The notes: generated from the sequence alone by a model not told the origin. Positions 1 through 64,000 are shown, numbered from the stretch's first letter. The stretch: 64,000 nt of DNA from an uncultured bacterium (GCA_963826535.1 CAWGXL010000010.1:234814-298813), one strand, 5' to 3'. Numbers and translations are program-made.

Positions 1-2
1 AA

Positions 3-527
3 ACAGAAGGAATCATCATAAAAAGAAAAAACTATGGGGAAGCCGATAGGATTCTAACAGTCTTCACCCCATACCAAGGCAAAATTCAGGTAAAAGCATC
101 CGGAATACGAAGAATTCCAAGCAGACGCTCTGCACATGTGGAATTATTAAACTTTTCAATACTTAGTCTATATAAAGGAAGCGGTTTCCCCATTTTGACA
201 GAAGCAGAAACTTTAGAAAATTTTTCCGCGATCAAAGACAGTCTACAAAAAATTGGGCATGCTTACCATCTCTGCGAACTTATAGACGGTCTTTGTCCTG
301 AAAACCAAGAGAACACAAAAGCATTTTATCTACTCAAAAATATTCTAACAAACTTATCTAATTTCACGACCACTGATATCCGGGAGTTTGAAATCGAATT
401 ATTGTCAACACTTGGGTTTTGGAGCAAAGCGGACATGCTGACCGGCAATTTCAATACCCACCTCTTCATCGAAAACATCCTCGAACGCAAACTCAAAAGC
501 CACGACATATTCTCCAAAATGCAATAA
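3..527 (+). CDS. recO: DNA repair protein RecO, C-terminal part (5' end outside window)
   Basis: Frame 3 is open from the window edge and reads TEGIIIKRKNYGEADRILTVFTPYQGKIQVKASGIRRIPSRRS..., matching the conserved RecO N-terminal OB-fold region (YGEADRIL...GKI...KG.R.). The ORF track only shows it from the internal Met at 138. Confidence 0.8.
   Translation, partial: TEGIIIKRKNYGEADRILTVFTPYQGKIQVKASGIRRIPSRRSAHVELLNFSILSLYKGSGFPILTEAETLENFSAIKDSLQKIGHAYHLCELIDGLCPENQENTKAFYLLKNILTNLSNFTTTDIREFEIELLSTLGFWSKADMLTGNFNTHLFIENILERKLKSHDIFSKMQ
496..527 (+). repeat. 32-bp direct repeat copy 1 (AAAGCCACGACATATTCTCCAAAATGCAATAA), the last 32 nt of recO including its stop codon
   Basis: Seen directly. 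The same 32-mer recurs at 1029-1060 (28/32 identical) and 1731-1762 (31/32 identical). Confidence 0.9.
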
Positions 528-578
528 CAAATCAAAAATATTGTATTCTAATTTCTTATCTGTAATAATAAAGAAGAG

Positions 579-1013
579 ATGGATACAACTATAAATCAAG
601 AAGCAACGATTCCTGTCCAAACTCTTGGTGCCGTATCACCGGCAAATTTGAAAAAAAGTATTTTACCATGGTGCCTAATTATCATGGGTACATTAGCATT
701 AATTATCCCATTAGCAATATTGTGGATACTGTTGCCTCCAATTGTTACATTAATATCATCATTGGGCGGCGGCTCTATTGGTTTAGTAATTGCATTACCG
801 TTAGCAGGCATTCTTGGATTTTTTATCGGCCAAATATTTTATGGTATTAGTCTAGTCAGGAAGCAAATAAAAGCTGGAGGGATAGACGCAATTCAAATAA
901 AATGGGCAATAATCTTATTAGTAGGTGGAGTTATTGTAGCATTTCTCTTTATTCCGGCATTCTTAATTTCCATAATGAATCCATTATACGGAATAATTGA
1001 ATCAATTAAATAA
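579..1013 (+). CDS. Small polytopic membrane protein (about 4 TM helices), unknown function; cargo of cassette 1
   Basis: 144-aa hydrophobic ORF with Gly-rich TM segments. It lies between repeat copies 1 and 2. Confidence 0.55.
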   Translation: MDTTINQEATIPVQTLGAVSPANLKKSILPWCLIIMGTLALIIPLAILWILLPPIVTLISSLGGGSIGLVIALPLAGILGFFIGQIFYGISLVRKQIKAGGIDAIQIKWAIILLVGGVIVAFLFIPAFLISIMNPLYGIIESIK

Positions 1014-1028
1014 GAGTTTGTCTATTTA

Positions 1029-1060
1029 AAAGCTACGACATCTTCTCCAAGCTGCAATAA
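1029..1060 (+). repeat. 32-bp direct repeat copy 2 (AAAGCTACGACATCTTCTCCAAGCTGCAATAA)
   Basis: Seen directly, 16 nt downstream of the stop of the membrane-protein ORF. Confidence 0.9.
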
Positions 1061-1082
1061 ATTGCATATGCTATACTATTAC

Positions 1083-1379
1083 TTACATATGAAACATGCA
1101 AATCTGAAAAAAATAAAGAAAGAAATTTTACCAATTCTCAAAAAAGCTGGAGTAACTCGTGCTGCGATATTTGGCAGTGTTGCCAGAGGTGATGACACCA
1201 AAAAAAGCGATATTGATATGCTTGTAGATTTACCAAAAAAAATGAGCTTATTTGATGTTATCGATTTAGAATTTAAATTGGAAAAAGTCCTACATAGAAA
1301 AGTTGATCTCGTAGATTATGAAGCAATTAAACCTCGTATAAAACCATATATTATGCAGGATCAGGTACCCATTTTATGA
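1083..1379 (+). CDS. mntA: MntA-type nucleotidyltransferase (antitoxin of a HepT/MntA type VII TA pair)
   Basis: GSVARGDDTKKSDIDMLVD is the minimal nucleotidyltransferase motif (GS...DxD). The stop overlaps the downstream gene by 4 bp (ATGA). An alternative start is at 1062. Confidence 0.75.
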   Translation, partial: LHMKHANLKKIKKEILPILKKAGVTRAAIFGSVARGDDTKKSDIDMLVDLPKKMSLFDVIDLEFKLEKVLHRKVDLVDYEAIKPRIKPYIMQDQVPIL

Positions 1380-1720
1380 TCCGAGACCCCTTAATCTATC
1401 TGCATGACATACTCGAGAGTATTGAAAATATTGAGGAGGACACGCAGGGAATTTCGGAAGAAGAATTTCTCAAAAAGAGAATTATACAACAAGCAGTTAT
1501 AAGGAACTTAGAGATTATAGGCGAAGCCTCAAAGCAGTTATCAAGAGATTTTAAAAGCGCGAATCCCTCCATACCTTGGAATAAAATAACAGCAATGAGG
1601 AATAAAATCATTCATGAATACTTTGGACTGAAATTAAATGTAATTTGGCAGACAATAAATGAAGACTTACCACCTCTTAAAAAACAGATAAGAAAAATGC
1701 TGGACAATTCCTCGCAGTGA
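1376..1720 (+). CDS. hepT: HepT-type HEPN toxin (DUF86, nucleotidyltransferase substrate-binding family)
   Basis: The C-terminal HEPN Rx4HxY motif is present as RNKIIHEY. Size about 114 aa. Translationally coupled to mntA. Confidence 0.75.
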   Translation: MIRDPLIYLHDILESIENIEEDTQGISEEEFLKKRIIQQAVIRNLEIIGEASKQLSRDFKSANPSIPWNKITAMRNKIIHEYFGLKLNVIWQTINEDLPPLKKQIRKMLDNSSQ

Positions 1721-1730
1721 AATGATTATC

Positions 1731-1762
1731 AAAGCCACGACATATTCTCCAAACTGCAATAA
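1731..1762 (+). repeat. 32-bp direct repeat copy 3 (AAAGCCACGACATATTCTCCAAACTGCAATAA)
   Basis: Seen directly, 11 nt after the hepT stop. Confidence 0.9.
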
Positions 1763-1806
1763 TTGTTTTACAACCCGTAGTATGCTAAGATCTTAATCTA
1801 ATTACT

Positions 1807-2550
1807 ATGGGAACAGAAGCTTGGCAAAATCGACCCTCAGGAGAACACGGCTCATCATCAGAAAGAAGAATTGGTGTGAGTCACCCGGTTATTGAAGTCA
1901 TAAACAGCAATCTCCCCATTATTAATGAACGCATAAAAGGTTATGATTCTACCCTATTTAAAAGTGCACGATCTTATGACGACAGTTTACGCAAAGCACT
2001 AGAGCATCGTGACAAATATAACAAGAATAATTTTAGTTTCTTGGCTGATGCATTTGTAAACGTAGGACCTTTTCCTTTGGAGCCATTAGACATTGCTCTT
2101 ATTTGGTCTCGCGGAAAAGAAATGTTTACAAGCTTTAGTAAAAATGATTTTCCGCGTCTTGTGTCAACTGCCTATACAGTTCAAGATGCTCAAACTTCAG
2201 ATTGGAAAAACGTTCCTCGTCAGTTCTTTGAGAAAAAAACTATTCCAGAAGCTGTGCATAATGATGTAAGTGGCATAGCCAATGTCAGAGGGAAAGTCAG
2301 GTATGTATTGCAAAATGCTTTTGCACTATACGAATATGTATATGGACTACCGTATGACTGGGCATATCAATCTACCGGTGTTGCCGAAAGAATTAGAGAA
2401 GGTGATTCTAGCGTGAAAGCAGAAATTGACAAATTTATTGTAGAAAATGGAGAAAATGCAGTTACTGAAATTGCTGAAGACTTTTCAATTGGATTAACCT
2501 CTTTTAATGACCTATTAAGCGACTTACACTGTCCAAAATTACAAGAGTAG
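1807..2550 (+). CDS. Hypothetical protein (247 aa), no recognisable domain; possible third cargo gene
   Basis: Long ORF downstream of repeat copy 3. A short remnant of the repeat end (TGCAATAA) lies at 2608-2615 before the convergent gene. Confidence 0.45.
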   Translation: MGTEAWQNRPSGEHGSSSERRIGVSHPVIEVINSNLPIINERIKGYDSTLFKSARSYDDSLRKALEHRDKYNKNNFSFLADAFVNVGPFPLEPLDIALIWSRGKEMFTSFSKNDFPRLVSTAYTVQDAQTSDWKNVPRQFFEKKTIPEAVHNDVSGIANVRGKVRYVLQNAFALYEYVYGLPYDWAYQSTGVAERIREGDSSVKAEIDKFIVENGENAVTEIAEDFSIGLTSFNDLLSDLHCPKLQE

Positions 2551-2621
2551 ACAAAGTCAACCTGCTGCTAAAACTCACTAAATTTAAACCACTTAATTTT
2601 TGATCATTGCAATAAATCGGA

Positions 2622-3827
2622 TCATGAACCGGAGCTATTAGGGACAAGAATTTCCTCCATTAATGCTTTATAAGCAATTACAAGCTCACCTGGCGATCTA
2701 GCCGGCACATGCTCATTTGGTTCATGGATAGTTGTGCCCGGCAATCCAAGCTCTATAACATGAGTCCCTAAGGGTGAAAAAAATCCTCCATCCGATGTGC
2801 CGCCGCCTCCTGAAAGCCTAGGAGTTACGCCCAAAGAACTTTTTAAACTTCTTTGCGCAGCAGCAATTAATGGACTATCTTTCGGAGTTCCATATGGTTT
2901 ACCACTTAATCTCCATTCAGCGGCAAAAGCATTTTTAGGTGGTTTTTTACCCCTCGCTACTTTTTCATATACAATTTCCGCCATTTGTGTAAAATGACGT
3001 TGGATATCAGCATCCGTAGCTGATGGATTAGTTCTCCAGTTTCCCTGTACTATCGCCTTGGCAGCGGTTTGATTCTCAACCTCTGCGCTGGCTTGTATAT
3101 CCCATACACGGAAACTTGTTGGAGGAAATCTGGGGTCAGGATTTTCTTCCCAAGATCCATCAAGTCCTTCTACAAAAAGTCTTGCAGCAACTTCAGCAGC
3201 ATCAATACCATTGTTTTTTGCAATATGTCCGGTTATTCCATTAATTGTTAATCTAACGTGGTGCGATCCACGGCGACCTATATATATTTGATCTCCTACA
3301 ACCTTAATACTTGAAGCCTCTCCAACAACTGCATACTCCGGACGCAGACCATCCTTACGAAGTCTTTCTACTGCATATTTTGTACCATCTGTACGTTGAG
3401 CTTCCTCGTCACTGGTAATTAAAAACCCAATTGAACCAAAAAGGCTTTCTGGAGCATGATCTTGCAGTAATTGTTCCGTCGCGACCATCATACACGCAAT
3501 GGCACACTTCATATCTGCCACACCCCGGCCATACAATTTGCCGCGATGATGTATAAGCTCGAAAGGATCAAGTTGTTTCTTATTAACAACCCAACTCTCT
3601 CTTGGTCCTGGAGGAACAATATCTGTATGTCCTGCAAAAATCAACAAGGGCCCTTTCTCAAAATCTTTAAGCGCCCACGTGTTTGTAGTATCCTTACGGG
3701 AGAGATCTGTAATTGCAAACCCTAACGGAACTAAATGGTCACGAATAATAGTTTGGCATCCTTCATCACGAGGACTTAAGCTCTGGCGCTCAATTAAATT
3801 TGCAGCAATATCAATTTCTTTTGACAT
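2622..3827 (-). CDS. M20 family metallopeptidase (ArgE/DapE-like deacylase)
   Basis: M20 signatures HTDIVP, GVADMK and SDEE (metal ligands). 401 aa. Confidence 0.75.
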   Translation of the reverse strand: MSKEIDIAANLIERQSLSPRDEGCQTIIRDHLVPLGFAITDLSRKDTTNTWALKDFEKGPLLIFAGHTDIVPPGPRESWVVNKKQLDPFELIHHRGKLYGRGVADMKCAIACMMVATEQLLQDHAPESLFGSIGFLITSDEEAQRTDGTKYAVERLRKDGLRPEYAVVGEASSIKVVGDQIYIGRRGSHHVRLTINGITGHIAKNNGIDAAEVAARLFVEGLDGSWEENPDPRFPPTSFRVWDIQASAEVENQTAAKAIVQGNWRTNPSATDADIQRHFTQMAEIVYEKVARGKKPPKNAFAAEWRLSGKPYGTPKDSPLIAAAQRSLKSSLGVTPRLSGGGGTSDGGFFSPLGTHVIELGLPGTTIHEPNEHVPARSPGELVIAYKALMEEILVPNSSGS

Positions 3828-3939
3828 CTTATAACTTCGTTGGCAGGTGTATTCTACTAAAAATTTACCTGGAATGCTATGGAAGTATAAAGTTTTACTT
3901 TTATTTACGTTTTTTGCTTTTTATTGTTATAATAGTGCT

Positions 3940-5439
3940 ATGGCTGAGAATCGCACACCAGTTAATTCGGGTCTTATGGACAAGATTGTCGCACTCGCCA
4001 AACGTCGCGGTTTTATCTACCCAGGTTCCGAAATTTATGGAGGACTTGCCAATACCTATGACTATGGCCCCATGGGTACCGAACTTCTCCGCAATATTAA
4101 AAATCTTTGGTGGAAATATTTTGTTCAGGACCGGAGCGACATCGTAGGCCTGGATGCCGGTCTGATTTCCCACCACAAAATATGGGAAGCCTCCGGCCAT
4201 GTCGCCGGTTTCGCCGACGCTATGATTGACTGTAAAAACTGCAAAGCCCGCATGCGCGCGGATCACTTATTAGAGGCACAATTAGGTATTGAAACTGGTA
4301 TTCCCCGGCATAAATTAAAAAAAACTCTCCAATCTGAAAATGATAATACATTTAATAATGAAGAAAGAAAAATTTTATTAACAGTTGTAGACTCGGGTAA
4401 AGTAGAAGGTTTATATATTGAACTATTAAATAAATTAGTTACTTTCCTAAATCCGGAGTGTCCTAACTGTGGGAAGCGCGACTGGACTGCTATTCGGAAG
4501 TTTAATTTATTATTCCCTGTCCAATTGGGCATTATCGAAGGCGAAGGGGGAATGGGCTACTTACGGGGGGAAACAGCCCAGGGAATCTTTATAAATTTCC
4601 GTAATGTAGTTGATTCCACGCGGGTACGACTACCATTTGGTATCGCCCAGCTTGGCAAAAGCTTCCGTAATGAAATAACACCCGGAAATTCCATCTTTCG
4701 CACAATTGAATTTGAACTCGCAGAAATAGAATATTTTTTCGATCCTGAGATTATTTCACCAGACGAGTTGTTTGAAAAATGGAAAAACGCGCTTTGGGAT
4801 TTTGTTACCAAAGAGCTCAAAGTTTTAGCAACAAATCTCCGTTGGCGGGCACACAATGACGATGAGCGATCATTTTATAGTGAACGCACCGAAGATATGG
4901 AATACAAATTCCCATTTGGATTTAAAGAATTATTGGGACTGGCATATCGAACCAATTATGATCTATCCCAGCATATGAAAATTTCCAAAAAAGACCTGAC
5001 AATTACCGATCCGCATACTGGAAAGAAGATCCTTCCGCACGTTATTGAACCGGCACTGGGAATTAATCGATTACTATTAATGATACTAATTGACTCCTAT
5101 ACTGAGGAAGAGAAGCGGGTAGTTTTAAAACTTAACCCGCAACTCGCACCATATAAAGTTGCCGTTTTTCCTCTGCTCGCCAACAAAGAAAATTTAGTCG
5201 AGAAAGCAAAAGAAATATATGATGAACTAAAGCAACATTTTATGGTTGTCTTTGATGACCGTGGCAATATTGGCAAACGATACCTTGCCCAAGACGAAAT
5301 CGGCACACCCTGGTGCGTCACAGTTGATTTTGATTCCCTCGAAGACGATACAGTCACAATTCGTGACCGTGATACAACCAAACAAGAAAGAGTACCAATA
5401 AAAGAGCTATCTGCCTACTTCCACCAAAAACTCACTTAA
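3940..5439 (+). CDS. glyQS: Glycine--tRNA ligase (class II, dimeric GlyQS type)
   Basis: ...MDKIVALAKRRGFIYPGSEIYGGLANTYDYGPMG... is the typical GlyRS N-terminus, and class II motifs are present. Start chosen at ATG 3940, which has a TATAAT-like box at 3928-3933; alternative starts are 3847 or 3976. Confidence 0.85.
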   Translation: MAENRTPVNSGLMDKIVALAKRRGFIYPGSEIYGGLANTYDYGPMGTELLRNIKNLWWKYFVQDRSDIVGLDAGLISHHKIWEASGHVAGFADAMIDCKNCKARMRADHLLEAQLGIETGIPRHKLKKTLQSENDNTFNNEERKILLTVVDSGKVEGLYIELLNKLVTFLNPECPNCGKRDWTAIRKFNLLFPVQLGIIEGEGGMGYLRGETAQGIFINFRNVVDSTRVRLPFGIAQLGKSFRNEITPGNSIFRTIEFELAEIEYFFDPEIISPDELFEKWKNALWDFVTKELKVLATNLRWRAHNDDERSFYSERTEDMEYKFPFGFKELLGLAYRTNYDLSQHMKISKKDLTITDPHTGKKILPHVIEPALGINRLLLMILIDSYTEEEKRVVLKLNPQLAPYKVAVFPLLANKENLVEKAKEIYDELKQHFMVVFDDRGNIGKRYLAQDEIGTPWCVTVDFDSLEDDTVTIRDRDTTKQERVPIKELSAYFHQKLT

Positions 5440-5476
5440 TCGTCCTCTTGAATTTTAAAAATAAACAGTATATATT

Positions 5477-5872
5477 ATGTCTATGTTCACAAAAATTCAG
5501 TTAGATCAACTCCAAAAACTCTTTGATTCTAACAATAAATCTAACAATAAAAAAATTAGAAAAGATATACACGAAGATATCAAAACTTCAGAAAACAGGC
5601 TAAGACTGGAAATTCAAGTATCCAATCAACAGCTAGAAGATAAGCTAAATAAAAAAATTGACACTTCCAATCAACAACTTGAAAGTAAATTGCGAAAAGA
5701 AATCCAAGGCTCCAATCGACAACTAAAGGAAGAATTAAGTCTAAAAATTGATTCTTCACAAGAAGATACAATAGAAATCTTATCAGCTTTGATACACACA
5801 GGAATTAACATGCAGGAAAGACGCATTAAGCGCATAGAAGATAACCTCGATCTCCCCCCATTAAAAGATTAA
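5477..5872 (+). CDS. Coiled-coil protein with three tandem 15-aa (45-nt) repeats (SNQQLExKL...), unknown function
   Basis: Repeats at about 5625, 5669 and 5711, visible in both DNA and protein. Low-complexity Lys/Gln/Glu-rich sequence. Confidence 0.5.
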   Translation: MSMFTKIQLDQLQKLFDSNNKSNNKKIRKDIHEDIKTSENRLRLEIQVSNQQLEDKLNKKIDTSNQQLESKLRKEIQGSNRQLKEELSLKIDSSQEDTIEILSALIHTGINMQERRIKRIEDNLDLPPLKD

Positions 5873-5923
5873 TTATCGTAGGCTGCTATTGACAGTTGAA
5901 AATAATTTAAGTATTCTAAGGTC

Positions 5924-6424
5924 ATGTTAAAGAATAGAACAACTCAAATTGTCATAGGTGTAGTAGTTATCCTTATTCTCGCCGGCGGCTACTTTCTTTT
6001 CCTAAATAAATCATCTACAGAATCCAATGCAGAACAAAATCAATCAATAGATACCGGACCGCAAAATATATCTCCAGACGAAATAGACCTCGAGATGACT
6101 GCTTCACCAGATAAAAAGAAAGTTCAATTTACCATAGGTAAGCTCACCGACATTAAAGCGCTTGCCTACGAACTCACCTACGAAGCCGAATCAACAGAGC
6201 AAGAGAGAAGTGAAGGAGCAGAGGAACGAATTCCTCGCGGAATAACCGGCGATGCTAAATTTAGTCGTAGCGAAAGCAAATACCAATCTCCATGGCTCGA
6301 TTTAGGCAGTTGTTCCAAAAATGTCTGCCGGTATGATAAGGGAATCGAATCTATCAACCTGATACTCAAAATTACAAAAGAAAATAACAAAATCTACGCA
6401 ACAGAGAAAGAACTAGACTTATAA
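5924..6424 (+). CDS. Hypothetical exported or membrane-anchored protein (N-terminal TM helix)
   Basis: N-terminal hydrophobic segment IVIGVVVILILAGGYFLFL, then a polar domain. Confidence 0.45.
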   Translation: MLKNRTTQIVIGVVVILILAGGYFLFLNKSSTESNAEQNQSIDTGPQNISPDEIDLEMTASPDKKKVQFTIGKLTDIKALAYELTYEAESTEQERSEGAEERIPRGITGDAKFSRSESKYQSPWLDLGSCSKNVCRYDKGIESINLILKITKENNKIYATEKELDL

Positions 6425-6566
6425 CCTCATACTTTTTTCTTACAAATACATACCCTGGAGTTTAAATATTCTCTTACAATTTGACAAAAATGGTTGTTGA
6501 CAACTCTACAATAAAGGGTCAAAATATACAAAGGTAGTACAAAGTAGGATGAAGTAGTCTTTTAGT

Positions 6567-6998
6567 ATGTTACTCGGGCAGTATGACGGAAAAATAAGTG
6601 AAAAACATCAGGTAGCCTTTCCGAAAAAATTCAGAGAAGAGCTGGGTAAAAAACTTATAGTTACAAAAGGATTTGAAAACTGTCTAATTGTAGTGTCTGA
6701 GGATAATTGGAAAACACTTTTAGAAGGAACTGAAGGTAAGCCCTTTACCAATAAAAATACTAGAGAATTACAACGTTTCCTACTTGGAAATGCGACTTAT
6801 GTTGAACTTGATACGAAAGGAAGATTTGTTTTACCGGAATTTTTGCGAAGCTTCGCCGGGATCAAAAACGATATCATTTTCGCAGGTATACAACGTTTCG
6901 TCGAAATATGGGACAACAAGACTTGGAATGAGCACCAGAAAGAACTTTCTGGAAATATCTCATCAATAGCAGAGAGACTGTCGGCAGGAGATGAATAA
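6567..6998 (+). CDS. mraZ: Transcriptional regulator MraZ
   Basis: MLLGQYDGKISEKHQVAFPKKFREELG... matches the MraZ duplicated SpoVT/AbrB-like fold. First gene of the dcw cluster. Confidence 0.85.
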   Translation: MLLGQYDGKISEKHQVAFPKKFREELGKKLIVTKGFENCLIVVSEDNWKTLLEGTEGKPFTNKNTRELQRFLLGNATYVELDTKGRFVLPEFLRSFAGIKNDIIFAGIQRFVEIWDNKTWNEHQKELSGNISSIAERLSAGDE

Positions 6999-7872
6999 TT
7001 ATCATGTTAGTGTACTTTTACAGGAAGTAATCGAATATCTAAACGTAACAAAGGGAGAGAAATATATTGACGCTACTCTTGGCGGCGGTGGACACGCAAT
7101 TGAAATAGTTAAGCGTGGCGGAATTGTTCTAGGTTTTGACGCCGATCAAGAAGCAATTGATTTTGTTTTAGAAAGTCACAAATCACTAATCACAGGTCAT
7201 AAATTAACGGTTGTTAGGGGGAATTTTAAGGACATTAAAAAAATAGCAAGCGAATACGGATTTAACAATGTAGCAGGTGTAATATTTGATCTTGGGGTTT
7301 CTAGCCATCAGTTTGATAGCGGCTGGAGAGGATTCAGTTTCCGAAAAGAAGGACCGCTTGATATGCGGATGGATAGTGATCTCAAGGTGCAAGCCAAAGA
7401 CCTTGTTAATATACTAACGAAAGGAGAACTCTATGAGCTATTTTCTAAATTGGGTGAAGAACGATTTTCTCGATCCATTGCTAACAGTATTATTAGGGCC
7501 CGTCGAATAAGACCGTTCACGTCAACAACGCAATTATCGGATATTATCAGCGGAGCGGTACCATTCGACAAATTAAGATTAGATGCAATTGCGCGTATTT
7601 ATCAAGCACTACGGATCGCAATTAATGATGAACTTAATAATTTGAGAGAAGCCCTGCCGCAAGCATTTGAGCTGCTTGCCAAATCAGGAAAAATCGCAGT
7701 TATATCTTTTCATTCGCTTGAAGATAGAATAGTAAAAAATCAATTCCTACAATGGCAGGATGAAGGAAAAGGTTCTATTCTCACCAAAAAGCCAATCAGG
7801 CCGAGCGAAGAAGAAATAGAAAAAAACAAAAGAAGTAGAAGCGCTAAGTTACGGGTTATTCAAAAAAATTAA
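6991..7872 (+). CDS. rsmH: 16S rRNA (cytosine1402-N4)-methyltransferase RsmH (MraW)
   Basis: N-terminal YHVSVLLQEVIEYL...DATLGGGGHA, SAM-MTase motifs, 8-bp overlap with mraZ. Confidence 0.9.
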   Translation: MNNYHVSVLLQEVIEYLNVTKGEKYIDATLGGGGHAIEIVKRGGIVLGFDADQEAIDFVLESHKSLITGHKLTVVRGNFKDIKKIASEYGFNNVAGVIFDLGVSSHQFDSGWRGFSFRKEGPLDMRMDSDLKVQAKDLVNILTKGELYELFSKLGEERFSRSIANSIIRARRIRPFTSTTQLSDIISGAVPFDKLRLDAIARIYQALRIAINDELNNLREALPQAFELLAKSGKIAVISFHSLEDRIVKNQFLQWQDEGKGSILTKKPIRPSEEEIEKNKRSRSAKLRVIQKN

Positions 7873-7889
7873 AAAGTCAGTTTTTGCAG

Positions 7890-7957
7890 CCCGCCGGCAA
7901 AGCGCTCATCGAGCCGTACTCGAATAGAATTGAAAAGGCGGAAGTAAGCTTAGGCGG
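7890..7957. repeat. Family-2 palindromic intergenic repeat, copy A (CCCGCCGGCAAAGCGCTCATCGAGCCGTACTC...GAAGTAAGCTTAGGCGGG)
   Basis: Imperfect long hairpin. Two near-identical copies lie at 38883-38952 and 52694-52783. Confidence 0.8.
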
Positions 7958-7966
7958 GGAAAGAAT

Positions 7967-8308
7967 ATGAAACACAAATATAATAAATCAACAATAATAA
8001 AACAGTCATCAACTATGAAAAAACCATTATTACTACTTATTTTTTTCGTTAGTATTGTACTTGGTCTCTCAATTATTCAGGTTGCGGTTTCGAACAAATT
8101 ATCTACCACAGGTATCGAACTGGAAAACCTGCAATCCCAAATTACAAAATATAAGAAAGAAAATACGACTCTTGAAGAAAAAGTACTGGAAGCGTCAGCT
8201 CTTATAAATGTTTCAAAGAAGGCTAAAGCATTAGGACTCGTCGAAACAAAATCACAAATTTACTTATCAAATCCTTTGCCTCTTGCACTAGGTAATGCAA
8301 ATGAATAA
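7967..8308 (+). CDS. ftsL: Cell division protein FtsL-like (single TM plus coiled coil)
   Basis: Small bitopic protein between rsmH and ftsI with a TM helix (LLLLIFFVSIVLGL) and then a coiled coil. The call rests on position and architecture. Confidence 0.55.
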   Translation: MKHKYNKSTIIKQSSTMKKPLLLLIFFVSIVLGLSIIQVAVSNKLSTTGIELENLQSQITKYKKENTTLEEKVLEASALINVSKKAKALGLVETKSQIYLSNPLPLALGNANE

Positions 8309-8310
8309 AC

Positions 8311-8381
8311 GTCATTCCTACTAAAGCAGGAATCTTATCATTTAATATTATTAGTTTCCCTTTTGCACTGGAATGACAAGG
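8311..8381. repeat. Family-1 MITE-like element, short copy (GTCATTCC...GGAATGACAAGG terminal inverted repeats)
   Basis: GTCATTCC at 8311-8318 and GGAATGAC at 8370-8377. The ends are shared with the copies at 15422, 38491 and 46355. Confidence 0.7.
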
Positions 8382-8407
8382 TGAAATTAAGATATAATTA
8401 GTCAGCA

Positions 8408-10195
8408 ATGAAATGGCGCTATCGATTTAGCTTATTATTTTTTATAATATTTTTTCTAATTATTGATAGCAGATTATATTATTGGCAGGTTGTCCGCGCA
8501 GATGAGTTGTCAGCTATGGGTCAGTCTCAATATGGAGCTGCAGTAAAATTAATTCCCCGCCGGGGTCCAATAAAAGTCTCGGACGGATTTGCAATTGCAA
8601 CAAATAAAATTACATATCTTGTTTTCGCAAATCCAAAGGTAGTAAAAGATAAAGAAAGCGTGGCAAATAAACTTTCTCCACTCTTGCAGATAAAAAGCAG
8701 TACTCTAAGTGCACGATTATCGTTAAATAGTTACTGGTCTCCTCTAAAACCTCAAATAGACGAGAATCTAAAAAACAAAATAGAAGCGCTTAAGCTCGAG
8801 GGAATAGACTTTGAAGAACAACCTAAACGTTTTTATCCCGAAGCGTCAATGGCTGCCAAAATACTAGGCTTTGTTGGAAAAGACAAAAATGGAGATCCTC
8901 AAGGTTACTTCGGTTTGGAAGGCTATTACGATAGACAATTACGCGGCAAAGCCGGCATGGGTATGCGCTTACATGATGCATGGGGCAATCCTATTGTTTC
9001 GAATATGAATAGCATTGCCGACAGGATCGACGGCCGTACGCTCATATTACACACAGACCGTGTTATTCAATATATTTTGGAGCAGGAACTAAAAAACGGA
9101 ATAGCAAAATATGGCGCTGAAAGCGGTATGGCAGGTATTATAGATCCTAAAACCGGTGGGATATTGGCGATGAGCGCATTTCCCGATTATGATCTCAGAA
9201 ATTATCAGGACTTTTCAGACAATCTTTATAAAAATCCGTTTATTTCCGATACTTACGAACCCGGCTCGACTTTCAAGCCATTTATTATGTCCGCAGCGAT
9301 TGACGCCGGAGTTATTAACTCCGATACCATCTGCACGATATGTAGCGGTCCCGTAGAAATTGGCGGCTATACCATCAAGACCTGGAATGACAAATACCAC
9401 GCGAACTCAACCATGACCGATGTTATTCAACACTCTGACAATACCGGAATGGTTTTTGTTGGCAAAAAGCTAGGTTTGGATCGTATGCTGAGTTATATAA
9501 AAAAGTTCGGATTCGACGATTACACAGGAATTGACCTACAGGGAGAGGCATCTCCGGACCTTAGGCCAAGGGACAATTGGTATCCAATTGACCTGGCAAC
9601 AGCTACCTTCGGACAGGGTATTACGGTAACCCCAATTGAATTACTTTCTGCATTTGCTGCGATAGCCAACGAGGGGAAAAGAATGGAGCCCCACATGGTC
9701 GATGCAATAGAAACACCTACAGGTGAAACGATCAAAATTCAACCCAAAGAATTAAGCCGGCCAATTTCTTCAAAAACGGCCAAAATTATGACTGAAATGA
9801 TGGTAAATGCTGTTGAGAACGGTGAAGCACAATGGGTGAGACTCAAAGGTTATAGAATTGCAGGTAAGACCGGTACAGCTCAAATCGCGCTAGCCGGTAA
9901 TTATGACCCAAGTAAAACAATCACTTCTTTTATCGGTTTTGCCCCTGCAGACGAACCAAAATTTGTCATTCTTGTAGTTTTAAATAAACCGTCCACATCT
10001 ATTTATGGATCTGAAACAGCAGCTCCGATATTTTTCAACGTTGCCAAAAAACTACTGACTTATTACAATATACCTCCAACCGGATCAGTAATCTCTACCC
10101 CTGAGCTATTAAAAGTTGTAGCAGACCCCCCACAAGACACACCTACACTTGATCTATCAATTTCACCTGAAGCTACGGAATCAGCCTCCCCTTAG
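8408..10195 (+). CDS. ftsI: Peptidoglycan D,D-transpeptidase FtsI (class B penicillin-binding protein)
   Basis: N-terminal TM helix, STFKP (SxxK), SDN (SxN) and KTGT motifs. 595 aa. Confidence 0.85.
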   Translation: MKWRYRFSLLFFIIFFLIIDSRLYYWQVVRADELSAMGQSQYGAAVKLIPRRGPIKVSDGFAIATNKITYLVFANPKVVKDKESVANKLSPLLQIKSSTLSARLSLNSYWSPLKPQIDENLKNKIEALKLEGIDFEEQPKRFYPEASMAAKILGFVGKDKNGDPQGYFGLEGYYDRQLRGKAGMGMRLHDAWGNPIVSNMNSIADRIDGRTLILHTDRVIQYILEQELKNGIAKYGAESGMAGIIDPKTGGILAMSAFPDYDLRNYQDFSDNLYKNPFISDTYEPGSTFKPFIMSAAIDAGVINSDTICTICSGPVEIGGYTIKTWNDKYHANSTMTDVIQHSDNTGMVFVGKKLGLDRMLSYIKKFGFDDYTGIDLQGEASPDLRPRDNWYPIDLATATFGQGITVTPIELLSAFAAIANEGKRMEPHMVDAIETPTGETIKIQPKELSRPISSKTAKIMTEMMVNAVENGEAQWVRLKGYRIAGKTGTAQIALAGNYDPSKTITSFIGFAPADEPKFVILVVLNKPSTSIYGSETAAPIFFNVAKKLLTYYNIPPTGSVISTPELLKVVADPPQDTPTLDLSISPEATESASP

Positions 10196-10218
10196 ATCCA
10201 TTTAAAAACTAATTACAA

Positions 10219-10734
10219 TCAATTACCTGTTTTCGTTAAAAAATCCTCTAACCCCTTTATAACCATATGAAAACCTATCGGCTGTTTCAATACTTGATTC
10301 CTCGGAAAAAATCGAAAATCCGCAACATCATCATCAGCTTTCAAAATTCCGCTAACAATTTTTGCCGTTACTATAATACCCAGCGTTGGATTAACAATCT
10401 CCTGAAATAAATAGGTGTCTTCATAAACTCCGATAATATTTATCATTTTTACCTCAACGCTTAGCTCCTCCATAATTTCCCTCTTAACTGAATGTTCCAG
10501 GCTTTCCCCTGCTTGTATAAATCCACCAGGAACATCCCAATAACCTTTTTTCGGCTCAATCTTTCGTCTTACCAGCAAAATTTCCTTTTTTTTATTTTCA
10601 ATAATAACACCATTACATGGTATTGGATTTAAATATAATTTAAATCCGCAATGAACACATTGCAACAATTCCTCTTTTATCTCAAGCTTATTTCCACACC
10701 TGTGACAAAATTTATTAGCTTCTCTAGGATCCAT
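10219..10734 (-). CDS. NUDIX hydrolase with N-terminal zinc-ribbon
   Basis: CxxC...CxxC at the N-terminus. NUDIX box GGFIQAGESLEHSVKREIMEELSV. Confidence 0.75.
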   Translation of the reverse strand: MDPREANKFCHRCGNKLEIKEELLQCVHCGFKLYLNPIPCNGVIIENKKKEILLVRRKIEPKKGYWDVPGGFIQAGESLEHSVKREIMEELSVEVKMINIIGVYEDTYLFQEIVNPTLGIIVTAKIVSGILKADDDVADFRFFPRNQVLKQPIGFHMVIKGLEDFLTKTGN

Positions 10735-10735
10735 A

Positions 10736-11065
10736 CTATTTTATTTTTGCGCCGGCTTTAGATTTTGATTTCGCTTTGATAGGTATAGGCTTTACCCCAT
10801 CTGCACACAATAGCATACCCTGTGATTCTTCACCAATAAATTTTCTTGGCTCCAAATTAATAACAAATATAAATTGCTTTCCTTTAAAATCTTCAGGTTT
10901 ATAAATAGGGTACAGACCGGATAAAATATTCCGCTTACCTTCCTCCCCAAAATCCACAGTAAGCCTTAAAAGTTTATCTGCTCCCTCTTTCCGAACGCAA
11001 TCCACTACATCACCTACCCGCAAATCCAATTTAGAAAATTCCTCATAAGTAATAAATGGCTTCAT
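10736..11065 (-). CDS. tRNA-binding domain protein (CsaA/Trbp111/MetG C-terminal-like)
   Basis: MKPFITYEEFSKLDLRVGDVV...DKLLRLTVDFGEEG.RNILSGL matches the OB-fold tRNA-binding domain. Confidence 0.7.
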   Translation of the reverse strand: MKPFITYEEFSKLDLRVGDVVDCVRKEGADKLLRLTVDFGEEGKRNILSGLYPIYKPEDFKGKQFIFVINLEPRKFIGEESQGMLLCADGVKPIPIKAKSKSKAGAKIK

Positions 11066-11079
11066 AAATTAAGATTGTA

Positions 11080-11412
11080 TCAAATAAGCTCCCAAAAATC
11101 ACCAATTTGAATTTTACTTTTCTCTACACTACCAACTGGCAATTCCACAATAAGTGAATAAATTGGATTCCAAACGAAAATCCTGTTTGGTTTCAATTTT
11201 TTCCTTATTCTCACGACCTGTTTCTTCTTATCCAAAACAATTACATCAATAGGAAACTGCATAAAAAAAGTGTGTACCCCAAATCGTGTTTTAAAAATCA
11301 TAACCACAGGCGTTTTAATAAAAATCATTCCAAATATTTTCTGACCTAACGTTGATGCATAAATGGCATTTTTAGAAATAATTGTATGATTGGCATTATT
11401 CGAGATCTTCAT
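11080..11412 (-). CDS. DUF192 domain protein
   Basis: ...GMIF...FWM..IDVIVLDKKKQVVRI...IYSLIVELPVGS...IGD matches the DUF192 (COG1430) pattern. The start is uncertain: ORF track 11487, internal Met 11412. Confidence 0.5.
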   Translation of the reverse strand: MKISNNANHTIISKNAIYASTLGQKIFGMIFIKTPVVMIFKTRFGVHTFFMQFPIDVIVLDKKKQVVRIRKKLKPNRIFVWNPIYSLIVELPVGSVEKSKIQIGDFWELI

Positions 11413-11456
11413 ATAATATTTATTATAGTAAAAATTTGCTATACTATGGTTATCCA

Positions 11457-12035
11457 ATGACTGGAAGAACACACGACCTTGCAGCATTTACTGCCTTAAG
11501 TATAACTGTTATTTTATTACCAATCGATAAAATTACACTTTCGACAGCTATTGTTGCAGTTGTAGCCAATATGATTGGTGGTATTGCCCCTGATATAGAT
11601 CAGCCAACCGCTCCCTTCTGGCGCAATCTACCAATTACCGGATATTTAGGAAGAACATTGACCAGACTTCTTGGTGGACATAGATTTCTCTCCCACTCTG
11701 TAATAGGCATCTTTATTTTCGGGTTTGGATTCCGCTATCTATTGAATATACTGCATCCAAGTTTCCCTCAGCTAAACATGGAAATTATCTGGTGGGCATT
11801 CATGATCGGTTTTGTATCTCATCTCGTTATGGACACATTCACCCGCGAAGGAGTACCATGGCTGCTTCCTGTCCCAATAAAATTTGGCATACCACCTCAT
11901 AAATTTTTCCGCATCACTACCGGCGGATTCATGGAAAGATTTATCCTTTTCCCGGCACTTATTATTTTTAATGGATATTTCTATTTTTCGAATTACTCCA
12001 AAATCCTAGACATATTAAAACACCATTTGAAGTGA
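11457..12035 (+). CDS. Membrane-bound metal-dependent hydrolase, YdjM/DUF457 family
   Basis: MTGRTHDLAAFTALS... and multi-TM with conserved His/Asp (HLVMD). The ORF track starts at TTG 11382; ATG 11457 is preferred. Confidence 0.6.
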   Translation: MTGRTHDLAAFTALSITVILLPIDKITLSTAIVAVVANMIGGIAPDIDQPTAPFWRNLPITGYLGRTLTRLLGGHRFLSHSVIGIFIFGFGFRYLLNILHPSFPQLNMEIIWWAFMIGFVSHLVMDTFTREGVPWLLPVPIKFGIPPHKFFRITTGGFMERFILFPALIIFNGYFYFSNYSKILDILKHHLK

Positions 12036-12052
12036 GCATTTTATAAAATCCT

Positions 12053-13246
12053 ATGTGGCAGGACATAAAAAATATTTACCATCTACTCCAAGCTATATAT
12101 GCCAACATAATAAATGGTTACCCTTCAAGAGGATTAACTATAATTGGCGTTACAGGAACAGATGGAAAAACTACAACCTCATTTATGATTTATCATATCC
12201 TAAGAGCTGCAGGCTTTAAAACCGCCCTCATCTCATCAGTCGCGGCTATCATTGACGGGAAAGAATATGATACCGGTTTTCATGTCACTAACCCAGATTC
12301 GTTACATTTACAACCATACATTAAAATGGCCCGAAATAAAGGTATTAAATATTTAATTATCGAAACAACCTCAATGGGCTTGCATCAGAACCGTGTTTTT
12401 GGTATACCTTTTAGTATCGCCGTTCTCACCAACATAACAAACGAACATCTCGACTACCATAAAACCTATCAGAATTATGTGAAAGCCAAAGCGCGCCTTT
12501 TCCAAGTCGCGAAAACTTCGATCATTAATGCCGATGATAAATCTTATTCTTATATAGTTCCATACATCCGGAATAAAAAAGTTATTACGTATGGAATGAA
12601 TAAAAACGCCGAAATAAATCCGATCGTCTTCCCATTTAAAACCAAACTACTTGGTAGTTTCAATACATACAATGCGCTTGCGGCTATTGCAGTCGCAAAG
12701 GATTTGAATATAAACGATGCGACTATAACCAAAGCTTTACTTTCATTTACAGCTCCAACTGGCCGCGTAGAAATTGTCTACAATAAGGACTTTAAGGTAA
12801 TTATTGATTTCGCCCACACCCCCGGATCTTTTAAAGCAGTACTTCCTGATATAAGCAAAATGAAAACAGGCCGTCTTATCCATGTTTTTGGCTCAGCCGG
12901 CCAGCGTGATAAATATAAACGGCCCGAAATGGGCAATATCTCATCAATTTACGCTGAGATCATTATCCTTACAGCCGAAGATCCTAGATCTGAATCTGTT
13001 GAAGAAATTATTTCTGAAATAGAGAAGGGTATAAATTCCAAATTCGACAAAAAAAACTTATTTATAATCCCCGATAGAAAAGAAGCTATTAAAAAAGCCG
13101 TTGATTTAGCTAAATACGGAGATATTATATTAACTACAGGTAAAGCACATGAAAGCTCCATGAATTATGGCAAAGGAGAAGAACCATGGAGTGAACATGA
13201 AGCTGTAAATGAAGCAATTAAAAAAAGAATGGTAAAAATTAAATAG
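12053..13246 (+). CDS. murE: Mur ligase family protein, MurE-like, lacking the usual N-terminal domain
   Basis: P-loop GVTGTDGKTTT, middle-domain NITNEHLDYH and C-terminal DFAHTPGSF (cf. MurE DYAHTPDAL). 397 aa, against about 490 for typical MurE. Confidence 0.6.
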   Translation: MWQDIKNIYHLLQAIYANIINGYPSRGLTIIGVTGTDGKTTTSFMIYHILRAAGFKTALISSVAAIIDGKEYDTGFHVTNPDSLHLQPYIKMARNKGIKYLIIETTSMGLHQNRVFGIPFSIAVLTNITNEHLDYHKTYQNYVKAKARLFQVAKTSIINADDKSYSYIVPYIRNKKVITYGMNKNAEINPIVFPFKTKLLGSFNTYNALAAIAVAKDLNINDATITKALLSFTAPTGRVEIVYNKDFKVIIDFAHTPGSFKAVLPDISKMKTGRLIHVFGSAGQRDKYKRPEMGNISSIYAEIIILTAEDPRSESVEEIISEIEKGINSKFDKKNLFIIPDRKEAIKKAVDLAKYGDIILTTGKAHESSMNYGKGEEPWSEHEAVNEAIKKRMVKIK

Positions 13247-13247
13247 T

Positions 13248-13976
13248 ATGATACATTTTGACACCTCTAATTTTAAAACGTTTTCACAATATCCAAATTT
13301 AGTTAGCGCTTATTCGACCCGGTCTTCAGGATCTATGAAAGATCATGGCATAATCAATTTTCAAGTTATTAATTCTTTTCTTACGAAATTTAAAATCTCA
13401 TCAGACAGACTTGTTTTATCAGAACAAGTACATGGTGGTGATATTGAAATCTTAGATAATGTTCCAACAGAAAAAATCATCCAAAAAGTTGATGGTTTGA
13501 TTACTTCAAAAAGAAATATTTTTCTGGGAATAATAACAGCCGACTGTTTTCCAATACTATTTTATGATAGAAATAAAAAGATAATTGGCGCAGCTCATGC
13601 CGGCTATAAAGGCTTAAGCAAACTGATAATTAAACATATGATAGATGAATTAAAAAATTTAGGAAGTAATCTCAAAGATTTAATTGTCTATATTGGTCCA
13701 GGAATCGGGCTTTGTTGCTATTTAGTATCACAAAAGAGAATTGAGATGTTTAATAAAGTATTTCCGTCATATCAAAATTGGTATCAAAAGAAAAAGGATT
13801 TATTTTTTTTAGATTTGAAAAAAATTGCGTATCTAAATCTTAAAGAACAAGGGATACTTATTAAGAACATCAATATCTCAGAAATTTGTACAAGCGATCA
13901 TATTGACACTTTTTTTTCTTACCGCAAAGAAGGAGAATCTGCCGGAAGATTTATCAGTATTATTGGAATGACATGA
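13248..13976 (+). CDS. pgeF: Peptidoglycan editing factor PgeF (YfiH/DUF152, purine nucleoside phosphorylase/laccase-like)
   Basis: TADCFPILFYD...GAAHAGYKGL...C motifs of the YfiH family. Located between Mur ligases. Confidence 0.7.
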   Translation: MIHFDTSNFKTFSQYPNLVSAYSTRSSGSMKDHGIINFQVINSFLTKFKISSDRLVLSEQVHGGDIEILDNVPTEKIIQKVDGLITSKRNIFLGIITADCFPILFYDRNKKIIGAAHAGYKGLSKLIIKHMIDELKNLGSNLKDLIVYIGPGIGLCCYLVSQKRIEMFNKVFPSYQNWYQKKKDLFFLDLKKIAYLNLKEQGILIKNINISEICTSDHIDTFFSYRKEGESAGRFISIIGMT

Positions 13977-15394
13977 AAAAGAAAAAGAAATACATTCACT
14001 TTACAGGTATCAAAGGTGTCGGCATGACCCCACTTGCCATTATAGCCAAAGAAGCCGGATTTACTGTTACCGGATCAGATATAGATGAAGAATTCATCAC
14101 AGATGTTGCCTTAAAAAATGCAGGAATTAGTCCGTTAATTGGATTTTCAAAAGATCATATCAATAAACAAGATTTAGTCATAACCACAGGTGCGCACAAT
14201 GGATTTGATAATATCGAAGTTAAGAGAGCCAAAGAATTAGGTATAGAAGTCCTTACTGCCGGGGAAGCTGTAGGGATTTTTATGGACGGCAAAATTTTCA
14301 ACAAAAAATACCGTGGTATCTCTATTGCAGGAACTCACGGGAAGACAACCACAACAGGCATGTTAGCAACAATTCTTAAAGAAAACCGTTTTGACCCATC
14401 ATATGTTATAGGAACCGGGAACGTTGTCTCCCTAGGCGCACCCGGACGATTCGGTCGCGGCAAATACTTCGTCGCCGAAGCCGACGAATATGCCACAGAA
14501 CCCAATTATGATAAAACACCCAGATTTCTCTGGCAGCACCCGCAAATTGCCATTTTCACCAACATCGAATTTGACCACCCGGATGTATACGCCACTCTTG
14601 AAGCTATCCGCTTTGCATTTTTAAAATTTGCCAACCAACTTCCAACGAACGGAGTTTTAATTGCCTGTGGTGATGATCGCCAAATTCAAAAATTAATTAA
14701 AGAATACAACAAGCCAAATATAACCTACGGATTTTCACCTGACAATAATTATGTCATAACCAAAGTTAGCATTTCAGGCGATCATATGTTTTTTTGGGTA
14801 AGCGCGTACGGTAAAAATATAGGTGAATTTATGCTAAAAGTTATAGGCGAGCATAATGCGCTAAATGCGCTTGCTGCCTTTATAGCTGCAACTGAAGCAG
14901 GCGTGTCTCTGGAGAAAGCCAGATCGGCGCTTCAGGCGTTTACAGGATCAAAAAGAAGATTAGAATATGTTGGCGAGCTCTTATCTGGAGCAAAAATCTA
15001 TGATGATTACGCCCATCACCCCACTGAAATTGAGAAAACTCTCCTCGCGCTGCGAAAGCAATATCCGAAGAAAAAAATAACCTGTTTTTTTCAACCACAT
15101 ACGTTTTTAAGAACAAAAAAACTATTCGATGACTTTTTAAGAGCATTTGAATTCGTTGATACTGTAGTAGTAACCAATATCTATCCATCTCTTCGTGAAC
15201 AATTTGACCCGACAGTTTCTTCAAAAATCCTAGCTGTGTCAATGGAAAAATTCCATAAAGAAGTTATTTACCTCCCTAAATTAACCGATATAACAGATTT
15301 TATCAATCAAAAAAAATTCCGCTCCGATACTATAATAGTTACTATGGGCGCCGGCGACATTTATAAAATAAATAATAATCTCAAGTTTAAATAA
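13973..15394 (+). CDS. murC: UDP-N-acetylmuramate--L-alanine ligase MurC
   Basis: N-terminus IHFTGIKGVGMTPLAIIAKEAGFTVTGSD, P-loop GTHGKTTTT, Mur ligase domains. 4-bp overlap with pgeF. Confidence 0.85.
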   Translation: MKKKKKYIHFTGIKGVGMTPLAIIAKEAGFTVTGSDIDEEFITDVALKNAGISPLIGFSKDHINKQDLVITTGAHNGFDNIEVKRAKELGIEVLTAGEAVGIFMDGKIFNKKYRGISIAGTHGKTTTTGMLATILKENRFDPSYVIGTGNVVSLGAPGRFGRGKYFVAEADEYATEPNYDKTPRFLWQHPQIAIFTNIEFDHPDVYATLEAIRFAFLKFANQLPTNGVLIACGDDRQIQKLIKEYNKPNITYGFSPDNNYVITKVSISGDHMFFWVSAYGKNIGEFMLKVIGEHNALNALAAFIAATEAGVSLEKARSALQAFTGSKRRLEYVGELLSGAKIYDDYAHHPTEIEKTLLALRKQYPKKKITCFFQPHTFLRTKKLFDDFLRAFEFVDTVVVTNIYPSLREQFDPTVSSKILAVSMEKFHKEVIYLPKLTDITDFINQKKFRSDTIIVTMGAGDIYKINNNLKFK

Positions 15395-15421
15395 GTAAAC
15401 TGACACCTAACTGACGGAGAA

Positions 15422-15562
15422 TTGTCATTCCGAGCGACCAAAGGGAGTCGAGGCGACACCAAGAAGTGGATAGTACCCTTGTGGTGAATCTCATACCACA
15501 TATCTACTTGGTGGCTTGAGATCCCTCCACTACGCTATCGCTTCGGTCGGGATGACAGGGTG
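15422..15562. repeat. Family-1 MITE-like element, long copy (TTGTCATTCCGAGCGA...GAGATCCCTCCACTACGCTATCGCTTCGGTCGGGATGACAGGG)
   Basis: About 140 bp. The 3' 40 nt are nearly identical to the copy at 46417-46457. A TATAAT box follows directly at 15563-15568, upstream of the murB-like gene. Confidence 0.8.
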
Positions 15563-15583
15563 TATAATATGAATCATTAATCT

Positions 15584-16237
15584 ATGAACAACTGGCAGGA
15601 GTTCGCCGATTTAATCGGAAATAATAGAATAAAAGAAAACGAACACGCAAAATTAAATGTAGACGTTGAAAGGATTGAGGATCTAATATTTATATCCAAA
15701 CAAGCTGCAATCCACAAAATACCTCTTTTCATAATAGGAACGGGTTCTTTGACCAATTTACCAACAGGTCAACTAAACGGACTACTCATAAAAAACAATT
15801 GCCGCAAATTTGAAATATTTGTGATGTCAGGAAAGAAGCGCGAAGGACAGATGGGAACAATCAACACTTTAGTATATGCTGAATCCGGAACAATTATGAA
15901 TCAGCTTGTACGGTTTACTATAGAAGAGGGTTACAGCGGACTGGAATATCACTTAGGACTACCAGGCACAGTTGGCGGTGCCATTTACACCAACGCCAGA
16001 TACACTCCCAAAAATATTTATCTCAATGACAATGTCGGGAAAATTAGAATACTAAATAAAGATGGCCACATCCAAGAAGTCCACAGAGACTATTTTATCT
16101 CCCGCGCGAAAAGTAATTTCTCTGAACTCGAAAATATTATTCTTTCAGCAGTTTTCCACTTAGTTCCTGAAGATAAAAAACTACTCTGGCAAAGAGCCAA
16201 CGAAGCAGCAGAGTATAGAAGTAGACTAATTTCGTAG
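15584..16237 (+). CDS. murB: UDP-N-acetylenolpyruvoylglucosamine reductase MurB-like, shortened (217 aa)
   Basis: FIIGTGSL(T)NL (cf. GGGSNLL) and GLPGTVGGAIYTNARY (cf. GIPGSVGGAVxMNAGAYG). The C-terminal substrate domain is truncated relative to a 300-aa MurB. Confidence 0.55.
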   Translation: MNNWQEFADLIGNNRIKENEHAKLNVDVERIEDLIFISKQAAIHKIPLFIIGTGSLTNLPTGQLNGLLIKNNCRKFEIFVMSGKKREGQMGTINTLVYAESGTIMNQLVRFTIEEGYSGLEYHLGLPGTVGGAIYTNARYTPKNIYLNDNVGKIRILNKDGHIQEVHRDYFISRAKSNFSELENIILSAVFHLVPEDKKLLWQRANEAAEYRSRLIS

Positions 16238-16249
16238 TATAATATCTTT

Positions 16250-17284
16250 ATGGGAGAACTCGAACAATCACATTCTCCACCAGACAAACCCCAACAAAAA
16301 GAAAAGGGTTTAGAAATAAGCTTCTCAAATGAATCAGCTTCTGCTGTATTCCGTAATCTTGAATTAAATGCTGAAAATCCCACATCACCAGAAGTTAGAT
16401 TAACTGTAGAAAAAAGACCGATTACAATAAAAGAAGGAAAAAGTTATGGTACCTATGCTGTTTTAATTGATAATGAATCTGAGAGGATGAGAGCTCTCAC
16501 ACAGAAAGCAGAAACCCTTTTAGAACTACCAGAGAAAGAACGCCTTGCAAAAGTTCTCGATATTTTGCGGGGTAATGTGCACTACGCCTACAATGATGTT
16601 GTAGGAAAATTGTCTGAAACAAACCCAGAATTAGCAAAATGGGTAGCGGAAAATACCAGTCTCAATGCTTCATCAGTTACCAATGTTCCCCTTTCCGAAA
16701 TTATTGAAAAAAGATATGGTGTATGCAGACACTTAGCTGTGGCTTATTTATGGTTAGCACAAAAAGCTGGATTAAAAGGCATTATCTTGAATAGCGATTT
16801 GGGCGTAATAAAAAATATTCAGAGAAGTGATACAAAGGAAAAATTATTTAAATCAGTTGACATTGGAAAATCGGCGCCCGCGCACTCATGGGTTGAAATC
16901 AAAACAAGTGATGGGCAATGGATACCTGTTGATCCATCAACAAAACTCGTTGGTGATTCAGAGGAGAGACTAACCATGTTTAAAGAAGCAAACTATATGG
17001 CTTATGGGAATCTAGGCTTGGATATTGAATCGGAACCAGGAGGAGAGCTTTCCACAAAAGGAAAATCCATTATTTTTGCTCCAGCAGAAGCAAAAGCCTC
17101 TGGCACTTATTCTCTTGAACTAAAAAGCACAAAACCTACAATAATAATTAGAGGAGAAAACTTGCCACCTACTAACTTCCCATTTTCAGGTGAGGGAAGA
17201 TTAAACATAAATACAACCGAACAATTTGGAAGCATGGCTTTGGATATTGTTGATGTTAAAGAAGAGAAAACATTTCCCGTCTAA
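16250..17284 (+). CDS. Transglutaminase-like cysteine protease superfamily protein
   Basis: Cys-His-Asp triad context: YGVCRHLAVAYLWLAQ, HSWVEIK and IPVDPS. Confidence 0.65.
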   Translation: MGELEQSHSPPDKPQQKEKGLEISFSNESASAVFRNLELNAENPTSPEVRLTVEKRPITIKEGKSYGTYAVLIDNESERMRALTQKAETLLELPEKERLAKVLDILRGNVHYAYNDVVGKLSETNPELAKWVAENTSLNASSVTNVPLSEIIEKRYGVCRHLAVAYLWLAQKAGLKGIILNSDLGVIKNIQRSDTKEKLFKSVDIGKSAPAHSWVEIKTSDGQWIPVDPSTKLVGDSEERLTMFKEANYMAYGNLGLDIESEPGGELSTKGKSIIFAPAEAKASGTYSLELKSTKPTIIIRGENLPPTNFPFSGEGRLNINTTEQFGSMALDIVDVKEEKTFPV

Positions 17285-17453
17285 GAAAAACTTGAAATCG
17301 CCATTTTCTAGATTTAACCATCAGAACATATTCCAAACGTGCAAACCTGAAATATTCAAGAAATGCCTGTCATAGGAAATAAATTAAGAGGTTGTTTCTA
17401 GAACTTGTGCATAAAGAATTTGTGCAATATTTATAGTATAATATAGGTTCAAT

Positions 17454-18779
17454 ATGGAAAAACTAATTGTAACAGGAGGAAATAAGCTCAAAGGAACGGT
17501 CAAAGTTTCCGGTGCGAAAAACGTCGCCCTGAAAACCCTCATCGCCGCTTGTCTTACAGACGAAGAAATTACAATTAAAAATGTTCCTCTTATATCGGAT
17601 TTCTTCACTATGATAGAGATAATAAAAGGATTAGGTGGAAATGTCAGGCTGACAGATCACACTGCGCGTATCCAAATTAAAAAAATCAAAAACCACAAGC
17701 TTTCTCTCGATATTGCGGCCCGTATTCGTACCTCATTCATGTTTATTGTCCCTTTATTACTTCGCTCCCATCATGCAGTCATTCCCAATCCTGGCGGCTG
17801 TAGGCTTGGAGCTAGACCGGTAGATAGATTAGTTGATGGTTTGAAAAAGATGGGTGCAAATATTACCTACAACCACGAGGATGGATTTTTTTATACCAAA
17901 GCAACAAAACTACATGGATCAGATTATACATTTAAGAAAAACACTCATATGGGCACAGAAACACTTCTTTTAGCAGCTGTGTTAGCCGAAGGTAAAACAA
18001 TTTTGAAAAACGCTGCAGAAGAACCTGAAATAGATGAGCTGATCGAACTTCTCAATAACATGGGAGCAGATATAAAACGAAACGGCAAAAGAATAATTGA
18101 AATAAATGGTGTGAAGAAATTACACAGCGCGGTTTATACTATCGGACCGGACCGAAATGAAATTGTTACATTTGCTTGTGCCGCTCTGATTACGCGCGGA
18201 GATATCTTTATAAAAGGAGCAAAAAAGGAGTATATCTCAGAATTTTTGGATAAATTGAAAATTGCCGGAGGTGGTATAGATGAAAAAAGAGATGGATTGC
18301 GTTTTTATTACAAAGGCCCATTAAATGCAGTTGATATTGAGACTAAGCCATATCCCGGATTTATGACTGATTGGCAGGCGCCTTGGGGTGTTCTTATGAC
18401 ACAAGCAAAAGGCGAGAGTATAATTCATGAAACTGTCTTTGAAAATAAACTAGACTATATCAAAGAACTCCAAAAAATGGGAGGAGTGGCAAAGCTTTTT
18501 AACCCCAAAATCGCGCGTCCCGAAGATGTCTACAACTTCAACCTATCGGATGACAAGTCCAAATATTTCCATGCTGTGAAAATCAAAGGTCTGACCACAC
18601 TGCATAACGCGATTATAACTATGTGGGATATTAGGGCCGGCGCCGCTGTTTTACTCGCCGCCCTCAACGCGAAAGGCACATCAAACATATATGATATAGA
18701 AAAATTAGACAGAGGTTATGAAAATTTCGAAAAAAGAATGATACAATTAGGAGCAAAGATAAAGAGAATTACAAAATGA
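17454..18779 (+). CDS. murA: UDP-N-acetylglucosamine 1-carboxyvinyltransferase MurA
   Basis: MEKLIVTGGNKLKGTVKVSGAKNVALKTLIAACL... is the canonical MurA N-terminus. 441 aa. Confidence 0.9.
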   Translation: MEKLIVTGGNKLKGTVKVSGAKNVALKTLIAACLTDEEITIKNVPLISDFFTMIEIIKGLGGNVRLTDHTARIQIKKIKNHKLSLDIAARIRTSFMFIVPLLLRSHHAVIPNPGGCRLGARPVDRLVDGLKKMGANITYNHEDGFFYTKATKLHGSDYTFKKNTHMGTETLLLAAVLAEGKTILKNAAEEPEIDELIELLNNMGADIKRNGKRIIEINGVKKLHSAVYTIGPDRNEIVTFACAALITRGDIFIKGAKKEYISEFLDKLKIAGGGIDEKRDGLRFYYKGPLNAVDIETKPYPGFMTDWQAPWGVLMTQAKGESIIHETVFENKLDYIKELQKMGGVAKLFNPKIARPEDVYNFNLSDDKSKYFHAVKIKGLTTLHNAIITMWDIRAGAAVLLAALNAKGTSNIYDIEKLDRGYENFEKRMIQLGAKIKRITK

Positions 18780-19522
18780 AAAAAAATAGAAAACTAGGCG
18801 CCATCATTCTCGCTGCCGGCCGCGGAAAGAGAATGGAACAAAAACGCGCAAATAAAGTCACACTTCTACTTCGTGACAAGCCACTTATTACTTATGCGGT
18901 AAACCTCCTCGAAAAAATGAAAATTAGTCCGGTAATTGTAGTTGTTGGACATGCAAAGGATACAGTCCAAGTTGCGCTTAAGAACGCCCGGGTTGTATTT
19001 GCCGAACAAAAACGCAGGCTAGGGACTGGTCATGCTGTGAGATCCGCGATAACAAAGATTCCTTCAGAAATAACTGATATAATTATTCTATATGGGGACG
19101 ACTCATTTGTTTACAATGAAGAGATTCTAAATAAAATTATTAATATTCATATTATGAACGACCAAATGCTTACTTTTCTGACAATTAAAGTTAATAATCC
19201 GGCAGGCTTAGGCAGAATAATAAGAAATGATAAAAGAGAAGTAATAGATATAATTGAAGATAAGGACGCCACAGTTGTGCAAAAGAAAATAAAAGAAATA
19301 AATCCCAACTGTTATATATTCCAAACTGAATTCCTTAAAAAATATCTCCCTAAAATTACCAAAAGTCCTGTCACAGGTGAATACTACTTACCCGCCCTTA
19401 TTAAATTAGCCCGTGATTACAAAGAAAAACTTGAAGTTGTCGAAGCCGGTTTTATTCCTTGGCAAGGTGTTAATACCCAAGAAGATCTCATTGAAGCTAA
19501 AAAATTATTTAAATATGAATGA
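18776..19522 (+). CDS. Sugar-phosphate nucleotidyltransferase (GlmU N-terminal uridylyltransferase-like)
   Basis: LGAIILAAGRGKRM is the nucleotidyltransferase G-loop. 248 aa. 4-bp overlap with murA. Confidence 0.65.
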   Translation: MKKNRKLGAIILAAGRGKRMEQKRANKVTLLLRDKPLITYAVNLLEKMKISPVIVVVGHAKDTVQVALKNARVVFAEQKRRLGTGHAVRSAITKIPSEITDIIILYGDDSFVYNEEILNKIINIHIMNDQMLTFLTIKVNNPAGLGRIIRNDKREVIDIIEDKDATVVQKKIKEINPNCYIFQTEFLKKYLPKITKSPVTGEYYLPALIKLARDYKEKLEVVEAGFIPWQGVNTQEDLIEAKKLFKYE

Positions 19523-20153
19523 TAAAAACTTTCACAATTCAAATTTTTTTGACTTAACTAAATTTGCATATAAAGATATCCTTGATGGGCCTCCTTGGAA
19601 TTCAATTTCCCTAATGAACCCATTTATTCTCCAACAATTTTCCAGTGGTACAATTGCTCCAAATTTTAAGGATAAACCATATGTTTTTATTGGAGAAGGT
19701 ACCACAATACATCCATCTGTAGAAATTGCAGGCCCTGCAATTATTGGTCGAAATTGTGAGTTGAGACATGGAGCATTTTTACGCGAAGGATGTATCATTG
19801 GCGATAATGTAATCATTGGTCACGCGGTTGAAGTAAAGCACTCAATAATTTTTAACCACAGCACAATTACCCATCTTAGTTATGTTGGTGACAGTATGAT
19901 CGGTAATAATGTAAATATATCGGGTGGTGTTATCATTGCCAATTTCAGATTAGACAAGAAAAATATTTTCATAAAAACTCCAAAAGAAGAAATTGATACA
20001 GGTATGCAAAAATTTGGCGCAACTATAGGTGACAATTCTGTAATCGGTGTAAACTCGGTTTTAAATCCTGGCACTCTACTAGGTAAAAACACAATCGTTT
20101 TCCCTTTAAAATCCATTTCAGGAGTACATGAAGACAATGCAGTCCTTAAATAA
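19515..20153 (+). CDS. Left-handed beta-helix (hexapeptide-repeat) acyltransferase, GlmU C-terminal acetyltransferase-like
   Basis: Tandem hexapeptide repeats (IGDNVIIGHAVEVKHSIIFNHSTITHLSYVGDSMIGNNVNISGGVII). ATG 19515 overlaps the stop of the upstream gene (ATGAATGA). Confidence 0.6.
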   Translation: MNDKNFHNSNFFDLTKFAYKDILDGPPWNSISLMNPFILQQFSSGTIAPNFKDKPYVFIGEGTTIHPSVEIAGPAIIGRNCELRHGAFLREGCIIGDNVIIGHAVEVKHSIIFNHSTITHLSYVGDSMIGNNVNISGGVIIANFRLDKKNIFIKTPKEEIDTGMQKFGATIGDNSVIGVNSVLNPGTLLGKNTIVFPLKSISGVHEDNAVLK

Positions 20154-20619
20154 ACCGGTTATTTTATTCGACATAGACTATACTCTTTTTAATACTGCTC
20201 AATATAAAGAATCGAATCAAGAACTATTCTCATTATACAAAGAAGTTTACGACGTTTTATCAGAACTATCAAACACCACAATACTCGGCATATTTTCCGA
20301 AGGCGAGTCAGAATTCCAAAATAGAAAATTAAGAAAGACGAAAATAGATCATTTTTTTAGTAAAGAACACATTCATATTGAACATCTTAAATCAGGGAAA
20401 ATAAAAGCACTAGGAGAGATTTACAAAAATACCCCACTCTATATAATTGATGACAAACTACCCTTCCTATTAGTTATGAAGAATACTATTCCCCAAGTCA
20501 AAACAATTTGGATAAAAAGAGGACTATACGCCGAGAATCAAAATACCATCCCCGGTTTCACTCCTGACGCAGTAATAGACAATTTATCCGAACTAATCCC
20601 CATCATAAATAATCTCTAA
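20128..20619 (+). CDS. HAD superfamily hydrolase
   Basis: VILFDIDYTLF is HAD motif I (DxDxT). 163 aa. Confidence 0.55.
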   Translation: MKTMQSLNKPVILFDIDYTLFNTAQYKESNQELFSLYKEVYDVLSELSNTTILGIFSEGESEFQNRKLRKTKIDHFFSKEHIHIEHLKSGKIKALGEIYKNTPLYIIDDKLPFLLVMKNTIPQVKTIWIKRGLYAENQNTIPGFTPDAVIDNLSELIPIINNL

Positions 20620-20634
20620 AATTTATACTTTCAA

Positions 20635-21087
20635 TTATTTAATATCTTTAATAGAATATTTAATTATCCCGGAAGGAGATTGAAATTTCACATTTTCCCC
20701 TTTCTCTTTTCCCTCAATAGCCCGACCTAAAGGAGACAACAAGGATATTTTTCCTTCTCTGGGATTTGCTTCCAAATCCCCAACAATTTTGAACACAATT
20801 TCTCTTTTCCCATCATATAAAGTAATTTGCTTACCAATTGCAGCCCCTGACCCACTGGGTTTATCTATTATCACAGCTTGTTTCAATGATAATTTAAGCT
20901 GGAACAATTTAAAATCCATTGAAGTAAGCTTGGAACGAGCTGCCTTATAATATCCATTTTCACTCAAATCTCCCATCTCCCTTGCTTTTTTCAAATCAGC
21001 AACAGCTGCCGGTCTTGACTGAAGTAGTTCCTCATATTCCTGTTTTGTTTTTTCGTACCCTTCTTTTGTAAAACGCGTTTGTTTCAT
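20635..21087 (-). CDS. greA: Transcription elongation factor GreA
   Basis: ...TKEGYEKTKQEYEELL...GDLSENGYYKAARSKL... with GreA coiled-coil plus FKBP-like domain. Confidence 0.85.
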   Translation of the reverse strand: MKQTRFTKEGYEKTKQEYEELLQSRPAAVADLKKAREMGDLSENGYYKAARSKLTSMDFKLFQLKLSLKQAVIIDKPSGSGAAIGKQITLYDGKREIVFKIVGDLEANPREGKISLLSPLGRAIEGKEKGENVKFQSPSGIIKYSIKDIK

Positions 21088-21116
21088 TATTCTATATTAT
21101 ACATTACAATGTTACC

Positions 21117-21500
21117 TTATACTCCTTTCAATTCTTCCTCGTTCATACCGAAATGGTGTCCAATTTCATGAAGCACAGTTTGTTTTACCTGTTCTTTTAT
21201 TTCTTCATGCGTTGAACTAATACTTTCTATTGGACCTTGAAAAATAGTGATCTTATCAGGTAGCACCATTGTGTAATTTAATCGATCTGTTTGCGGTATT
21301 CCCTCGTAAAGCCCTAAGAGAGTACTTCCACGGCGAAGATGCATTTTCCGTAATTGTTCTATTGTTGGCTCATATTCAATAGTAACAGTTACATTATTCA
21401 ATTTTTCCCTGAATACTTCCGGTATATCCTTAAGCGCCAAAACCACAAGCTGTTCAAAAGTTTCCCTAACAAGGTTCAACACCACTTTGTTATAGCACAC
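21117..21500 (-). CDS. Minimal zinc metallopeptidase-like protein (COG3824/DUF1025 family)
   Basis: HEIGHHFG (HExxH) near the C-terminus, about 127 aa. Confidence 0.55.
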   Translation of the reverse strand: MCYNKVVLNLVRETFEQLVVLALKDIPEVFREKLNNVTVTIEYEPTIEQLRKMHLRRGSTLLGLYEGIPQTDRLNYTMVLPDKITIFQGPIESISSTHEEIKEQVKQTVLHEIGHHFGMNEEELKGV

Positions 21501-21542
21501 TTTTACTTATGATGTATATCTAAACATGTTATAATTATTCTT

Positions 21543-21998
21543 ATGACTAGCTGGCAACAAATAGCTGTGATAATATATGGGATACTAAATTTATGGGTAT
21601 TTGCAAAAAGTTTTTATGAGATAAAGAACAGGAAAAATACTTTCGGATTAGCCGGGCATTTTGGTTTTTTGGGAATTTTTGTTAGAGGAGACGCAGTTAT
21701 ACTCGGTTCATTTTGGGTTATAGTTAGTTGTACAATTTTGCTTCTACAGGATTGGTATTTATTTTTATTGACTCTCTCGCTTTTTTGGGTAGTAAGAAGC
21801 GCGGGTGAAGTTATCTACTGGCTCAACGAACAATTTGCAGCCAAGTTTAGAAATCCACCCCAAACACTTAAATTTTATAAATTCTTTAATGGCGAATCTG
21901 TTTGGTTTATCTATCAACTATTTTGGCAATGCGTTTTAGTTGTATCCTTAATCGCCTCAATCTATCTTGCGGCATTATGGTTATATAGTAGATTTTGA
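21543..21998 (+). CDS. Hypothetical membrane protein (4 TM)
   Basis: Hydrophobic 151-aa ORF. Confidence 0.4.
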   Translation: MTSWQQIAVIIYGILNLWVFAKSFYEIKNRKNTFGLAGHFGFLGIFVRGDAVILGSFWVIVSCTILLLQDWYLFLLTLSLFWVVRSAGEVIYWLNEQFAAKFRNPPQTLKFYKFFNGESVWFIYQLFWQCVLVVSLIASIYLAALWLYSRF

Positions 21999-22101
21999 AT
22001 AGTCCCATCACTTATCTAATTCTTACGACTTTATTGTTTGTCTCTTATTAATAAAGCATACTATACACGAGTGTGTAACAATGGATAGGAGGTGAAAATA
22101 T

Positions 22102-22320
22102 ATGGGTGATTTAAGCGATATCGGACAAAAAATAAAAGGTAAAGTTCAGGTAATCAAAGGTGATATAAATCAAAAAAGAGGGAAAGGAATTAAAGGTGGT
22201 ATGCAAAAAATTAAAGGAAAGTTTAATCAAACTGTGGCTGATACAAAAATGAAAGCCAAAAAAGCAGGAGCCAAAGGAGATGCAGATTGGGATAGAGAAG
22301 AAGATTGGGATAATAACTAA
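22102..22320 (+). CDS. CsbD-like small stress protein
   Basis: KIKGKVQVIKGDINQ...KIKGKFNQTV matches the CsbD repeat pattern. Preceded by GGAGGTGA RBS at about 22088. Confidence 0.5.
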   Translation: MGDLSDIGQKIKGKVQVIKGDINQKRGKGIKGGMQKIKGKFNQTVADTKMKAKKAGAKGDADWDREEDWDNN

Positions 22321-23123
22321 AGTTGCGCTTTTATAATAATATTATTTGGTTCCCATCTATTTTTAAATATTTTAGATAAAAATTTTTTAATAAAGTAAAA
22401 ATTTTTAAAAGCATAAAGTGTGTTTGAGTTTAATATTTTAAATCCTACTAACTCTAATTCAGCTTTGATTAATTTGTCAGTGTAATCCCTCACGTGTGCG
22501 TTTGGATTAGTTGTCATTTTTTCCAATTCTTCGTTCATGGGAACAGAAACTATTAAAAAGCCCTTTTTTTTTAACATTTTTTTAACATTACCAAGCAACT
22601 TAAATAGTTTACTGGGCGGTACATGCTCTAAAACTTCGAGCAAAAAAATGCAATCGAAAAAATTATAATGATAATTCAAACTATAAATTGATTGTTTTTC
22701 AAAATTACCTTTAAATTTACTTCTTAATCTATTAATTGAGATATCCGAGAAATCATTGGCATATATAGCAATATCTCGCCTTTTAATTAAATATTCCTCA
22801 AGAAATCCAGCTCCGGCTCCGATATCTAATACTTTTTTACAAGAACTAGTTAAAAATTTAAAGGCAATCTTTATTCTTTCTTTTGTCATTCCATCCTGAT
22901 CTTTAATATTGCCGATATCTTCAAAATTTTCATCCCACATATCAGATGTATTATTATCCTTTATCTCGGTAAATGACCTTTCGTATAATCGTCGCAACGT
23001 ATTAATCTCTTTACTTTCTGCAAGCATTTGTCTGCACCTCTCAATATTAAACGGATTCACGCAGCACTTTTTACAAATAGGATAATTCTTATCTATTTTA
23101 CAAATCAGACAATTACTCCTCAT
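22317..23123 (-). CDS. Class I SAM-dependent methyltransferase with N-terminal Cys-rich zinc-ribbon
   Basis: VLDIGAGAGFLEEYL (motif I) and an N-terminal CxxC...CxxCC. Confidence 0.65.
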   Translation of the reverse strand: MRSNCLICKIDKNYPICKKCCVNPFNIERCRQMLAESKEINTLRRLYERSFTEIKDNNTSDMWDENFEDIGNIKDQDGMTKERIKIAFKFLTSSCKKVLDIGAGAGFLEEYLIKRRDIAIYANDFSDISINRLRSKFKGNFEKQSIYSLNYHYNFFDCIFLLEVLEHVPPSKLFKLLGNVKKMLKKKGFLIVSVPMNEELEKMTTNPNAHVRDYTDKLIKAELELVGFKILNSNTLYAFKNFYFIKKFLSKIFKNRWEPNNIIIKAQL

Positions 23124-23251
23124 ACTTGCAATATATCATCAATTTGAACCACTGACAATAATTCACCCCCTTAATAAATTAATTTATAATTCTCCACTAC
23201 AAATTTATTTCCGGTTTGTATATTTATATCAGAGTATTAATAAGGTAAAAT

Positions 23252-25465
23252 ATGATTATGATATCTATTATTATCGTTAATTATCACGTTAAAAAAGAGC
23301 TATTTGAATGTGTAAAATCAATTATTTCTACTAATCCCAAAACTCCTTATGAAATAATTGTAGTTGACAATGACGAAGAGAAAACCATTCTGAATGATCT
23401 GCATAAAAAGTTTCCAAAAATCAAATACATACCAAATAAAAATAAAGGGTTCGGTCAGGGCAATAATGTTGGCGCGAAGCAGGCGAAAGGGGAGTACCTC
23501 TTCTTTCTAAATCCTGACACTAAATTTCTAAATAATTGCCTGGATATTTTGATAGCTTATCTTAAAAAAAATAAGGTTGCTGCAATCTCAGCACCTCTTC
23601 TTTTTGATAATAAAAATAAACCTTACCCTTTACAGGGAATTTTGAATCTAACACCGTTACGCGCAATATTTGCACTTTCATTTATAAATAAAGTATTTCC
23701 CAATAATAAAATATACCAGGACTATTATTTATTTGACTGGAATAAAAAAAGCATAAAAGAAGTAGATGCTGTACCAGGTACAGCTTTTATTATAAAAAAA
23801 GAAGTTTTTGAAAAAGCGGATGGATTTGACGAAAATTTTTTCCTCTATTTTGAAGAGTTTGATCTTTGTAAAAGAGTCAAAGAACTGGGTTGGAAAATCT
23901 TTATTCTTCCTACAGCAAAAGTATTTCATGTCTGGGGTAGCAGTACAAAAAAGCATGACACAAAAAAAATATTTTTAGAAAGTAGATATTATTACTTTAA
24001 AAAGCACTTTGGGACAATTACTGCTATTATCACGGAAGCAATATTGAGAATTAATAAATATAGTTTGCTACTTTCCGGAATTATAGTGCTGGGATTATTT
24101 CTTCGCACTCACAATCTGACAGATACTATGACTTTTATCGGTGACCAGGCATGGTTTTATATATCCGCACGGGATCTGCTACTTACAGGAAATATTCCTC
24201 TAGTTGGAATCCCTTCAAGTCATCCCTGGCTCCATCAGGGAGCGTTATGGACATACGCATTAGCCTTTGGACTTAAGGTCTTTTCTTTCAGCCCCCCCTC
24301 AGGAGCTTATCTTTCAGTATTAATTGATTTGATAGCAATTTTCTTAATATACAAAGTTGGGTCATCAATGTTTACGCAAAAACTTGGAGTAATCGCAGCT
24401 GCATTATATGCCACCTCACCGCTAGTGGTAATAAGTGCCCGAATGCCCTATCACACAAGCCCAATTCCATTGATGACAATTATTTTTATTTATTTCTTAT
24501 ATATTTGGGTATCCGGGAACAAGAAAGCTTTTCCTTTGATAATTGCGTCTTTAGCCATTCTTTACAATCTTGAAATAGCGACTTTTATATTGGCAATCGT
24601 ATTTTTTCTAATTCTTGCATATGGAGCGTTAAAAAAAACTTCTTGGTTTAGAAAAATTATTAGCCTAAAAATTATAATTGCCTCCTTGTTCGCTTTTATT
24701 ATTCCAATGATACCTATGTTTATACATGATATCAATCATGAGTTTTCTCAAACAATTAAATTTATTGCCTGGCTAGGTTACAAAGTTCTTTTAGTCTTTG
24801 GATACCCACCGCTTCATCCGGAAATTCAATCACCCGGCATTAACGAAATACTAGTTTTTTTAGCTATCCATTTTCAAAGACTGATTTACGCTCCAAGTTC
24901 TTTAGTTGCCTTCATATTAGGCGTATTTTCCATAGGATTTTTTTATAAATCGATAATACCTAAGATAAAATTTAATAAAAACAATATAAGCATTATCGTG
25001 CTAGCTCTTATATTTTCAGTTAGTTTGGTTGGATTCATAATTGTAGGGGTTCCCTCGAGTGCATATCTTCCCATCTTCTTCGCGCCGGTAATATTATTAA
25101 CAGCCTTGTTTTTTGAAAGGTTAATGAATAATAAAAAGCTAGGTTATAAACTTACTTTATTATTATTAAGTTTAATTGTATTTGGAAACAGTTATTATCT
25201 AATTAGTCATAATTATTCTTTTGATATGTATTTAGGACAAACGCTTAAAGTTAAGATAGATATTGCAAAGTCAATAATTAGACAATCCACTGGAAGAGAG
25301 TATAATTTAATAGGTACAGGGCCATCAAGTCAATTTAAAAGCTTTACTATGAATTACGAATATTTAACCTGGTGGCTTGGACACGGCCCCTCAGATGAGC
25401 AACAAAAATTACAGTTTATTATTAACGATGAGGATGGTACAGTTAACGTTAATAAAATAGAATAA
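23252..25465 (+). CDS. Fusion protein: N-terminal GT2 glycosyltransferase plus C-terminal polytopic GT-C-like membrane domain (ArnT/PMT-like)
   Basis: N-terminus ISIIIVNYHVKKELFECVKSI...VVDNDEEKT (GT2, DxD region). About 480 aa of multi-TM C-terminal domain follows. Confidence 0.6.
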   Translation: MIMISIIIVNYHVKKELFECVKSIISTNPKTPYEIIVVDNDEEKTILNDLHKKFPKIKYIPNKNKGFGQGNNVGAKQAKGEYLFFLNPDTKFLNNCLDILIAYLKKNKVAAISAPLLFDNKNKPYPLQGILNLTPLRAIFALSFINKVFPNNKIYQDYYLFDWNKKSIKEVDAVPGTAFIIKKEVFEKADGFDENFFLYFEEFDLCKRVKELGWKIFILPTAKVFHVWGSSTKKHDTKKIFLESRYYYFKKHFGTITAIITEAILRINKYSLLLSGIIVLGLFLRTHNLTDTMTFIGDQAWFYISARDLLLTGNIPLVGIPSSHPWLHQGALWTYALAFGLKVFSFSPPSGAYLSVLIDLIAIFLIYKVGSSMFTQKLGVIAAALYATSPLVVISARMPYHTSPIPLMTIIFIYFLYIWVSGNKKAFPLIIASLAILYNLEIATFILAIVFFLILAYGALKKTSWFRKIISLKIIIASLFAFIIPMIPMFIHDINHEFSQTIKFIAWLGYKVLLVFGYPPLHPEIQSPGINEILVFLAIHFQRLIYAPSSLVAFILGVFSIGFFYKSIIPKIKFNKNNISIIVLALIFSVSLVGFIIVGVPSSAYLPIFFAPVILLTALFFERLMNNKKLGYKLTLLLLSLIVFGNSYYLISHNYSFDMYLGQTLKVKIDIAKSIIRQSTGREYNLIGTGPSSQFKSFTMNYEYLTWWLGHGPSDEQQKLQFIINDEDGTVNVNKIE

Positions 25466-25478
25466 AAGATATAATAAT

Positions 25479-26225
25479 ATGATATCAGCAATTATTCTCA
25501 CAAAAAATGAAGAAAAAAATATTAAACAGTGTCTAGAGTCTCTTTCTTGGTGCGATGAGAGAATTGTTATAGACGACCAATCAAAAGATCGAACCGGTGA
25601 AATAGCTCAAAAATTAGGCGCGAAAGTTTATGTGCGTCTCTTATCAAATTTTTCTGATCAGAGAAATTATGGTAAAGATAAAGCTAAAGGAGACTGGATT
25701 CTTTTTATCGATGCTGACGAATATATTTCCTCTGCATTATGGTATGAAATAATGCAAAAGATCAATGAACCAATAGATAATCCAGCAGGATTTTATTTTA
25801 AACGTATTGATGTTATGTGGGGGAAGCAGTTAAAATATGGTGAATCGGGGACAATAAAACTTTTAAGACTTGCCAAAAAAAACAGCGGACAATGGGTTGG
25901 CGCTGTACATGAAAGATGGGAAATTTCCGGAAAAACAGAAACCCTTAATAATCCTTTACAACACTATCCTCACCAGACAATTGAGGAGTTTCTAAAAGAA
26001 ATTAATCACTACACGGATCTCCGCGCAAAAGAGTTATATAAACTGAATGTAAAAACAAATTGGTCCATGATTTTACTCTATCCAAAAGCAAAATTTTTTC
26101 AAAATTATATCCTCAGACTTGGAATTTTGGATGGCCTGCCGGGACTGGTTTCATCCCTCATGATGTCCTTCCATTCATTTTTAGTTAGAGGAAAGTTGTG
26201 GCTATTATGGCAAAAAGCAAAATAA
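25479..26225 (+). CDS. GT2 family glycosyltransferase
   Basis: ISAIILTKNEEKNIKQCLESL...IVIDDQSKDRT and DADE. Confidence 0.7.
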   Translation: MISAIILTKNEEKNIKQCLESLSWCDERIVIDDQSKDRTGEIAQKLGAKVYVRLLSNFSDQRNYGKDKAKGDWILFIDADEYISSALWYEIMQKINEPIDNPAGFYFKRIDVMWGKQLKYGESGTIKLLRLAKKNSGQWVGAVHERWEISGKTETLNNPLQHYPHQTIEEFLKEINHYTDLRAKELYKLNVKTNWSMILLYPKAKFFQNYILRLGILDGLPGLVSSLMMSFHSFLVRGKLWLLWQKAK

Positions 26226-26328
26226 ATAATCTTTATTATATAGCGTTCACTATTTGGAGTATATTAATTATGTTTCTTTATTTGGTACATCTATTTTCAC
26301 GAGCAAAATAATTCTTTGAGGTCCGCAA

Positions 26329-28074
26329 ATGAAATTAAGAATAAAAATATTATTAGGTATAATTGCCTTTTTTATTTTCGTTTCTTTATCAATATATATT
26401 ACGTTTCCACTCATTTTTCATCTAGGAGATTTTGCAGTTGGTCATGGAGATGAATTAGTTATTGCTTGGATACAAAGTTGGGTAATTCATGCCCTGTCAT
26501 CTGGCAATATTTTTTCTCTTTTCAATGCAAATATATTTTATCCATACCATAATTCACTAGCCTTTTCCGATATTTTTTTAACCTCAAGTATACTTTCTAT
26601 TATACCTTTGTATATTATTAAAGAGCCAATTAGCGTGGTGAATTTTACTTTTATTTCTTCACTTATACTATTGGGTTTCTCTATATTTTTATTATCATAC
26701 TATTTAACCAAGGATTTTGTTGTATCTATACTTTCCGGTAATCTTGTATTATTTACTCCGGCTGTTCTGGATAAAGCAACTCATTTACAAATACTGGCTA
26801 TTCAGTGGGTTCCACTTTCTATACTCTTTTTCCTAATTTTTATTAAGCAAGGAAAATCTAAATACTTTGCATTAGGCTTAATTTTTTTTCTGCTTCAAAT
26901 TTATAATAGTTTTCTGCCTGGTTATTTTATAGTTATTTCATATGTAATTATTTCTATTTTTAACATTTTTTATGACAAGAAAAAAAGTTTAAAACTTTTA
27001 ACAAAAATGAACATCTCACTGTTATTAATTGCATTTGCATTGACTATCCCTATTATTATTCCTTATTATCAGGTATCTAAGGAATTTAGCTACACAAGAG
27101 ATATACGGGATTCAATTCATTTTGCTCTGCAACCTGAAGATCTATTTTATTCGTCCAATTATAGCCGTTTAAATACTTTTCTAAACGACTTCCCAATCAA
27201 CAAAAATTCACAAAATAATGAATTTAAACCGGGTTATCTTGGTATCGTTTTTACAATATTATCAATATTTGTTCTATATTACTTTATTAAAAATTTCAGA
27301 AAGAATAACAAAATTTTTAATTCTTTAACTACTATAAGTTTAATTGGGTTAGTTTTAAGTTTTGGGCCTGTATTACATCTGGGAAGACAAACTATTCATG
27401 AACCCTTTCCTATACCATTACCATATACGCTTTTCTACTATATTCTTCCTGGCTTTAATGGATTTCGAAATTCCGCCAGATGGGAAATGCTCTTTATTTT
27501 ATGTATAGCTGTTGTAATTGCTTTGACATTAACTATGATATTTAAAAATTACAACAAAACAAAAACAAAGATAATTTATTGCCTGCTTATAATAGGTATA
27601 ATCGCAGAATATAACTTCCCTATGAAATTGTACGCCGTCCCTCAAGTATCTGATTTCCCGCCTGTTTACAAGTGGCTCAATACCACACCGGCAGATTCTG
27701 CTGTAATTATATTGCCAATACATAACTGGAATAGTATTTTTGCAGTAGAAGAAATATGGAGAGAATATTACTCAACAGCAAATTTCAGAAAAACAGTAAA
27801 CGGATATTCCGGCTTCTCTCCTCCGCCTTGGCAGAAGTTAGTAGTAGATATTAATAATGATTTTCCTCAAGAAAATTCTATTATTAAATTAAAAAAAATA
27901 GGGGTTGATTATATTATTGTACATAAAAGTGAATTTGACTTATTACATAAAAATAACTTTAAATTAAACATGCATCCTGGACAGATGGGAAATGAAATTA
28001 TTACCTCATTAGCTAAAAGTAAAAAATTACACTTAATCAAAAAAATAGGTAACGATTATATATATGAATTATAA
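26329..28074 (+). CDS. Large polytopic membrane protein, putative GT-C-type glycosyltransferase
   Basis: 581 aa, more than 10 predicted TM helices with a large C-terminal soluble domain. Confidence 0.4.
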   Translation: MKLRIKILLGIIAFFIFVSLSIYITFPLIFHLGDFAVGHGDELVIAWIQSWVIHALSSGNIFSLFNANIFYPYHNSLAFSDIFLTSSILSIIPLYIIKEPISVVNFTFISSLILLGFSIFLLSYYLTKDFVVSILSGNLVLFTPAVLDKATHLQILAIQWVPLSILFFLIFIKQGKSKYFALGLIFFLLQIYNSFLPGYFIVISYVIISIFNIFYDKKKSLKLLTKMNISLLLIAFALTIPIIIPYYQVSKEFSYTRDIRDSIHFALQPEDLFYSSNYSRLNTFLNDFPINKNSQNNEFKPGYLGIVFTILSIFVLYYFIKNFRKNNKIFNSLTTISLIGLVLSFGPVLHLGRQTIHEPFPIPLPYTLFYYILPGFNGFRNSARWEMLFILCIAVVIALTLTMIFKNYNKTKTKIIYCLLIIGIIAEYNFPMKLYAVPQVSDFPPVYKWLNTTPADSAVIILPIHNWNSIFAVEEIWREYYSTANFRKTVNGYSGFSPPPWQKLVVDINNDFPQENSIIKLKKIGVDYIIVHKSEFDLLHKNNFKLNMHPGQMGNEIITSLAKSKKLHLIKKIGNDYIYEL

Positions 28075-29253
28075 TTTTATTACTTTTTCGTATTTATTAA
28101 ATATATATATTACTAAAAGTCCAAGTGGGAAGTAAATTAAAGTTAATTTAGGATGGTAAGCCATAGTGACTACATTAATCATGCTACCAATAGCTAGAAA
28201 ACCTAGTAAGTACCCTTTTTTATAATGTGATGCAAGTAAAAAAGCGCAAAGAATCAAAGGTATGAAAGCCTGATAAGAATATCTCAAACTCGACACCATA
28301 ACCCACGGCTCCGCTGAAGTTGGAAAAGTAAAGTAGAGAAATAAATTAACAAAACCGAGAATATAAAGGCGATTTATACCAAAAATATTAATTTGTTTTT
28401 TATAAAATTTTATATATAGAAAAAAGCCGAATGTTAGAAATATAATTAATATCCAAATATTATATTCACCAAATACCGCATCAAACATTTGAAATGGTTG
28501 TTTTAAAGTTTCGTCTAATACATTAACTTGATAGTAGTTAACTCCCTTGAATCCAAGTACTGGCAAAGGATAAAATGGATTTTGAAGATATATATAGTTT
28601 CTTACATACCAAAAAAGCCCGAATATGGAAAAAGGGATAAAAAAAGCTATTAAATTCTTTAAATTAAGATAACGGATTATACTTCTAAAGTAGACAATTA
28701 GAAGTAATAAAAAGAATATACAACCGGTATATTTTGTACCAATCAGCATGCCAAGTACAAATCCAAGTTTAACAAAATATTTAATTTCTTTTTTAGGATG
28801 TTCAAGTAGTATAACGCCGAGAAGAAAGAATATACAAAGCCAAACATCTATACTTACCGCATTATACCACCGGACAAATACATTAAGAGTACAAATCGTA
28901 GTTGCAAAAAGTAATGACCAATAATAACGCATACGAAATATTAAACCCAATTTAAAGCACACAAAAAATAAAACAATAACAGCCAGGATATTTGAAAGGG
29001 TTAAGGGAATACCCAGAATAATTAATAGGGAATTTATAGCCTCCGATGATCCGGGAAAATATTGTCCTACAACTTTATAATCGGATGGATGTAGAAAGCT
29101 ACCATCTAAAATAGATTTAGAAATTGGAATATGATAATCCCAACTGTCACCCGGCGCTGGAACGGGGTTAATCAACCCTATATATGCATAATGAACGACA
29201 TAATATAAGAAAATAATAATACCTACATGAGATAATGTCTTTATTATTTGCAT
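28069..29253 (-). CDS. Polytopic membrane protein, putative GT-C glycosyltransferase (GT39/83-like)
   Basis: 394 aa, multi-TM, aromatic-rich. Confidence 0.4.
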   Translation of the reverse strand: MQIIKTLSHVGIIIFLYYVVHYAYIGLINPVPAPGDSWDYHIPISKSILDGSFLHPSDYKVVGQYFPGSSEAINSLLIILGIPLTLSNILAVIVLFFVCFKLGLIFRMRYYWSLLFATTICTLNVFVRWYNAVSIDVWLCIFFLLGVILLEHPKKEIKYFVKLGFVLGMLIGTKYTGCIFFLLLLIVYFRSIIRYLNLKNLIAFFIPFSIFGLFWYVRNYIYLQNPFYPLPVLGFKGVNYYQVNVLDETLKQPFQMFDAVFGEYNIWILIIFLTFGFFLYIKFYKKQINIFGINRLYILGFVNLFLYFTFPTSAEPWVMVSSLRYSYQAFIPLILCAFLLASHYKKGYLLGFLAIGSMINVVTMAYHPKLTLIYFPLGLLVIYIFNKYEKVIKL

Positions 29254-29307
29254 TATTTTTATTTTATCACTAAGCCAGATATTAGAGTAGAAGCTGTAGT
29301 TTTAATG

Positions 29308-30918
29308 TACAATATGAATATGTTTAAATTTGCACTTTTGTTAGGAATATTTTCTTATTTACTTTTTGCTCTTGGGTTATCGGGTTTATTATATGAACAT
29401 TTAATTATTTGGCTAACATTGAGTTATTGGGGTATAGCTACTTATTGGAGGAGGAAAAGTTTAATTTACTTATTTAGTAGTTTAATTAGAAATATTAAAA
29501 TTAAAGATAAACTCTTCTTTCTATTTTTTTTCCTTTTATTAAGTCAAGCGCTTGTCAATTTAATAGGAGCTTTGGGTCCGGAATTAGCTTTTGATGCATT
29601 GTGGTATCACTTAACTATTCCAAAAATATGGTTAAGTAATCATCAAATTAATTTTATACCCGGTGGATTACTTTATTACAGTGCAATGCCGAAATTAGCA
29701 GAATTATTATACACTGCAGGTCTGGCAATCGGCAATGAATTATTGCCAAAATTAATCCATTTCTCATTTGGCTTGTTGACATGTATTGCTATTTATAAAT
29801 TAGCACGAAAATTTTTCGCCCCAATTATTTCACTTCTTGCTGTAATAATTTTTTATTTTAATTTAGTTGTAGGCTGGGAATCCATAACTGCATATATTGA
29901 CTTAACACGAACATTTTTTGAAGTTATGGCTCTTTGGGCTTTTATCAATTGGTGGGAAGCGGGAAAAAAGAAGTGGATAATAATATCTGCGTTAATGGTC
30001 GGATTTGCAATTACAACAAAAATTCTCGCTCTCAGTTCGCTGCTCATATTTACAATACTTATTCTCTATAAAGGGTATACGCAAAAGCACAAGATCCATT
30101 TAGCTCATCTTTCTGGAATCCTATTATACTGGACACTATGTCTTATGGTGCCAATGCCATGGTTTATTTTTTCCTATTTTAATACGGGTAACCCAATATA
30201 TCCATTTTTCACCGAAATTTATCAAATTATTCCATCGCAATTTAGTATGACCAGTATAGTAAATGATATCGTAAATCTATTTATCTATTCTCCTGACCCT
30301 CTTTCACCTTTATATTTTATCTTCCTCCCACTAATAATTTTTATTTTTACGAAGTTTAAATCAGAAATTAAAATTATAACCATCTATTCCATATTTTCAA
30401 TTGTGTTGTGGAATTTTACTCCCAGAACTGGTGGAGGTAGATTTATACTTCCATATTTGCCAGCCATGTCAATTATCTGCGCTGCGTGTTTACATTTCTT
30501 AATTGAAAATAAGAAAAAATATGGCGCTTATTTTCCAGGAATTTTAATAATCATAATTATTGTAGTTTCTCTAATCTCTATTAGTTATCGTTTCATAGCA
30601 AATGCTAAATACCTTCCTGTTATTTTAGGAAGAGAAACAAAACATGAGTTTTTGGTAAACAATCTCAACTTTTCTTTTGGTGATTTTTATGATACTGACA
30701 AATATTTTGAAAAAAACATAAAATCAGATGATAAAATTTTGCTATTTGGATTTCATAATCTATATTATGTTGATTTTCAGTATATTGACTCATCTTGGCA
30801 AAAAGATAAAGATAAGTTTAATTATATCGCTACACAAAATATAAAGCTTCCGGAAAAGTATAAAAATTGGAAGCTCATATATGTAAATGAGAAAACAATG
30901 GTAAAATTATATAAGTGA
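29308..30918 (+). CDS. Polytopic membrane protein, putative GT-C glycosyltransferase
   Basis: Multi-TM N-terminal domain plus C-terminal soluble domain. Start chosen at internal Met 29308 (ORF track 29248). Confidence 0.4.
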   Translation, partial: YNMNMFKFALLLGIFSYLLFALGLSGLLYEHLIIWLTLSYWGIATYWRRKSLIYLFSSLIRNIKIKDKLFFLFFFLLLSQALVNLIGALGPELAFDALWYHLTIPKIWLSNHQINFIPGGLLYYSAMPKLAELLYTAGLAIGNELLPKLIHFSFGLLTCIAIYKLARKFFAPIISLLAVIIFYFNLVVGWESITAYIDLTRTFFEVMALWAFINWWEAGKKKWIIISALMVGFAITTKILALSSLLIFTILILYKGYTQKHKIHLAHLSGILLYWTLCLMVPMPWFIFSYFNTGNPIYPFFTEIYQIIPSQFSMTSIVNDIVNLFIYSPDPLSPLYFIFLPLIIFIFTKFKSEIKIITIYSIFSIVLWNFTPRTGGGRFILPYLPAMSIICAACLHFLIENKKKYGAYFPGILIIIIIVVSLISISYRFIANAKYLPVILGRETKHEFLVNNLNFSFGDFYDTDKYFEKNIKSDDKILLFGFHNLYYVDFQYIDSSWQKDKDKFNYIATQNIKLPEKYKNWKLIYVNEKTMVKLYK

Positions 30919-30919
30919 C

Positions 30920-32152
30920 TTGGGATTATTAATGAAATTCCTAAAACTACTATTCATATTAATTTTTATCCTTTTTCCCTTTGGTGAGTTATTGCGGTTT
31001 GAAATAGGAAACAATATAGCAATTAAGCCGCTCGATATAGCAGTCGGACTAGCTGCTGCAAATTGGTTAGTTTTAACACTATTCAAAAAACACAAACCCA
31101 AACTCATTCACTGGCTGTTTTTAGCCTTTCCTTTAATTGGCTTCCTTTCTTTGATTATTAGCAGTAACTGGTTAAAACCGCATGAATTCTTAACTAGCTT
31201 TCTTTATTTAGTTCGTTGGGTATCATACGCATCTATATTTTTTATAGTAATGGGTTTTGACAGGTCATTCAAAAAGATAATATGGTTTATAATGATTTTT
31301 GACGGACTGATAATTCTATTAGTAGGCTTTATACAATATTACTTTTATTCTAGTCTTAAGAGTCTTTATTATTTAGGTTGGGATGAACATTTGCACCGGA
31401 TGTTTTCAGTTTTCCTTGACCCAAATTACGCCGGCTCGTTTTTTGTTTTATACTTTTTATTTAATGGGGGACTGCTTTACAAAAGTATAATCAAGGCAAA
31501 AGAAAATAAACCGGCAAGTAAAAATTTAAATAATTATTTACTAAGCATTATTCTATTTTTAACGCTGATTGCTATATTTTTAACTTTTTCAAGATCTGCA
31601 ATTTTAATGCTCATTACTGGATCTATAACATTTTGTATACTGATTAAAAGAAAAAAATTCGTAATTTTTGTCTTAACAGCTATTTTACTATTTGGTATCA
31701 CTGCGTCTCCAAAATTTTATGATGAGAACATGAATATATTTAGGCAAAACTCAAGTGAGGCTCGTATAGACAATTACATAACCGCACTAACAATCATACG
31801 AGACCACCCATTAGTGGGCGTTGGATTTAATAGTTATCGTTATACTAAAGAATTGTATGGGCTGGATCATGATTGGGTTGACGCGCCGTCACATGCAGAT
31901 GCTGGTGTAGACAACAGTTTACTTTTTGTACTAGCCACAACCGGAATAATTGGACTAACAGCTTACTTAGGAATTTGGAGAGTGATTATTAATAAGTCAT
32001 GGCATTATTACACAAAAAAAAGATCTTCTATTGCTATTGTTGTAATAGCTTCAGGAACTGGCATTCTTATCAACTCTTTTTTTATAAATAGTCTCTTTTT
32101 TGCCCCGCTAATGCTCTGGATGTGGGCGGTCATAGGATTAATGGAAGATTAA
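30920..32152 (+). CDS. O-antigen ligase (WaaL)/Wzy-like membrane protein
   Basis: Multi-TM protein with a periplasmic loop. ...NSYRYTKELYGLDHDWVDAPSHADAGVDNSLL is typical of the O-antigen ligase family. Confidence 0.55.
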   Translation: MGLLMKFLKLLFILIFILFPFGELLRFEIGNNIAIKPLDIAVGLAAANWLVLTLFKKHKPKLIHWLFLAFPLIGFLSLIISSNWLKPHEFLTSFLYLVRWVSYASIFFIVMGFDRSFKKIIWFIMIFDGLIILLVGFIQYYFYSSLKSLYYLGWDEHLHRMFSVFLDPNYAGSFFVLYFLFNGGLLYKSIIKAKENKPASKNLNNYLLSIILFLTLIAIFLTFSRSAILMLITGSITFCILIKRKKFVIFVLTAILLFGITASPKFYDENMNIFRQNSSEARIDNYITALTIIRDHPLVGVGFNSYRYTKELYGLDHDWVDAPSHADAGVDNSLLFVLATTGIIGLTAYLGIWRVIINKSWHYYTKKRSSIAIVVIASGTGILINSFFINSLFFAPLMLWMWAVIGLMED

Positions 32153-32157
32153 CTAAG

Positions 32158-32871
32158 CTATTCAATTTTCACAACAACTTCCTTTTCAGTTTTGTTACCC
32201 GCCTCATCAGATGCTACTATCTTTATTTTATTATCACCTTTTTGTAAATTTAATAAATATGAAAAATTTCCCAGGTTATCAATAATCGCCCAATATCCAT
32301 TTACGGTTACCTGTGCGTCTCCATCTGTTTTTCCCTCGACATTAATATTGCTACTATTTGATATAATTTGTTGATCGTTTGGATATTTAACTTCCAAAGC
32401 TGGTGATTTATTTTTGTATACAATATGAATATTTTGAGAATATTGACTTTCTTTATTGTTGGATTCTATTGATTTTGCCTTTATATCATTTTCTCCATTA
32501 GCAAGAATAACATTGTTGATAACAAAATTTTTATCCTCATCTGATTTTATCTGTTTAATATACTTACCGTTTAGATAAAGTTTAACCGTTTGATTTGGTA
32601 ACGCAGAACCGGAAATTGTAATCTGGGCACTATTTGTAGCACTTGGAAGGAGATTAAGTACAGGCGGGGGTATATAGTTCGAATTATTTACAGAAATAGA
32701 ACTTTCATTACTCCCCCTAAAATTTTCAACGAATAAACTAAAATTAATAAGTAGAGGTACTCCATAAAAAAAGAACACTAAAATTAAGAAAAAAAAACCT
32801 ATAATAATAAGAATTATATTTCGCGCGTAGCGCTTATGGGACAGTTGCTCAAGTCTGGATTTTTTTACCAT
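32158..32871 (-). CDS. Membrane-anchored protein with bacterial Ig-like domains
   Basis: N-terminal TM helix, then beta-rich Ig-like repeats. Confidence 0.45.
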   Translation of the reverse strand: MVKKSRLEQLSHKRYARNIILIIIGFFFLILVFFFYGVPLLINFSLFVENFRGSNESSISVNNSNYIPPPVLNLLPSATNSAQITISGSALPNQTVKLYLNGKYIKQIKSDEDKNFVINNVILANGENDIKAKSIESNNKESQYSQNIHIVYKNKSPALEVKYPNDQQIISNSSNINVEGKTDGDAQVTVNGYWAIIDNLGNFSYLLNLQKGDNKIKIVASDEAGNKTEKEVVVKIE

Positions 32872-32872
32872 G

Positions 32873-32944
32873 AGCCTACGGTCGGATTTGAACTGACAAC
32901 CTGCGGTTTACGATACCGCTGCTCTACCGTTGAGCTACGTAGGC
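32873..32944 (-). tRNA. tRNA-Thr (anticodon CGT)
   Basis: On the minus strand: GCCTACG TA GCTC AACGGTA GAGC A GCGGT ATCGTAA ACCGC AGGTT GTCAG TTCAAAT CCGAC CGTAGGC T. This gives a cloverleaf with a 7-bp acceptor, U33, anticodon CGU and A37. Confidence 0.8.
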
Positions 32945-33254
32945 ATTCAATACTGATATTTTACGAAATATAATATAATAAGGCAAATCCTAAAAACTGA
33001 GTTTTATTAAAATAAATTTAAAACTTGAAGCTAAATTTTTAAATTTAAACCTTATGACTTAGCAATTATTTTAAATGACTGCTAATTTTATAAAGCAGCA
33101 TAGCCACTTTTATTTTTACTAGCAAATTTCTTTGTCAACTGCTAATAAATCAGTTTAACTTTAAAAACTTATGCGTATTTTACGAATAATATATAAATAA
33201 AAACGAAATCGTATAAAAATGATAGTCAAATTGAAATATATTACAGTATATATT

Positions 33255-33686
33255 TTACCCTTGTGGTACTGGAGTTCGTTGTCTTCGTCTACGGTTTGCA
33301 ACATGTAATTCTGAAACTGCACGTCTCAGATCCGCCTGAGCAACGGCAAAATCTCGCTCACTTAAGCCTTCTTTAGTTTTCTTCAAAATCTCCTCAGCCC
33401 GTTTCTTTGCAGCTAGCGCTTTCTCAACTTCAATTTCCTCTGAATGAATAGCATAATCCGCAAGTATGGTCACCCCTTCTTTCCCGACTTCAAGAAATCC
33501 CCCGGTAATAGCATAGTTTTGCTCCCGGCCTTTTATCTTCAAAATCATTTCACCTGGGTTTACAGCCGTTACCAAAGGCATATGATGTGGTAGAATGCCT
33601 ATCTGACCGCTTGGCGTATTCACTATCAATTCATCAATCTCTTCATTTAGAACCGTTTTATTAGGAGTAATTACCGCAAGATGCAT
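33255..33686 (-). CDS. atpC: ATP synthase F1 epsilon subunit
   Basis: MHLAVITPNKTVLNEEIDELIVNTPSGQIGILPHHMPLVTAV. Confidence 0.85.
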   Translation of the reverse strand: MHLAVITPNKTVLNEEIDELIVNTPSGQIGILPHHMPLVTAVNPGEMILKIKGREQNYAITGGFLEVGKEGVTILADYAIHSEEIEVEKALAAKKRAEEILKKTKEGLSERDFAVAQADLRRAVSELHVANRRRRQRTPVPQG

Positions 33687-33697
33687 ACTTTTATAAT

Positions 33698-35125
<1,428 letters not shown>

Positions 35126-35196
35126 TTATTATTGCGAGTGACAGCAATGTAACGCAGTTCCGCTTAGCCGGGCTTCATCAATCTCCCTCTCAATTT

Positions 35197-36060
35197 TTAC
35201 GTCGCCAATCCAGCCCCGGTAATATCTAATAATTCACTTGTAATTTTTGCCTGCCTGGTCTTGTTGTACTCAAGTTTTAGATCTTCAATAATATCATTTG
35301 CGTTTGTTGTGGCATTTTGCATCGTAATCATACGACTTGCCTGTTCGGATGCAAAGCTTTCCAGGAAGAAATGATAAAGAGACATCTCTAAATGATGCCG
35401 TAACAATTCAGGTAGGATCTCTAATGGGCTCGGTTCAAAAACATAAGGTAGATCAGGTATTTTATCCACTGCAGTTTCCTCTGATAATTTGACAGGCAAT
35501 AGCGTTGTACTGGTCGGACTTTGAGAGAAGAAGCTTACGAAATCAGTATAGAGCACTTTTACTTTGTCAACTTTACCACCCAAATAATACTCGTCAATAA
35601 TTTTAATAATCGGATAAATTATGTCAAAGGCTGGGGTTGTCGTCCCGAAATGAAAGTTAGCTACTACCTGCTGGTTCATTCGCACAACCTGACCTTCAAT
35701 TTTGCGACCTACTACAATACACAAAGAATCAGCGCTGGTTTTTTGATAATCTATAAATGCTCTTAAAAGGTTTGAAACTAATCCTCCACACAAACCCTTA
35801 TCTGGCGCGAGAATTACCAATAAGGTTTTTCCACTTCTTGTATCATTTTTAACGTAAGGGTGGTTAAAAGTCCCTTTATCAATTTTGCTAACAACGTTAT
35901 GAGTTAAAATATCCAATAGTTTCACATATGGCCGGGTGGATATAGCAGCGTTTTGAGCCTTCTTCAGCTTTGATGCCGAAATCATCTGCATAGCTTTAGT
36001 CGTTTTTGAGACATTTCTTGCAGCTTGTATCCTTCTTTTTAATGAAATTATTGTTGCCAT
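35197..36060 (-). CDS. atpG: ATP synthase F1 gamma subunit
   Basis: Conserved gamma N- and C-termini (...ITSELLDITGAGLAT). Confidence 0.85.
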   Translation of the reverse strand: MATIISLKRRIQAARNVSKTTKAMQMISASKLKKAQNAAISTRPYVKLLDILTHNVVSKIDKGTFNHPYVKNDTRSGKTLLVILAPDKGLCGGLVSNLLRAFIDYQKTSADSLCIVVGRKIEGQVVRMNQQVVANFHFGTTTPAFDIIYPIIKIIDEYYLGGKVDKVKVLYTDFVSFFSQSPTSTTLLPVKLSEETAVDKIPDLPYVFEPSPLEILPELLRHHLEMSLYHFFLESFASEQASRMITMQNATTNANDIIEDLKLEYNKTRQAKITSELLDITGAGLAT

Positions 36061-36063
36061 AAT

Positions 36064-37605
36064 TTAAACTGTAAATCTTTTTTTAAATTCGTGCACTAAC
36101 TTTTCCAATAATTTGATCTTTGTTTCATCAAGTTTTTTCCCATCTTCCAGCTCCTCTAATACTTTCTGGTTTGTAGTGCGGGCATAGTTAATAATTTCCT
36201 TCTCAAATCGGCTTACATTATGTGCTGGTATATCGTCAATATTTCCACTGGTTACAGACCAGATGGACAATATTTCTTCCGCCTCTGAATACGGCTGATA
36301 CTGTTCCTGTTTAAGTATCTCAGTCAATTTGAGACCTCGGTCAAGCTGCTTTTGGGTTGCCGGATCAAGCTCGCTTCCGAATTGCGCAAACGCAGCCAAT
36401 TCCCTGTATTGAGCCAATTCCAGACGCATTTTTCCGGCTACAGATTTCATAGCCCCTGTCTGCGCTGCGCCGCCAACTCTGGAAACCGAATTGCCTGCGT
36501 TAATTGCCGGTCTGATTCCTACATTAAATAAATTCCCTTCCAGAAAAATTTGCCCATCAGTGATAGAAATAACATTTGTCGGAATATATGCTGAAATATC
36601 ACCGGCCTGAGTTTCAATAATCGGCAGTGCAGTAATTGACCCGCCGCCATTTTTCGCGTTTAGCTTAACTGCACGCTCCAGAAGTCTACTATGCAGATAA
36701 AATATATCCCCCGGATATGCTTCACGTCCGGCTGGTCTTCTCAGTACAAGTGAAATTTGTCTATATGCCCATGCGTGTTTTGTCAAATCATCATAAACAA
36801 TTAGCACGTCGTTACCCTTTTCCATAAAATACTCAGCTATTGCGCACCCTCCATAGGGAGCCAGATATTGAAGAGCTGCGGGTGCAGAAGCGCCCGCGAC
36901 CACAACTATAGTGTAATCCATTGCGCCCTCTTCTTTAAGTCTGCTTACAATTTGTGCAATAGAACCTTCCTTTTGTCCGATTGCCACATAAATACAAATT
37001 ACAGGTTTCAATTTCCCCTGTGTTTTTTTACTTTTTGCTTGGAATCGTTTCTGATTGATAATAGTATCTACGGCAATCGCTGTCTTACCCAAACCTCGGT
37101 CGCCGATGATGAGTTCTCTCTGTCCACGACCTATCGGTATCATCGCGTCAATAGGTTTTATCCCGGTCTTCAGAGGTGTGTCAACTGGATCTCTTTGCAC
37201 GACCCCCGCGGCAATCCTCTCAAGCGGCATAGATTTGCCGTTTTTAATGCGTGACAACCCATCAAGTGGTTCGCCCATTGGAGAAATAACTCTCCCAAGA
37301 AGATCTTCAGATGCGTCCACCGATAAAACTTTTCCCGTTCTACTAACTTTATCTCCTTCTTTTATTCTTAAATTCTGTTCCAACAAGATAATTGATACAT
37401 TATCCTCATTAAGATTGAAGACAACACCGGTCGCACCTTTTTCAAAACTTACAATTTCAGCCATTCCGGCCTCTGATAATCCGGAGCAACTTATAACTCC
37501 GTCCTGATTCGTCTCAACGATACCAATGTTTTCCGAATTTTTCTCAGCTGAAAAAGTATGTATTCTGTTTTCTAATTGTTTTAAAATATCTTGACTGTCT
37601 ATCAT
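36064..37605 (-). CDS. atpA: ATP synthase F1 alpha subunit
   Basis: Walker A GDRGLGKT. 513 aa. Confidence 0.95.
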
Positions 37606-37955
37606 AAAGATCTGTCTAAATAAACTCTCAACTGTTCCAAAACCCCATTCATATTAAAATTATATACCATATCATTCTCAATTATCCGTATTCCTAGAAG
37701 TAGCTCATAATCTTTCCGGAAATTAACTTGTTTATTTGGGAACAAATCCTCCAACAACTTTTTATTTTGTGCGCTTAAATCAAATGAATGATCAATATAA
37801 ACATTCATTTTACTCTCTTTACTCTTCAAGGCCTTAAAATATACCCGCAACTCAGCCCTGGTTAAATGGTTTATTATATTATTAACAATCTTATTATCCA
37901 GCCTATTATCCACATAACTTGCTTCGGCTAATTTTGAAATCTGTTTTTTGTCCAT
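37602..37955 (-). CDS. atpH: ATP synthase delta (OSCP) subunit, short form
   Basis: Position between atpF and atpA. 117 aa, shorter than a typical delta of about 180 aa. Confidence 0.6.
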
Positions 37956-38461
37956 TAATCTACCTTCTTTCTTATCTTTTGAATTGCATTCTTAATTATA
38001 TCCTCTTGATCCTCTTTACTGAATATCTGAACTGTTGATTTCTGTAGAAGTTCTATTGCCAGTCCGCTTATTTGCATGGAGAGTACTCTCTGCGCTTCTT
38101 TTGTCTCTAAGACGATTTGCTTTTTAGCGTCCTCCAAAACTTTTTGAGCCTGTATCTTAGCTTTTGCTTCAGTAGCAGTCAGGATCTGTTCACTTTGTTT
38201 TCTTGTTTCCTCAAGCAACTTTTTAGCTTCTAATTGTGCCCGTTTCAATACATCTTTTTCCTTCACCACAGTTTTCTCCAGAAGCAACCGTGACTCTTCA
38301 GCCTGCTTCAACCCTTCTTTAATTGTTTCCTGACGCTTTTTTAATACATCCAGGATCTTTTTATAAAAAAACCTTTTTAAAATATATAAAACAATTAAAA
38401 AGTTTACTATCTGAGCACTAAGAAGTACCAGATCTACCCCAAAATTTTTAAAAATTTCCAT
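37955..38461 (-). CDS. atpF: ATP synthase Fo subunit b
   Basis: N-terminal TM helix plus a long charged helix. Position in the operon. Confidence 0.8.
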   Translation of the reverse strand: MEIFKNFGVDLVLLSAQIVNFLIVLYILKRFFYKKILDVLKKRQETIKEGLKQAEESRLLLEKTVVKEKDVLKRAQLEAKKLLEETRKQSEQILTATEAKAKIQAQKVLEDAKKQIVLETKEAQRVLSMQISGLAIELLQKSTVQIFSKEDQEDIIKNAIQKIRKKVD

Positions 38462-38490
38462 AATAAATTAATTTTTCCTTTTACCTTATC

Positions 38491-38591
38491 TTGTCATCCC
38501 TTCCGCCAGCTGGCGGATCATAATCTCAAGCGTTTGGGATCTTGAATTAAATTCAGAGCCTGTCCTGAAGTTCTTTCAGGGATGACAGTAC
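38491..38591. repeat. Family-1 MITE-like element (TTGTCATCCC...CAGGGATGACAGTA) containing the perfect palindrome CCGCCAGCTGGCGG
   Basis: Terminal inverted repeats match the other family-1 copies. Sits between atpF and atpE. Confidence 0.7.
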
Positions 38592-38601
38592 TTAAAACAC
38601 T

Positions 38602-38811
38602 TTATATCTTAATAAACGCAAAGATAAGTGAATAAATAGCTATTGCCTCTGCGAATGCCATGCCCAATAACATGATTGGGATAATTTTTCCAGATGCATC
38701 CGGATTGCGTCCAATTGCTTCCACAGCCTTAGCTCCAATAAATCCTACCCCAATCGCCGGGCCTAAACCTCCAACTGCAACAATAATACCTCCTGTAACA
38801 CTAATTTCCAT
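38602..38811 (-). CDS. atpE: ATP synthase Fo subunit c
   Basis: 69-aa hairpin proteolipid with a conserved carboxylate (AEAIAIY). Confidence 0.9.
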   Translation of the reverse strand: MEISVTGGIIVAVGGLGPAIGVGFIGAKAVEAIGRNPDASGKIIPIMLLGMAFAEAIAIYSLIFAFIKI

Positions 38812-38882
38812 AAATAACTCACCTCCTTTTAGAAGCTCTTAACGATCCCGATTCAATCGGGAGAGTTCTAGTGCTTCTTAAA

Positions 38883-38952
38883 CCCGCCGCTAAAGCGCTC
38901 TTCAAGCCGTGTACAAATAGTACTGAAAAGGTTTGAAGTAAGCTTAGGCGGG
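38883..38952. repeat. Family-2 palindromic repeat, copy B
   Basis: CCCGCCGCTAAAGCGCTCTTCAAGCCGTGTACAAATAGTACTGAAAAGGTTTGAAGTAAGCTTAGGCGGG. Sits between atpB and atpE. Confidence 0.8.
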
Positions 38953-38955
38953 TTA

Positions 38956-39744
38956 TTACCCATGCGCGCTTTCACTATGCGGTGTCATAAGCATTGACAT
39001 AAATACCAAAGTTAACATTGAAAACACCATTGCTTGTACTACACCGACAAGAATTTCCAACATTATAAATGGAATTGGCAACAAAAAGGCAAAAAGAGAC
39101 CCAATTGTTGCCAAAAGTATTTCTCCTGCAAATATATTACCAAAAAGTCGGAAAGAAAGCGAGATGAGTTTTGTAATTTCAGAAACTATCTCCAAAAGAC
39201 CTACAAATAAATTTAGAGGATTTAAAGAGAAGTAACGGCTTAAATATTCTTTAATTCCAACTGTGCTGATAGCAAAAAAATGTGTAGCGAAAAGAGAAAT
39301 CAAAGTAAGTGCCAAAGTCATATTTAAATCACTCGTAGCATTTCGAAATATCGGTACTAAATTGCCATGCTCTTTTAGCCCTATAGAGCCATGTCCGGGA
39401 ATTAACCCTGACCAGTTGGTAATAAGTATAACTATAAAAAAACTCATGAAGTAGGGGAATATCTTAATTGTGTGTTTGCCTGCGATTGTCTCTGTTAAAT
39501 CATAAAAAGTTTCGACCAATAATTCCATGATATTTTGAAACATCCCGGGAATTTTTCTAAAATTTTTATTCAAGGCATAAACTCCACCTATAATAAGTGC
39601 ATCAACTACAAGAGTATTCAACACAGTGTTAGTTACACCAAAAGATCCAATATGAAAAATTACCTCAGGAGCCAGTTCAGTCATATAATTCTCGTATTTT
39701 TTTACTTTATCATTAATAATTAGCCTGTTTAAATTAACAAACAA
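38956..39744 (-). CDS. atpB: ATP synthase Fo subunit a
   Basis: LSFRLFGNIFAGE contains the conserved Arg. Confidence 0.9.
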   Translation of the reverse strand: MFVNLNRLIINDKVKKYENYMTELAPEVIFHIGSFGVTNTVLNTLVVDALIIGGVYALNKNFRKIPGMFQNIMELLVETFYDLTETIAGKHTIKIFPYFMSFFIVILITNWSGLIPGHGSIGLKEHGNLVPIFRNATSDLNMTLALTLISLFATHFFAISTVGIKEYLSRYFSLNPLNLFVGLLEIVSEITKLISLSFRLFGNIFAGEILLATIGSLFAFLLPIPFIMLEILVGVVQAMVFSMLTLVFMSMLMTPHSESAHG

Positions 39745-39754
39745 TGCATATTAG

Positions 39755-40324
39755 CTATGCATCTACCAAGGCTACTAAATTATCAGGCCTACCTGTTAGA
39801 CCAAAATTTACAACCGTCATTCTTCCTGGTTCTCCTCTTTGCATAGGTTGATTTGTTGAGCCTGCGGCGTAGTAACTCTGTATCTCTAATTTTGCTAATT
39901 GTTTTTCTCCAGCAACTTCGCGATAGGTAAATCTTCTAACCCAACCGTAACCGCGTCCTTGGGTACGTGAAGCTTCAGTTAGATATCCTGCATCATCATA
40001 TTTAAACTCTGTTTCATACCTAGGCTCACTAATTCTAACTGGCCTGCCTTTCTCATCAAGCAAAACAGTTTGGTGGTAATCATCGTCATTATCAAACATT
40101 TTGACTTTTTTGACATTTGGCTTATCTGTATCCAAAACCATTGTTGGATTCGAAATAATTTCAGGACTCAAAACAATTTGTGGATAACAACCAGTAAAAT
40201 CACCTTCCCTAAAGCTTGGTTGGGGCTCTGATAAATGTTTATGAAATTGTCTTAGCGTACTCTCTTGTTCCGCATAACTCTGTTCTAGAAGATGATAAAA
40301 TAGCTTCTTTCCTAGCTCTGTCAT
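39755..40324 (-). CDS. Hypothetical protein (189 aa)
   Basis: ORF only, no recognisable domain. Confidence 0.35.
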   Translation of the reverse strand: MTELGKKLFYHLLEQSYAEQESTLRQFHKHLSEPQPSFREGDFTGCYPQIVLSPEIISNPTMVLDTDKPNVKKVKMFDNDDDYHQTVLLDEKGRPVRISEPRYETEFKYDDAGYLTEASRTQGRGYGWVRRFTYREVAGEKQLAKLEIQSYYAAGSTNQPMQRGEPGRMTVVNFGLTGRPDNLVALVDA

Positions 40325-40367
40325 AATTTTTACCTGCTCTTCTTAAATATAAAAAAACATTATACCA

Positions 40368-40742
40368 TTATTTCTTTTTTATTTCCTCCCCTTCATTTGT
40401 TATTGAAATGAGATGTCCTTTTTCCTCACTTGGTTTAAGCTTTTTTAAAACTTTGCAGATTTTTTTATCAATCTGGGCATTCGTCAATGTTGTCGAAAGA
40501 GCAATCACACTCGGCTTATTATCTTCAATTAATGGTTTAAAATCTTTTGTATTAAAAACTACAACTATATACTCGTTTTTCCCCGCAAGATGGTAAATAG
40601 CCTTGTCGTTCAATCCGCCCTTTTTCAAATCGTGATTAATGTGTCTTACAGTATGAAGATTATTTAGTTTTGCAAAACTTTCTCTTCGCGGTAAACCTTC
40701 ATCAAGCAGCAGCTTGCGTCTTATATGTCTTTTTGAAATCAT
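40368..40742 (-). CDS. DUF5615 family protein (PIN-like, toxin-like partner of DUF433)
   Basis: ...KLLLDEGLP... matches the DUF5615 N-terminal signature (LLDENLP). Downstream of and overlapping the DUF433 gene. Confidence 0.55.
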   Translation of the reverse strand: MISKRHIRRKLLLDEGLPRRESFAKLNNLHTVRHINHDLKKGGLNDKAIYHLAGKNEYIVVVFNTKDFKPLIEDNKPSVIALSTTLTNAQIDKKICKVLKKLKPSEEKGHLISITNEGEEIKKK

Positions 40743-40950
40743 CAAGTCCGATTTCCATTAATAATGAAATTACCGACTGGATTTTTTTAATGCTAACTTG
40801 TGGATACTCCTCTTTCAAAGACTCAGTTGTATATCCTTGTTTTACAAGTTCCTTTATTCGTTCTATCGGAATTCTTGTCCCCGCAATTACAGGCGTCCCA
40901 CCAAGGATCTCAGGGTCAATAATGATGGTTTTTGATAATTTTGTAATCAT
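40702..40950 (-). CDS. DUF433 family protein (antitoxin-like)
   Basis: IIIDPEILGGTPVIAGTRIPIERIKELVKQGYTTESLKEEYPQVSIKKIQSVISL matches the DUF433 pattern. Confidence 0.65.
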   Translation of the reverse strand: MITKLSKTIIIDPEILGGTPVIAGTRIPIERIKELVKQGYTTESLKEEYPQVSIKKIQSVISLLMEIGLDDFKKTYKTQAAA

Positions 40951-40996
40951 GGCCTGTTAAGTATATAAAATATAATTCCTTTTGACAAGGATCTTA

Positions 40997-43900
40997 TCAG
41001 CCGACAGCATTCTTCGGAGAACTAATTGTATCAACAATTATAATCATTTTATCATTTTTATTATCCAGTTTTCCTTCCAGCACAATCACAGTATCATTCA
41101 ACAGAAGCGTTTTATACCTCTCAAAAGTTTTTGGAAATATAATACACTCAATTTGAAAGCCATTCTCATTGCTTATAGTCAAAAAAGCCATTTCACTGTT
41201 TGTCTTTTTGGTAAATATTCGTTTTGCATTTTCAATAATACCTCCGACCTTAACTCGCGCTCCTTCGCGCTCGTCTTGCAAAAATTCAAGCTCATGGCTT
41301 AGGACAGATTTAATTTTACTCAGTGCATCTCGATGCGGATGTGAAGTTAGATAAAATCCCAAAAATTCTTTTTCAAACACAAGCTTTTCTTCACCGGTAA
41401 AATCATCTACATCAACAGCGGAAAAATCTATAGCTTTCGAGTCTTCTGATTCACCAAATAATGACCCTTGCCCGTCGGACGCCTGTTTTTTCAACTGATT
41501 TGCTTTATTTACAATCTCAGGATAAACTATCAAAAGTGAAGCCCTCTTACCAAAAGAGTCCATTGCACCGGCTTTAATAAGGCTCTCCATTGTTTTCTTA
41601 TTAACTGTAGACAAATTTACTCTTGCGCAAAAATCTGCAAAGTTTATAAAATTCTTAACATTGCGGACCTTTAGTATAGCATCAATCGCTGCGCTCCCAA
41701 CATTTTTAATCGCTGATAACCCGAAACGAATTTTGGTGTTTTCCTCAATTGTAAAATCACTTTCAGATTTATTAATATCAGGAGAAAGAACAGGCACATT
41801 CAGTCTTTTACATTCCCCAATAGCCAACGCAATTTTCTCGTTTTTTACGGGACCCGTAGAACCCCTTGATTCAGCAGTTAATAGTGCAGTCATAAATTCT
41901 ACGGGGAAATTTGCTTTCAAATAAGCTGTTCGGAAAGAAATAGTCGCGTAACATGCAGCATGCGCTTTATTAAATCCATAGCCTGCAAAAGGAGCAATCA
42001 AATCAAAAAATTCCTCCGCTCTTTTTGCACTTAATCCATTTGCAACACAACCCTTAATAAATAATTCCCTTTGCTTTTTCATTTCAGATGGAATTTTCTT
42101 ACCCATAGCTTTACGGAATTTGTCCGCTTCCAACCAACTATATCCCGCAAGGGCGATAGCAGTTAATAAAACATCATCCTGATAAGTAAGCACACCATAA
42201 GAATGCTTCAAAATATCTTTTAATCTTGGATCAGGATAAGTAATAAGTTTTGGATTGTGCTTCCTTCTAACGAACTCAGGAATATTTGCCATAGGACCGG
42301 GCCTGTACAATGCAACCATTGCTTGAAGATCAAAAATCGAGGTCGGTTTAAGTTCCTTAATATTTCTGCGCATTCCTGGGGATTCTAATTGAAAAATTCC
42401 TGTTGTTTCCCCGCTCGATAAAAGATCATAAGTTTTTTTATCATTTAATGGTGCTTTTGTTAAATCAACCACTTTATCTTGATTTTGTTTTATAAATTTC
42501 AGAGTCTCTTCAATTATTGTTAAATTGCGAAGTCCAAGAAAATCCATTTTGAGTAAACCTACCCCATCTTCCCCCACTGTATACATATCGTATTGAGTAA
42601 CTATTTTATCCCCATTCGTTTCTCTCTGAAGCGGTGTGTATTCAGTTAGTGGTTTATCGGCTATGACGACACCGGCTGCATGTACAGATGCATGACGCGC
42701 TACGCCTTCAAGTTTTTTGGCTAAATCCAAAAGTCTTTTTGTTTCAGGTTCGGTGTCATAAGCCCTCTTAAGATCAGGGCTTTGTCCTAGTGCAGTATCA
42801 ATTGTCATTGCATGTCCCTGCCATCCGGGTGGGATCATTTTGGAGATCCTATCCGGTCCTGCATATGGCATCCCAAGAGCTCTTCCTACATCACGCACAG
42901 ACCCCCTCGCTTCCATCGTGCCAAAAGTAATAATTTGCGCTACCTTATCCTCGCCATATTTTTTTATGACGTATGCGATTACTTCATCGCGCCGTGTATC
43001 TGCAAAATCCAAATCAAAATCAGGAGCAGATGGACGCATTGGATTAAGAAAGCGTTCGAATGGAAGTTCAAAATAAAATGGGTCAACATCTGTTATTCCC
43101 AAAGCATATGAAGCAACTGAGCCTGCTGCAGAGCCTCGTCCGGGGCCTACCAAAATATTATGATCTTTCGCCCAATTTACAAAATCTGATACAACCAGAA
43201 AATACATATCATAATTTCTTTTTGAAATAACCGATAGTTCATAGTCAACTCTCTGTTGAATTTCAGGTGTAATTTTGTTGTATCGCTTATTTAAGCCTGC
43301 ATAAACTTCCTGTTTTAAATATTCATCCGCATTTAGATTGTCAGGAACTTCAAAAATCGGCATATGCCATTTACCAAGTATGATTTCTACGTTGCATCGC
43401 TCTGCGATTTTCGTTGTATTCTCAATCGCCTCAGGAATATCTAAAAATGAGCCGTTCATCTCTTCGCCACTTTTAATATAAAAATCAGGTGAGCTTATCA
43501 TGGAGAGCTTTCTTTTCTTTTCTAAAATATTTGTTTGTGTTTGCACGCACAGCAATATTTCCTGCGCCTCAGCATCTTGTTTATTTATATAATGGTTATC
43601 GTTTGTCGCGACAACAGGTATGCCTAGTTTAGATGATAACTTCAAAAGTTTTTGATTAACATTTTCCTGCGGAGGAACATTTATATGTCTCTGCAATTCG
43701 AAATAAAAATGATCCGGCCCAAAAATATCAGCCAATTTAACCGCCCTTTTCTCAGCGGTAGCTTCTTCATTTCGCATAATCGGTTCGCTAACATATCCGT
43801 TCACACACGCGCTAAGGCAAATGAGTCCCTCATGGTACTTAGCCAGCAAGTCAAGGTCTGATCTAGGTTTATAATAATATCCATCCAAATTTGATATGCT

Positions 43901-44218
43901 CACGATCTTCATCAAATTCTTATACCCAATATTATTTTCAGCAAGCAGCACCAAATGATTATAGTCTTTATCAACCCCTGCCTGCTTTTCATACAGCGAC
44001 CTCTTTGCTACATAAATCTCGCATCCGATAATAGGCTTGATACCCATTTCACGGCAGTTTTGAAAGAATTTAATTGCCCCATACATATTCCCATGATCCG
44101 TAATTGCCAAAGCCGTCATTCCCAAATCCTTTACCCGCTGAATCATATTTTTCACTTTAGAGAGCCCGTCAAGAAGAGAATATTCCGAATGATTATGTAG
44201 ATGCACAAAATCCGCCAT
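40997..44218 (-). CDS. dnaE: DNA polymerase III alpha subunit
   Basis: N-terminal PHP domain (MADFVHLHNHSEYSLLDG). 1073 aa. Confidence 0.95.
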   Translation of the reverse strand: MADFVHLHNHSEYSLLDGLSKVKNMIQRVKDLGMTALAITDHGNMYGAIKFFQNCREMGIKPIIGCEIYVAKRSLYEKQAGVDKDYNHLVLLAENNIGYKNLMKIVSISNLDGYYYKPRSDLDLLAKYHEGLICLSACVNGYVSEPIMRNEEATAEKRAVKLADIFGPDHFYFELQRHINVPPQENVNQKLLKLSSKLGIPVVATNDNHYINKQDAEAQEILLCVQTQTNILEKKRKLSMISSPDFYIKSGEEMNGSFLDIPEAIENTTKIAERCNVEIILGKWHMPIFEVPDNLNADEYLKQEVYAGLNKRYNKITPEIQQRVDYELSVISKRNYDMYFLVVSDFVNWAKDHNILVGPGRGSAAGSVASYALGITDVDPFYFELPFERFLNPMRPSAPDFDLDFADTRRDEVIAYVIKKYGEDKVAQIITFGTMEARGSVRDVGRALGMPYAGPDRISKMIPPGWQGHAMTIDTALGQSPDLKRAYDTEPETKRLLDLAKKLEGVARHASVHAAGVVIADKPLTEYTPLQRETNGDKIVTQYDMYTVGEDGVGLLKMDFLGLRNLTIIEETLKFIKQNQDKVVDLTKAPLNDKKTYDLLSSGETTGIFQLESPGMRRNIKELKPTSIFDLQAMVALYRPGPMANIPEFVRRKHNPKLITYPDPRLKDILKHSYGVLTYQDDVLLTAIALAGYSWLEADKFRKAMGKKIPSEMKKQRELFIKGCVANGLSAKRAEEFFDLIAPFAGYGFNKAHAACYATISFRTAYLKANFPVEFMTALLTAESRGSTGPVKNEKIALAIGECKRLNVPVLSPDINKSESDFTIEENTKIRFGLSAIKNVGSAAIDAILKVRNVKNFINFADFCARVNLSTVNKKTMESLIKAGAMDSFGKRASLLIVYPEIVNKANQLKKQASDGQGSLFGESEDSKAIDFSAVDVDDFTGEEKLVFEKEFLGFYLTSHPHRDALSKIKSVLSHELEFLQDEREGARVKVGGIIENAKRIFTKKTNSEMAFLTISNENGFQIECIIFPKTFERYKTLLLNDTVIVLEGKLDNKNDKMIIIVDTISSPKNAVG

Positions 44219-44229
44219 AATTAAGTAAC

Positions 44230-44826
44230 ACTATTATAGTTTCTCAAACCAAACTTGTCGAGGCTTTATTCCAGGGGAGTTCAAACATACTTTTTCACTT
44301 AGCGACCCCGATGTTACATCGGGGGAGTCGAAGTGCATCTATAACGAAGCCTTCGACAGACTCAGGCAAAATTATTTGTTTCAGAAGCGTGAACTGTTAC
44401 TTCAAATGTGTTAAGGGAGGCGTAACCACATCCTCACTCCATTCAAATCTAGTCTGAAGCTTGCTCTTCTGAGCCCTTTCGCAATTCTCCTCGATCGTTT
44501 TGCTTCTTTTTGATATATTGTTTGAAGATTTGGTGAAGAATAAAAATTTTCGGCAAGCCTGTCATAGCTTTCTGCGGATCTTGTATATGCGTGCGACAAT
44601 ATGTGTCCTTTTTGGCTAAGATATAAATCAGCACCACGAAGGTGGCTGGCTGTTACCTTCCGAGACCCCCCATGCGCCTCCTCCCACGCAAGCTTTGCTT
44701 TTGTCTTGCTAGAACTCCTGAAAACTGCTTTAGCAATATTATCGCTAGGCCCGGTTCTGGTTTGTTCTATCCTCTTTTCAATATATCTTATTGCTAATTC
44801 CACCATAAATGAAATATATGTCTAGA
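44230..44826 (-). ncRNA. Candidate structured ncRNA, identity unresolved (RNase P RNA or tmRNA not confirmed); the embedded 131-aa ORF (44411..44806) is probably spurious
   Basis: A 690-bp intergenic gap, extraordinarily long for this genome, with local GC of 50-63% against roughly 35% in flanking DNA. Strong hairpin CGACUCCCCGAUG-UAA-CAUCGGGGUCG. Consensus sigma70 promoter immediately upstream on the minus strand, and no RBS. Confidence 0.4.
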
Positions 44827-44854
44827 ATTATAGCACAGCTTGTTTGCGTGTCAA
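44827..44854 (-). promoter_or_regulatory. Consensus sigma70 promoter (TTGACA, 16-nt spacer, TATAAT) firing leftwards into the GC-rich locus
   Basis: Minus strand reads TTGACACGCAAACAAGCTGTGCTATAAT, with -35 at 44849-44854 and -10 at 44827-44832. Confidence 0.6.
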
Positions 44855-44913
44855 TTTTTTAACTTTTCCGGCTTTAAGAATTGTTACACTTTGTTTACGA
44901 ATTAATCTATTAA

Positions 44914-46341
44914 CTATTTCAAACTACTTTCAATGGTTTTTCGAACAATCGTCGCGTCGACTTTTTTCCCGATCTTTCTCATTGTCTGTCCCACCAAAAA
45001 CATAATAGAAGCTTCTTTTCCTTTCTTATAATCTTCAACAGCCTTTCCGTGCTCCTTTATCACTTGACCTATTATTTTTTGCAACTCATCCTCATCAATC
45101 ACTACTCTAGTTTTAGCTCCGGCTATCTGTTTTACCAAATCACCAGGCTTTACCTTATTGATATTAACCTTTTTATTAATAATCCAATTAGCAATAGCCT
45201 TTGGCTCAACTCTTTCTTTATTATTTCTTACCGCATTTTCAAAATAGTCAGCCATGTTTTTTTCTCTGCACAAAATTTCGGCATCATAAAACGTGAGTCC
45301 ATATTCTGTCTCAAATCTTGCCACTTTTTTATCCGGCAATTCTGGCACCAAAGCAATCAGACTGCTAAGTTGCTCTCCCGTCCATCTAATTGGAGGAATA
45401 TCGGGGTCTGGAAAATATCTGTAATCCTGCGCTTCCTCTTTCAATCGCTGAGAGAAAGTTTTTTGCCTATCCTCATCCCAACCTCGGGTTTCCTGAACCG
45501 GAATTTTTCCTTCCACTAGTATTTTCTCCTGCCTTTTCAATTCATAAGCAATCGCTTTCTCAACAAATTTAAAAGAGTTGATATTTTTAACTTCCACCTT
45601 ATATTTTGGCAATTCGTCATTCTGGAGCGAAGCGATAGAATCTACTGCAGGGGATCCTATCGTGGTCGTTGCCACTCCAGGATGACTGCGAAGCGAAATA
45701 TTCGGTTCAAGACGCATCTCACCTTTTTCCATGTCAGCATTCGACACATCTAAATAGCGTACAATCTGTTGAAGTTTTTGCAAATATTCTTTTACCTCGA
45801 TTGCGCTTTGAAAATCAGGCTCAGTTACGATCTCGACCAATGGCACACCACTCCTATTGAAATCAATAAATGATACCTTGGGAGGAGGATTACTTTCGAG
45901 TATACCAGTGAGTTCTTCGTCTTTAGTATACCAAGCAGAACCTCCATGGTGAGTTAGCTTAGCAGTGTCTTCCTCCATATGAACCCTGCGGATACGTATC
46001 AATTTTTTATCGGACAAAACAATATGTCCTTTCTCAGCGAACGGCTGATCGTACTGACTTATCTGATATCCTTTTGCCAGATCCGGATAAAAATAATTTT
46101 TGCGATCAAACTTTGAAATCAAAGGAATCTTACAATTTAAAGCCATCCCGATCATTACGCACCACTCAATTGCTTTTTTATTAGGCACCGGCAATGCGCC
46201 AGGTAGTCCAAGGCAAACAGGGCACGTGTGTGTGTTAGGTTCTTTTCCAAAATATTCCGTACTGCACCCGCAGAACATCTTTGACTTAGTCTTGAGTTCC
46301 ACATGTACTTCTAGTCCGATTACAGGTGTGTATTTATTCAT
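44914..46341 (-). CDS. gatB: Asp/Glu-tRNA amidotransferase subunit B
   Basis: ...GLEVHVELKTKSKMFCGC... is the GatB N-terminus, with a YqeY-like C-terminal domain. Confidence 0.9.
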   Translation of the reverse strand: MNKYTPVIGLEVHVELKTKSKMFCGCSTEYFGKEPNTHTCPVCLGLPGALPVPNKKAIEWCVMIGMALNCKIPLISKFDRKNYFYPDLAKGYQISQYDQPFAEKGHIVLSDKKLIRIRRVHMEEDTAKLTHHGGSAWYTKDEELTGILESNPPPKVSFIDFNRSGVPLVEIVTEPDFQSAIEVKEYLQKLQQIVRYLDVSNADMEKGEMRLEPNISLRSHPGVATTTIGSPAVDSIASLQNDELPKYKVEVKNINSFKFVEKAIAYELKRQEKILVEGKIPVQETRGWDEDRQKTFSQRLKEEAQDYRYFPDPDIPPIRWTGEQLSSLIALVPELPDKKVARFETEYGLTFYDAEILCREKNMADYFENAVRNNKERVEPKAIANWIINKKVNINKVKPGDLVKQIAGAKTRVVIDEDELQKIIGQVIKEHGKAVEDYKKGKEASIMFLVGQTMRKIGKKVDATIVRKTIESSLK

Positions 46342-46354
46342 AGTTATTTTCTAT

Positions 46355-46457
46355 TTGTCATTCCGAGCGACTGGAAGTAGTCGAGGAATCTCCTACCAAT
46401 GAGCTAATAAGTGGTATGAGATCCCTCCACTTCGCTATCGCTTCGGTCGGGATGACA
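46355..46457. repeat. Family-1 MITE-like element (TTGTCATTCCGAGCGACTGG...GAGATCCCTCCACTTCGCTATCGCTTCGGTCGGGATGACA)
   Basis: Shares both termini and a 40-nt 3' block with the 15422-15562 copy. Sits between gatB and gatA. Confidence 0.8.
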
Positions 46458-46461
46458 ACTT

Positions 46462-47868
46462 TTATATTTTTGGTTTCTTCAAATACAATGGATTTTCCGA
46501 TTCATACTGATAAGCTAAATTAAGTACAGTTTCCTCTCCATACTGCCGCCCAATAATCTGCATACCAATGGGCATTTTTTCCTTTGAAAACCCAACAGGC
46601 ATATTAATGCCTGTTAGACCGGCGATGGACGAAGGCTCAACAAGGACATCCATAATCTCCCCAAACATTGGATTATCTTTCGTCGCCCCAATCTTAAGTG
46701 CCGTAACTGGAGTTGTGGGACTAATAATAGCATCTACTTTCTCATATGCTTTCATAAAATCCTGAATAATCATTGTCCGCACCTTTTGCGCCTTTTTATA
46801 ATATGCATCATAATATCCACTAGAAAGTGCGTATGTTCCAAGCATTATGCGCCGCTTTGCTTCTTCGCCAAAGAAAGAACGGTCTTTACCATATCGGATA
46901 CCGTCATACCGTGCTAAATTTGATGAAACCTCAGACCTTTGCAAAATCGTATAAACATCAATTGCATATTTCGGGTCAAACAACTTAACCTTTTTTATTA
47001 TATGACCATGCTTTTGCAGGACTTTAATTGCGTCTTCAACAGAAGCTACGATTTCAGGATCAACACCCGTGAAATAATCATCTGAAATACCGATTGTCAT
47101 TTTTCTTGATCCCTTTAAATTCCTGGAATAGTTTTTTACTACTTCCTGAGATGTAGTTGCGTCATTTGGATCATTTCCTGCTATTACTTTAAGTATAAGT
47201 GCTGCATCCTCGACAGTCTTAGTAATTGGTCCCGGACTATCCAGAGACGAACCCATGGCTATCACTCCATATCTGCTAACTCTTCCATAAGTTGGTTTAA
47301 ACCCAACAATTCCACACCATGCGCTAGGCTGTCTAATTGAGCCTGCAGTTTCTGATCCAACAGCTGCTACGCACTCATCAGCACACACACTTGCCGCAGC
47401 CCCGCCCGATGAGCCACCTGGTAATTTATTAATATCCCATGGATTTCTGGTTGTTCCATAGTCAGATGATTCAGTTGAAGAACCATGTGCCCAAGCATCC
47501 ATATTTGTTTTACCTAGCAAAACAATTCCTGCATTTACCAATCGCTCTACAACGGTCGCGTTGTAGGGAGGTATAAACTTATCTAGCACATTGCTCGAAG
47601 CTGTTGTACGAATTCCGGTAGTTAAAAAATTGTCCTTAATAGAAAAGGGGATTCCAAGAAGTGGAAAGTCGGCCCCGGTTGCTAATAAATCATCTGCCTT
47701 TTGCGCGTCTTCCAGAGCACGTTCTTCTGTTACAGTCACAAACGCGTGAAGTTTGGGTTCAATTTTATTAATTCTTTTTAAATATTCTTTAGTAAGTTCT
47801 GAAGAAGAAAATTTCTTTTCTTTAAATTTCTTTTTTACGTCTTTTATAGTTAGTGAATGGAGATCCAT
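46462..47868 (-). CDS. gatA: Glu-tRNA(Gln)/Asp-tRNA(Asn) amidotransferase subunit A
   Basis: Amidase-signature family (GGSSGG...). 468 aa. Confidence 0.9.
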   Translation of the reverse strand: MDLHSLTIKDVKKKFKEKKFSSSELTKEYLKRINKIEPKLHAFVTVTEERALEDAQKADDLLATGADFPLLGIPFSIKDNFLTTGIRTTASSNVLDKFIPPYNATVVERLVNAGIVLLGKTNMDAWAHGSSTESSDYGTTRNPWDINKLPGGSSGGAAASVCADECVAAVGSETAGSIRQPSAWCGIVGFKPTYGRVSRYGVIAMGSSLDSPGPITKTVEDAALILKVIAGNDPNDATTSQEVVKNYSRNLKGSRKMTIGISDDYFTGVDPEIVASVEDAIKVLQKHGHIIKKVKLFDPKYAIDVYTILQRSEVSSNLARYDGIRYGKDRSFFGEEAKRRIMLGTYALSSGYYDAYYKKAQKVRTMIIQDFMKAYEKVDAIISPTTPVTALKIGATKDNPMFGEIMDVLVEPSSIAGLTGINMPVGFSKEKMPIGMQIIGRQYGEETVLNLAYQYESENPLYLKKPKI

Positions 47869-48158
47869 TAATCAATATCCTCCTCTAATATTGCCGGCAC
47901 GACAAAAAATCCTTTATAAGTTTTCTTCGCGTTCATCAAAGCACTTTCCTGCGAAAGCGAGGGTATTACTTTATCATCCCGCCAGACATTAACCAGATTA
48001 TTTACCTCATTTGTTTCAGCTATGCTTGCTGTATCAATTTCCTTTAGTCGTTCAACATGTTTAAGAGTTTCTTCCAGTTGTTCTGCAAGTGACTTTTTTT
48101 CTTTCGCTGAAATAGGAAGATTTGCCAATTTAGCCACATGGCTAATATCAATTTTCAT
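47868..48158 (-). CDS. gatC: Amidotransferase subunit C
   Basis: MKIDISHVAKLANLPISAKEKKSLAEQLEETL. 96 aa. Confidence 0.85.
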   Translation of the reverse strand: MKIDISHVAKLANLPISAKEKKSLAEQLEETLKHVERLKEIDTASIAETNEVNNLVNVWRDDKVIPSLSQESALMNAKKTYKGFFVVPAILEEDID

Positions 48159-48263
48159 GAACCTATTATATGCACTAGTCTATTTTTTTACAACTATTGA
48201 AATATTAATCAAAAGCGAATCTTAAGTTTTTCGATTAAGAGTTGTGAATTGTACTAAGCCAGG

Positions 48264-49064
48264 TCAAATTAAAGGTGGATGATTTTCTTGTGTTGCTAGT
48301 ATTTTAGCGTTCTTTATTTGTCTGGCAAGGTGAAAAGTATTTATGTATGAATTATTAGAAGATCTGGTTTCGTGAATCAAATCTCGCATGTCATCCCAAA
48401 AATGACCCCCAACACTTAAGTCAGATGCTCTATCTGGTCGAAGTATTTTCAAATACGCACCTAGGTCTAATGCCATTATTGCAGCTTCTCTTTTCGCAAG
48501 CCATTTAGGAGATTCTATTTCTGCACCTAATCTATTAAATACATCTTGACCAAAATTCCATTCATCGCCACTTATTCCCATTTCATGAGCTCTTTCAGGA
48601 GCAATGATTGAAAGATTAGCTCCCAAAGCAGCCATATTATGATCATAAAGCTTATGTACATCTTGCAAAACCCCGCCTCCAATTTTTCTTGAGGTCCTTA
48701 TAGTCCGTAACGCAACATATACAAGTCTTGGATATGAAAATTCATCAACAGGAATTTCGGGAATCTGACTAAAAGTAGTCTTAGCTGCCGCTGCTAATTC
48801 CAGTGCTCCCACTAAATCTGGAACAGTCGTTACATATTTTTCTTGTGTATCAATTTCTTTATTAATTTCTTGAAAAAAATTAAGATTCAAATCCAAATAT
48901 CTAAGTATTGGATGACCAGGAAGGATTGTTTTCAGATCTGCGCCTAAAAGAATATGGTCTGGTTTTCCTTTTGTTATATCCAACTTCTTTCCTAGGCGAT
49001 CTAAATCACCTGTAGTTAATTCCCTGACTGGATCATAAAGCGGTCCAGCTTTTATTTCATGCAT
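48264..49064 (-). CDS. Hypothetical protein (266 aa), no recognisable domain
   Basis: Long ORF with ordinary composition, between gatCAB and gatD-murT. Confidence 0.45.
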   Translation of the reverse strand: MHEIKAGPLYDPVRELTTGDLDRLGKKLDITKGKPDHILLGADLKTILPGHPILRYLDLNLNFFQEINKEIDTQEKYVTTVPDLVGALELAAAAKTTFSQIPEIPVDEFSYPRLVYVALRTIRTSRKIGGGVLQDVHKLYDHNMAALGANLSIIAPERAHEMGISGDEWNFGQDVFNRLGAEIESPKWLAKREAAIMALDLGAYLKILRPDRASDLSVGGHFWDDMRDLIHETRSSNNSYINTFHLARQIKNAKILATQENHPPLI

Positions 49065-49117
49065 ATAGTAATTATACTACAAATAGTGGAAACATTAGGT
49101 TAAATTTTATAACACCT

Positions 49118-49885
49118 CTATGATTGATCGGCAAGGTTTAATCTATTCAATACTGCATTTTTTGCCTTATTCTCCAATTCATCATCAAGCGCTATCAATT
49201 CAACTTTATGCTTATACTTAACCTCTAATGCCTTCTTAATAACATAATCTGCAATATGAGGATTTTTCGGCAAAAGGGGACCATGCAGATAACTTCCTAT
49301 TGCATTTTTATATAAAACACCTTCAGTACGGTCTTCTCCATTATTCCCAAATCCTTTTATAACTTTCGCAAACGGCTTTGCGGATTTTCCCAAAAAGCTT
49401 CTTCCCCCATGGTTTTCAAACCCCACAATTATTTCATCCTCAAGCTCAGGAATTAATATCTTCGCAACAACATTACCAATACATCGTGGAATATTTTCGC
49501 CTGGATGGACAGAATTCATATCAAATATCCCAAGACCTTTTATCCGTTTTCCAACAGCAGGTTCATAATAATTTCCCATAAGTTGTGGGGACCCGCAAAC
49601 GAAAAGGGCTGGAATATTATTCTCGATCAAATCTATTATTATCTTCCCCTTCTCGCCTTCCAGGTCGTTTATAACAATTTCCTGTTCCCGATCCTGAGCT
49701 CCACCACCAAAAAAAATATCTACCTTTCTTATTTCACCCAATTTCGTTTCAGTAGTTATTGGAAGAACGAGTACTTCAATTTCTCTCCAGTCACAACGTT
49801 TTTGAAACACTATAATATTCCCACGATCCCCGTAAGTACTCATAAGCTCGGGATATAACCAACCAATGGTAAGCTGATATTTCAT
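49118..49885 (-). CDS. gatD: Lipid II isoglutaminyl synthase, glutaminase subunit GatD (CobQ/CobB-type GATase)
   Basis: MKYQLTIGWLYPELMSTYGDRGNIIVFQKR... matches the GatD N-terminus. 4-bp overlap with murT. Confidence 0.7.
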   Translation of the reverse strand: MKYQLTIGWLYPELMSTYGDRGNIIVFQKRCDWREIEVLVLPITTETKLGEIRKVDIFFGGGAQDREQEIVINDLEGEKGKIIIDLIENNIPALFVCGSPQLMGNYYEPAVGKRIKGLGIFDMNSVHPGENIPRCIGNVVAKILIPELEDEIIVGFENHGGRSFLGKSAKPFAKVIKGFGNNGEDRTEGVLYKNAIGSYLHGPLLPKNPHIADYVIKKALEVKYKHKVELIALDDELENKAKNAVLNRLNLADQS

Positions 49886-51162
49886 AGTATCCTCCTTCCA
49901 GTTAGAATTTTACGCACCTCAAGCATCGCCGAATAAGTAGGAAGAATAAACAGCTTTTCATCCTCTCCAACCAGATCTATTCCGGTACTTACGGCATCTT
50001 CTATCTTTTCAATTGTTTGAAAATTTTTGTACCCTTCATATTTAATACGTAAAGCCATATCATATACTCTGTCACCTGTAATAATTATATGTTTAAAATC
50101 TTCTATTCCTGGCAGATCAACATCCCAAATCCAGGATATGTCGCGGCCATCTGGTATTCTATCGTTCAAAGCTAAAATTAGAGTTTTCGCCTCAAGCTCC
50201 TTAATCGTGGTATATGATTGATTAAAGCTTGTTGGATTTTTGGAAAGAAAGAGCTGGACCTTCTTTCTCTTGTAAATTATTAATTCCTGCCGTCCAAAAG
50301 CAGGAGTAAAACCTTTTAAAGCCTGATTAATATCATCCTCAAGGAGACCGATTGTTTTTAAAAGCAGTACAGTTGATAGAATATTATATCTATTATACAA
50401 ACCGGGTAATGGGTAATCTGCTATATCGAGTGTCAATCTAGGACGTGTAAATTTACATTTATTGCAGCTATAATCACCAAGATGGGAAAAGAAAATCTTT
50501 TTATAATTTAACTTCGTCCCACAATTTGGACAGTAAATTGAATCTGCTGCATGCTGTTGAATAATGTTACTTTGATTTAAATCATTGAGACCAAAAAACA
50601 GCTTCTGGGCTTTCATATTTTTACCTAAAAACGCAATTTGGGGGTCGTCCGCGTTCAAAATAAGTGTTGTAGAGGAAGGCATTTTTTCCAGAGCTAACTT
50701 CCATTTTTTTGCAATAGTTTGCACTTCTCCATACCTATCAAGTTGATCGCGGAAAAGATTAAGCAAAACAATATAATTTGGCGTTAATTCTTTTAGTGAA
50801 TGAGGCAGGACGTTCTCATCAACTTCAAATATCGCATAATCGCAATTCAAATTTCCCGTCATATTGCAGTTAAGGATTAAAGCGGATGCAATGCCATTTA
50901 GTAAATTTGCCCCCGACTGGTTCTGCAAAATCTTTTTCCTGTTTGTTTCAAGTACTGTTCTAATTAGCCTCGCGGTTGTAGTCTTCCCATTTGTTCCGGC
51001 AATAAGTATTGTTAGTAGTGAAGATTTAGAAATCATTTCCGAAATAAAATTTTTATTTATTCCCAATGCAATATGTCCCGGCCAAGTTGAGCCATTACCG
51101 AAATTTGTGATTCTGAAAAATTTAGATATAATTTTTCCGAAAATAATTAATAAGAGATTCAT
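49882..51162 (-). CDS. murT: Lipid II isoglutaminyl synthase MurT (Mur ligase family with Cys4 ribbon and DUF1727)
   Basis: P-loop IAGTNGKTTT and zinc ribbon CPNCGTKL...CNKC in the middle domain. Paired with gatD. Confidence 0.7.
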   Translation of the reverse strand: MNLLLIIFGKIISKFFRITNFGNGSTWPGHIALGINKNFISEMISKSSLLTILIAGTNGKTTTARLIRTVLETNRKKILQNQSGANLLNGIASALILNCNMTGNLNCDYAIFEVDENVLPHSLKELTPNYIVLLNLFRDQLDRYGEVQTIAKKWKLALEKMPSSTTLILNADDPQIAFLGKNMKAQKLFFGLNDLNQSNIIQQHAADSIYCPNCGTKLNYKKIFFSHLGDYSCNKCKFTRPRLTLDIADYPLPGLYNRYNILSTVLLLKTIGLLEDDINQALKGFTPAFGRQELIIYKRKKVQLFLSKNPTSFNQSYTTIKELEAKTLILALNDRIPDGRDISWIWDVDLPGIEDFKHIIITGDRVYDMALRIKYEGYKNFQTIEKIEDAVSTGIDLVGEDEKLFILPTYSAMLEVRKILTGRRIL

Positions 51163-51179
51163 TCTGGAGGCAAAAACTT

Positions 51180-52076
51180 TTACATCGACCTTAAAGCCTT
51201 TATCCTTTCCTCAATAGGCGGGTGTGTACTGAAAAAACCAGTAAACCATCCCTGAAAACCTTTGTTCTTGAAAGGATTTACAATAAAGAGATGCGCAGTA
51301 GCGCTCGTTGCAGTTAGAACCGGCCTTGGATCTGATGCGATTTTCTCCAATGCATTGGCCAATGCTTCTGGATATCTTGTCAAGAGAGCGCCTGAGGCAT
51401 CAGCCAAATATTCACGCTTGCGGGAAATTGCTAGTTGAATAAGAGTAGCAACCACTGGTGCCAAAAATGCAAATATTAAACCCATAATCAGAAATAAACC
51501 GGTAGCTCTTTTATCCCTGCTCTCATTTCTAATTCCTCCCCAAAGTAACCCCCGCATAAATATGTCTGCGATTAAAGCAATAAAGCCAACAAGTAAAGCT
51601 GCTATAGCCATAAGCCTGATGTCATAATTTTTAACATGCGAAAGTTCATGAGCCAGAACACCTTCTAGTTCGCTTTTATTTAGTCGTTCAAGTAATCCGG
51701 CCGATACCGCGACGCTTGCATGTTTAGGGTCACGGCCGGTCGCGAATGCATTAGGTGACGGATCATTAATAATATACAGTTTTGGCATTGGTGTGCCGGA
51801 TGCAATGGTCAAATTTTCGACTATTCTATATAATTCAGGATTATCTTTTTTTTCAATAGGCTTAGCGCCTGATGTAGATAGTACAACCTGATCTGCATAA
51901 TAGTAGCTGCCAATACTGGATGTAATTGAGATAATTAAAATAATAATTGTAAACGCAAGTCCATAACCTGTAACTTCACCTATAACATAACCAACTGCGA
52001 CGGCAAAAACGACAAATAAAAACATTATTATCCAGCTTTTCCAGATATTTTGTGATATTTGAGAATAAATCTTCAT
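51180..52076 (-). CDS. htpX: Protease HtpX (M48 family)
   Basis: HELSHVKNYD (HExxH), 4 TM, ...THPPIEERI at the C-terminus. Confidence 0.85.
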   Translation of the reverse strand: MKIYSQISQNIWKSWIIMFLFVVFAVAVGYVIGEVTGYGLAFTIIILIISITSSIGSYYYADQVVLSTSGAKPIEKKDNPELYRIVENLTIASGTPMPKLYIINDPSPNAFATGRDPKHASVAVSAGLLERLNKSELEGVLAHELSHVKNYDIRLMAIAALLVGFIALIADIFMRGLLWGGIRNESRDKRATGLFLIMGLIFAFLAPVVATLIQLAISRKREYLADASGALLTRYPEALANALEKIASDPRPVLTATSATAHLFIVNPFKNKGFQGWFTGFFSTHPPIEERIKALRSM

Positions 52077-52083
52077 TTGCCTT

Positions 52084-52635
52084 TTAGAATTTAACCTTCA
52101 CTGGCTTTTTATCTTCTTCACCAGTCTCGAAATATTCTGCAGGTTTAAAATTAAGCAGATTAGCAAATAACACATTTGGAAAAATCTGAATCTTTGTATT
52201 ATAGTCCAGTACGTTACTGTTATAAAATTGGCGCGAATATGCTATTTTATTCTCAGTATCCGAAAGTTCTTCCTGTAAAGATAGAAAGTTTTGACTGGCT
52301 TTCAAATCAGGATAATTCTCTGCAACTGCAAAAAGTGACTTTAAAGTATCTGTTAACATATTATTCGCAACTGCTTTTTCTTGCGCTGATGATGCGGACA
52401 TAAGATTTGCCCTCGCCTTTGTTACATTCTCAAGCAATGTTTTCTCATGTTTTGTGTATCCTTTTACAGCCTCAACAAGATTAGGAATAAGATCCGTTCT
52501 TCGCTTCAGTTGTACATCGATCTGAGACAAAGCTTCAGCAATTCGAGCTTTTGCAGTTACTAGACTGTTATATACAACCCACAAATAAATAAGTATACCT
52601 GCAAATATTATTACCGGAATCCATGTCATATCCAT
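52084..52635 (-). CDS. lemA: LemA family protein
   Basis: N-terminal TM plus ...[31 protein letters not shown]... . Strong RBS AAGGGGGTGA upstream. Confidence 0.8.
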
Positions 52636-52654
52636 AAATTTATCACCCCCTTTA

Positions 52655-52690
52655 GAGACACTTAGCGAATGTAATGAGTTTAGTGTCTCT
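52655..52690. other. Hairpin: 9-bp perfect inverted repeat AGAGACACT / AGTGTCTCT with an 18-nt loop
   Basis: Seen directly. Between the polX stop and the lemA start, with no U-tract. Confidence 0.5.
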
Positions 52691-52693
52691 TAA

Positions 52694-52783
52694 GTCCGCC
52701 GCTCAAGCGCTCTTCAAGCCGTGTACTCCTGTCCGCCTTTGGCGGGAATAGTACTGAAAGGGCTTGAAGTAAGCTTAGGCGGA
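52694..52783. repeat. Family-2 palindromic repeat, copy C (with an extra internal GTCCGCCTTTGGCGGGA hairpin)
   Basis: GTCCGCCGCTCAAGCGCTCTTCAAGCCGTGTACTC...GTACTGAAAGGGCTTGAAGTAAGCTTAGGCGGAC. Confidence 0.8.
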
Positions 52784-52790
52784 CCTAATA

Positions 52791-54563
52791 TTAACTCTTA
52801 AACCACTCTTTAACTTCATTATACGACTTTGCATTTAAAATGTCATTGCAAGTTGCCCAACCGCGTCGTGCAACAGAAACTCCAAATTCCATCATTGTCA
52901 TTTGCTGGACAGCATGGCTATCTGTGTCAATCACAAGAGTTACCCCTATCTTTACAGCTTGACGGACAATAGAATCAGGAAGATCGAGTCGCAGCGGCCA
53001 TGCATTTATTTCCAAAGCTTTATTATTCAATTTACAAAAATCAAAAATTTGTTCCCAATCTAAATCATAACCCGGTCTTTGATTAAGTAATCTTCCGGTG
53101 GGGTGCGCAAGTATTTTCGCTTTAGGGTTCGACAAGCCCTTAAGAACTCGTTTAGTCATTGCTTGTTTATCCATATCAAACGCACTATGAACAGAAATTA
53201 TTGCACCATCGAGTAAATCAAGACTTTTTTGATCTAATGCTAGTTCGCCCTTAGGTAGGATATCTATCTCGAGCAAAGAAAAGATATGGATAACTTTATT
53301 ATACTTTATTTTTAACCGTTCAATAAATTTACTCCTCTCTTTCATTATCTTGTAGCATTGATCCGAATTGTGCCTGGAAATACTCGGGTTATGTTCTGAA
53401 AATCCTAAATAGTTATATTTTAATGCTTTTGCTTTTATAATCATCTCATCCATTGAACTTTGTCCCATATCATGACTCGGTTCAATTGGATAAGAAGAAT
53501 GCAAATGAAAATCACCCTTTATGTCTTTTAGTTCAACAAGTATTGGCAAATTATTTTTTAATGCCAACGCAATTTCCCCTGTATCTTCACGCATTTCAGG
53601 TGGTATCCAGGAAAGTCCTAGTGCGTCATAGAATTTTTCTTCTGTTGCATATAGTTTTGCTTTATCATTGCCTTCGCCTTTTTTCCTAATGCCATACTCT
53701 GACAATGAGAGTCCATTAGAGAGGGCATGCTCGCGTAAATGAATATTATGAGCTTTGCTCCCTGTAAAATGCTGCAGAAGAGCTCCAAATCCTTCCGGAG
53801 GGGCAACCATAAGATCAATTTGCCTGTTTGATGAGACCAATATAGAAGTTGACTTTTCACCCCGCTCAATAATCCTATCAATACCGGGATATTTTGCAAA
53901 GTGATCCATGACTTTCTCTGGTTGATTAGTAGCAACAGCAATATCAATATCCCCTATTGTAGACAATCTTCTTCGCATGCTACCCAAAGGGTAAGCTTTT
54001 AATACTGCCTTAGATTTCAACAAATAAGCGACAATATTTTCTGCCAATTCATTAGCATAGGGAAGGACCATACGGACCGTCTTCGTTTTTCCAAGCCAAT
54101 ACTCTTGTATCGCCTGGAGAATATCTTGTTGAGATTTTTCGCCAAACCCCGCAAGACTTGCAATTTTTCCTGCCTGTGCGATTTTTGCAAGATCAGATAT
54201 AACGCTTTCCGGATTTGATAATTTAAATTCAGATACAAGTTTGAAAGCCTTTTTAGGACCAAAACTCGGGACATCTAGGAGTGGAAAGACTGCTCTGGGT
54301 ATGTCTCTCAAAACTTGCTCAAAATGTTTGACATTACCTTTAGTAAATATTTCCTCAAGATGAGATTTTATCGACGGTCCGATGCCGGATAGTGAATCTA
54401 TTTTATTTTCCCGGAATAAATCACGTAATTCAGTGACGCTATGATCTATTGTATCTGCGGCTTTTTGATAAGCAATGATTTGAAAGCGATATTTTTTTTC
54501 GTCTTTTATACTGTAAGCAGCCGCCACATTTCTTAAAATCCGACTTATTTCCGAGTTTGTCAC
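52791..54563 (-). CDS. polX: DNA polymerase X family protein with C-terminal PHP phosphoesterase domain
   Basis: N-terminal helix-hairpin-helix/Pol beta-like region (...KYRFQIIAYQKAADTI...). PHP His/Asp motifs in the C-terminal domain. Confidence 0.8.
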   Translation of the reverse strand: MTNSEISRILRNVAAAYSIKDEKKYRFQIIAYQKAADTIDHSVTELRDLFRENKIDSLSGIGPSIKSHLEEIFTKGNVKHFEQVLRDIPRAVFPLLDVPSFGPKKAFKLVSEFKLSNPESVISDLAKIAQAGKIASLAGFGEKSQQDILQAIQEYWLGKTKTVRMVLPYANELAENIVAYLLKSKAVLKAYPLGSMRRRLSTIGDIDIAVATNQPEKVMDHFAKYPGIDRIIERGEKSTSILVSSNRQIDLMVAPPEGFGALLQHFTGSKAHNIHLREHALSNGLSLSEYGIRKKGEGNDKAKLYATEEKFYDALGLSWIPPEMREDTGEIALALKNNLPILVELKDIKGDFHLHSSYPIEPSHDMGQSSMDEMIIKAKALKYNYLGFSEHNPSISRHNSDQCYKIMKERSKFIERLKIKYNKVIHIFSLLEIDILPKGELALDQKSLDLLDGAIISVHSAFDMDKQAMTKRVLKGLSNPKAKILAHPTGRLLNQRPGYDLDWEQIFDFCKLNNKALEINAWPLRLDLPDSIVRQAVKIGVTLVIDTDSHAVQQMTMMEFGVSVARRGWATCNDILNAKSYNEVKEWFKS

Positions 54564-54650
54564 AAAAACAGTGTACCAAAGGATTGACGCGCTAGCAAGA
54601 TTCGTTTAAAATACAATTTGACTCAGAGCCAAGCACAAAGAAATGTTGAA

Positions 54651-54692
54651 TTCTTAGTTCTTAGTTCTTAGTTCTTAGTTCTTAGTTCTCAG
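54651..54692. repeat. Tandem heptamer repeat (TTCTTAG)x5 plus a degenerate sixth unit
   Basis: Seen directly. Followed by the palindromic AGCTGCGCTCTGCGCACT, then tRNA-Asp. Confidence 0.9.
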
Positions 54693-54708
54693 CTGCGCTC
54701 TGCGCACT

Positions 54709-54782
54709 GGGGTGGTAGCTCAGTTGGTTAGAGCGCTTCCCTGTCACGGAAGAGGTCGCGGGTTCGAGCCCCGTTCACCCCG
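54709..54782 (+). tRNA. tRNA-Asp (anticodon GTC)
   Basis: GGGGTGG TA GCTC AGTTGGTTA GAGC G CTTCC CTGTCAC GGAAG AGGTC GCGGG TTCGAGC CCCGT TCACCCC G gives a canonical cloverleaf. Confidence 0.9.
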
Positions 54783-54958
54783 CAACGTAAAACATTATAA
54801 AAATTATTATAAGTTGCTTTTTTAAAAAAAACCTGTATAATAACAAAACTGGAATATCAACATCTCTTTTTTTAACTATTTAATTTAATCATTAGTCATC
54901 ATTGATCAAGTTGATTTTTTCCTAAATCCCTTTGCCCAGAAAGGATGTGACATAATAA

Positions 54959-55786
54959 ATGCCAAAAAGCGCACCGATAAAATCAAGATTTAAGCCAATG
55001 AAAACTGAACAATCAACAAGACAGACAGAACAAAAAAACGGAATCTGGGATATTTTTAAATTCGGTGAATCATACACGAGTTTAATTTTAGGTATAATTG
55101 TAGTTGTTGTAGCGACAGTAATTCTTCTCACTTTTGTAAGAGGCAGAAATGATACAACTAAATTATCTGAAGCAAACCAACAAGCAGCAGTAGTACAAAC
55201 ACAACAGATAGAAAAAAATAAGGTCACACCTAAAGTAACACAAAATGTATCCAATGTTGATCAAATAAAACCAACAGAAATTCCAGCTAAGCCAACTTTA
55301 AAAGCAAATAATAAAATAGTAGTCAAGCCAACTGAGTCAAATAATAAGCAAAAAATTGCTATTAACAGCCTTAATAATCAAACAATACCTGGTACTAATT
55401 ATTCTGTTAAAGCTGGAGATACACTTTGGAATATTGCAGAAAGAAAATATAAGAGTGGTTATAATTGGGTAGATATTCAAAACGCAAATAAGCTTGCAAA
55501 CGCAAACTTGTTACAAGTAGGTACGAAATTAACTCTTCCGGATGTGAAAGCAAAGATTTCTACCGTGGTAGAGCCAAATAAACCTATTACACAAGCCAAA
55601 AGCGCAATAGAATCAAATAAAATTGCTGGAAATAGTTATACAATAATTAAGGGAGATACTTTGTGGGATATAGCAATACGAGCGTATGGAGACGGATTTT
55701 CATGGTCAAAGATTGCCAATGCCAATAAATTATCCAATCCTAATATCATTCACTCAGGTAATAAAATCAATATCCCGCGAGTATAA
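54959..55786 (+). CDS. LysM domain-containing protein (two C-terminal LysM repeats, N-terminal TM anchor)
   Basis: YSVKAGDTLWNIAERKY...VGTKLTLP and YTIIKGDTLWDIAIRAY...GNKINIP. Confidence 0.8.
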   Translation: MPKSAPIKSRFKPMKTEQSTRQTEQKNGIWDIFKFGESYTSLILGIIVVVVATVILLTFVRGRNDTTKLSEANQQAAVVQTQQIEKNKVTPKVTQNVSNVDQIKPTEIPAKPTLKANNKIVVKPTESNNKQKIAINSLNNQTIPGTNYSVKAGDTLWNIAERKYKSGYNWVDIQNANKLANANLLQVGTKLTLPDVKAKISTVVEPNKPITQAKSAIESNKIAGNSYTIIKGDTLWDIAIRAYGDGFSWSKIANANKLSNPNIIHSGNKINIPRV

Positions 55787-55857
55787 ATAATTTACCCGGA
55801 ATTTTATTTGCATCCAGAAGCCAGTTGTACTAATCTAGTATTAGAGAACTAAAACCT

Positions 55858-55928
55858 GCGGGGTTAGTACACCGGTAGTATGCCACCTTCCCAAGGTGGA
55901 GAAGCGAGTCCGATTCTCGTACCCCGCT
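55858..55928 (+). tRNA. tRNA-Gly (anticodon CCC)
   Basis: GCGGGGT TA GTAC ACCGGTA GTAT G CCACC TTCCCAA GGTGG AGAA GCGAG TCCGATT CTCGT ACCCCGC T. The anticodon arm is typical of tRNA-Gly, but the T-loop TCCGATT is non-canonical. Confidence 0.65.
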
Positions 55929-56187
55929 CACGTGCCTAATTAAGTGGATAATCATCTGAACCCCGAACTCTCGAGGTTAAGATTACAATTTATATTACTC
56001 GTGTTTAACTCCCTTTGTAAGATTGAAGTGTAAGTAAGTCTCATTTGACCTTTAATATTTTGTATTAAGAAACTCAGTCAATTTATATAAATAATAAAAT
56101 TTAAATGTCATCCAAGAGCAAAGACTATGTTCTATTTTCTTACTCATTTATTACGTTTTTCTAAAAACTTCATCCTAAGCTTATCGT

Positions 56188-56565
56188 ATGGAAACTAAAT
56201 TGAAATTTGCCTCATTTATCGCAAATCTACTCGACAACCAATTTGAATTATACGGCCGCCGCTTTGGTTTAAATGGAGTTTTGGGTATCATTCCGGGTGT
56301 TGGAGACATCATCCCCACTATTCTTTCACTTTATCTAATTAGAGTCGCTGTTCAAATGAGATTGCCGACTATAAAGATCGTGCAAATGCTTTGGAACGTT
56401 ATTTTTAATTTTCTAATCGGGTTACTTCCCGTGGTAGGTGATTATATTGATCTCTTCAATCACGCTAATCTTAAAAACCTCGCGATTCTAAAAGAATACT
56501 CAAAAAATCCCATTATCGAAGGTAAAATTGTGGAGGAAAATAGTGAATCGCCTCGTGTTGAATAA
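56188..56565 (+). CDS. DUF4112-like small membrane protein
   Basis: ...FGLNGVLGIIPGVGDIIPTILSLYLI... . 125 aa. Confidence 0.45.
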   Translation: METKLKFASFIANLLDNQFELYGRRFGLNGVLGIIPGVGDIIPTILSLYLIRVAVQMRLPTIKIVQMLWNVIFNFLIGLLPVVGDYIDLFNHANLKNLAILKEYSKNPIIEGKIVEENSESPRVE

Positions 56566-58620
56566 TTATTTTAATAAGCTCATTAATAATTCTAAAATCT
56601 TTAGAATGAGATTTAGTATTTGTTTTATTAAGCCATCTTTAGATTGTCCACCACCAGGTGCTTTAGTTTTTTTATCACCAGTCGCCCCGGGTTCGGTAGG
56701 GGAAATGGCAGGAGAAAGCTGAGGACTTTGGTTTGAAGTTGGAACAATAGTAAGTTGGTTATTTGTACCTGAAGGCACTGTTGAAGGACCACCTGGAGCG
56801 CTAATTGGCAAACCTGTTGTTGGACATGCTCCCAAACACTTATCTGGTGGCGCTACTGATGTCTCACTGTATTCTGCAGTATAGGTTGTGTTTGATTTTG
56901 GTGTAAATACAGTATGCGAAGCTTTCCCGGTATCGGACCAGGATACGAATAGATAATTCTTACTATTAAAAGTTTGGGTTGTTGGCGCTCCTATTTCTCT
57001 TTGAAATCCAACTACACCCGTTATAGTAAACGGTGTTTTTTTCGGTTGTCCATCAATAGTTAATTCAAGACCTGCAGGATTTGAAGTAAATTCCATTGTC
57101 GCATTATTAGGTAAGACATCCTGAGTCACTTCATTTGATTGACCTTTAGAGTTCTTAACTGAAAGATAGATGCGGTATTTAATATTTGCATCCGTTTCAC
57201 CTACTTTTCCGGTCAGAAACGACCCGCTTTTTTTGCCCATCACGGCATCAAGAAATGGATGAGTATGCTCGTCGTTATGTACTGTTTCAATCTTCCAACT
57301 AAACGCACTCTCGGGTAGAGCATCTTCTATCATATCTGTAGCAATCCCTTCATATTCAATCGTGTCCCCGGCACTATATAAAGTACCTGCTGTGGGCTTT
57401 ACGATGGTTATTGATATCGTAGGATTATTATTGCCCCCTTGTCCTTGTGTGGGATTAGCTGGTGCTGAAGGATTCGCACCGTTCCCATATTGTATCCGGT
57501 AAATTAGTCCTCCGTGATAAGAAAGATAATAGAGTTGTCCTTCGGCGCCCATTCGTATGTCAACCGGATTCTTCAAGCCTGTAACAAAAGTAGTGACTTT
57601 GTTATCGCTCGGATTTAATTGCTTTATCCAGTTCGCAGTATAATCTGAGAAAAAGTAGCTTCCTTGATATTCGCTTGGATAGGATGTGCCTGTATAAAAT
57701 GCGCCGCCTGTAATTGCCTTCCCAACATCGTGTTTATACGCATGAATAGGATTGATAAATCCTCGATCACATGTCCCTTCACAGGTCGGCCAGCCATAAT
57801 TCCCACCTTTCTGTAGATCATTAACTTCTTCCCAAGTGCTGGCGCCGACATCATTGACAAATATTTTCCCGCTACTTGGATTAACTGCAAAAGTAAAAGG
57901 ATTACGAAATCCAAGTGCCCAAATCGATTGATTAATACCACTTGCCGTCTGATAAAACGGATTATCCGTCGGAATAGTGCCATCCTTATTAATTCTAAGT
58001 ATTTTACCTGCAATGGTTGTCATTGACTGGGCATTCGAAGAAGTATGACTTTCTCCAATGGCGATATAAAGTTTGCCATCTGTACCGAAATGAATAGCTC
58101 CACCATTATGATATCCTGCCGAAGATGGAATATTATCAAGAACGACTGTCTCACTACCAGCTGCCGCCACATCAGGATTGGCACTGTCTGCGGTATATCT
58201 GATGACTCTATTTACTGATCTGCTATCATCTGTATAATAAACATAAAGAAATTTATTTGAGGCAAAATCAGGATCAACAGTGATACCAAGAAGGCCCCGC
58301 TCTCCATCGGTTTTAACCGGTACCGTGAGAAATGGCTGAGGTAGTAGGGTATTGTTTTTGACAACCCGGAGCTTTCCTCCCTTTTCTGCGACAAACAGTC
58401 TCCCGTCAGGTGCAAATTCCATAGCTGTAGGTTGGGTCAACCCACTAGCTACCTTAATTTCCTGAAATCCCGTAGGATAACTCTGAGCACGTGTTGAAAC
58501 GCTTTGTTGTTTCTGTCCGTTCTGTAAAACCACTATAGTTCCTGCGACCAAAACAATGAGGATTATAACTATTGATAAAAAGCTAATTACCTGTTTACGT
58601 CGTGTATTATTACTTACCAT
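56566..58620 (-). CDS. PQQ-dependent sugar (glucose/sorbosone) dehydrogenase-like beta-propeller protein with N-terminal membrane anchor, Ig-like domain and Pro/Thr-rich C-terminal tail
   Basis: ...GLTQPTAMEFAPDGRLFVAEKGGKLRVV...LLGITVDPDF... matches the SGL/GDH-B family. 684 aa. Confidence 0.65.
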   Translation of the reverse strand: MVSNNTRRKQVISFLSIVIILIVLVAGTIVVLQNGQKQQSVSTRAQSYPTGFQEIKVASGLTQPTAMEFAPDGRLFVAEKGGKLRVVKNNTLLPQPFLTVPVKTDGERGLLGITVDPDFASNKFLYVYYTDDSRSVNRVIRYTADSANPDVAAAGSETVVLDNIPSSAGYHNGGAIHFGTDGKLYIAIGESHTSSNAQSMTTIAGKILRINKDGTIPTDNPFYQTASGINQSIWALGFRNPFTFAVNPSSGKIFVNDVGASTWEEVNDLQKGGNYGWPTCEGTCDRGFINPIHAYKHDVGKAITGGAFYTGTSYPSEYQGSYFFSDYTANWIKQLNPSDNKVTTFVTGLKNPVDIRMGAEGQLYYLSYHGGLIYRIQYGNGANPSAPANPTQGQGGNNNPTISITIVKPTAGTLYSAGDTIEYEGIATDMIEDALPESAFSWKIETVHNDEHTHPFLDAVMGKKSGSFLTGKVGETDANIKYRIYLSVKNSKGQSNEVTQDVLPNNATMEFTSNPAGLELTIDGQPKKTPFTITGVVGFQREIGAPTTQTFNSKNYLFVSWSDTGKASHTVFTPKSNTTYTAEYSETSVAPPDKCLGACPTTGLPISAPGGPSTVPSGTNNQLTIVPTSNQSPQLSPAISPTEPGATGDKKTKAPGGGQSKDGLIKQILNLILKILELLMSLLK

Positions 58621-58621
58621 T

Positions 58622-59020
58622 TTATACTACTTTTTTATTTTGATTTCTTTGAAAAAATATCCTTTTAATTGATTTTTTTTGCTTACCTCCTTTTTCACTT
58701 ACAGGTTTTTCTTCTGGTTGATTTTTTGGACGCACTTCTAAAGTATCTTTTTCAGCACTATAATCTGCGGCTAAAAAGCGGATTTCTTTTTTTACTTCTT
58801 CAGGCTTAGGTTTTACATAGTCATTTTCTACATCTGACTTTTGTTTATTTTCATCACTGGATTTATCAAGATCGGATATTTTATGTATAGCTTTATCAAT
58901 TAACTCCCTAAGTATTTCCCGCCCTTTTTTTGTAGTTAAAAGCAATGTTAGCAGCACGCCAATAAGAATTCCAAGTAAGAATCCGCTTCCTATTCCGGTA
59001 TTATTAGTTTTATTTCCCAT
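58622..59020 (-). CDS. Hypothetical protein with N-terminal TM helix and highly charged tail
   Basis: ORF only. Confidence 0.35.
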   Translation of the reverse strand: MGNKTNNTGIGSGFLLGILIGVLLTLLLTTKKGREILRELIDKAIHKISDLDKSSDENKQKSDVENDYVKPKPEEVKKEIRFLAADYSAEKDTLEVRPKNQPEEKPVSEKGGKQKKSIKRIFFQRNQNKKVV

Positions 59021-59303
59021 GCTGCTTCTCTCCGTCTTTTTCGTGGCTTAGGAGATTTCTGACAAATTTTGCAATAGTAAGAAGCGATGATGCTTTTACA
59101 CCCAACGCGATAGTAGAAATTGCCGACAGTGGTGTTTTTACACTCTCAGTAATAGAATTTGCATTTTCCAATATTCCATTGGTTTTCGAAACTGTTTTAC
59201 GAACCTCAGAAAGAATATAAAAAACTTGAATACCCAAAATAACAAGTAGTAGGGTTAGAATAATAATAACAGTTAACAAAACAAATTGAACTAAGTCAAG
59301 CAT
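59010..59303 (-). CDS. Hypothetical small membrane protein
   Basis: ORF only, 97 aa, one TM. Confidence 0.3.
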   Translation of the reverse strand: MLDLVQFVLLTVIIILTLLLVILGIQVFYILSEVRKTVSKTNGILENANSITESVKTPLSAISTIALGVKASSLLTIAKFVRNLLSHEKDGEKQHGK

Positions 59304-59343
59304 AAATATAAGTTACAGCAATTATATGATTAATGTCAATCCC

Positions 59344-59976
59344 TCATTTCGCAACTAAGATATTTCTTTTCTGCACTGTCTCCTTTCCAAACCGATTTTT
59401 AGCCGTTATAGTAATAGACGTTTTACCGGGAAACAATGATAAGTTTTTAATAAATTTACCATCTGGACTAAGCGTTACTGACTCATTATTTATATAAACT
59501 GTTGCATTTGAATCTGTCTTGCCCGATACAGTTATTTCATCATTAGTTAATGCGTTTTGTTTGGGAGAGTCAATGCTTAGCATAGGCGCAAAAAACATTG
59601 CTCTGTAAGTAAATCCAAGATATCCAAGAAATAATACTAACCCTAATGTAAAGATAATAAATGACAACTGAATATGAACACGTGGTAGGCTAAAACCGCC
59701 ATTTTTAGTCAAAGTATCCGGCAAAACTTTATAATGTTTTTTCTCGTCAAAATCTCGACGAAAAAGAGCAAGTATCTCTTTTTGCGACAAGCCCAAATAT
59801 TGAGCATAGTTTCTGACAAACCCCTGTGCATAAGCTGCTGAGGGCAACTTATCATAGTCTCCTCTTTCAATAGCCGTAAGGAATACAGGGCGGATTTTAG
59901 TTGCAGCCGCTATTTCTTCAAGCGTCAACGATTTATGAACACGTGTATCATGTAGTTTTTGTCCGGCTCGAATCAT
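59344..59976 (-). CDS. rodZ: RodZ-like cytoskeleton protein (XRE-type HTH plus TM plus C-terminal domain)
   Basis: ...LTLEEIAAATKIRPVFLTAIERGDYDKLPSAAYAQGFVRNYAQYLGL... matches the RodZ N-terminal signature. Confidence 0.65.
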   Translation of the reverse strand: MIRAGQKLHDTRVHKSLTLEEIAAATKIRPVFLTAIERGDYDKLPSAAYAQGFVRNYAQYLGLSQKEILALFRRDFDEKKHYKVLPDTLTKNGGFSLPRVHIQLSFIIFTLGLVLFLGYLGFTYRAMFFAPMLSIDSPKQNALTNDEITVSGKTDSNATVYINNESVTLSPDGKFIKNLSLFPGKTSITITAKNRFGKETVQKRNILVAK

Positions 59977-60048
59977 AGGCAGAACTTTAAAGTTTAATGA
60001 CTGAAAACTAATTATTAATCATCAATCATCAAAGATCATTCATCAATA

Positions 60049-62166
60049 TTATTGCTGATATAAATTACTTAAAAATTCCTCGGCATTTCTTACCAACACG
60101 TCCCGTGGTTTTGCTCCTTCAGCTTGACCGACGATCCCCATCTCTTCAAGTTGGTCAAGAATTCTCGCGGCTCTTGCGTAACCAATGGACATTTTTCTCT
60201 GTAAAAATGATGCTGATGCCGTATTGAATTGACACACAAGACGTATAGCATCCTCTAACTGCCCGTCACGGCCATCTGCTCCGGTCGAAGACACGCCTTT
60301 TCCACCTTTTAACGGAAGAGGTTGTGAAATAACTTCTTCGGTATACTCTACTGGGTAATTTTTGGACTTGAGATAGTCAACTAGCTTCTTTATCTCTTTT
60401 TCTGAAACATAAGTCCCCTGAATACGGGTTGGCTTAGCCTGATCCGGAGGAATATATAACATATCTCCGCGGCCAAGTAATTTTTCGGCACCTGGACTAT
60501 CTATAATAACACGCGAGTCAACCATAGATGAAACATTAAATGCAATACGACAGGGAATATTAGCCTTAATGAGTCCGGTAATAACATTTACTGATGGCCT
60601 CTGAGTTGCAATAACTAAATGAATTCCGGTAGCTCTAGCCATTTGCGCTATTCTTGCAATTGCGTCTTCTACCTCAACAGGAGCAAACATCATTAAGTCG
60701 GCTAATTCATCAATAAAAATTACTATATACGGCAATACCTGAAAGCCGGCAAGTTCATTATAAGAATCAATATTTCTCACACCCCGTTCTGCAAAAAGAC
60801 GATATCTTTTATCCATTTCCGCCATAGACCATTTAAGCGCCGAAAGAATTTTTTCAGGCTCCACTATGACCGGTGTCAGCAAATGGGGGATACCATTATA
60901 ACTCGTAAACTCGACGCGTTTGGGATCAATAAGTATCAGCCTGACTTCTTGCGGAGAAGCACGGAATAAGAGAGAAGAAATAAACGAGTTGATCAAGACA
61001 GATTTACCTGACCCGGTAGTTCCCGCAACCAAAACATGTGGCATTTTTGCAATATCTATCGCGACTGGACTACCGGAAACATCAAGTCCGAGTGATACGG
61101 ACAACTTCGATTTTACCTTTTGCATAACATTTGAGCTAAGCATAGTTTTAAGCGTTACCACTTCAAGGGTGCGATTTGGAATTTCTATACCAACTAAACT
61201 TCGTCCAGGAATTGGTGCCTCAATTCTGATCTGTCCTGTCGGAGCTTCGGTTGCCAGAGCCAAGTCATTTGTTAGGGTTGTAATTTTTGAAACTTTTGTT
61301 CCAAGTGCTATTTCAATCGCATACTGTGTTACAGCAGGACCTAGATTGACCTCGGCCACACGAGCTTCAACGCCAAAACTTTCAAGAGTCTTTTCAATTG
61401 TCGAGGCGCTTTTATTGATATCTCCTCGGTCTGCTTTATGACCTGATACCTCAGACAAGAGTGAAAGGGAAGGGTATTCCCACACTCCATGAACTGTTTG
61501 ACTAAGAACATTACTGACAAGCTTATCCGGTAATATTTCCGGAGCCTTTTTATGAATGACAGGCGGCGGCTGGTTAGTCTTAAGTGGAGGAATATCTTGC
61601 TTTTGATCCTGTGCTCCCTTGATCGTCATCGGTTTATTGCGGTTTATAAGCGGTTTAGGCCGTGAGGCAAAAACAGAATAAGGAATAAGCCGTTTGAAAG
61701 TTTTGCCAATAACAACTAATCCCTCCAAAATTTCATCGAGTGAAGTATCAAAAAATACGATAATACCCACTAACAAACCGCCAATAAAGACTATATCTGC
61801 ACCCCTTGGAGAAATAATCTCAGCAAGTACAAAAAAAATCTGCTGTCCGATCACTCCGCTTCGGGTCAAACTTAAAAGGGAAAAAAAGAACAAGATATAT
61901 CCAAGTGTAACGTTTAGTCTGGAGAGATAAAGTCTCTTCGAATTTATAAATAGAAAGCCTATAAAGAAAAATACAAGAGGAAACAAGAAAGCCAAAGAAC
62001 CAAAAAGACCATTAAGTATTTGATTAAAATACAAAACTGCGCCTACTCTTTTACTAAATGACAGAAGACATATTACTGTTACCAAGAAACTGGCGATTGC
62101 AAAAAGTGTATAAACAGTTTTTTTCTTAAGCTTGAGCTTAAAAAGCTTAGCTCTCCTCCTGGGCAT
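60049..62166 (-). CDS. ftsK: DNA translocase FtsK/SpoIIIE
   Basis: N-terminal 4 TM. Walker A GTTGSGKS. C-terminal gamma domain. Confidence 0.9.
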   Translation of the reverse strand: MPRRRAKLFKLKLKKKTVYTLFAIASFLVTVICLLSFSKRVGAVLYFNQILNGLFGSLAFLFPLVFFFIGFLFINSKRLYLSRLNVTLGYILFFFSLLSLTRSGVIGQQIFFVLAEIISPRGADIVFIGGLLVGIIVFFDTSLDEILEGLVVIGKTFKRLIPYSVFASRPKPLINRNKPMTIKGAQDQKQDIPPLKTNQPPPVIHKKAPEILPDKLVSNVLSQTVHGVWEYPSLSLLSEVSGHKADRGDINKSASTIEKTLESFGVEARVAEVNLGPAVTQYAIEIALGTKVSKITTLTNDLALATEAPTGQIRIEAPIPGRSLVGIEIPNRTLEVVTLKTMLSSNVMQKVKSKLSVSLGLDVSGSPVAIDIAKMPHVLVAGTTGSGKSVLINSFISSLLFRASPQEVRLILIDPKRVEFTSYNGIPHLLTPVIVEPEKILSALKWSMAEMDKRYRLFAERGVRNIDSYNELAGFQVLPYIVIFIDELADLMMFAPVEVEDAIARIAQMARATGIHLVIATQRPSVNVITGLIKANIPCRIAFNVSSMVDSRVIIDSPGAEKLLGRGDMLYIPPDQAKPTRIQGTYVSEKEIKKLVDYLKSKNYPVEYTEEVISQPLPLKGGKGVSSTGADGRDGQLEDAIRLVCQFNTASASFLQRKMSIGYARAARILDQLEEMGIVGQAEGAKPRDVLVRNAEEFLSNLYQQ

Positions 62167-62354
62167 ATAAAGTATTATATACCACTCCGCTTTGAATTTG
62201 CAAAAATTGGTATATACCTACCGGAGCTTTCAAAACTAAAATCTAACTGCCATCTTAGCATAAATAGCTTCAAATTCAGAGCTTCGTTAGGTATTATACT
62301 TATTGTATTTTGAAAGCAGAGGGGTATAGAACTTTGGGGATGAGATAACAACTT

Positions 62355-63509
62355 TTATATACTGTAAACAACCTCAGCCGCCCGTTGTGGAACTCTTTTA
62401 GGCCATTGTTCTTGTTGGTCGCGTCGCGGAATATATCCCGAAAATAAATCTTTTGCAGCGCTCAAAGATATATTATATGTCCTTTCTAATTCTGTAGAAT
62501 CCATCGATAATCGGTCAACAGATATAGATCTAGGATAACTAACTCCAATATTGACTTTAGTATCTCTTGGCCTTTTTTCTCGGTACATCGCGTAATCAGT
62601 TGCCTCTTTGTATCTCTCATCATTGGTTTCAATCATTTCTTTAAATTTAGGAGATAGACCCCAGGTTAATCCCCAACTATTAAATCTTCTGTAACACTCA
62701 ATCAGGGGACTCCCTTCCTCTTCCAATGGATGTGACAACATTACAAGAACATCTGTTGCTCCCAGTTTTTTAACTGCGTGTTCAATCGGTAAAGGGTCAC
62801 CAACTCCTCCATCTCCGCCTCGAATACCATTTATCTCAACATACGGTATATTTGATAACAAAGGAAGATTTCCCGATGCTATGGTTGCACTAATGAGGTC
62901 TGTAGATCCATCTTTTGAATTAGGATATACGACCAGTCCTGTTTCGATATCTGTGACTCCAATATGTATTATTCCTCGCGAATTTTCAATCTGCCTAAGA
63001 TCTACCGGCACATCGATTCGATGACTTTTCTCAAGTCCTTTCATATCTACCACGCCTCTCCAAGCACGTCTTTTATCTATAAGTCTATTTTTAATATTAT
63101 GCTTAAAATAAAACTCCGCTCCTACCCTTGCTTGTTTAGCAACTGTACGCAAAACGCAAAATGCACCTGTAGATACACCCACCCAATGATCAATTTGGTC
63201 GGTAAATTTTAGATCCTCCATTGCCACACAATTCCCGGCTGGGACCACCCCTCTCTGGACGCCCGGACCAATAACTACCGCTGTCACAATACGTTTATGA
63301 TCAGGGTCTCCATCTCGCAGCATCTCCGCTTTCCTTTTAAAATTTCTCAAGACAGTATCCATTTCGCCTCCAAATGCTATTTCTGTTTCTAAGGGCCTCG
63401 CATTCTCACGAGGAATTGTTCGTTCAGGTTTACGACGTAAATTCAAGCTAGGCATTCTATCGTAAAGCCCAGCTATAGCTGTAGTAGCACTGGTAAGTTC
63501 TGCTCTCAC
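62355..63509 (-). CDS. Patatin-like phospholipase domain protein
   Basis: G-x-S-x-G as GVSTGA and the catalytic Asp in GGDGG (DGG). Confidence 0.6.
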   Translation of the reverse strand: MRAELTSATTAIAGLYDRMPSLNLRRKPERTIPRENARPLETEIAFGGEMDTVLRNFKRKAEMLRDGDPDHKRIVTAVVIGPGVQRGVVPAGNCVAMEDLKFTDQIDHWVGVSTGAFCVLRTVAKQARVGAEFYFKHNIKNRLIDKRRAWRGVVDMKGLEKSHRIDVPVDLRQIENSRGIIHIGVTDIETGLVVYPNSKDGSTDLISATIASGNLPLLSNIPYVEINGIRGGDGGVGDPLPIEHAVKKLGATDVLVMLSHPLEEEGSPLIECYRRFNSWGLTWGLSPKFKEMIETNDERYKEATDYAMYREKRPRDTKVNIGVSYPRSISVDRLSMDSTELERTYNISLSAAKDLFSGYIPRRDQQEQWPKRVPQRAAEVVYSI

Positions 63510-63570
63510 ATGCTTTTCTAATAGAGTATATCAATCTCAACCGTACAAGCTTGACAAAAACCTAACAAAA

Positions 63571-64000
63571 TTATACTTCTATAACAACTGGCAAAACCAG
63601 CGGCCTGCTCCGGAACTTCTTCAAAATATGCCGCTCTGCAATGTCGCCGATCAACTTCCGGATATGTACCCAATTCGTAACCTTACCTTGGCGCGCCAAA
63701 AGCTCCTTCTCTATCTCTTTTCCTAAAGTAAGAGAAATGTGCGCTTGAATATCTTTAAGCGAAGAACCTCGCATTATCACCTCAGGAGAACCGGCAAGTT
63801 GCCCGGTTGACGCGTTGATTTCAGCCATAACAATAAAAATACCTTCTTGTGCCAGTTTTTCCCGGTCCCGGATAAGATAATTCTCAACTTCTTCACCGGA
63901 AACTTTATCGACATAAACATTTTTTGTCTCTATTTTCCGGCCGAATTTTGCAGTATTTTTACTAAATATTATTTCCTGCCCATTTTCAACAATAAAAATA
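63571..64000 (-). CDS. rnj: Ribonuclease J, C-terminal part (5' end beyond window edge)
   Basis: Frame open to the window edge: ...VYVDKVSGEEVENYLIRDREKLAQEGIFIVMAEINASTGQLAGSPEVIMRGS...RPLVLPVVIEV matches the RNase J C-terminal domain. The ORF track shows only the segment from the internal Met at 63828. Confidence 0.7.
   Translation of the reverse strand, partial: IFIVENGQEIIFSKNTAKFGRKIETKNVYVDKVSGEEVENYLIRDREKLAQEGIFIVMAEINASTGQLAGSPEVIMRGSSLKDIQAHISLTLGKEIEKELLARQGKVTNWVHIRKLIGDIAERHILKKFRSRPLVLPVVIEV

What the first reader, a model, noticed from the sequence alone, without database searches (positions are those of the whole stretch)
22317..32871. About 10-kb surface glycosylation locus
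The locus contains a zinc-ribbon SAM methyltransferase, a GT2-GT-C fusion protein (737 aa), a GT2, three large polytopic membrane proteins of 581, 394 and 537-556 aa (GT-C/ArnT/PMT-like), an O-antigen-ligase-like protein and a membrane-anchored Ig-like protein, followed by tRNA-Thr. There is no classic wzx/wzy/wzz or LPS core. Several stacked GT-C-type transferases suggest stepwise glycosylation of a lipid carrier or of a surface protein or S-layer, a pathway that is not well described in reduced-genome bacteria.
Basis: partly seen in the sequence, partly recalled or inferred. Interest (0 to 1): 0.6.

Follow-up and report, generated by a model that had tools for sequence, protein, structure and literature searches.

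The report
Conserved multi-GT-C surface glycan locus
A 10.6-kb block in a tiny-genome Levybacteria (Patescibacteria/CPR) bacterium encodes four membrane glycosyltransferase modules of the GT-C fold, two soluble GT2 enzymes, an O-antigen-ligase-like protein and a membrane-anchored Ig-like protein; the core is kept in the same order beside the ATP synthase genes in many relatives, so it is most likely the lineage's standard machinery for building a still unknown cell-surface glycan.

Summary
All eight ORFs and tRNA-Thr sit at the stated coordinates. Pfam confirms the methyltransferase, the GT2–GT-C (PMT_2) fusion, the GT2, the PMT_2 protein, the Wzy_C protein and the Ig-like protein.

The 581-aa and 394-aa membrane proteins match no Pfam family and no solved structure by sequence. 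Confident AlphaFold models (pLDDT 87 and 95) match only GT-C glycosyltransferases. Profile comparison links all four GT-C modules, and each keeps a conserved Asp in its first outer loop.

The core order is GT2–GT-C, GT2, 581-aa GT-C, PMT_2 GT-C, Wzy_C, Ig-like gene, tRNA-Thr, atp operon. It recurs in 20 of 42 related species genomes, mostly Levybacteria, so this is not an island. Relatives add a Wzx flippase, GT4, GT87, extra PMT_2 genes and sugar-modifying enzymes upstream.

Best reading: an assembly line for a lipid-linked envelope glycan, with several glycosylation steps on the outer face and a final Wzy_C-type transfer. The acceptor (lipid or wall versus protein) is unresolved. No priming transferase, GtrB-type donor synthase or flippase lies in the window.

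It is a new variant of a known kind, of moderate interest.

The parts
22317..23123 (-). SAM-dependent methyltransferase, 268 aa, with an N-terminal four-Cys motif. It is divergent from the GT operon and is an accessory, variable member of the locus.
   Evidence: Pfam Methyltransf_23/25/11, about 1e-12. It is only about 23-29% identical to the 233-aa methyltransferase that sits just upstream of the 581-aa GT-C gene in 14 related loci.
23252..25465 (+). Bimodular glycosyltransferase, 737 aa: a cytoplasmic GT2 (GT-A) domain at about residues 1-264, fused to a polytopic GT-C (PMT_2-like) domain at about residues 265-737.
   Evidence: Pfam Glycos_transf_2 4e-20 and PMT_2 3e-8. The family conserves D39, N87-P88-D89 and E201-E202-x-D204 in the GT2 domain, and D298 and D308 in the first outer loop of the GT-C part. 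In L033 the two modules are adjacent separate ORFs. In seven other loci only the GT-C part occupies this slot.
25479..26225 (+). Soluble GT2 glycosyltransferase, 248 aa. It is the best conserved protein of the core.
   Evidence: Pfam Glycos_transf_2 1e-19. The best solved relative is GmaR, 9.6e-19, followed by ThuS/SunS-type and TarS enzymes. The D78-A-D80-E81 motif is conserved. It is present in 27 of 42 loci at 43-73% identity.
26329..28074 (+). GT-C-fold membrane glycosyltransferase, 581 aa, with about 11-13 TM helices and a C-terminal extracytoplasmic alpha/beta domain. It belongs to a family that Pfam does not capture.
   Evidence: No Pfam or PDB sequence hit. AlphaFold pLDDT 87, pTM 0.88. 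Foldseek: STT3 2e-8, DPY19 1e-7, AglB, AftD, PglB, AftA, ArnT. hhalign to the GT-C domain of the fusion: probability 91.5% over 320 columns. G40-D41 is invariant after TM1.
28069..29253 (-). Compact GT-C-fold membrane protein, 394 aa, with no soluble domain. It is an accessory member whose position varies in relatives.
   Evidence: No Pfam or PDB sequence hit. AlphaFold pLDDT 94.7. The top 18 Foldseek hits are all GT-C enzymes, including STT3 1e-3, PglB, ALG12 and ArnT (TM 0.54). hhalign to the 556-aa PMT_2 family: probability 96.3%. G35-D36 and Y40-H41 are invariant. It lies within 10 kb in only 7 of 42 loci.
29248..30918 (+). PMT_2-type GT-C glycosyltransferase. The ORF is 556 aa; the likely start is an ATG at about 29308-29320, giving about 532-536 aa.
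   Evidence: Pfam PMT_2 5e-9. P111-E112 and D116-ALWYH121 are conserved in the outer loop after the third TM helix. It is present in 28 of 42 loci.
30920..32152 (+). Wzy_C (O-antigen ligase/polymerase superfamily) membrane protein, 406-410 aa.
   Evidence: Pfam Wzy_C 4e-20, 72.5 bits against a cut-off of 31.7. NCBIfam hits, both below cut-off: putative O-glycosylation ligase 9e-15 and repeat-unit polymerase 1e-3. In numbering (from the ATG at 30932), R271 and R278 are invariant and R221 and H321 are at least 90% conserved. It is present in 24 of 42 loci.
32158..32871 (-). Membrane-anchored surface protein, 237 aa: an N-terminal TM helix, an Asn/Ser/Pro-rich linker and two Ig-like beta-sandwich domains. 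It is convergent with the Wzy_C gene.
   Evidence: Pfam Glucodextran_B 3e-17 and Big_6. The roughly 237-aa family carries only Levybacteria or Patescibacteria names where a source names it. It holds the same place in 23 of 42 loci. Linker composition.
32872..32944 (-). tRNA-Thr(CGU). It abuts the start codon of the Ig-like gene and forms the conserved right-hand boundary towards the atp operon.
   Evidence: ARAGORN and Rfam. The same tRNA lies directly upstream of the Ig-like gene in 20 of 21 related loci.

Best explanation
The block is the vertically inherited core of an envelope-glycan assembly pathway in Levybacteria, which are monoderm Patescibacteria.

Shown:
- It encodes two cytoplasmic GT-A (GT2) catalytic domains, four GT-C-fold membrane modules that each keep a conserved acidic residue in the first extracytoplasmic loop, one Wzy_C-type enzyme, one methyltransferase and one membrane-anchored Ig-like protein.
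- The core gene order is conserved beside tRNA-Thr and the atp operon.

Inferred:
1. The GT2 domains use nucleotide sugars at the inner face of the membrane to build or extend a polyprenyl-phosphate-linked glycan. In the 737-aa protein, the fused GT-C domain tethers one GT2 to the membrane and couples an inner-face step to an outer-face step on the same intermediate.
2. The intermediate is flipped. A Wzx-type flippase sits next to the cluster in 18 relatives but is not in this window.
3. The four GT-C modules add sugars on the outer face from polyprenyl-phosphate-linked donors.
4. The Wzy_C protein polymerises the undecaprenyl-diphosphate-linked glycan or, more likely given its Arg/Arg/His pattern, ligates it to its final acceptor.
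5. The methyltransferase modifies a sugar.
6. The Ig-like protein is an accessory partner or an acceptor.

My split for the final acceptor is about 45% membrane glycolipid or wall polymer (a lipoglycan or secondary wall polysaccharide), about 35% surface protein and about 20% other.
For: Family and fold assignments.

Homology chain among the four GT-C modules: 581-aa protein to fusion GT-C domain 91.5%, fusion GT-C domain to 556-aa protein 95.6%, 556-aa protein to 394-aa protein 96.3%.

Conserved Asp or Glu just after the helix that runs from inside to outside in all four modules, and intact DxD-type motifs in both GT2 domains.

Topology is coherent. The GT2 domain precedes the first TM helix, and positively charged N-termini lie before TM1 (sequences, hydropathy).

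Synteny:
- 20 of 42 species-level genomes carry GT2 / 581-aa GT-C / PMT_2 GT-C / Wzy_C / Ig-like in the same order. Of these, 16 also have the fusion or its GT-C part, and 18 have the ATP synthase epsilon gene downstream.
- tRNA-Thr is conserved in 20 of 21 loci.
- The GT2 and GT-C modules are split but adjacent in L033, which links the two activities.

Relatives add Wzx (18 loci), GT4 (11), GT87 (11), further PMT_2 GT-Cs, and DegT, epimerase, acyltransferase, FkbM and C-methyltransferase genes. This is typical glycan-building and decorating content.

Wzy_C proteins act as glycan ligases in monoderms too. TacL ligates teichoic acid to a glycolipid (PMC5727136). WsaB and WsfB are predicted to transfer the S-layer glycan to the protein (PMC2943079). 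In the O-antigen ligase structure, two Arg residues bind undecaprenyl diphosphate and a His activates the acceptor (PMC10920833).
Against: - No priming phosphoglycosyltransferase, flippase or nucleotide-sugar gene lies in the locus or elsewhere in the 64-kb window.
- Neither GT2 looks like a GtrB/DPMS-type polyprenyl-phosphate glycosyltransferase. For the fused GT2 profile, DPMS scores 1e-8 over the N-terminal half only and GtrB 6e-3, against chondroitin synthase 3e-22 and TarS 5e-13. The free GT2 scores 1e-18 to GmaR. The source of lipid-linked monosaccharide donors is therefore unidentified.
- No sugar, acceptor or activity has been shown.
- Twelve related genomes carry the 581-aa gene alone in unrelated contexts, so it can work away from the cluster.
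- The Wzy_C profile could not be aligned to the solved O-antigen ligase, so the Arg/Arg/His correspondence rests on pattern only.
Confidence: 0.7

Rival explanations
1. A dedicated protein-glycosylation system. The PMT_2-type GT-Cs and the OST-like 581-aa enzyme glycosylate secreted or surface proteins directly (S-layer, pilins or the neighbouring Ig-like protein). The Wzy_C protein acts as an O-oligosaccharyltransferase of the PglL/WsaB kind.
For: - The 581-aa model is closest to oligosaccharyltransferases and the C-mannosyltransferase DPY19, and it has an extracytoplasmic C-terminal alpha/beta domain. The AglB C-terminal domain matches at Foldseek probability 0.97-1.00 (E 0.06-0.15).
- There are PMT_2 hits.
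- The free GT2 is closest to GmaR and to SunS/ThuS-type glycosyltransferases. From my own knowledge, GmaR O-GlcNAcylates flagellin.
- Wzy_C domains occur in the O-oligosaccharyltransferases PilO and PglL and in the predicted ones WsaB and WsfB (PMC2943079).
- A membrane-anchored Ig-like protein with an Asn/Ser/Pro-rich linker is always next to the Wzy_C gene.
Against: - There is no WWDYG motif and no STT3 or PMT (PF02366) family hit in the window proteins.
- PMT_2 is a broad family that also covers lipid- and glycan-modifying enzymes.
- TM-scores to oligosaccharyltransferases are only about 0.5.
- The accessory genes in relatives (Wzx, GT4, GT87, acyltransferase, aminotransferase) fit a polymer or lipoglycan at least as well.
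- No conserved sequon was found in the Ig-like protein. Its conserved D-x-A-G-N is a structural Ig-domain motif (that reading is my own knowledge).
Confidence: 0.3
2. A conventional Wzx/Wzy-dependent O-antigen or capsule cluster.
For: The locus has a Wzy_C protein and two GT2s. Relatives carry Wzx, GT4, aminotransferase, epimerase, acyltransferase and methyltransferase genes upstream.
Against: - The window has no Wzx, no chain-length regulator and no priming transferase.
- Four to six GT-C enzymes of the lipid-phosphate-sugar type are not part of conventional clusters.
- The core is syntenic across genomes whose proteins are only 35-73% identical, rather than hypervariable.
- No lipid A or LPS-core gene was seen in the window, and Patescibacteria are regarded as monoderm (my own knowledge).
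Confidence: 0.08
3. A recently acquired genomic island next to a tRNA gene, flagged by its low G+C content.
For: G+C is 0.29-0.31 in the locus against 0.36-0.40 in the flanks. A tRNA gene lies at its right edge.
Against: - The same order beside the same tRNA-Thr and atp operon recurs in 20 or more species.
- The G+C dip is also present in relatives (0.32-0.35 against 0.39-0.41).
- Most of the dip lies at first codon positions, that is, in the amino-acid content of membrane proteins.
- There are no flanking repeats or integrase.
Confidence: 0.03

Closest known systems
Three-component extracytoplasmic glycosylation systems (GtrB-type GT2 + GtrA/Wzx-type flippase + GT-C enzyme; Gram-positive CsbB/GtcA/YfhO)
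   Same: GT2 enzymes are encoded next to GT-C enzymes. Glycosylation is inferred to occur on the outer face from lipid-linked donors (principle in PMC11127046).
   Different: - There are four GT-C modules rather than one.
- There is no flippase in the window.
- Neither GT2 ranks GtrB or DPMS as its nearest solved relative.
- One GT2 is fused to a GT-C instead of carrying its own one or two TM anchors.
Mycobacterial and corynebacterial PIM/LM/LAM and arabinogalactan assembly (GT4 PimA/PimB, GT87 PimE, GT-C MptA/MptB, Emb, Aft)
   Same: Several GT-C enzymes act in series on one envelope glycoconjugate. Relatives of this locus also carry GT4 and GT87 genes. AftA, AftD and PimE are among the fold matches.
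   Different: - There is no sequence-level relationship to those families.
- The window itself has no GT87 or GT4.
- No Ppm1-like donor synthase was identified.
- A Wzy_C enzyme and an Ig-like protein belong to the core here.
- The organism is a Patescibacterium.
Oligosaccharyltransferases STT3/AglB/PglB (CAZy GT66) and the C-mannosyltransferase DPY19
   Same: These are the best fold matches of the 581-aa protein: E 2e-8 to 5e-4, with a polytopic N-terminal part, a C-terminal extracytoplasmic domain and a conserved Asp in the first outer loop.
   Different: - There is no WWDYG motif.
- There is no STT3 Pfam hit.
- There is no sequence hit to any solved chain, even with a profile.
- TM-scores are only about 0.5.
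Wzy_C enzymes of monoderm bacteria: TacL (teichoic acid to glycolipid ligase) and WsaB/WsfB (predicted S-layer O-oligosaccharyltransferases); O-antigen ligase WaaL (CAZy GT121)
   Same: A Wzy_C domain in a polytopic protein of about 400 aa. Conserved Arg, Arg and His lie in the C-terminal half, matching the catalytic logic of the ligase structure (PMC10920833; PMC5727136; PMC2943079).
   Different: The family profile could not be aligned to the solved ligase. Donor and acceptor are unknown. There is no TPR domain.
WadA-type bimodular enzymes (globular GT25 fused to a GT121 ligase)
   Same: A cytoplasmic GT-A domain is fused to a membrane GT-C-class domain. In WadA this was read as coupled action of consecutive steps (PMC10920833). 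Here the GT2 and GT-C modules are fused in the window and adjacent in L033.
   Different: The domain families differ: GT2 plus a PMT_2-type GT-C, instead of GT25 plus an O-antigen ligase.

Membership tests
GT-C fold glycosyltransferases (lipid-phosphate-sugar type, GT-C_A) | Polytopic membrane protein whose fold matches solved GT-C enzymes | tested here: met
   581-aa protein: Foldseek hits to STT3, DPY19, AglB, AftD, PglB and AftA at E 2e-8 to 1e-3, probability 1.00. 394-aa protein: the top 18 hits are all GT-C enzymes, at Foldseek probability 0.99-1.00. 556-aa protein and the C-terminal part of the 737-aa protein: Pfam PMT_2 above cut-off. hhalign links all four.
GT-C fold glycosyltransferases (lipid-phosphate-sugar type, GT-C_A) | Conserved acidic residue in the first extracytoplasmic loop | tested here: met
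   D41 in the 581-aa protein, D36 in the 394-aa protein, E112 and D116 in the 556-aa protein, and D298 and D308 in the fusion are invariant in the family alignments. The outer-face location is inferred from hydropathy and charge, not measured.
GT-C fold glycosyltransferases (lipid-phosphate-sugar type, GT-C_A) | Uses a polyprenyl-phosphate-linked or polyprenyl-diphosphate-linked sugar donor | not testable with these tools
   This needs biochemistry.
Protein O-mannosyltransferase (GT39) / ArnT (GT83) | Match to the PMT (PF02366) or ArnT-specific models | tested here: not met
   Only the broad PMT_2 model is hit. There is no PF02366 hit and no ArnT NCBIfam hit for any window protein. PF02366 is hit only by other fusion proteins in relatives.
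Oligosaccharyltransferase (GT66: STT3/AglB/PglB) | WWDYG motif in the C-terminal domain and a match to the STT3 family model | tested here: not met
   No WWDYG-like motif in the 581-aa protein. No STT3 Pfam hit. No PDB sequence or profile hit. The resemblance is at fold level only.
YfhO family (PF09586) | Match to the YfhO model | tested here: not met
   No hit for the window proteins or for 44 family members. One distant member of the extended family has a sub-threshold YfhO hit.
O-antigen ligase / Wzy_C superfamily (CAZy GT121 and related polymerases) | Wzy_C domain above the curated threshold | tested here: met
   72.5 bits against a cut-off of 31.7, E 4e-20.
O-antigen ligase / Wzy_C superfamily (CAZy GT121 and related polymerases) | Two Arg residues that bind undecaprenyl diphosphate and a His that activates the acceptor, in the long outer loop | tested here: inconclusive
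   In numbering, R271 and R278 are invariant and R221 and H321 are at least 90% conserved. The profile found no solved ligase to align with, so equivalence is unproven.
Conventional Wzx/Wzy-dependent O-antigen or capsule cluster | Priming phosphoglycosyltransferase, Wzx flippase, Wzy polymerase and chain-length regulator encoded together | tested here: not met
   The window has no Wzx, priming transferase or regulator. Relatives have Wzx in 18 loci. No priming transferase family appears among the 25 Pfam families shown of the 74 matched by the 70 accessory-gene representatives. Families matched by a single representative were mostly not listed, so a priming transferase in one locus is not excluded.
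Three-component glycosylation system | GtrB/DPMS-type polyprenyl-phosphate glycosyltransferase and a small or Wzx-type flippase beside the GT-C gene | tested here: not met
   The nearest solved relatives of the two GT2s are chondroitin synthase, TarS and ppGalNAc-T for the fused one, and GmaR and SunS-type enzymes for the free one. GtrB reaches only 6e-3. No flippase lies in the window. The unassigned 151-aa membrane ORF at 21543-21998 is untested.

The most novel reading that the evidence does not exclude
The 581-aa protein represents a large, unannotated bacterial GT-C family: 15,793 clusters at 50% identity, almost none covered by Pfam. Its OST/DPY19-like architecture may mark a new class of bacterial protein glycosyltransferase. 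Together with the Wzy_C enzyme it would glycosylate the co-conserved Ig-like protein or other surface proteins. That would give Patescibacteria a lineage-specific surface glycoprotein coat relevant to host attachment.
Probability: 0.15. Interest if true: 0.75.

Novelty: new variant of a known kind. Interest (0 to 1): 0.42.

Why it matters
Patescibacteria have genomes of about 0.5-1 Mb, and most depend on hosts that they touch through their cell surface. Their surface chemistry is almost unknown. A 2024 preprint on Saccharibacteria pili calls their glycosylation 'unexplored' (PMC11623550).

This lineage keeps a 10-kb locus with four to six GT-C genes, about 1-2% of the genome if it is 0.5-1 Mb (the gene's contig is 494 kb), in a fixed place. 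That says the product is important to the cell. The locus therefore offers:
- a defined gene set for finding the Levybacteria surface glycan;
- two GT-C families that current domain libraries miss;
- a natural GT2–GT-C fusion that could show how inner-face and outer-face steps are coupled.

It does not overturn any established view. Loci rich in glycosyltransferases are common, and the mechanism proposed here uses known principles.

Tried and rejected
- Single-sequence and profile searches of the 581-aa, 394-aa, 556-aa and Wzy_C proteins against all PDB chains found nothing usable.
- An exact look-up of the 581-aa protein's contig returned no record. The rest of the 494-kb contig could therefore not be searched for a priming transferase, a donor synthase or a flippase.
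- Pfam scans of 44 and 46 family members gave only sub-threshold DUF7657 or PTPS_related hits.
- Literature searches for Patescibacteria with GT-C, for the DUF accessions, and for CPR with mannosyltransferase or glycosylation found nothing on this locus.
- The weak NCBIfam hit of the Ig-like protein to the CPR pilus protein PamR is only a shared tandem beta-sandwich. PamR has a C-terminal anchor and belongs to a pilus operon.
- The promoter/terminator scan was uninformative in this AT-rich DNA.
- The repeat scan and Rfam found nothing apart from the tRNAs.
- The island hypothesis was rejected on synteny and on the shared G+C dip.
- The transporter hypothesis was rejected on fold-search ranking.

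Full report
**Observation.** tRNA-Thr(CGU) lies at 32872-32944 on the minus strand. Pfam gives these assignments:
- 268 aa: SAM-dependent methyltransferase.
- 737 aa: Glycos_transf_2 at residues 5-137 (4e-20) and PMT_2 at 333-481 (3e-8).
- 248 aa: Glycos_transf_2 (1e-19).
- 556 aa: PMT_2 (5e-9).
- 410 aa: Wzy_C (4e-20, well above the cut-off).
- 237 aa: Glucodextran_B/Big_6 beta-sandwich behind one N-terminal TM helix.

NCBIfam adds nothing above its cut-offs. All eight proteins have full-length homologues at 35-73% identity in other genomes, so these are real genes.

Small corrections follow from the family alignments. The 556-aa ORF probably starts at one of the ATG codons at residues 21-25, because M25 is conserved. 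The Wzy_C gene probably starts at 30932. The 'zinc ribbon' of the methyltransferase is a four-Cys pattern read from the sequence, and no model supports it.

**The two unassigned membrane proteins.** The 581-aa and 394-aa proteins hit no Pfam family even at E = 10. They hit no solved chain by sequence or by family profile. Scans of 44 and 46 family members gave only sub-threshold DUF7657 hits.

AlphaFold models built on alignments of 44 and 46 homologues are confident: pLDDT 87.1 with pTM 0.88, and pLDDT 94.7 with pTM 0.93.
- The 581-aa model matches STT3 (2e-8), DPY19 (1e-7), AglB, AftD, PglB, AftA and ArnT. The isolated C-terminal domain of AglB also matches, at Foldseek probability 0.97-1.00 (E 0.06-0.15).
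- The top 18 matches of the 394-aa model are all GT-C enzymes: STT3, PglB, ALG12, ArnT (TM 0.54), Pmt4 and ALG3/9, with PimE following at rank 23.
- Transporters appear only at probability 0.2 or less in both searches.

Local hhalign links the families in a chain: 581-aa protein to the GT-C domain of the fusion (91.5%, 320 columns), fusion GT-C domain to the 556-aa protein (95.6%), and 556-aa protein to the 394-aa protein (96.3%). None is linked to the Wzy_C family.

Each module keeps an invariant acidic residue shortly after the helix that runs from inside to outside:
- G40-D41 in the 581-aa protein.
- G35-D36 with Y40-H41 in the 394-aa protein.
- E112 and D116 in the 556-aa protein.
- D298 and D308 in the fusion.

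The claim of 'three GT-C-like membrane proteins plus a GT2–GT-C fusion' therefore stands. One refinement applies: the 581-aa protein is architecturally closer to oligosaccharyltransferases and DPY19 than to ArnT or PMT, but it lacks the WWDYG motif.

**The soluble glycosyltransferases.** Both GT2 domains keep DxD-type motifs.
- A profile of the fused GT2 ranks glycan- or peptide-acting GT-A enzymes first: chondroitin synthase 3e-22, TarS 5e-13 and GalT1, with ppGalNAc-transferases matching over the full domain. DPMS matches only the N-terminal half (1e-8), and GtrB reaches only 6e-3.
- The free 248-aa GT2 is closest to GmaR (9.6e-19), then to SunS/ThuS-type enzymes and TarS.

Neither is an obvious GtrB-type donor synthase.

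**Context and conservation.** The flanks are housekeeping genes.
- Upstream lie MurA, a GlmU-like pair, a HAD hydrolase, GreA, a zincin-like protein and an unassigned 151-aa membrane ORF.
- Downstream lies the ATP synthase operon.

A scan of one genome per GTDB species with the 581-aa family found 42 loci. Most are titled Levybacteria/Levyibacteriota or Patescibacteria. Many others are titled 'uncultured Gammaproteobacteria' despite the same gene content. A tblastn of the window proteins against these loci gave the following:
- 20 loci carry GT2, the 581-aa GT-C, the PMT_2 GT-C, Wzy_C and the Ig-like gene in the window's order.
- Of these 20, 16 also have the fusion or its GT-C part, and 18 have the ATP synthase epsilon gene downstream.
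- 10 more loci are partial, several of them cut by contig ends.
- 12 loci carry the 581-aa gene alone among unrelated housekeeping genes. Eight of these form one clade.

tRNA-Thr(CGU) sits directly upstream of the Ig-like gene in 20 of 21 loci examined.

The GT2–GT-C fusion is resolved into two adjacent ORFs in L033. In seven other loci only the GT-C part is present at that slot. The 394-aa gene and the methyltransferase are variable members.

The low G+C of the locus recurs in relatives and lies mostly at first codon positions. Together with the synteny, this excludes a recent island.

**Accessory content in relatives.** Upstream of the core, and sometimes inserted within it, relatives carry these genes:
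- a Wzx-type flippase in 18 loci;
- a 233-aa methyltransferase in 14 loci;
- a GT4 in 11 loci;
- a GT87 between the PMT_2 gene and Wzy_C in 11 loci;
- further PMT_2 proteins (L025 has six GT-C genes in a row);
- a second GT2–PMT fusion;
- DegT aminotransferases, epimerases, acyltransferases, FkbM and C-methyltransferases, and a carbamoyltransferase.

None of these has a homologue anywhere in the 64-kb window. The window therefore holds a trimmed version: the conserved core plus one methyltransferase.

**Mechanism.** What is shown is the set of catalytic modules, their conserved motifs, their topological coherence and their conserved linkage.

What is inferred rests on established knowledge of GT-C enzymes, three-component systems (PMC11127046) and Wzy_C enzymes (PMC10920833; PMC5727136; PMC2943079). 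The inferred pathway runs as follows:
1. A polyprenyl-phosphate-linked glycan is assembled at the inner face.
2. It is flipped to the outer face.
3. Up to four GT-C modules elaborate it there.
4. The Wzy_C protein ligates or polymerises it.

The fusion of a GT-A domain to a GT-C domain parallels the bimodular ligase WadA, where coupled action was proposed.

The final acceptor is unresolved.
- The GT4, GT87 and Wzx content of relatives, and the TacL precedent, favour a lipoglycan or wall polymer.
- The OST-like fold of the 581-aa protein, the GmaR-like GT2, the WsaB/PglL precedent and the ever-present Ig-like neighbour favour protein glycosylation.

**Gaps.** No priming transferase, donor synthase or flippase lies in the window, and the rest of the genome could not be read.

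**Novelty and verdict.** No paper in the searchable library describes this locus or these families. The 581-aa family is large: a profile search finds 15,793 clusters at 50% identity with E ≤ 1e-3. It extends to Anaerolineae, and almost none of it is covered by Pfam.

The principles at work are known: GT2 plus GT-C plus a Wzy_C enzyme on lipid carriers. The particular conserved architecture in a reduced-genome lineage is not described. I rate it a new variant of a known kind, with moderate interest (0.42).

Noticed in passing
window 18776-19522 and 19413-20153 (+): The two GlmU-type domains are encoded by two ORFs in different frames that overlap. One carries NTP_transferase and the other the hexapeptide left-handed beta-helix. 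A likely ATG for the second lies near 19515, overlapping the first ORF's stop. This is either a split gene or a frameshift.
   Followed up: no
window 21543-21998 (+): A 151-aa ORF with about 4-6 hydrophobic segments lies just upstream of the locus. It has no Pfam family and no homologue in the 45 related loci. It could be a small flippase-like membrane protein.
   Followed up: partly
window 22102-22320 (+): A 72-aa Lys/Gly-rich ORF (MGDLSDIGQKIKGKVQVIKGD...) looks like a CsbD-type stress protein. This reading rests on the sequence alone.
   Followed up: no
window 32871-32944 (-) and 20 of 21 related loci: The 3' end of tRNA-Thr(CGU) abuts the ATG of the Ig-like gene with no spacer. The same pair is conserved downstream of the atp operon in 20 of 21 loci. 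This suggests read-through transcription from atp through the tRNA into the Ig-like gene.
   Followed up: partly
L005, L008, L013-L015, L018, L020, L023, L024, L027, L039, L040: In 12 of 42 species the 581-aa GT-C gene stands alone among unrelated housekeeping genes (SecA, BacA, a pilus ATPase, PPDK). Eight of these genomes form one clade in a neighbour-joining tree.
   Followed up: partly
L005, L008, L009, L011, L014-L018 and others: Many public MAG records that carry this Patescibacteria locus are titled 'uncultured Gammaproteobacteria', and one is titled 'Negativicutes'. These are evidently placeholder or wrong taxonomic labels.
   Followed up: no
L025:1032-11206: Six GT-C genes lie in a row in one relative: three extra PMT_2 genes, the 581-aa type, the 556-aa type and a GT87.
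   Followed up: partly
window 54959-55786 (+) and 56566-58620 (-): The window also encodes a membrane-anchored protein with two LysM domains and a 684-aa glucose/sorbosone-dehydrogenase-like protein with N-terminal hydrophobic segments. Both are further candidate surface proteins of this organism.
   Followed up: no
window 1062-1720 (+): Two small adjacent ORFs of 105 and 114 aa read like a nucleotidyltransferase/HEPN-type toxin-antitoxin pair. This rests on the sequence only and was not tested against any family model.
   Followed up: no
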